In this document: positions 1-24,000 of the stretch, piece after piece
Layout of the letters: each line of letters begins with the position of its first letter
Numbering within the stretch: the first letter of the stretch is position 1
Assembly: GCA_021828865.1 (NCBI GenBank)
Contig: JAJZCW010000012.1
Coordinates: 1 to 24,000, forward strand
Direction: 5' to 3'
Source of the DNA: Bacillota bacterium
GTDB taxonomy: Bacteria > Bacillota > Bacilli > Alicyclobacillales > SLC66
Length of the DNA stretch: 24,000 nt
Translations under genes and position numbers: made by a program
The notes under the pieces: generated by a model
Told to the model about the DNA's origin: nothing
The model's input: the letters and a program-made list of their open reading frames with translations, nothing else
Databases searched by the model: none

Positions 1-62
1 ACAATGATGAAGAATTGCTGATTGTACGTGAAGCCGATATTCTTGGCGTGGTGGAAGCTTAA
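1..62 (+). CDS. groES: co-chaperonin GroES, C-terminal fragment (5' end outside the window)
   Basis: Reading from nt 3 gives NDEELLIVREADILGVVEA followed by TAA at 60-62. This is the typical GroES C-terminus, and it lies directly upstream of groEL. Confidence 0.9.
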   Translation, partial: NDEELLIVREADILGVVEA

Positions 63-143
63 TCAGGAATTGGTGACATGATTAATTTTTCCGCGAAGTT
101 TTATCTTACATAAGTAAACGGAGCGGTCTAGGTAACGGGATAA

Positions 144-1784
<1,641 letters not shown>

Positions 1785-1803
1785 GTTCCAGCTTGGCTGG
1801 AGC

Positions 1804-1849
1804 GGGGAAATCCTTGATGTATCGAGGATTTCCCCTTTTTTTTTTTTTT
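1804..1849 (+). terminator. rho-independent terminator of groESL
   Basis: Perfect 11-bp stem: GGGGAAATCCT (1804-1814) pairs with AGGATTTCCCC (1825-1835), with a 10-nt loop. It is followed by a run of 14 T (1836-1849). Confidence 0.9.
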
Positions 1850-1867
1850 GGGGGGGTGGGGGGGGGT
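1836..1867. repeat. compound homopolymer tract T14-G7-T-G9-TG
   Basis: Counted directly: T x14 at 1836-1849, G x7 at 1850-1856, T at 1857, G x9 at 1858-1866. Confidence 0.95.
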
Positions 1868-2129
1868 GTCTTTTGAAATTCTTTGATAGTTTAATTTTTT
1901 TTACTACACGATCACGACTAAATTCTCCCCTTCTCCAATAACACAACTGTGTGATATGAAGTACTTGTTTCAACCATCTCGATTAACTCGTACTGGGTGA
2001 CGGCGGCATCTTGTGTTATCGGGTCCCTATCATCAGTAACATGTAAACTTATAAACTGAGTAGGGATAATAAAGTACAGAATTACACACAGCCTTATGAC
2101 GCTATCGGGGGCTCAAATAGAGCGGTGTT

Positions 2130-2687
2130 TCACTCCAAGCAACAAAACAAGTTTTCATACAACTCATAAACGGTGAGCAACTGCTCCGCAAGGCTTTTCT
2201 CAGCGTTTTTAATCCATTTAGTATATGCCATATGAAAAATTTCAACCGCAAATCGCGCAGTGAGTTCCGACAGATCACCATCATATTGGGGAGATAATGA
2301 GTTTGAGATCGAAGTGATGAGCACTTGCCCCTTCAATAATTCTCGTTCCTGCAGATCAGGATTACTTTGAATAATTTGATTCCGCGCTAGCACTCTCTCT
2401 CGCGAGTTGTCAAAAAACTCGGAAATCGACACAAAACTTTCCACCGCAAGCTTAAGCGGTTTTTTCTCTACGTCAAAATTGCTCGTGATATATGCCGCGA
2501 CTCTCTGCCCCAGATCATTGTTCGTGTCAAAAAGGACGTCCGACTTGTCCTTGAATTGCCGGAAAAAGGTTCGTTCCGTCACACCCGCAAGACTCGCAAT
2601 CTCCTGTACAGTCGTATTTTCAAAGCCCTTTTCTATAAATAATTTGGCGGCTGCTGCCTGTAATTTTTCTTTGCTTTTCATTTTCAT
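2130..2687 (-). CDS. TetR/AcrR family transcriptional regulator
   Basis: 185 aa. The N-terminal helix-turn-helix AAAKLFIEKGFENTTVQEIASLAGVTERTFFRQF is the TetR_N signature. The gene is divergent from the operon it probably controls. Confidence 0.93.
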   Translation of the reverse strand: MKMKSKEKLQAAAAKLFIEKGFENTTVQEIASLAGVTERTFFRQFKDKSDVLFDTNNDLGQRVAAYITSNFDVEKKPLKLAVESFVSISEFFDNSRERVLARNQIIQSNPDLQERELLKGQVLITSISNSLSPQYDGDLSELTARFAVEIFHMAYTKWIKNAEKSLAEQLLTVYELYENLFCCLE

Positions 2688-2724
2688 CAGTCCTATTTAT
2701 GCAATTAATAGCAGAAAAACCAAA

Positions 2725-2801
2725 GTGTCAGTTTGCGACATTTTTTCTTGACAATAAAAATCCTGTAAGTATAAAATGATTTCAGATGTCAGTTTGTGAC
2801 A
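2725..2801. promoter_or_regulatory. divergent promoter region with two copies of a TetR-type operator (TGTCAGTTTGYGACA)
   Basis: Site 1 is TGTCAGTTTGCGACA (2726-2740). Site 2 is TGTCAGTTTGTGACA (2787-2801), 14/15 identical. Each has a TGTC-N7-GACA inverted core. Between them lies TTGACA (2748-2753), a 16-nt spacer, then TATAAA (2770-2775), facing the + strand operon. Confidence 0.6.
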
Positions 2802-2831
2802 CTATTTTATCAAAAAGAAGGAGAATACACA

Positions 2832-3713
2832 ATGAAAATAACAGTACTCGGTTCTCTTGGCAATATTAATCGTCACTACCTTCCGCGCCTCATTGCTGAC
2901 GGACACGATGTCACGGTCATCACCAGTTCTAGTGATCGCATCACAGATATCGAAGCGCTTGGTGCCAAACCCGCAGTCGGTTCAAACCAAGACGTCGACT
3001 TCCTTACTCGGACTTTCACAGGTAGTGATGTGATTTACCTCATGATTTCAGGCGTAAATCCAACCTCTGGCGTCGACATGTGGCAGAGTGCCATCGAACT
3101 CTCTGAACACTATAAGACCGCTGTGCAACATTCGGGGGTGAAAAACGTCGTCAACCTCAGCTCAATCGGTGCCGACAACCCTAACGCTGGCATTCTTTAC
3201 ATCTATCATTTTGCTGAAGACGCGCTTAACTCACTTGAAGGGGTGAACGTCGCTCATATTCGTCCTGTCGGCTTTTATAGCAATCTTTTTGCTGACATGC
3301 CCAGCCTCAAAACGATGCAAACCATCTTTAGTCCAGTTCCGCCTAATATTGCGCATGGTTGGGTCAGCCCCATTGATATTGCGGACGTTGCTTATGCTCT
3401 GATTAATCGTACTCCTTCGGGCAACACTGCGAAATTCGTCGTTAGTGACTGGGCATCAGCCAACGACTGGCTCAAAGTTCTTTCGGATAATGGGATTGAA
3501 GCCAAATATCAACAAATACCATTCGAGGCCCTCGTTGAAAATATGATAAAATTAGGTTTTCACGAAGATACCGCTTACCGCTTTGCCCAAATGAGACGCT
3601 CCGGTGAGAATCCTGATGAATTTTACGCCAGTTTACGCGCCACGGATTACCACTTGGGGAAAGTCAAACTTATTGACTTCGCAAAAGTTTTTGCTGCTGT
3701 ATACAACGGGTAG
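2832..3713 (+). CDS. NmrA-like / atypical SDR NAD(P)H-binding protein
   Basis: N-terminal Rossmann motif MKITVLGSLGNINRHYLPRLIADGHDVTVITS. I prefer the ATG at 2832 because GAAGGAGA (2817-2824) precedes it. The track ORF opens at 2796. Confidence 0.78.
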   Translation: MKITVLGSLGNINRHYLPRLIADGHDVTVITSSSDRITDIEALGAKPAVGSNQDVDFLTRTFTGSDVIYLMISGVNPTSGVDMWQSAIELSEHYKTAVQHSGVKNVVNLSSIGADNPNAGILYIYHFAEDALNSLEGVNVAHIRPVGFYSNLFADMPSLKTMQTIFSPVPPNIAHGWVSPIDIADVAYALINRTPSGNTAKFVVSDWASANDWLKVLSDNGIEAKYQQIPFEALVENMIKLGFHEDTAYRFAQMRRSGENPDEFYASLRATDYHLGKVKLIDFAKVFAAVYNG

Positions 3714-3718
3714 AAGCG

Positions 3719-4573
3719 ATGAACGACACACGCGAGGATATGGCAAATAGAGTATTTTTAATTTCAGGGGGCACATCCGGAGTAGGAAAAGCCATCGCAA
3801 CGGGACTCGCTAGACTTGGCGCCAAGGTCGTGATCATAAGCAGAAGCGCGGATCGTGGACAGGCTGCAGTAAAGGAGATTTCGGAAGCCACAGGAAATAG
3901 CAGGGTAGATTGGTTCGCGGCGGACCTTTCTCTACAGTCATCGATCCAGGAAGTCGCCAATATCTACAAACGGAAGTACGATCAATTGCATGTGCTGATT
4001 AATGCTAGTGGTGCAGTCTATTTCAAGAAGGAATTGACGGCTGAGGGAATTGACCGAATGTTCGCGGTCAATGTGCTTAGTCACTATTTGCTGACTAACC
4101 GGTTGCTCGACATCCTCCAAGAAAGCGGACCTGCACGCGTCATCACTGTGTCTGGTCACCCTAGATTTTTGAAAAATCCCGTCATTAACTTCGATGATAT
4201 TCAAATGGAGTACCAGTATAGCGCGATGCGAGCAATCAGCCAGTCGCTGTTCGCCAGGACGTTATTTGCTTTCGAATTGGCAAACCGGTTGGAAGGTACG
4301 GGAGTGACCTCCAACGCATTTCATCCTGGGAGAGTGAAATCTAATCTCGGGAGAAATGCGCCTTGGTATTTGAGGGTCGCTACACCTCTCGTAAATGCAT
4401 TTTTCAAAGCAGAATGCGGGATCGGGGTTTATCTGGCGTCTGCGCAGGAAATAGAGTACGCAAATGGTATGTTCTTCGATGAGAAGAAGCGGATCATAGC
4501 GATTCACACCCAATTTGAAGATGGAGCGGGCAATAGACTGTGGACTTTGTGCGAAAAGTTGACAAGTGACTAA
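3719..4573 (+). CDS. SDR-fold protein (retinol-dehydrogenase-like) that appears to lack the catalytic Ser/Tyr/Lys
   Basis: Cofactor motif ISGGTSGVGKAIA plus LINASG. The HPGRVKSNL region aligns without gaps to the RDH-type SDR as I recall it. The positions of the catalytic S, Y and K read G146, I173 and L177 (see findings). Confidence 0.82.
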   Translation: MNDTREDMANRVFLISGGTSGVGKAIATGLARLGAKVVIISRSADRGQAAVKEISEATGNSRVDWFAADLSLQSSIQEVANIYKRKYDQLHVLINASGAVYFKKELTAEGIDRMFAVNVLSHYLLTNRLLDILQESGPARVITVSGHPRFLKNPVINFDDIQMEYQYSAMRAISQSLFARTLFAFELANRLEGTGVTSNAFHPGRVKSNLGRNAPWYLRVATPLVNAFFKAECGIGVYLASAQEIEYANGMFFDEKKRIIAIHTQFEDGAGNRLWTLCEKLTSD

Positions 4574-4627
4574 TCGAGCTAAGGCCATCCCGCAAGTGGT
4601 TAAATTAACCATAATTTTAGGACTAAA

Positions 4628-5056
4628 TTGGATAAGATCATTGTCGTCGAAAAAATAATTAGAAATGGTGTGACGTTGATGATAAACAAGGTTGGTCAAA
4701 TTATGTTGTATGTAAATAATCAAGACGAAGCGTTGAATTTTTGGACGGAAAAAGTGGGGTTTGCCGTCATCGCTACAGAAGATAACGGCCAAGGGATGAG
4801 GTGGATTGAAATCGCCCCTACTAAAGAGGCAGAAACAAGCATTGTGCTTCACAACAAGGAATTAATATCTAAAATGCAACCAGAACTAACCCTTGGCACC
4901 CCTTCTTTGCTCTTTTTCTCAGAAAATCTAGACCAATTCCATCAAGAGTTATCCAATAAGAACGTTACTGTCGGGGAAATTGTCAACATGGGATTCCGAA
5001 AGGTATTTAATTTCGCAGACAGTGAAGGGAATTATTTTGCTGTCATGGAAAAGTGA
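4628..5056 (+). CDS. VOC / glyoxalase-bleomycin resistance family protein
   Basis: KVGQIMLYVNNQDEALNFWTEKVGF is the typical first beta-alpha-beta-beta-beta module. The C-terminal FADSEGNYFAV is the typical second module. The start is uncertain: TTG at 4628 or ATG at 4679. Confidence 0.78.
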   Translation: MDKIIVVEKIIRNGVTLMINKVGQIMLYVNNQDEALNFWTEKVGFAVIATEDNGQGMRWIEIAPTKEAETSIVLHNKELISKMQPELTLGTPSLLFFSENLDQFHQELSNKNVTVGEIVNMGFRKVFNFADSEGNYFAVMEK

Positions 5057-5063
5057 ACTGGTG

Positions 5064-5100
5064 GGAACTCATGCGACTAATAGCGTATGAGTCCTTATTG
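5064..5100 (+). terminator. terminator-like hairpin after the VOC gene
   Basis: 5064-5075 pairs with 5084-5094: 11 bp with one bulged A and one G-U pair, and an 8-nt loop. A T-rich but interrupted tail TTATTGTGTT follows. Confidence 0.5.
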
Positions 5101-5692
5101 TGTTAATGGGTTGCGACTTGAAAGTCGTCGGTAATCATGCGGTGCGAATCGGCCCGTCCAGAACTGCGGACGCGAACCTACCTTGACGTGGGACTGTGGA
5201 AACGCGGTCTTGCGATAGCTCACGGGACAATGTAGCCAAGTCAGATAGGGTGAATTCTGGCCGGAGCTAGGTTGAGAAGTGCATGGTGAACACCAGTGAA
5301 CCCCATATAAACCGCGTCACGCAAGACAAGCGAAACACCCTGATACGCTTGAGCCAAAAAGGCAAGTAGCCGGAATCGCCACTCCCGTTTTGGCGATTCG
5401 CAGTTCCAAGCGCTACCGCGGGAGTCGGGGCACCTAAACACTTCAGAGCTGGGTTATCGATGGAACAAGGTAAGCCCCATGGGGTCTGTCCGTTCATGGG
5501 CAGTAAGCGGAGCGCAAGTGACGCCGAACTCCCCAGGGGGTAGAGGAATGGGCAAAAAGCGAAGGCTGTCTTGTAATAAGACGGATATGGGCGGCAGAGA
5601 TGCCTGGATACCCTGACGCGAAAGCGTGCAGACTTGCCCGAGGTCATTCAGCTAGGAATCCTACAGCATGAGACGAAAAGGAGTGGACTGTT

Positions 5693-7576
5693 ATGAACCG
5701 AGAAGCCGTCGAAAAAGACGAGTCAACAGTCTACCTTCGCAAGAATCACCGGAAATCCCGTCAGGACGAAATCATGCGCGCATGGGTAGAAGCTCAAACA
5801 GCCGATATCAGCGAACAGGAAGCCGTCGATCACGGGGCGGACTGGAAGAGAATCGAGCGCCACGTCCTCAGGTTGCAGAGACAACTGGCTCACGCAGTCG
5901 AGCAGAACAATCGAAAAGTCATCCGCCATTTCAAGTGGCTCATCCGAACCAGCCACCATGTAAAACTTCTGGCCATTCGACACGTGACACAAGAGAATCA
6001 AGGACGACACACTGCCGGAGTAGATGGGAAAACCTACACAACGCCAAGCGAGCGGAAAGAATTAGCCGAAATTATCAACCTGCGAAGCAGGCCACTTCCA
6101 GTCCGACGCGTGTACATCAAAAAGAAGAATGGGAAACTCAGGCCCTTAGGAATTCCTACTACGCACGACCGTGTGTGTCAGGCCATCCACAAAATGGCCA
6201 TGGAACCGGAGTGGGACATGCAGTTTTCCCCAAATACGTACGGTTTTCGTCCGAATCGCTCGACGTGGGATGCCATCAGTCAGGTTTTTCAAATCCTATG
6301 TAAGCGAAATTCAGCTCAATGGATCATTGAAGGTGACATTAAAGCCTTTTTTGACAACGTCGACCACGACAAACTTCTAGTCAAGCTGGCTCCGGAGGAT
6401 CGTGTGTCTGTTCGGCGGATGCTTAAGGCTTCAGTCGTCGATCCGGAAATAGGTCTAATGCCCAGCACACGAGGAACACCTCAGGGCGGACTACTTTCGC
6501 CGCTTTTGGCGGTCATCGCTTTGCATGGCATGGAAGAAGAACTCCGACTAAAAGCCTGGAAAATGGGGTTTGGAAATAGCCGCGCAAATCCAGGCATCAA
6601 CATCGTGTCTTACGCCGATGACTTTGTTGTCACGTGCAAAACAAAAGAGCAGGCAGAGCAGTTTGTACCAGTCATATCCGAATGGCTTGCAGAGAACGTG
6701 GGTGTTGAACTCAGCGTGGAGAAAACCCGTATTACTCATATTGATGACGGGTTCAATTTCCTTGGGTTTCATGTCCGAAAATACGATGGTCAGTTGCTTA
6801 TCAAACCATCCAAGGACAGTAAGCTCGCGGTACTGCGAAAAATAAAGGGTGTTCTGGACTCAAACAAATCGGTAAAAACCTCGAAGGTCATTCGACTACT
6901 CAATCCAATCATTCGAGGTTGGGGCAACTATTATAGCTCACAGGTGAGCAAAAAGGCCTTCTCCTACTGCGATCACAGAATCAACCAGATGCTGCTGAAG
7001 TGGGCAAGGAGAAGACATCCACACAAAAGCGCTAAATGGATACACAGACGATACTTTCCCCAGCGCGGAAATAGACATTGGGTGTTCTCAGACAGACACC
7101 AAACACTGGCCACCATGGCCGATATTCGAATTATACGCCACATCAAGATACAAGGGCATCGCTCACCACACCGCCCGAGTGATGATGAGTACTTTGAAAA
7201 CCGCCGAGAACAACTGATGCTCAAACGCATGAACGGCTTCCAGAAGAGCGTGGTACGCAGGACGAACGGTAGATGTCCTCTATGTGGTTGTAAAATATCC
7301 GCAGAACATCTTCGTCGATGGCAAACAAATGGCGAAAACAACGTTCAATTTGTTCGGATGATACCCGAGAGGTTAGGTGGACAGTACACGATTGAAAATG
7401 TTCGCGTGACTCATCGATGGTGCTATGATCGGTACCATCAGGTTTATGGATACGATACCCTGCCCGACAATCCGGAACAATATCTCTCCCACCAAGAGAG
7501 AATTGTCAACGGTCAAGTGGTACAACTGCGTAGCCGAGCAACCCGAGATGAAGAACACAACTGTAGAATGGCTTGA
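5693..7576 (+). CDS. group II intron-encoded protein: reverse transcriptase / maturase with a C-terminal HNH-like region
   Basis: 627 aa. RT blocks TAGVDG, RPLGIPTTHDRVCQ, YGFRPNRS, GTPQGGLLSPLL and YADDFVV. Maturase X motif RGWGNYY. C-terminal CPLCG...IPERLGG...ENV...H. AAAAGGAG RBS about 9 nt upstream. Confidence 0.97.
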   Translation: MNREAVEKDESTVYLRKNHRKSRQDEIMRAWVEAQTADISEQEAVDHGADWKRIERHVLRLQRQLAHAVEQNNRKVIRHFKWLIRTSHHVKLLAIRHVTQENQGRHTAGVDGKTYTTPSERKELAEIINLRSRPLPVRRVYIKKKNGKLRPLGIPTTHDRVCQAIHKMAMEPEWDMQFSPNTYGFRPNRSTWDAISQVFQILCKRNSAQWIIEGDIKAFFDNVDHDKLLVKLAPEDRVSVRRMLKASVVDPEIGLMPSTRGTPQGGLLSPLLAVIALHGMEEELRLKAWKMGFGNSRANPGINIVSYADDFVVTCKTKEQAEQFVPVISEWLAENVGVELSVEKTRITHIDDGFNFLGFHVRKYDGQLLIKPSKDSKLAVLRKIKGVLDSNKSVKTSKVIRLLNPIIRGWGNYYSSQVSKKAFSYCDHRINQMLLKWARRRHPHKSAKWIHRRYFPQRGNRHWVFSDRHQTLATMADIRIIRHIKIQGHRSPHRPSDDEYFENRREQLMLKRMNGFQKSVVRRTNGRCPLCGCKISAEHLRRWQTNGENNVQFVRMIPERLGGQYTIENVRVTHRWCYDRYHQVYGYDTLPDNPEQYLSHQERIVNGQVVQLRSRATRDEEHNCRMA

Positions 7577-7608
7577 GCTGCATAACGGGAAACTGTTACG
7601 TGCAGTTC
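7575..7608 (+). ncRNA. group II intron domain V (catalytic hairpin)
   Basis: GAGCTGCATAACGGGAAACTGTTACGTGCAGTTC. It has the AGC triad at positions 2-4, an 8-bp lower stem, a 2-nt CG bulge, a 6-bp upper stem and a GAAA tetraloop. It overlaps the IEP stop codon. Confidence 0.92.
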
Positions 7609-7738
7609 TGAGGGGGCGAGGGCACCGCAAGGTGCCTGAGCTACCCAGCCCGGAGTATACAGTGCGCCTATCTTTACTCATTTATTTCCATAATATGAAC
7701 TACTGTATTTTTGCGAGTAATTGAGTCGACAACGGATA

Positions 7739-7990
7739 ATGACCGAAACTAAATTGCTTAATTTTTCCATCCCGCGCTTTACTTCGGAAGAGACATTTGA
7801 TTTTATTTTTCAGTTCATCTTGAATACAGAGAATATCTTAAAAAACAACATTATTGGATGATTCTATACTGAGGAAAGCGGTCAGTATAGAGGTATATTA
7901 CAGATGGTTGTTCATGGGGTTAAGTTATATTTCGAAATTAAGGGCGATAAGATAGTGATTCTCGCAATAAATTTTCCTCGTGAGATATGA
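7739..7990 (+). pseudogene. 83-codon ORF interrupted by a single in-frame TGA (7859-7861); function unknown
   Basis: One frame reads MTETKLLNFSIPRFTSEETFDFIFQFILNTENILKNNIIG-TGA-FYTEESGQYRGILQMVVHGVKLYFEIKGDKIVILAINFPREI-TGA. The RBS is weak. I recognise no family. Confidence 0.35.
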
Positions 7991-8097
7991 CAGAAAGGTT
8001 AATCTTTGTTTGGACACTTTAAACAAGTCAATTTATGAGGAGTATACTAATCGGGAGGAAACACGACGCACCGAATTAAATGAAGGAGCAATTTGTA

Positions 8098-9156
8098 ATG
8101 CAAAAATATGATGAAGCACGAGAATTCATCTTGAAATGTTACCGTGAACTTGAAAAGAGTGTTGAGGAAACTCAAGACAGATTAGCCGTAATCAAAGAAA
8201 GCTTGATGCAAAAAGCTACGTACGAGCTTACATACGAAGAATTGGAACATGGTGCGAGAATGGCATGGAGAAATAGCAATCGCTGTATTGGGAGATTGTT
8301 TTGGAAGTCACTAAACGTTTTTGATGAGAGACATCTGACAAAGGCCAGTGAGATGGTAAAAGCTCTTTATCGTCATATTGAGTTTGCTACGAACGAAGGA
8401 AAGATACGACCTACAATTACCGTGTTTAATCCAAGGATGCGTATTTGGAACCATCAACTTATCCGTTATGCCGGTTATGAGACCAAGCGGGGTATTATCG
8501 GCGATCCGCATTCGGTTGCGTTTACGCGTGTCTGTGAAGAATTGGGCTGGAGCGGCAAACGGACGCCGTTTGATGTTCTGCCACTAGTCGTTCAAATCAA
8601 TAGTGAGCAACCAGTTTGCTTTTCCATTCCTGATGAATTGATTTTGGAAGTTGATATCCATCACCCATATTATCCCCAATTTGAAGAGTTAGGGCTTAAG
8701 TGGTACACCGTTCCCATGATTGCAGATATGGCGTTAGAAATAGGGGGACTTCGATTTTCGGCAGCCCCATTTAATGGCTGGTATATGGAAACGGAAATCG
8801 GGGCTCGTAACTTTGCAGATGTCACTCGCTACAACATGTTGCCGAAGGTGGCGTCACTAATAGGACTCGACACTAAATCGGACGCGTCATTATGGAGAGA
8901 CAGGGCTCTCATCGAACTAAACATTGCTGTCTTACAGTCATTTAAGAAAAGTGGCGTAACTATCGTTGATCATCATACTGCTGCCAAGCAGTTTGGACGG
9001 TTTGAGCAGACTGAAATGGACGTGGGGCGTGAACTTACGGGAGACTGGACTTGGTTGATTTCCCCAGTTTCTCCGTCGACCACACACATTTTTCATCGAC
9101 ATTACGATAACAAAGTGGTGAAGCCTAACTACTCTCAACAAGAAAACCCCTTTTGA
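8098..9156 (+). CDS. nos: bacterial nitric oxide synthase, oxygenase domain only
   Basis: Heme-thiolate loop [13 protein letters not shown], substrate-binding [16 protein letters not shown], and DHHTAA...TGDWTWL. It is colinear with B. subtilis NOS as I recall it. I prefer the ATG at 8098 because AAGGAG (8083-8088) lies 9 nt upstream. The track ORF opens at 8080. Confidence 0.96.
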
Positions 9157-9290
9157 TCTGGATCATGGTATTATTGTATAAATTTTCATTGCTAGAATCA
9201 TTACCACCTTAGATAGCGTTGGGATAAACCTTGCCATCCACTAACGTCTGGATTGTTGGATTTTCTCCTTCATTGGAATTTGCAATTATA

Positions 9291-9319
9291 TTGGAAACAA
9301 AAGCAAGTTATTTTATAAT
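9291..9319 (+). promoter_or_regulatory. sigma-A-like promoter upstream of the sensor phosphatase gene
   Basis: TTGGAA (9291-9296), a 17-nt spacer, then TATAAT (9314-9319). ATTGGAA is directly repeated at 9272-9278 and 9290-9296. Confidence 0.45.
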
Positions 9320-9370
9320 AATTTATATAAATAATTTTTGATTCAACTTCACTACTCTACCTAATAGCGG

Positions 9371-12300
9371 GTGGCCAATAAAGTGCATTCAACTGATGAT
9401 CAAGCTTTACTTGAAAAAACCACAAAGTGGTTTCAATATTCGCGTGGTAATGAAATTATGCTTGCTGCTCGCGAGTTAATTTGTGAGTTTGAATTGGCGG
9501 ATACTGGTTTTTTTCTTTATCAAAAGCGTTTGGGTAATGATGGGTCATCACAACCAGTTCAGGCTTACCATCCCTGGGGATATTTTGCTAATTATCCACA
9601 CTTGGAAGACTTGCTATTATTCGAGGGATTGGAAGACTTTGTAATACCAATAAGAATTTGGTTAAAATTATCAGATAGCCTTCTATTTTCTAGTATAGCG
9701 TCTTTGCCACTTGCTTATGTTGGTATTTGGCCAATCACCTCAATGGATGGAAATAAGGGGGCAATTGTGCTTGGTAAAAATTCCGCTTTTATAAAAGATG
9801 AGATTACGTTGATAGAAGATGCACGCTTGATCAATATGTGTGCCTATCAGATTTCCAATGCTATGAATAGCATGTTTGCAACACGAAAGATTGAGCTAGC
9901 CAATCAGGCATTGCAAGAACGAATACAGATCCAATCCCGATTGGAAGAGGAACTGCGCATTAGCAAGGATTTTCATCATTTGCTTTCGCTTGTAAGGGGA
10001 GTAACAAATGATGAAAATAACGAACTTTCCATATTGGAACAAATTTGTGACTTAACATCTCATTATTGCGGTTGTTTGACTACCTGGATTATGTGTCCAA
10101 ATGTTGAAGGATGGTTTCAGGTTCTCGCCAGCGCCGGTGAAACAGGTTTCTTGAATGAGGTGCGGTTCTCCGTGAGAGCAGATGTGCCAGAAGGGAAAGG
10201 GATGGCAGGATTGACCTGGCGTACAGGACAGCCAATGTTTAATCTTGACATAGAGAAGGACCCGTTATGGGCACCATGGCGCAATCTTATCACTCATTAT
10301 GAGTTAAAACGTGCATCCTCCTTACCAATTTGGCGGGGTCCTGAAATCTGGGCGGTTCTGGTCATCACTTATCAAGAAATAACCGAGCTAAATGAAGAGC
10401 TGCAAAATTTACTTAAAGAATTAGCTGAAAGTATTTCTTTGGGGTTAACCCGTCTTGATCTATCACGAAAAAATCACGAATTACTCGCTGTGAACCAGAC
10501 ACTGGTAAGTGGAGCTTCAGCAGGGATTAGTATCGTTAAATATCCGGAACGGGTCTTTGAAGAAGTTAACCATCGGATGGTGGATATCTTTGGTGCGCAA
10601 TCTGAAGCGGACCTAGTAAACAAACCCACACGAGAGTTTTATGTCAACCAATTGGCATATGAGCAAGTAGCAGGGTTGGCAGAAAATGTGCTGCAGAATG
10701 GTTCTGGCGAGATGCGCGATGTCCCGTTTCGTAAAATGAACGGGTCAATTGTGTGGATCGACCTGCATGGCAATTCTGGAAGTGTAGCAATAAACGGGGT
10801 GCGGTTAGTCTGGACGTTTGTGGATGTAACGGAACGTCATCGATTGGAACAGTCTTTGCAACGGAGTCGGGAATTCCTTGCGTTACTTTCGCGTGCCAAT
10901 GAAGCCATTAATCAGGCAAATGATGAACATCATCTTTTCCAATTTATTTGTGAACTTGCTGTCAACAATGCCAACTTGAGTTTGGCATGGATCGGTCAAC
11001 CGGATGATGAAGGGTGGTTTTACTATCATGCGGTTTATGGGGCGACAGAGTATTTGCAAGGAACTCGAGTTTCGAACAGGGCAGAAGTTCCTGAGGGAAA
11101 CGGTCCAGCAGGGAAGGCCTGGCGTACGCAGGAGCCCGTATTTTTCGACTGGACACATAACATTCCTGATTTAGAGTACTGGATTGAACACGCATCGAAA
11201 TTTATGCTGCGAAGCAGTGCTGCACTACCTATTTTTCGAAGAGGGAAAGTATGGGGGATTTTTATTGTTTATCACGCTGAGGAAGAAGTATTTGATAATG
11301 ATTTGCAAAATATTCTAAACAAATTGGCTCAGGATTTAGGGTTTGGTCTAGACAGACTTGATTTGATGATGCAAGAAAGAAAGTCCAGTCATCTGAATAA
11401 TTTGTTGCTGAACAATCTGGACGCCGGCGTGGTGGTCGTTCGCTATCCGGAGCGGATTGTGGAACAGGTCAACCACACGATGTTAGAAATTTATAAAATA
11501 CCGATGGAAGATGATTTGCTAAATCACTCTATCCGTATCATTCATCCAGATGAAGAGTCTTTTCGTCAAGTTGGGGAGTCTATTGCTGGACAGTTGCAAA
11601 CTGGAGCAGTCAAATTTACGGATATTTTGCGCAGGCGCTATGATGATACTTTGATATATGTGGATCTATCCGGACAGAGACTGGATCTCGGCGACGGCGT
11701 TGAGCGCATGATCTGGACACATCTAGATGTGACGGAACGTCACCAACGTGAACAAGAGATTCTCATACTGAGTCAGCAGAAATCATTGTTGCTTGATAAT
11801 ACGCTCGCCGGTATTAATGTGGTCCAGTATCCGGAACGGGTGATCACAGAAGCGAACCAACGATTTGCAGAGTTAATGGGGTTTGACCAACCGGGTGAAG
11901 TTATTGGCATGCCAACTGTAAAGGTATATCCCAATGAATTTGAGCACCAGCGTATGACTGAGCTCTCCCATACCGTAGTGGAACAGGGGCAGGGATTCTT
12001 AAATGACATCATTGTACGTAACCCTGATGGCAGACAAAGATACATAGATATTGAAGGGAAACTTTTGCATGGAGATACGATTCATTTCTCCATTCTATGG
12101 ACAACAGTTGATGTCACAGAACGTCATCGACACTTAGAGAATTGGATGAGAGAAGCGAGAATGCGTCTTAATTTGATCAATCATATGGCTATTGGCGTTT
12201 TTATTATTAGCCCAGATCGAGCGATTTTAAATGTGAATCACAGAATCACAGAATTATTTGGTTATGAAGAAGAGGAAGTTATTGGGGAAAGCACTCGTAT

Positions 12301-13294
12301 TTTATTTGATTCTGAAGAACAATTTTTGCAATTTGGGAAATTTTATCATCAATTGGAAGAGAGTAAAAAGGGAATGGTTAACTTGCAACAGATCTTTCAA
12401 AAAAAAGACGGGACATTATTCGTGGCGGATGTGACGGGGGCTTGGTTAGATCCTGATGAACCCTTACAGGGTGTGATTGGAACGATCCAAGATATATCAG
12501 ATAAACTTGCTTTAGAGAGAGAAGTAAATGAGCATCATGAAAAAATGAAGCATGAATTGGAACTTGCTTCACACTTACAAGGAGCTTTTTTACCTCAACA
12601 CTTGCCTACCATCAAAGGGATCCATGTAACTTGGGAATATATTCCATCCAATTATTTAGCGGGGGATATGATCAATGTGATGATGATTGATGATTCTCAC
12701 CTAGCATTTTATATTTTGGATGTCATGGGTCACGGAGTATCGGCAGCGTTGAATGCATTTGCCATTAACTATTTTATTCGATCATCAGGAACTAATAGTG
12801 CAGAGAACTATGCGTTGAATCCGGGCAAATTACTCACCGAATTAAATACAAAATTTAGTGATTATTATTTGACAGAATCATACTTCACTATGTTTTATGG
12901 TATTCTTAACCTCTCAATGAATCTTTTAACCTATGCCAAAGGAGGCCACCCCTCGCCATTGTTGTTGCACAACAATGGCGAGGCGGAATTTTTGGATCAA
13001 GGAGAAATTCCACTTGGAATTATGGTGGATATCCATTATCAAAACTATCAAGTGTCACTACTACCCGACGACAAATTATTGATTTATTCAGATGGCCTGA
13101 CGGAAATGATGAATGAGCAAAACGAGATGTACTCCGTTCAACGTGTAATGGATGTGATGATGCAGAATAAGGACCATACGATTCAACAAGTGATAAAGAA
13201 ACTGCTTGATCATCTGAGGGAATTCTCAGGTTTGAGTAAATGGAACGATGATGTGTCGTTAATAGGGATAGAGACGATAACGGATGAGAAATAA
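9371..13294 (+). CDS. cytoplasmic multi-sensor protein: GAF-like, coiled coil, GAF-PAS, GAF-PAS, PAS, PAS, then SpoIIE/PP2C-type serine phosphatase
   Basis: 1307 aa with no hydrophobic transmembrane stretch. Approximate domain map in nt: GAF 9968-10465, PAS 10484-10840, GAF 10868-11365, PAS 11393-11755, PAS 11768-12130, PAS 12143-12505, PP2C 12563-13276. PP2C motifs: AGDMINV, LDVMGHGVSAAL, YSDGLTE, NDDVSLIG. The start is uncertain: GTG at 9371 has no clear RBS, and alternatives are GTG 9383 or ATG 9458. Confidence 0.9.
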   Translation: MANKVHSTDDQALLEKTTKWFQYSRGNEIMLAARELICEFELADTGFFLYQKRLGNDGSSQPVQAYHPWGYFANYPHLEDLLLFEGLEDFVIPIRIWLKLSDSLLFSSIASLPLAYVGIWPITSMDGNKGAIVLGKNSAFIKDEITLIEDARLINMCAYQISNAMNSMFATRKIELANQALQERIQIQSRLEEELRISKDFHHLLSLVRGVTNDENNELSILEQICDLTSHYCGCLTTWIMCPNVEGWFQVLASAGETGFLNEVRFSVRADVPEGKGMAGLTWRTGQPMFNLDIEKDPLWAPWRNLITHYELKRASSLPIWRGPEIWAVLVITYQEITELNEELQNLLKELAESISLGLTRLDLSRKNHELLAVNQTLVSGASAGISIVKYPERVFEEVNHRMVDIFGAQSEADLVNKPTREFYVNQLAYEQVAGLAENVLQNGSGEMRDVPFRKMNGSIVWIDLHGNSGSVAINGVRLVWTFVDVTERHRLEQSLQRSREFLALLSRANEAINQANDEHHLFQFICELAVNNANLSLAWIGQPDDEGWFYYHAVYGATEYLQGTRVSNRAEVPEGNGPAGKAWRTQEPVFFDWTHNIPDLEYWIEHASKFMLRSSAALPIFRRGKVWGIFIVYHAEEEVFDNDLQNILNKLAQDLGFGLDRLDLMMQERKSSHLNNLLLNNLDAGVVVVRYPERIVEQVNHTMLEIYKIPMEDDLLNHSIRIIHPDEESFRQVGESIAGQLQTGAVKFTDILRRRYDDTLIYVDLSGQRLDLGDGVERMIWTHLDVTERHQREQEILILSQQKSLLLDNTLAGINVVQYPERVITEANQRFAELMGFDQPGEVIGMPTVKVYPNEFEHQRMTELSHTVVEQGQGFLNDIIVRNPDGRQRYIDIEGKLLHGDTIHFSILWTTVDVTERHRHLENWMREARMRLNLINHMAIGVFIISPDRAILNVNHRITELFGYEEEEVIGESTRILFDSEEQFLQFGKFYHQLEESKKGMVNLQQIFQKKDGTLFVADVTGAWLDPDEPLQGVIGTIQDISDKLALEREVNEHHEKMKHELELASHLQGAFLPQHLPTIKGIHVTWEYIPSNYLAGDMINVMMIDDSHLAFYILDVMGHGVSAALNAFAINYFIRSSGTNSAENYALNPGKLLTELNTKFSDYYLTESYFTMFYGILNLSMNLLTYAKGGHPSPLLLHNNGEAEFLDQGEIPLGIMVDIHYQNYQVSLLPDDKLLIYSDGLTEMMNEQNEMYSVQRVMDVMMQNKDHTIQQVIKKLLDHLREFSGLSKWNDDVSLIGIETITDEK

Positions 13295-13742
13295 TCGTTC
13301 CATCGCAATTGTGGGGAATAGAGGTAAAAGCAAAAGAGATTACTTTTCGAATTATTTATTGGTGTACCTAAGTACTTAGTGCTTAATGAATAATCTGAAA
13401 TCCCTTTTGTTTAATAAACCTTTTCCTTCATTTGTCGAATTAAAGTGTAATGTGCATGAAATTTGAGGTTTATCGCTAAAAATCATGCACATAGAGAGTT
13501 CATCTTGTGCCATCATTCGTGAGTAATTAATTTTGAAAAAATACCGTCTATTATTCGGGGTGGGGGGTAGTGCAACATAAGAAGTATTTAACGCTTTTTT
13601 CTAAAATGGGCATTTTAGCAACAATATTTTCCAAAAGATCCATATCTTAATCCAATACAGACATGCGTTTATCCGTTAAAGCCTAGAAATATTTAGGATA
13701 ATTAAGGAATTTAATCTATTTTAATGAAACCTTCTAACGGGA

Positions 13743-13771
13743 TTGACAATCCTGTGAGTTGGATATATTGT
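13743..13771 (+). promoter_or_regulatory. candidate promoter of the SDR/FAD-oxidase/kinase/GlpP operon
   Basis: TTGACA at 13743-13748. The -10 is either TATATT (13764-13769, 15-nt spacer) or TATTGT (13766-13771, 17-nt spacer). Confidence 0.4.
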
Positions 13772-13776
13772 TGAAT

Positions 13777-13841
13777 AAATTACTAGTGACGAGAGAAAAG
13801 TAATTTCCTTAATTGGATTTTGCTTTTCTCTCATTTTTTTT
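13777..13841 (+). promoter_or_regulatory. transcription attenuator: mutually exclusive antiterminator and terminator hairpins in the operon leader
   Basis: Terminator: GAGAGAAAAG (13791-13800) pairs perfectly with CTTTTCTCTC (13823-13832), followed by ATTTTTTTT. Alternative hairpin: AAATTACT (13777-13784) pairs perfectly with AGTAATTT (13799-13806). This consumes part of the terminator 5' arm. Confidence 0.6.
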
Positions 13842-13904
13842 AAATTCAAAGTTAAATTTTAAGTCGAAAAGAAGGTGTGTATCATTAATATTCAAGAATT
13901 CACT

Positions 13905-14663
13905 ATGGATTTTTTTTCGCTGAAAGGGAAAAACGCGATTGTCACAGGTGGTAATACTGGTTTGGGACAAACCTTTTCATTAGCATTAGCAAAAGCCGGG
14001 GCTAATGTGTTTATTCCCAGTTTAATGGAGGATGATGGTACTACTCAATCGATGATTGAAAATGAAGGCGTAAAAATGGCGTTTATGAAAACGGATATCA
14101 CTACAGAAGGGGAACCTGCAAAAATCATCCAAAACTGCGTAGACACTTTTGGGTCTGTTGATATTTTGGTAAACAGCGCCGGAATATCTATTAATGAACC
14201 TGACGTACTTAAGTTTGGCCGTAGCCAATGGGATAAGATGTTCAGTATTAATTTAACTGCCGCTTTCGAATTAAGTCATGAAGCGGCTAAAAAAATGATC
14301 CCTCAACGAAGTGGGAAAATCATTAATATTGGCTCTTTGTTTTCTTATCTGGGTGGGCAATGGTCTCCTGCATATGCTGCTACCAAACACGGAATGTTGG
14401 GATTCACAAGAGCTTATTGCGATGAACTTGCTCAATTTAACATTCAAGTGAATGGCATAGCGCCAGGGTATTATGCAACCGCATTAACTGCTAAAACGAG
14501 AAATGATCCAGTAGCCAACCAAAGAGTGCTGGATCATATACCAGCAAACCGTTGGGGTGAGACGCAAGATTTAATGGGTACTGTTGTTTTTCTAGCAAGC
14601 AAAGCTTCCGACTATGTTAATGGTCAAATGATCGTTGTTGATGGCGGATATTTGGTAAGATAA
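13905..14663 (+). CDS. SDR family oxidoreductase, KduD (2-dehydro-3-deoxy-D-gluconate 5-dehydrogenase)-like
   Basis: FSLKGKNAIVTGGNTGLGQ, NSAG, intact YAATK catalytic motif, and the DYVNGQMIVVDGGYLVR tail. It is colinear with E. coli KduD as I recall it. I prefer the ATG at 13905. The track ORF opens at GTG 13875. Confidence 0.85.
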   Translation: MDFFSLKGKNAIVTGGNTGLGQTFSLALAKAGANVFIPSLMEDDGTTQSMIENEGVKMAFMKTDITTEGEPAKIIQNCVDTFGSVDILVNSAGISINEPDVLKFGRSQWDKMFSINLTAAFELSHEAAKKMIPQRSGKIINIGSLFSYLGGQWSPAYAATKHGMLGFTRAYCDELAQFNIQVNGIAPGYYATALTAKTRNDPVANQRVLDHIPANRWGETQDLMGTVVFLASKASDYVNGQMIVVDGGYLVR

Positions 14664-14694
14664 GAATTTTAGTAAAAATGAGGAGAGTGTATTC

Positions 14695-16137
14695 ATGAAA
14701 ATAGAACGGAATCAAATCGTTGAAAAGTTAATTCAAATTGTCGGCAATCAGCGAGTCATCACAGATGAACAAGTATTAAAAGACAGCAGTTTTGATCGTT
14801 TTAGAAAGTATGAAGGATATCATCACATTTACACGCAACCAATTCCTTCTGCTCTGGTTTATGTGAAAAGTGCTCAAGAGGTATCGGAGATTTTGCAGTT
14901 TGCAAACGATAATCACATCAATGTGGTACCGAGAACTGGCCATTCGGCAACAGAAGGGGGCTTGGAAACTGCTGTTGAAAACACGATTATCATTGACGGG
15001 TCTAAAATGAATAATATTGTAAAAATCGATACGTATAATATGCAGGCAACCTGTCAATGCGGTGTCTCGCTTCAAGTATTAGACGATCTATTAAGAGAGC
15101 AGGGATATACGACCGGGCATTCACCGCAATCAAAGCCACTGGCTCAAATGGGCGGACTGGTTGCAACAAGGAGTATAGGGCAATTTTCCACTTTATACGG
15201 CGGTATAGAAGATATGGTAGTAGGTGTTGAAGCGGTTTTTCCAAACGGAGAAATCGCAAAGATTAAAAACGTGCCTAGAAGGGCCGCTGGGCCAGATATA
15301 AGACATGTTGTCATTGGGAATGAAGGTGCTCTTTGCTACATCACTGAAGTAACAGTGAAAATATTTAAATTTATGCCAGACAATAATGTTTTTCTAGGGT
15401 TTACATTGGATCATATGAAAACAGGCTTTGAAATTCTTCGCGAAGTAATGGTTAATGGATATAAACCATCAGTTGCACGACTGTACGATGTGGAAGATGG
15501 TGCTTATCACTTTTCTCATTTTGCAAAGGACAAATGTGTCCTGATATTTATGGCAGAAGGGCCTAAAGGGATTACTGAAGCGACCGCGAAAGCAATTGAA
15601 GAGATTGTAAGTAGATATGATGAATGCAAAAAAGTGGAGGATCACTACATCAAAGAATGGTTTGATGACTTAAATTGGGATCCTAAAAAAATCGAAGAAG
15701 AAAAAGTGGAGATTTTAGAAACGAAAAATGTGGGTAATACGACTGAAGTATCATCTAATTGGGGTAAAATTATCGATATTTACCAAGTGTGCATCGAACG
15801 GATTCGCAAGGAAATCCCGGATATCACCATGGTTGGCGCGCATTCTTCCCACAGCTACCTAAACGGCACTAATTTGTATTTTGTGTATTATTATGATGTT
15901 AATTGCAAACCTGAAGAAGAAATTTCCAAATATCACCTGCCAATCAAGAAAATTATTGTTGAAGAGACTCTAAATGCGGGTGGTTCTATGTGTCATCATC
16001 ATGGTGTAGGTAAACATAGGGCTCCATGGATTCAAGAGGAGTACGGGAGTTCTTACTATATTTTAGAAACATTGAAAAAGGCGTTTGATCCTAATGGGAT
16101 CATGAATGCTGGTACTATTATTCCTATCAAGAAGTAG
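14695..16137 (+). CDS. FAD-binding oxidoreductase, VAO/PCMH fold (GlcD / alkyl-DHAP-synthase-like)
   Basis: 480 aa. FAD_binding_4-type VVPRTGHSATEGG and GPDIRHVVIGNEGALCYITEVTVKI. C-terminal HHHGVGKHRAPW and AFDPNGIMNAG. GAGGAG RBS at 14679-14684. Confidence 0.85.
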   Translation: MKIERNQIVEKLIQIVGNQRVITDEQVLKDSSFDRFRKYEGYHHIYTQPIPSALVYVKSAQEVSEILQFANDNHINVVPRTGHSATEGGLETAVENTIIIDGSKMNNIVKIDTYNMQATCQCGVSLQVLDDLLREQGYTTGHSPQSKPLAQMGGLVATRSIGQFSTLYGGIEDMVVGVEAVFPNGEIAKIKNVPRRAAGPDIRHVVIGNEGALCYITEVTVKIFKFMPDNNVFLGFTLDHMKTGFEILREVMVNGYKPSVARLYDVEDGAYHFSHFAKDKCVLIFMAEGPKGITEATAKAIEEIVSRYDECKKVEDHYIKEWFDDLNWDPKKIEEEKVEILETKNVGNTTEVSSNWGKIIDIYQVCIERIRKEIPDITMVGAHSSHSYLNGTNLYFVYYYDVNCKPEEEISKYHLPIKKIIVEETLNAGGSMCHHHGVGKHRAPWIQEEYGSSYYILETLKKAFDPNGIMNAGTIIPIKK

Positions 16138-16161
16138 CAAGGGTAAGGATGGGCATTTACG

Positions 16162-17595
16162 ATGAAGAACAAGTACATTATTGGGGTTGACAACGGTTCT
16201 ACCAGTTCAAAAATTGTTATCTTTGACCTGGAAGGGAATGTAATATGTGAAGCAAAAGAGGACTTAAGGCCAATGCACTTGGAAACTCTTGGAGTGGTGG
16301 AGCATCCTGATGATGACTTATGGGATAGCATTAAAGCAGCGAGTCATAAGGCCATGAGCAAATTTTCAGGAAATAAGGAAGACATTATCGGACTGGGACT
16401 ATGTACGATTCGGTGTTGTAGAGTGTTATTAAAGGGAGATGGCTCATTAGCCTCTCCCGTTATGAGTTGGATGGATGCGCGTTTGGCAAGGCCCTATGAA
16501 CATAAAGACTCATCCGTAAAATACGTGACGACGACATCAGGTTACATTACCTTTCGATTGACAGGCGAATATCGTGATACAGCAGCCAATTATGAAGGGG
16601 AATGGCCAATAGATAAGGACCGATGGCAATGGAGTGAGGACCAGGAGGTATTAAAAAAATACAATATTCCAAGGGAAATGTTATTTGATCTGCAAATGCC
16701 AGGTGAAATTTCTGGTTATGTGACGAAAGAAGCAGCAGAAGCGTTAGGAATTCCCGCTGGGATTCCTGTTGTTGCCACTGCGAATGATAAGGCGGTGGAA
16801 GCCCTTGGTGCCGGACTTGCTCGCGATCATTCGGCTTTAATATCCCTTGGTACTTATATTGGTGGAATGGTTAACGGGTATGCCAACGTAAAAGACACTG
16901 TTTCAAGCTTTAGCAACATGGCCTCAATTCCCCATCGCTATTTGTTTGAAAGTTATGGGATACGAAGAGGAATGTGGACTGTGAATTGGATCAAAGAGTT
17001 GTTTGGAGATGAGATCTTATTAAAGGCAAATGCAGTGGGAATGACACCAGAAGAATACCTTAGTGAAAAAGCGGAAAAGGTTCCCGCGGGTAGTGAAGGA
17101 CTCATCACCATTTTAGACTGGTTGGCGCCAACGGACAAACCATATCGAAAAGGTGTCATGCTTGGATTTGATGGCCGCCACTCAAGGGAACATATGTTTC
17201 GATCAATTTTAGAAGCTATTGCGTTAACGATGAAAAATCACATCGATCAGATGTGTCAAGAATTGAATATTGAACTTGAAAACATTATTGTATCAGGAGG
17301 GGGATCAAACAGTCGCTTAATGATGCAAATTGTTGCCGATGTTTTTGAGCTTCCTACGTATAGAAATCTCGTGAACGGGTCTGCCAGTTTGGGAGCAGCA
17401 ATTTGCGTAGCGGTGGCATTAGGATTTTATGAAGACTTTGAGACTGCAATTAGTAAGATGGTAAAGGTCAGAGACTACTTTATGCCGATTCCCAGCAATG
17501 TAGCATTATATAAAAGAATGAATCAAGAACTCTACCAAAACATCACATCATATACTGATGAAGTTTTGAAACTTTCTTATCCTATATTCGGATAG
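16162..17595 (+). CDS. FGGY-family carbohydrate kinase
   Basis: 477 aa. N-terminal phosphate-1 motif IIGVDNGSTSSKIVIFD. C-terminal VSGGGSNSRLMMQIVADVF. Confidence 0.9.
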   Translation: MKNKYIIGVDNGSTSSKIVIFDLEGNVICEAKEDLRPMHLETLGVVEHPDDDLWDSIKAASHKAMSKFSGNKEDIIGLGLCTIRCCRVLLKGDGSLASPVMSWMDARLARPYEHKDSSVKYVTTTSGYITFRLTGEYRDTAANYEGEWPIDKDRWQWSEDQEVLKKYNIPREMLFDLQMPGEISGYVTKEAAEALGIPAGIPVVATANDKAVEALGAGLARDHSALISLGTYIGGMVNGYANVKDTVSSFSNMASIPHRYLFESYGIRRGMWTVNWIKELFGDEILLKANAVGMTPEEYLSEKAEKVPAGSEGLITILDWLAPTDKPYRKGVMLGFDGRHSREHMFRSILEAIALTMKNHIDQMCQELNIELENIIVSGGGSNSRLMMQIVADVFELPTYRNLVNGSASLGAAICVAVALGFYEDFETAISKMVKVRDYFMPIPSNVALYKRMNQELYQNITSYTDEVLKLSYPIFG

Positions 17596-17627
17596 CGAGA
17601 TGAGTAAAGCTCTTCTCAGGAGGCGCT

Positions 17628-18191
17628 ATGGGCAATCGTTTAATGACTATGTTTGAGGAAAATCCTATTATTGCGGCGATCAAAGACCAAACAGGACTTG
17701 CGTCCGTACTCAAATGTGATTGTAAAATTGTGTTTGTACTTTATGGAAACGTTCTAAATATAGTGGATATCGTACAACAGTTAAAAAGCCGGGATAAGAT
17801 GGTGTTCGTCAATATTGATCTCATTGACGGATTCTCGAGTAAGGAGATTGTCATAGAACTATTGAAAAGGGATACACAAGCGGACGGTGTACTCAGTTCC
17901 AAAGCCGGTATGATTAAGGCAGCAAAAGCACATGGATTCTACACGATACACAGACTATTTATCATTGATTCGTTTTCTTTTGATAACATTGAGAAGCAAG
18001 TGAGCCTATCTGAGCCTGATGCCCTGCAAATACTACCAGGTTGGCCGAAATTGATAACCTGGACAAAAGATAAAATTAGGATTCCCATCATTACTGGTGG
18101 TTTGATTTGTGCAAAAGAAGATGTAGTAGCGGCGCTTGGTGCCGGGGCAATGGCAATTTCCTCCACCAACGCGGATGTTTGGAATTTATAA
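17628..18191 (+). CDS. GlpP-family (glycerol-3-phosphate-responsive type) transcription antiterminator
   Basis: 187 aa, colinear with B. subtilis GlpP as I recall it: PIIAAIKD, IDLIDGF, HRLFIIDS, ILPG, ITGGLI, AGAMAISSTNADVWN. AGGAGG RBS at 17619-17624. Confidence 0.85.
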   Translation: MGNRLMTMFEENPIIAAIKDQTGLASVLKCDCKIVFVLYGNVLNIVDIVQQLKSRDKMVFVNIDLIDGFSSKEIVIELLKRDTQADGVLSSKAGMIKAAKAHGFYTIHRLFIIDSFSFDNIEKQVSLSEPDALQILPGWPKLITWTKDKIRIPIITGGLICAKEDVVAALGAGAMAISSTNADVWNL

Positions 18192-18211
18192 TTCTTTTCA
18201 ATCTGTTTGTG

Positions 18212-18994
18212 CTAATCGTTGATTTTATTGGTAATCTCATTGGCAATTTCAATGACAAGCGGCGCAAATGAATCGATCAAATCTTTAGGTAGTCGAAATG
18301 ACGGGCCGGACAAGCTGACAAACGCGATCGTATTGCCATGGACATCGTGTACTGGCGCGGAAAGCCCATTTTCACTTTCATCGAATTCAAGATATGAAGT
18401 GGCAAAACCACGATGTTTAATTTTCTCAATTTCTAATTTTAATATTTCTGGGTCTGAATTTGTCCATGCCGTTCTTTTTTCCATGGGATGTTTAAGGAAG
18501 TTATTTAGTTCAATCTCTGAAAGAGATGCTAATAATAATTTTCCATTTGAAGTGCAATGAAGTGGTAAAACCATATTGACGTAATCAACCAATCGTACGT
18601 GGTGCGGTGGGTCGATTTGATCAATGGCTACCACACCGTAATTATAAGCGACACTTAACATGACTGTTTCCTGAGATACCTGCGCCAATCGCTCAAGACT
18701 TGGCCGGGCTTGCCTAACCAACCAGTCATTTCGGGAGGTTCCCAAGCTTAATTTGGTAGCCCAAAAACCAAGTCGATATCCTTTTGTTAATTGTTCTCGC
18801 TCTATGAATCCATGATATTCCAAAGTATATAATAATCTCCATGCAGTTGTCCTGTTTAGATGAGTTTCATTGATGATATCTGTCAGTGAAACAGGATCAT
18901 TTGCTTTCGCGATATATTTTAATAAAATTAGAGCTTTATCTAACGTTTGCACCAATCCATCAGCTTTTTGATCAATTTCTATCTTGTTCACCAT
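18212..18994 (-). CDS. IclR family transcriptional regulator
   Basis: 260 aa. N-terminal winged HTH (LDKALILLKYIAKANDPVSLTDIINETHLNRTTAWRLLYTLEYHGFIE) followed by an IclR-type effector domain (GLSAPVHDVHGNTIAFVSLSGP). Confidence 0.92.
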   Translation of the reverse strand: MVNKIEIDQKADGLVQTLDKALILLKYIAKANDPVSLTDIINETHLNRTTAWRLLYTLEYHGFIEREQLTKGYRLGFWATKLSLGTSRNDWLVRQARPSLERLAQVSQETVMLSVAYNYGVVAIDQIDPPHHVRLVDYVNMVLPLHCTSNGKLLLASLSEIELNNFLKHPMEKRTAWTNSDPEILKLEIEKIKHRGFATSYLEFDESENGLSAPVHDVHGNTIAFVSLSGPSFRLPKDLIDSFAPLVIEIANEITNKIND

Positions 18995-19063
18995 CTAGCA
19001 GTAACATCTCCTTTAATTTATTTTATCACGAAAAGTGAGTAAAAAAAATTTTCTGAAATATCA

Positions 19064-19146
19064 TTGACATAATATCTGAATTCGCATTATTATATTCGCA
19101 TAGTGAAATACATGTTCATTATACGAACATAATAGATTTTAATCAA
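19064..19146. promoter_or_regulatory. divergent iclR / adh-ABC control region with repeats
   Basis: + strand: TTGACA (19064-19069), an 18-nt spacer, then TATTAT (19088-19093). - strand: TTGATT (complement of 19141-19146), a 17-nt spacer, then TATAAT (complement of 19118-19123). Direct repeat ATTCGCAT at 19080-19087 and 19094-19101. Inverted repeat ATGTTC-N7-GAACAT at 19112-19130. TGAA-N7-TTCA at 19104-19118. Confidence 0.5.
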
Positions 19147-19222
19147 TGTTTTCTTTGTGCGAGGGGAATGGGGCCAAGACGAAGATAGTCCCCAGTGCAA
19201 GATTGCTGAAGGAGAGAGTATC

Positions 19223-20329
19223 ATGAAGGTTCGGGCAGCGGTTCTTTACGAAGAAAATAAACCACTTGAGATCAAAGAAGTTGAACTTTTACCTCCTGGA
19301 GAGCATGAGGTGCTTGTGAAGTTAAGTGCAAGCGGTGTTTGTCATAGTGATCTGTCGTCTGCAACGGGCAAGAGTCCGACGAAGTTACCTGCCATATTGG
19401 GACATGAAGGGGCCGGTGTGGTAGAGCAAGTTGGCCCTGGGGTTACGAATGTAAAACCAGGAGATCACGTAGTTCTATCTTGGAATCCTGATTGTGGTGA
19501 ATGTGATGAATGTAATCGTGGCCTTCCTCACCTTTGTTCCAATGCGTGGAATGGAATGTTTGCTGGAGGATTACTCGATGGAACTTCTCGTTTTCGACTT
19601 GATGGAGAAGAAATTTTCCACTATTCGATGGTTTCATCTTTTGCAGAAAAAGTGGTTGTGCCTGATCGTTCATGTGTAGTGATAAATCAAGATGTTCCCC
19701 TTGAAATCGCTTCCTTGGTGGGATGTGCAGTGACTACTGGTGTAGGAGCTGTATGGAATACTGCCCAAGTTCGCCCCGGTGACCGAATTGCAGTTTTCGG
19801 GTGTGGAGGAGTGGGATTGAGTGCTGTACTAGGCGCCATTGCAGTCGGTGCGTCCCAAATTATTGTGGTAGATACAAGAGCTGATAAATTAGAAACTGCG
19901 CTTCACATGGGGGCAACTGATGCGGTTCAATCGACTGGCACTCCCGAAGAAACTGCTGCAGAAATCCTTCGCTTATCAAACGGTGGGGTCGATTATGCTT
20001 TTGATGCCGTAGGGGCACCTAATGTCACACTTAGCGCTTATTTATCGACTCGTAAGCGAGGAGCGGCAGTGGTGATTGGTATTCCTGCTCAAGATGCTGT
20101 AGTACCAATTCCCGCATTATCTATTCCACGGATGGAACGGAGAATTCTCGGCAGTCTTTATGGATCCGCTTCGCCTAGACGGGATTTTCCATTGATTTTA
20201 GACTTATTCATGCGTGGCAGGTTACCGCTTGATAAATTGATTTCTCACCGGTTAAGACTTGATGATGCACAGCATGCTATGGATCTTGTGAAAGATGGTG
20301 CTGCAGTCCGAGCTGTACTTCAGTTCTAA
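19223..20329 (+). CDS. zinc-dependent alcohol dehydrogenase (MDR family, class III-like)
   Basis: GVCHSD, GHEGAGVVEQVG, structural-Zn loop CGECDECNRGLPHLC, and NAD fold GCGGVGLS. I prefer the ATG at 19223, with GAAGGAGAG at 19208-19216. The track ORF opens at 19157. Confidence 0.92.
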   Translation: MKVRAAVLYEENKPLEIKEVELLPPGEHEVLVKLSASGVCHSDLSSATGKSPTKLPAILGHEGAGVVEQVGPGVTNVKPGDHVVLSWNPDCGECDECNRGLPHLCSNAWNGMFAGGLLDGTSRFRLDGEEIFHYSMVSSFAEKVVVPDRSCVVINQDVPLEIASLVGCAVTTGVGAVWNTAQVRPGDRIAVFGCGGVGLSAVLGAIAVGASQIIVVDTRADKLETALHMGATDAVQSTGTPEETAAEILRLSNGGVDYAFDAVGAPNVTLSAYLSTRKRGAAVVIGIPAQDAVVPIPALSIPRMERRILGSLYGSASPRRDFPLILDLFMRGRLPLDKLISHRLRLDDAQHAMDLVKDGAAVRAVLQF

Positions 20330-20360
20330 TCTGAAACTTAACGATAGGAAGTGAAGAGTG

Positions 20361-21452
20361 ATGACAGTAACTTTTTCGGAAGTGACAAAGGTTTATCAAG
20401 GGAAGAAACCCGCTGTTGAGAATTTGAATTTAGAGGTGCACACCGGGGAACTTCTCGTTCTAATCGGGCCTTCCGGTTGTGGGAAAACGACGACGTTAAG
20501 GATGATCAACCGTCTGGAAGAACCTACACATGGAAAGATACAGATCGATGGACGAGATATAGAAAAATTTAAAGAAGAGGAACTACGTAGAGGAATAGGT
20601 TATACCGTTCAGCAAACAGGATTATTCCCCCATATGACTGTCAAGGACAATATTGAAGTCGTTCCGAGGTTGTTGAAATGGCCAAAAGATAAGCGGGATG
20701 AGAGAGTTCGTGAGTTGCTTGCGATGGTTAATATGGATTTTGAAGAGTTTGCCCATCGATATCCAAGGCAACTGTCGGGGGGACAACAACAGCGTATTGG
20801 AGTTTTACGTTCTTTAGCTGCAGATCCTCCCATTATTTTAATGGATGAGCCTTTCGGAGCCCTTGATCCTATTAGCCGTGAGGTATTGCAAATTGAATTA
20901 AAGAAACTACAAGCACGTCTCCAGAAAACGATTATTTTCGTGACACATGACATCGACGAGGCGATACGTTTAGGAGATCGAATAGCCATATTCCAAACTG
21001 GCCAATTGGTTCAATTAGGTTCACCGCAAGAAATTGTCAAGAACCCTGTAAATGAATTTGTGGCTTCGTTTATCAAGAAAAACTATCAATTTGAAACTTC
21101 TAACCTTTCTTTGAAAGCGCTTGATCTGGCAAGTGTTGACTTTCACCCCTACGAATCGCATGATGACCGAATCATTTTGAGCATTGATGGTTCAGATGAT
21201 TTTTACCTGGTGGATTCTGATCATCGTTTTATTGGGACGATAAGCAAAGAAAACGTCAAGGCGAATCAGATCACAGCGGATAAAGTTCTGCAGCCAATAA
21301 GAGTTTACGATTCTGTTCAAAATATTTTATCTATTTTCAAAGATGTGAATACGCTACCTGTGGTGGATGATGGCAATAAATTGGTGGGCGTGATTACCTC
21401 CCTTTCGCTGATGAATGCAGTAGCTCGATTAGTCGGAGGGAATGAATCATGA
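20361..21452 (+). CDS. ABC transporter ATP-binding protein, OpuC/OpuB (osmoprotectant/quaternary amine) type with a C-terminal CBS pair
   Basis: Walker A GPSGCGKTT, signature LSGGQQQRIG, Walker B IILMDEPFGALD, and a CBS-like C-terminus (LPVVDDGNKLVGVIT). The start is ATG 20361 or the adjacent GTG 20358. Confidence 0.93.
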   Translation: MTVTFSEVTKVYQGKKPAVENLNLEVHTGELLVLIGPSGCGKTTTLRMINRLEEPTHGKIQIDGRDIEKFKEEELRRGIGYTVQQTGLFPHMTVKDNIEVVPRLLKWPKDKRDERVRELLAMVNMDFEEFAHRYPRQLSGGQQQRIGVLRSLAADPPIILMDEPFGALDPISREVLQIELKKLQARLQKTIIFVTHDIDEAIRLGDRIAIFQTGQLVQLGSPQEIVKNPVNEFVASFIKKNYQFETSNLSLKALDLASVDFHPYESHDDRIILSIDGSDDFYLVDSDHRFIGTISKENVKANQITADKVLQPIRVYDSVQNILSIFKDVNTLPVVDDGNKLVGVITSLSLMNAVARLVGGNES

Positions 21453-22090
21453 ACTATATTGGTTATTTATGGAGTACCTATAATAGCCAAATTATTCAAG
21501 CTATGTGGCAGCAGATTTATCTTGTTGGCATTTCATTAGTTTGCGGTGCGATTGTATCTATCCCTTTGGGAATTTATTTGTCAAAGCACACGCGTCTCGC
21601 TACATGGGTGATCACCGCAGTTTCCATTCTACAAACCATCCCAAGTCTTGCTTTTTTCGCAATTATATTGCCGATATTAGGAATCGGAGCCACACCGGCA
21701 TTAATCGTCTTATTTCTTTATTCGCTCTTGCCGATGCTTCGCAATACCTATACGGGACTGAGGTCGGTCGATCCCACGTTGATCGATGTTGCAAAAGGCA
21801 TGGGTATGACCTCATTTCAACGTCTTATCTTTGTTGAACTGCGATTAGCTGCGCCTTTGATTGTTGCTGGAATACGTTTGTCAACGATTTATTTGGTGAG
21901 TTGGGCAACGATGGCCTCGCTAATTGGGGCTGGCGGCTTCGGTGACTTGATATTTGCAGGAATTGATAATTATAACAATGATCTTATCATTACTGGAGCA
22001 GTGCCCACTGCATTGATGGCGTTCATTGCAAGCATGATTTTCACCCTTATTCGTCGTTACGTGACGCCGATTGGATTAAGGAGGGCATAA
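21449..22090 (+). CDS. ABC transporter permease (OpuCB-like)
   Basis: 213 aa, multi-pass hydrophobic protein with an EAA-type loop (VDPTLIDVAKGMGMTSFQRLIFVELRLA). Its ATG overlaps the upstream stop (ATGA), which suggests translational coupling. Confidence 0.9.
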   Translation: MNYIGYLWSTYNSQIIQAMWQQIYLVGISLVCGAIVSIPLGIYLSKHTRLATWVITAVSILQTIPSLAFFAIILPILGIGATPALIVLFLYSLLPMLRNTYTGLRSVDPTLIDVAKGMGMTSFQRLIFVELRLAAPLIVAGIRLSTIYLVSWATMASLIGAGGFGDLIFAGIDNYNNDLIITGAVPTALMAFIASMIFTLIRRYVTPIGLRRA

Positions 22091-22092
22091 GC

Positions 22093-22698
22093 ATGACCGT
22101 TACCTTTTCAGATATTTTATCTGCTTCATTTGTTCATCTGTATTTGTCGCTAATCGGAACGTTTGCTGGCGGGTTGATAGGGTTTATCGTTGCTGTTCTT
22201 GGAAGAAATCACGCGAGGATTCTCACTGTCTTTTTAACAATTGCTGAATTAATTCAAACCTTCCCCAGTATTGCCATGTTGGCTCTACTATTGCTTGTTT
22301 TTGGTTTGGGAAACAACACGCTCATTGTAGCGCTTGCGTTATACGGAATTATGCCAGTTTTACAGAACACCTATGAAGGGTTAAGTGCAGTGGACCCCAT
22401 GTTGATTGACGTGGGAAGAGGCATGGGAATGACAAAAAGGCAGGTGTTGCGTCGAGTAGAATTACCGTTGACATTTCCAATGATTTTGGCGGGCTTTCGT
22501 GTGTCATTGGTGACTTCCATTGGTATTGCTACGATTGGTGTATTTGTGGGATCTGGAGGTTTGGGGCTTTTTATTTATCGAGGATTACAAATGCTCGATA
22601 ACCAAATTATGCTTGAGGGGGCGGTTCCGGCTGCGATTCTTGCTATTTTAGTTGAATTACTCATTGGACTTTTGGAAAGGCGCCTGGCCAAGCGTTGA
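22093..22698 (+). CDS. ABC transporter permease (OpuCD-like)
   Basis: 201 aa, a paralog of the previous permease (VDPMLIDVGRGMGMTKRQVLRRVELPL). AAGGAGG RBS at 22078-22084. Confidence 0.9.
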   Translation: MTVTFSDILSASFVHLYLSLIGTFAGGLIGFIVAVLGRNHARILTVFLTIAELIQTFPSIAMLALLLLVFGLGNNTLIVALALYGIMPVLQNTYEGLSAVDPMLIDVGRGMGMTKRQVLRRVELPLTFPMILAGFRVSLVTSIGIATIGVFVGSGGLGLFIYRGLQMLDNQIMLEGAVPAAILAILVELLIGLLERRLAKR

Positions 22699-22733
22699 CA
22701 AAAGCAAAGTAAAATCACACACCAAAAAGGGAG

Positions 22734-23663
22734 ATGTTAAATGTGAACAAGAAACCTCTGCTTTGGACTTTAGCTGCATCAATGGGTGCCGCCATGATTC
22801 TCGCTGGTTTTTCACAAAATGGTCATGCTTTTGCTAGTAGCAAACCTCCCATCATTGTAGGGTCAAAAAGTTTTACAGAAAACATCTTAATCGGCGACAT
22901 GATGTATGATCTGTTGAAAGCGAATTTGCCAGGCGTGCAAGTGATTAATAAACAAGACCTTGGCGGTACTATGGTTCCTTGGAATGCACTGTTGTCTGGC
23001 CAGATTGATATGTACTGCGAGTACACTGGCACAGGCCTGATTGATATTCTGAAGCAACCAGTGATGCATAATCCTAATGCAGTTTACAATTATGTAAAAA
23101 AAGAATATCCTGTAAAATTTAAGGTAGATTGGTTAAAACCAATCGGATTTAATGACACCTATGCGATTGCAATGCCACAAGCATTAGCGAAAAAAGACCA
23201 TGTCACCACTATTTCTGACCTTTCTAAAGTTGCCAATCAATTGGTATTTGGAGCTGAGCCTGAATTTTTCAGCAGACCTGACGGATATCCTGGTTTGGTG
23301 AATGATTATGGCCTTCATTTTAAGTCTACCAGCCAGATTAACGTAGGATTGAAGTATGAAGCGGTGGCTAAAGGGGATGTTCAGGTCATCGATGTTTTCT
23401 CAACAGATGGAGATCTGGTGAAATATCACATGGTGGTTCTAAAGGATAACAAAAACTTCTATCCACCATATTTTGCTGCACCCATTGTAAGGGAAGACAT
23501 TATCAAAGCCTACCCCAAAATTCCGTCAATTTTGAATAAACTGGCAGGTAAGATTTCTAATGAGCAAATGCAGCAACTGAATTATTCAGTCGATGTTCTG
23601 CACAAGAGCGCAAGTGTAGTAGCGAAAAACTTCTTGATTAGCAAAGGCTTACTGAAGAAGTAA
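22734..23663 (+). CDS. OpuAC-family substrate-binding protein (glycine betaine/carnitine/choline-type)
   Basis: 309 aa with an N-terminal signal sequence. EYTGTG, NDTYAIAMP, FSTDGDL, NFYPPYFAAPIVRE and QQLNYSVD match OpuCC-like proteins as I recall them. GTG at 22743 is better spaced from AAAGGGAG (22726-22733) than ATG at 22734. Confidence 0.88.
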   Translation: MLNVNKKPLLWTLAASMGAAMILAGFSQNGHAFASSKPPIIVGSKSFTENILIGDMMYDLLKANLPGVQVINKQDLGGTMVPWNALLSGQIDMYCEYTGTGLIDILKQPVMHNPNAVYNYVKKEYPVKFKVDWLKPIGFNDTYAIAMPQALAKKDHVTTISDLSKVANQLVFGAEPEFFSRPDGYPGLVNDYGLHFKSTSQINVGLKYEAVAKGDVQVIDVFSTDGDLVKYHMVVLKDNKNFYPPYFAAPIVREDIIKAYPKIPSILNKLAGKISNEQMQQLNYSVDVLHKSASVVAKNFLISKGLLKK

Positions 23664-23674
23664 ATCATGATTAG

Positions 23675-23710
23675 GCGGGGATTCAACATCCCCGCTTTCT
23701 GTTGCTTTTT
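23675..23710 (+). terminator. rho-independent terminator of the ABC operon
   Basis: GCGGGGAT (23675-23682) pairs with ATCCCCGC (23688-23695), with a 5-nt loop. The tail is TTTCTGTTGCTTTTT. Confidence 0.8.
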
Positions 23711-23742
23711 ACCGTTCCTGTTTTTATTCGGGGGTGGAAGTA

Positions 23743-24000
23743 TTGTTATTTGCTTTACTTATATTTTTTTTAGAAATCATTTATGTGACCATTATGACTA
23801 CAAGATGGATCATCTTGGTGAAGGGTTATAAATTTGTCGCTTCCATCACCGCATTGTTTGAACAGATGCTCTATGTCACAGCGTTGACGCTGGTAGTAAC
23901 AAAACTTTCCGATTTCACAAGACTAATTGCCTATGCTGCAGGTTATGCATTAGGAACTCTAATAGGAAGTTGGGTAGAAAATCGTTTGGCGATTGGATAC
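23743..24000 (+). CDS. UPF0316 / DUF2179 family membrane protein (YebE-like), 5' part; continues past the window
   Basis: TTG start after GGTGGA. The translation is MLFALLIFFLEIIYVTIMTTRWIILVKGYKFVASITALFEQMLYV...GSWVENRLAIGY. It parallels B. subtilis YebE (MLQALLIFVLQIIYVP...YIENKLAIGY) as I recall it. Confidence 0.75.
   Translation, partial: MLFALLIFFLEIIYVTIMTTRWIILVKGYKFVASITALFEQMLYVTALTLVVTKLSDFTRLIAYAAGYALGTLIGSWVENRLAIGY

Follow-up and report, generated by a model that had tools for sequence, protein, structure and literature searches.

Gene Content of the Operon and Its Surroundings

The window, which is the whole 24,000-nt stretch of contig JAJZCW010000012.1 analysed here, contained four co-directional open reading frames (ORFs) on the plus strand between positions 13905 and 18191, separated by intergenic gaps of 24–32 nt. 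The first ORF (13905..14663) encoded a KduD-like short-chain dehydrogenase (SDR; Pfam adh_short_C2, E 4e-51). The top NCBIfam models for the SDR were KduD, at 321 bits and under the cut-off of 369, and its nearest solved structures were KduD-type and gluconate 5-dehydrogenases. If translation began instead at a GTG codon at 13875, the SDR would gain an N-terminal extension like that of E. coli YgcW. The second ORF (14695..16137) encoded an FAD-linked flavoenzyme that belongs, within the VAO/GlcD superfamily, to the alkyl-DHAP-synthase-like branch (FAD_binding_4, E 7e-35; FAD-oxidase_C, E 2e-20). The third ORF (16162..17595) encoded an FGGY-family carbohydrate kinase (FGGY_N, E 2e-22; FGGY_C, E 4e-21), and the fourth (17628..18191) a GlpP-family (PF04309) protein, a candidate antiterminator (G3P_antiterm, E 3e-57). 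ORF and Pfam analysis confirmed this combination of four genes, which had been reported in a first-pass annotation made from the sequence alone. The labels given there (KduD-like; VAO/alkyl-DHAP-synthase/GlcD-like; no plain glycerol kinase) were accurate, the NCBIfam scores being below cut-off.

Each protein had a full-length orthologue in E. coli: YgcW for the SDR (72% identity), YgcU for the flavoenzyme (65%), YgcE for the kinase (54%), and YgcP for the GlpP-like protein (49%). By protein homology, the operon is the Bacillota, or Gram-positive, version of the E. coli ygcW-ygcU/yqcE-ygcE/ygcP system. A single operon, distinct from the glycerol regulon, is supported. The orthology to ygcW, ygcU, ygcE, and ygcP was absent from the first-pass annotation.

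A neighboring module (18212–23663) was annotated by Pfam and NCBIfam as an IclR regulator on the minus strand (18212–18994), a Zn-dependent alcohol dehydrogenase (19157–20329), and an OpuB/OpuC-type ABC importer consisting of an ATPase (20358–21452), two permeases (21449–22090 and 22093–22698), and a binding protein (22734–23663). The importer was complete (20358–23663) and lay 2.2 kb downstream of the operon; its binding protein matched the choline-binding OpuBC scaffold (E 8e-75). The initial statement that no transporter gene is present thus holds for the operon itself but not for its surroundings. The module is possibly, though not demonstrably, linked to the operon.

Leader RNA and Regulation

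A putative sigma-70-type promoter (TTGACA-17 nt-TATTGT; 13743..13771, plus strand) with 10 of 12 consensus matches preceded the operon. Related loci L002 and L064 had TTGACA-17-TATATT at the equivalent position relative to the leader. The position of the promoter-like site would place the transcript start just ahead of a conserved RTTACY element. A conserved leader RNA (13774..13839, plus strand), the candidate target of YgcP/GlpP-type antitermination, was defined by fold, covariance model, and covariation. In helix P1, positions 13778–13784 pair with 13799–13805 and enclose the GA-rich loop AGUGACGAGAGAAA. An intrinsic terminator hairpin (13791–13832), in which 13791–13808 pair with 13815–13832, is followed by T8 (T-run 13834–13841), and its 5′ arm overlaps P1. 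The hairpin had a folding energy of -24.6 kcal/mol (z = -6.5), a value that no shuffled sequence out of 200 reached. The promoter-like site, the hairpin, and the T8 run bear out the leader previously marked at 13777–13841. The leader is about 65 nt long with a loop of 14 nt.

Covariance model R1 was built from eight leaders and recovered further copies outside this training set. With filters off, the window held one convincing copy (76.8 bits, E 1e-14), and no copy was found ahead of the 18212–23663 module. In a search of 1.1 Mb, all hits with E up to 1 fell within the 13 sources encoding a GlpP-like protein, and none within the other 53. Compensatory changes occurred in 8 of the 17 terminator pairs, with 94% of cells paired; in P1, 96% of cells were paired and one pair alternated between A-U and G-C (9:8). 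The leader matched no Rfam family. It is a conserved and previously undescribed RNA; in E. coli a copy stands at either side of the ygcW/yqcE intergenic region, ahead of each of the two operons.

Across the 66 sources sampled, the GlpP-like gene co-occurred with the leader motif and was found nowhere else. In B. subtilis, experiments have established GlpP as an antiterminator, which disrupts leader terminators when combined with glycerol-3-phosphate (PMC9604022, PMC10573289). The layout of the B. subtilis glpD 5′ UTR (PMC9604022, Table S4) was the same: a small 5′ helix, a 14-nt GA-rich loop, and an overlapping terminator arm. The conservation and covariation of the leader and its co-occurrence with YgcP-like genes strongly support GlpP-type antitermination by the paralogue at its upstream leader, as first proposed, and make it very likely.

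The system resembles the B. subtilis glp regulon (glpD, glpFK, and glpTQ leaders) in its PF04309 regulator, its pairing of a kinase with a flavoenzyme, and its succession of promoter, short 5′ helix with GA-rich loop, and overlapping intrinsic terminator. It differs in that the kinase is not GlpK, the flavoenzyme fold is unrelated to that of GlpD, the leader shows a conserved sequence of its own (RTTACY...GAGAGAAAAGTAAY), and the ygc-type regulon reaches betaine-type transporters and MttB methyltransferases.

Distribution of the Cassette

The E. coli K-12 ygc cluster (b2766–b2776) comprises ygcW-ygcU-ygcS-ygcR-ygcQ, yqcE-ygcE, and ygcN-ygcO-ygcP. The window shares with it the four orthologous proteins (49–72% identity) and the leader RNA. 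Unlike the E. coli cluster, the window genes form one compact operon and are accompanied by no electron-transfer flavoprotein (ETF; YgcQR), FixCX-like pair (YgcNO), or MFS transporter (YgcS, YqcE). The literature searched assigned no function to the E. coli ygcW/ygcU/ygcE/ygcP cluster; homology led to this uncharacterised cluster and not to a characterised pathway. Between the two E. coli leaders lay a perfect CRP half-site pair, TGTGATCGTAATCACA, a site that ranks among the top CRP predictions (PMC1794230) and supports a catabolic role for the cluster.

Of 62 genome loci representing five phyla (Bacillota, Gammaproteobacteria, Actinomycetota, Spirochaetota, and Desulfobacterota), most carried the SDR, kinase, and flavoenzyme as a set; many of the loci were closely related (e.g., Steroidobacteraceae MAGs, E. 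coli metagenome contigs), so that raw counts overstate independence. The cassette is a widespread unit, known but uncharacterised, and no local oddity. A dedicated ETF adjoined the flavoenzyme gene in about half of the loci: in anaerobes an ETF alpha/beta pair lay directly downstream, and in E. coli the ETF was accompanied by FixCX-like genes. Sugar-porter-type MFS proteins (YgcS, YqcE) were the commonest transporters, and in E. coli and many other loci MFS transporters were the only ones. No aldolase, isomerase, or epimerase, and no acyltransferase or reductase genes, recurred beside the cassette in the compared loci.

About three quarters of the cassettes lacked the GlpP-like gene but kept all three enzymes, often with an RpiR-type regulator in its place. 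The GlpP-like protein is therefore dispensable for catalysis. RpiR-type regulators belong to a family typically sensing phosphosugars, and their replacement of the GlpP-like gene in most other genomes makes a phosphorylated intermediate a plausible ligand of the GlpP paralogue.

Flavoenzyme and Kinase Identity

The nearest solved relatives of the flavoenzyme were the alkyl-DHAP synthases (AGPS/ADPS; EC 2.5.1.26) 4bby (E 2e-46) and 2uuu (E 5e-44); glycolate oxidase (E 1e-27) and LctD (E 3e-24) followed at a clear distance. Against the NCBIfam GlcD model the flavoenzyme scored 138 bits, the cut-off being 568. Besides the FAD_binding_4 and C-terminal domains, the catalytic Arg419, Tyr578, and His615–617 loop of AGPS were matched in the window flavoenzyme by R, Y, and HHH. 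The closeness of AGPS and the conservation of these residues suggest a DHAP-like keto-phosphate as the substrate. Homologues at 72–79% identity were present in many phyla, and many are annotated by JGI as alkyldihydroxyacetonephosphate synthase. The window enzyme differs from AGPS in its catabolic context, in the ETF linkage seen in many genomes, and in size: the alignment spanned AGPS residues 204–653 only, with the N-terminal region of about 200 residues absent. The AGPS analogy may be partial, since a dedicated ETF argues for net electron transfer and AGPS chemistry is redox-neutral. With the LctD-EtfAB and GlcD-type dehydrogenases the flavoenzyme shares the superfamily and, in anaerobes, the gene order flavoenzyme, ETF-beta, ETF-alpha. 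It carries HHHGxG, however, and not their EHGxG; GlcD/LctD-type paralogues located beside the YgcU-like gene in several loci had EHG(V/I)G at this position. The view that the flavoenzyme stands in for GlpD needs revision: a 1-substituted DHAP-like keto-phosphate is no worse a fit to the enzyme than a polyol phosphate.

The best NCBIfam models for the kinase were XylB (168 bits) and LsrK (156 bits), and LsrK was also its nearest solved structure. A glycerol kinase identity was rejected, the GlpK score (114 bits) being far under the cut-off of 498.

Genes Controlled by the Leader in Other Genomes

The leader lay directly upstream of BCCT genes in four loci (L002, L059, L064, L065); it was also upstream of OpuC-type ABC operons in three (L028, L030, L077) and of MttB-family methyltransferase genes in three (L003, L132, L138), and MttB was co-operonic in L066 and L128. 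In other genomes the leader also preceded MFS transporters. Altogether, 31 of the 66 sources had a BCCT or Opu-type component within 10 kb. The shared leader ahead of BCCT, OpuC-type, and MttB genes points to a substrate with a quaternary-ammonium group, less likely a plain polyol, and tentatively the substrate is probably a hydroxylated quaternary-ammonium compound. In the window itself this link is weak, because the operon has no transporter and the OpuC-type system nearby lacks the leader and is only distantly related to the leader-controlled ones (29–39% identity between binding proteins).

Alternative Explanations

The first-pass annotation had proposed a polyol or sugar-alcohol route. 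In such a route, the kinase would phosphorylate the polyol, the flavoenzyme would replace GlpD/GlpO and yield a ketose phosphate with electrons passing to ETF, quinone, or O2, the SDR would be auxiliary, and the polyol phosphate, without any quaternary-ammonium group, would be the GlpP ligand. Its phosphorylated ligand remains plausible, and the ETF and FixCX-like genes would suit a true dehydrogenase; the prevalence of sugar-porter-type MFS proteins, the phosphosugar-sensing RpiR family, and a window without a leader-controlled betaine transporter agree with it as well. The model rests on analogy with the erythritol pathway of Brucella and Rhizobium, in which an FGGY kinase (EryA) and a GlpD-like FAD dehydrogenase (EryB) act on polyol phosphate. 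The Ery dehydrogenase has a different fold, however, and that pathway has no antiterminator or betaine-type transporters and needs dedicated isomerases, none of which recurs with the cassette. More generally, a C4–C6 polyol would require an isomerase, aldolase, or epimerase to reach central metabolism. Since a plain polyol also leaves the leader-controlled BCCT, OpuC-type, and MttB genes of several lineages unexplained, and the flavoenzyme has AGPS-specific residues in place of EHGxG, we regard this route as rather unlikely.

The other explanations are much less probable. It is improbable that the PF04309 protein is a pathway enzyme (e.g., an isomerase or aldolase with a barrel-type fold) and the leader an ordinary attenuator or metabolite-sensing riboswitch. 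The structures of its relatives 3kts and 1vkf show compact single-domain proteins, presumably without a recognisable classical RNA-binding domain, and NCBIfam has no model for the protein; but an enzyme should not be missing from most complete cassettes or track the leader motif, B. subtilis GlpP acts as an antiterminator on a leader built in the same way, and the leader and its loop are small for a metabolite-binding aptamer. An alternative glycerol system, with a glycerol kinase and a regulator responding to glycerol-3-phosphate, is very improbable: the glp-like logic and leader architecture favor it, but the kinase is closer to XylB and LsrK, the SDR and transporter types go unexplained, and E. 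coli has the ygc cluster besides a complete glp regulon. Hardly credible at all is ether-lipid synthesis by a true alkyl-DHAP synthase, for which the AGPS kinship, the kept residues, and the JGI labels speak; the missing N-terminal region, the lack of recurring acyltransferase and reductase genes, and the catabolic setting (CRP site, sugar-type kinase, transporters, ETF) speak against it.

Proposed Mechanism

Taken as a whole, a ygc-type operon governed by leader antitermination and encoding a short catabolic route for a small hydroxylated substrate, tentatively a quaternary-ammonium compound, is the best explanation, which we hold at somewhat better than even confidence. Its regulatory part is well supported. 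Transcription would start a little before 13778 and, unless antiterminated, end at the intrinsic terminator (13791–13841). With a pathway intermediate bound, the GlpP-family protein would bind the 5′ helix and GA-rich loop (13778–13805); as this helix shares nucleotides with the terminator 5′ arm, binding would prevent termination, as happens at the B. subtilis glpD leader when GlpP carries glycerol-3-phosphate.

We infer the chemistry of the three enzymes and the order of their steps. In the substrate, a glycerol- or diol-type moiety might be linked to a group resembling choline or betaine. The KduD-like SDR would oxidise the secondary alcohol adjoining a terminal CH2OH to a ketone, so that in the AGPS-like reading the SDR, and not the flavoenzyme, would be the ketone maker. 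The xylulokinase-like FGGY kinase would then phosphorylate the terminal hydroxyl to give a C1-substituted DHAP-like product, and the flavoenzyme, which in anaerobes and E. coli is coupled to its own ETF, would either exchange the C1 substituent of this keto-phosphate or remove it oxidatively. The final product would be at the triose-phosphate level, making further dedicated enzymes unnecessary. The leader RNA would offer a direct handle on what the widespread ygc-type pathway degrades.

Gene Content of the Operon

We read the operon at window 13905-18191 as a ygc-type pathway under GlpP-type antitermination, with a conserved leader of its own. It comprised four plus-strand ORFs separated by intergenic gaps of 24-32 nt: a short-chain dehydrogenase (SDR; 13905-14663; Pfam adh_short_C2, E 4e-51), an FAD flavoenzyme (14695-16137; FAD_binding_4, E 7e-35; FAD-oxidase_C, E 2e-20), an FGGY kinase (16162-17595; FGGY_N, E 2e-22; FGGY_C, E 4e-21), and a GlpP-family protein (17628-18191; PF04309 G3P_antiterm, E 3e-57 over the full profile, positions 1-173). 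The start of the SDR was ambiguous; an alternative GTG at 13875 would give ten extra residues (compare E. coli YgcW). Pfam and NCBIfam agreed on the gene content proposed by the first-pass annotation, namely: a KduD-like SDR, a VAO-type flavoenzyme, an FGGY kinase, and a GlpP-family protein. Solved relatives of the latter were 3kts (E 3e-24) and 1vkf.

None of the four proteins reached an NCBIfam equivalog cut-off. The SDR resembled KduD and gluconate 5-dehydrogenases in both NCBIfam and solved structures, and fell below the KduD cut-offs (NF005390, 321 bits vs. 369; TIGR01832, 268 bits vs. 339); on these scores it is KduD-like, not KduD. The flavoenzyme fell below the GlcD cut-off (TIGR00387, 138 bits vs. 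568). The kinase was nearer the ketose kinases XylB and LsrK than GlpK by NCBIfam scores and solved structures, and was far below the GlpK cut-offs (TIGR01311, 107 bits vs. 590; NF000756, 114 bits vs. 498). Glycerol genes of the glpK/glpD type were thus not found under the GlpP paralogue of the window, as the kinase is not GlpK and the flavoenzyme is of the FAD_binding_4 rather than the DAO/GlpD type, in keeping with the earlier view that this is not a glycerol regulon.

Relation to the E. coli ygc Cluster and Distribution

The cassette proteins were full-length orthologues of E. coli K-12 YgcW (72% identity), YgcU (65%), YgcE (54%), and YgcP (49%), whose genes lie in b2766-b2776. The E. coli region additionally has an ETF pair (ygcQR), a FixCX-like pair (ygcNO), and the MFS transporters ygcS and yqcE. 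These additions were absent among the window ORFs and variable in other loci. A full-text literature search found no functional study of any ygc cluster gene; ygcE appeared chiefly as a neutral integration site, and a 2026 paper (PMC13012123) still labelled ygcU simply ‘FAD-binding oxidoreductase’. The cassette therefore maps onto a known cluster that lacks a functional study, and the possibility that it belongs to an already characterized pathway, checked by homology and literature, was not borne out.

The flavoenzyme had thousands of homologues, the best 120 of which were 72-79% identical and came from Bacillota, Anaerolineae, Deltaproteobacteria, and others. When one genome was scanned per species, 62 loci were obtained, with Clostridia, Bacillales, Lachnospiraceae, Spirochaetota, Desulfobacterota, Actinomycetota, and Gammaproteobacteria represented, and the SDR, kinase, and flavoenzyme were co-present in most of them. 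To the 62 scan loci were added two more loci, E. coli, and the window, and neighbouring ORFs were clustered across the resulting 66 sources. In high-GC loci antisense ORFs win in such clustering and genes are miscalled; core-gene counts were therefore taken from the tblastn table.

ETF alpha and beta genes occurred in 33 and 29 of the 66 sources, respectively, always directly 3' of the flavoenzyme. The other recurrent neighbours were: a YqcE-like MFS transporter (26 sources), an RpiR-type HTH+SIS regulator (23), a BCCT transporter (17), an OpuA/OpuC-type ABC component, either binding protein or permease (14), a GlpP-like protein (13), an MttB-superfamily methyltransferase (seven), and a second flavoenzyme of the GlcD/LctD type (seven). 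No recurrent aldolase, isomerase, or epimerase was found among the neighbours in the 66 sources.

In three loci from anaerobes (L064 13277-16527, L065 13241-14782, and L006 3151-9833) the second GlcD/LctD-type flavoenzyme (EHGxG) immediately followed the YgcU-ETF genes, and in loci of this type it sometimes had its own second ETF pair. Such an enzyme might, for example, handle D-lactate or another 2-hydroxyacid from the pathway. Four clostridial loci (L034, L042, L050, and L052) carried, 3' of the kinase and ahead of a BCCT gene, a conserved protein of 170 residues that matched no NCBIfam model. At 16835-20907 in L052 the BCCT gene was followed by what we take, by eye, to be a glycerol-dehydrogenase-like Fe-ADH and by a SurE-like phosphatase gene; a phosphatase encoded here may dephosphorylate a product.

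Structure of the Leader RNA

A promoter-like TTGACA-17-TATTGT consensus match (13743-13771, plus strand) and a terminator hairpin followed by T8 (13791-13832, plus strand; -24.6 kcal/mol, z = -6.5) lay upstream of the SDR. The leader ahead of cassettes in GlpP-containing loci followed the pattern RTTACY-AGAGN-N2-4-GAGAGAAAAGTAAY-(variable hairpin)-CTTTTCTCT-T6-8. Among 17 distinct copies, 94% of cells in the terminator helix were paired and eight of 17 pairs showed compensatory changes, both measures being well above shuffled and slid controls.

A second helix, P1, pairs RTTACY with RGTAAY (window 13778-13784 with 13799-13805) and encloses a conserved GA-rich loop. It was paired in 96% of cells (slid controls, 16-58%), and one of its pairs alternated between A-U and G-C in a 9:8 ratio. 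P1 and the terminator helix are mutually exclusive, the 3' strand of P1 being part of the terminator 5' arm. P1 alone folded at -1 to -7 kcal/mol vs. about -24 kcal/mol for the terminator, so a protein would be required to stabilise it.

This layout, a 5' binding element overlapping an intrinsic terminator, is that of the B. subtilis glpD 5' UTR, in which a GGUC/GACC helix with a 14-nt GA-rich loop runs straight into the terminator arm (sequence: PMC9604022, Table S4). B. subtilis GlpP together with G3P disrupts terminators in the glpD, glpFK, and glpTQ leaders (PMC9604022, PMC10573289). The covarying alternative helices, the glpD-like layout, and the co-occurrence of leader and gene make it very probable that the GlpP paralogue acts on this leader as a ligand-dependent antiterminator.

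Rfam 15 gave no match to the leader at gathering thresholds in the window, and at E ≤1 across window 13290-13910 it gave solely a chance microRNA match.

Leader Copies in Genomes and Metagenomes

A covariance model built from eight leader copies was searched against all 66 sources (1.1 Mb). All matches with E ≤1 were confined to the 13 sources encoding a GlpP-like protein; 12 of these had a match below E 1e-4 and one, L005, had a match near E 0.01. The 53 sources without a GlpP-like gene had none (0/53). Covariation of the leader, and its presence in 13 of 13 GlpP-encoding sources, supported the antitermination role proposed for the GlpP paralogue on first reading.

Several copies outside the seed headed transport genes. 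Leaders stood immediately 5' of BCCT genes in four loci (L065 16413, L059 6944, L064 5501, and L002 5248), of OpuC-type ABC operons in two (L030 8061 and L028 8217), and of MFS genes in two (L061 10859 and L005 9582). The leader at 13968 in L003, also outside the seed, headed an operon with an MttB-family gene and OpuC-type components; by eye, we take two further genes of this operon to be PanB-like and proline-racemase-like. We conclude that the leader marks the regulon.

Metagenome contigs were scanned with the exact pattern of the leader 5' half, and 80 loci were listed of 120 matching stretches, many of the listed loci being E. coli-like contigs. The model matched 97 times (E ≤0.001) among the 80 listed loci, covering nearly all of them. 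In 32 matches that were inspected, SDR-kinase-flavoenzyme-ETF genes again lay downstream, with an MttB-family gene ending the operon twice; other leaders among the 32 preceded an OpuC-type ABC operon, MttB genes, or an MFS-kinase pair.

Two loci (L002 9826-9913 and L059 9792-9879) had an extra, longer-looped leader copy between the kinase and flavoenzyme genes. Its position inside the operon suggests a putative second antitermination checkpoint within the transcript.

In E. coli, leader copies outside the seed lay 5' of both the ygcW-ygcU... and yqcE-ygcE operons. The ygcW/yqcE intergenic region (L001, E. coli K-12, 15275-15592; NC_000913.3 about 2,900,274-2,900,591) contained two divergent copies detected by the covariance model: one on the ygcW-ygcU side (L001 15299-15367, minus strand) and one on the yqcE-ygcE side (L001 15502-15568, plus strand). 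Between them was a perfect CRP site match, TGTGATCGTAATCACA, a site that ranked with the top CRP predictions (PMC1794230). Since two divergent leaders flank the CRP site, E. coli would carry a GlpP-type antitermination regulon. To our knowledge, such a regulon in E. coli has no prior description.

Surroundings of the Operon

Downstream, within 18212-23663, an IclR regulator (minus strand) and a Zn-dependent (class III/NDMA-type-like) alcohol dehydrogenase were divergently oriented, and a complete four-gene OpuB/OpuC-type ABC importer followed the dehydrogenase gene with no gap. The binding protein of the importer matched the choline-binding OpuBC scaffold (E 8e-75) and was 29-39% identical to the leader-controlled binding proteins of other loci. 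A model search of the window with filters off found no leader copy ahead of this module. Given the absent leader and the low identity, the importer is tied to the operon by proximity only. The alcohol dehydrogenase and choline-type importer, if co-transcribed, may form a separate module for oxidation of a choline-like alcohol.

The window contained no ETF genes. An ORF of 358 aa at 8080-9156, which we recognised by eye as a presumed nitric-oxide-synthase oxygenase-domain protein, suggests that the host uses O2; judged also by the closest homologues, it would be a member of Bacillota. Use of O2 may explain the missing dedicated ETF. According to the tblastn table, a dedicated ETF was also missing in Bacillales, actinobacterial, and most gammaproteobacterial loci.

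Immediately 5' of the operon, window 9371-13294 encoded a 1307-aa ORF with repeated segments, presumably (by eye) a PAS/GAF sensor with a C-terminal PP2C-type phosphatase domain. Between this gene and the operon promoter was an AT-rich stretch of about 450 nt (13295-13740) that matched nothing in Rfam and in which no ORF exceeded 46 codons. Further upstream was a group II intron (5153-7649), in which Rfam placed D1-D4 at 5153-5279 and domains 5-6 at 7573-7649; the 627-residue ORF inside it (5693-7576) was taken by eye to be a reverse transcriptase/maturase.

Flavoenzyme and Proposed Pathway

The nearest solved relatives of the flavoenzyme were the mammalian (E 2e-46) and Dictyostelium (E 5e-44) alkyl-DHAP synthases (AGPS); glycolate oxidase, LctD, and D-lactate dehydrogenase were well behind. 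Arg419, Tyr578, and the HHH loop are catalytic residues of AGPS. AGPS Arg419, Tyr578, and His615-617 aligned with Arg, Tyr, and HHH of the window enzyme, and Thr568 with Ser. Of 44 full-length family members, 37 had the motif HHHG[VI]G and 43 the tyrosine motif G[TA][NCS][LMI]YF. The window enzyme has HHHGVG, whereas GlcD/LctD-type paralogues next door in other loci have EHG[VI]G. The 480-residue window enzyme aligned with AGPS 204-653 only; the N-terminal 200 or so residues of AGPS have no counterpart in it. An AlphaFold2 model was poor (mean pLDDT 62; shallow alignment of homologues 72-79% identical).

KduD and gluconate 5-dehydrogenases oxidise a secondary alcohol adjoining a terminal CH2OH. 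In the proposed pathway the SDR would convert a diol to a hydroxy-ketone, phosphorylation would give a keto-phosphate resembling 1-substituted DHAP, and this would be the substrate of the AGPS-like flavoenzyme. Because no further enzymes recur with the cassette, the pathway probably ends directly in a central metabolite at the level of the triose phosphates.

What the flavoenzyme does with its substrate can be read in two ways. The first-pass annotation placed it as a replacement for GlpD. Textbook AGPS chemistry involves no electron transfer, whereas the YgcU-type enzyme is tightly linked to ETF in anaerobes and E. coli, which argues that it does transfer electrons and keeps the GlpD-replacement model alive; the kinship with AGPS calls for that model to be revised. 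The other reading, which as a whole we hold to be improbable, is that YgcU-type flavoenzymes are catabolic cousins of AGPS. Flavin-N5 chemistry would then detach the C1 substituent of a DHAP derivative supplied by the SDR and kinase, and the carbon skeleton would be freed as triose phosphate. A candidate substituent would be a choline- or betaine-type group held by an ether, phosphoester, or C-N bond, with deacylated betaine lipids or glycerophosphocholine-like compounds as examples; the resulting onium compound would go to export or MttB-type demethylation. The same reading has the whole regulon, including that of E. coli, switched through a leader RNA of a new, protein-dependent class to which YgcP would bind.

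Candidate Substrates

BCCT and OpuB/OpuC-type systems transport compounds whose ammonium or sulfonium head groups are fully methylated, and non-pyrrolysine MttB-family enzymes demethylate quaternary amines. Genes of the BCCT, OpuC-type, and MttB families shared the leader of the cassette in several lineages. In Steroidobacteraceae loci, genes of these families adjoined ORFs that we took, by eye, to be sarcosine-oxidase-like and dimethylglycine-dehydrogenase-like. The cluster-linked BCCT proteins scored below every NCBIfam equivalog cut-off. With betaine-type transporter and MttB genes under the leader, our best guess at a family-wide substrate is a hydroxylated quaternary-ammonium compound, possibly a glycerophosphocholine-like molecule or a deacylated betaine lipid. 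A full-text literature search found no paper supporting a betaine-lipid (homoserine betaine) origin. The initial picture of a plain polyol route with no transporter and a GlpD substitute needs revision: the window operon itself does lack a transporter, and in other genomes the leader heads BCCT, OpuC-type, and MttB genes.

Implications

The ygc cluster is one of the conserved gene clusters of E. coli K-12 that still lack a function, and close orthologues of its genes occur in soil, marine, gut, and sediment bacteria of at least five phyla. The compact four-gene form and a covarying leader that defines the regulon make the problem experimentally tractable. As a GlpP-type antitermination target lying outside the glycerol regulon, the leader would be the first to be described, and we know of no earlier such target in Enterobacteria. 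The regulon extends to betaine/choline-type transport and corrinoid-dependent demethylation, and its members narrow the candidate compounds. Should the substrate prove to be a quaternary-ammonium compound, this route would matter for how microbes of the gut and the environment turn over choline- and betaine-type compounds.
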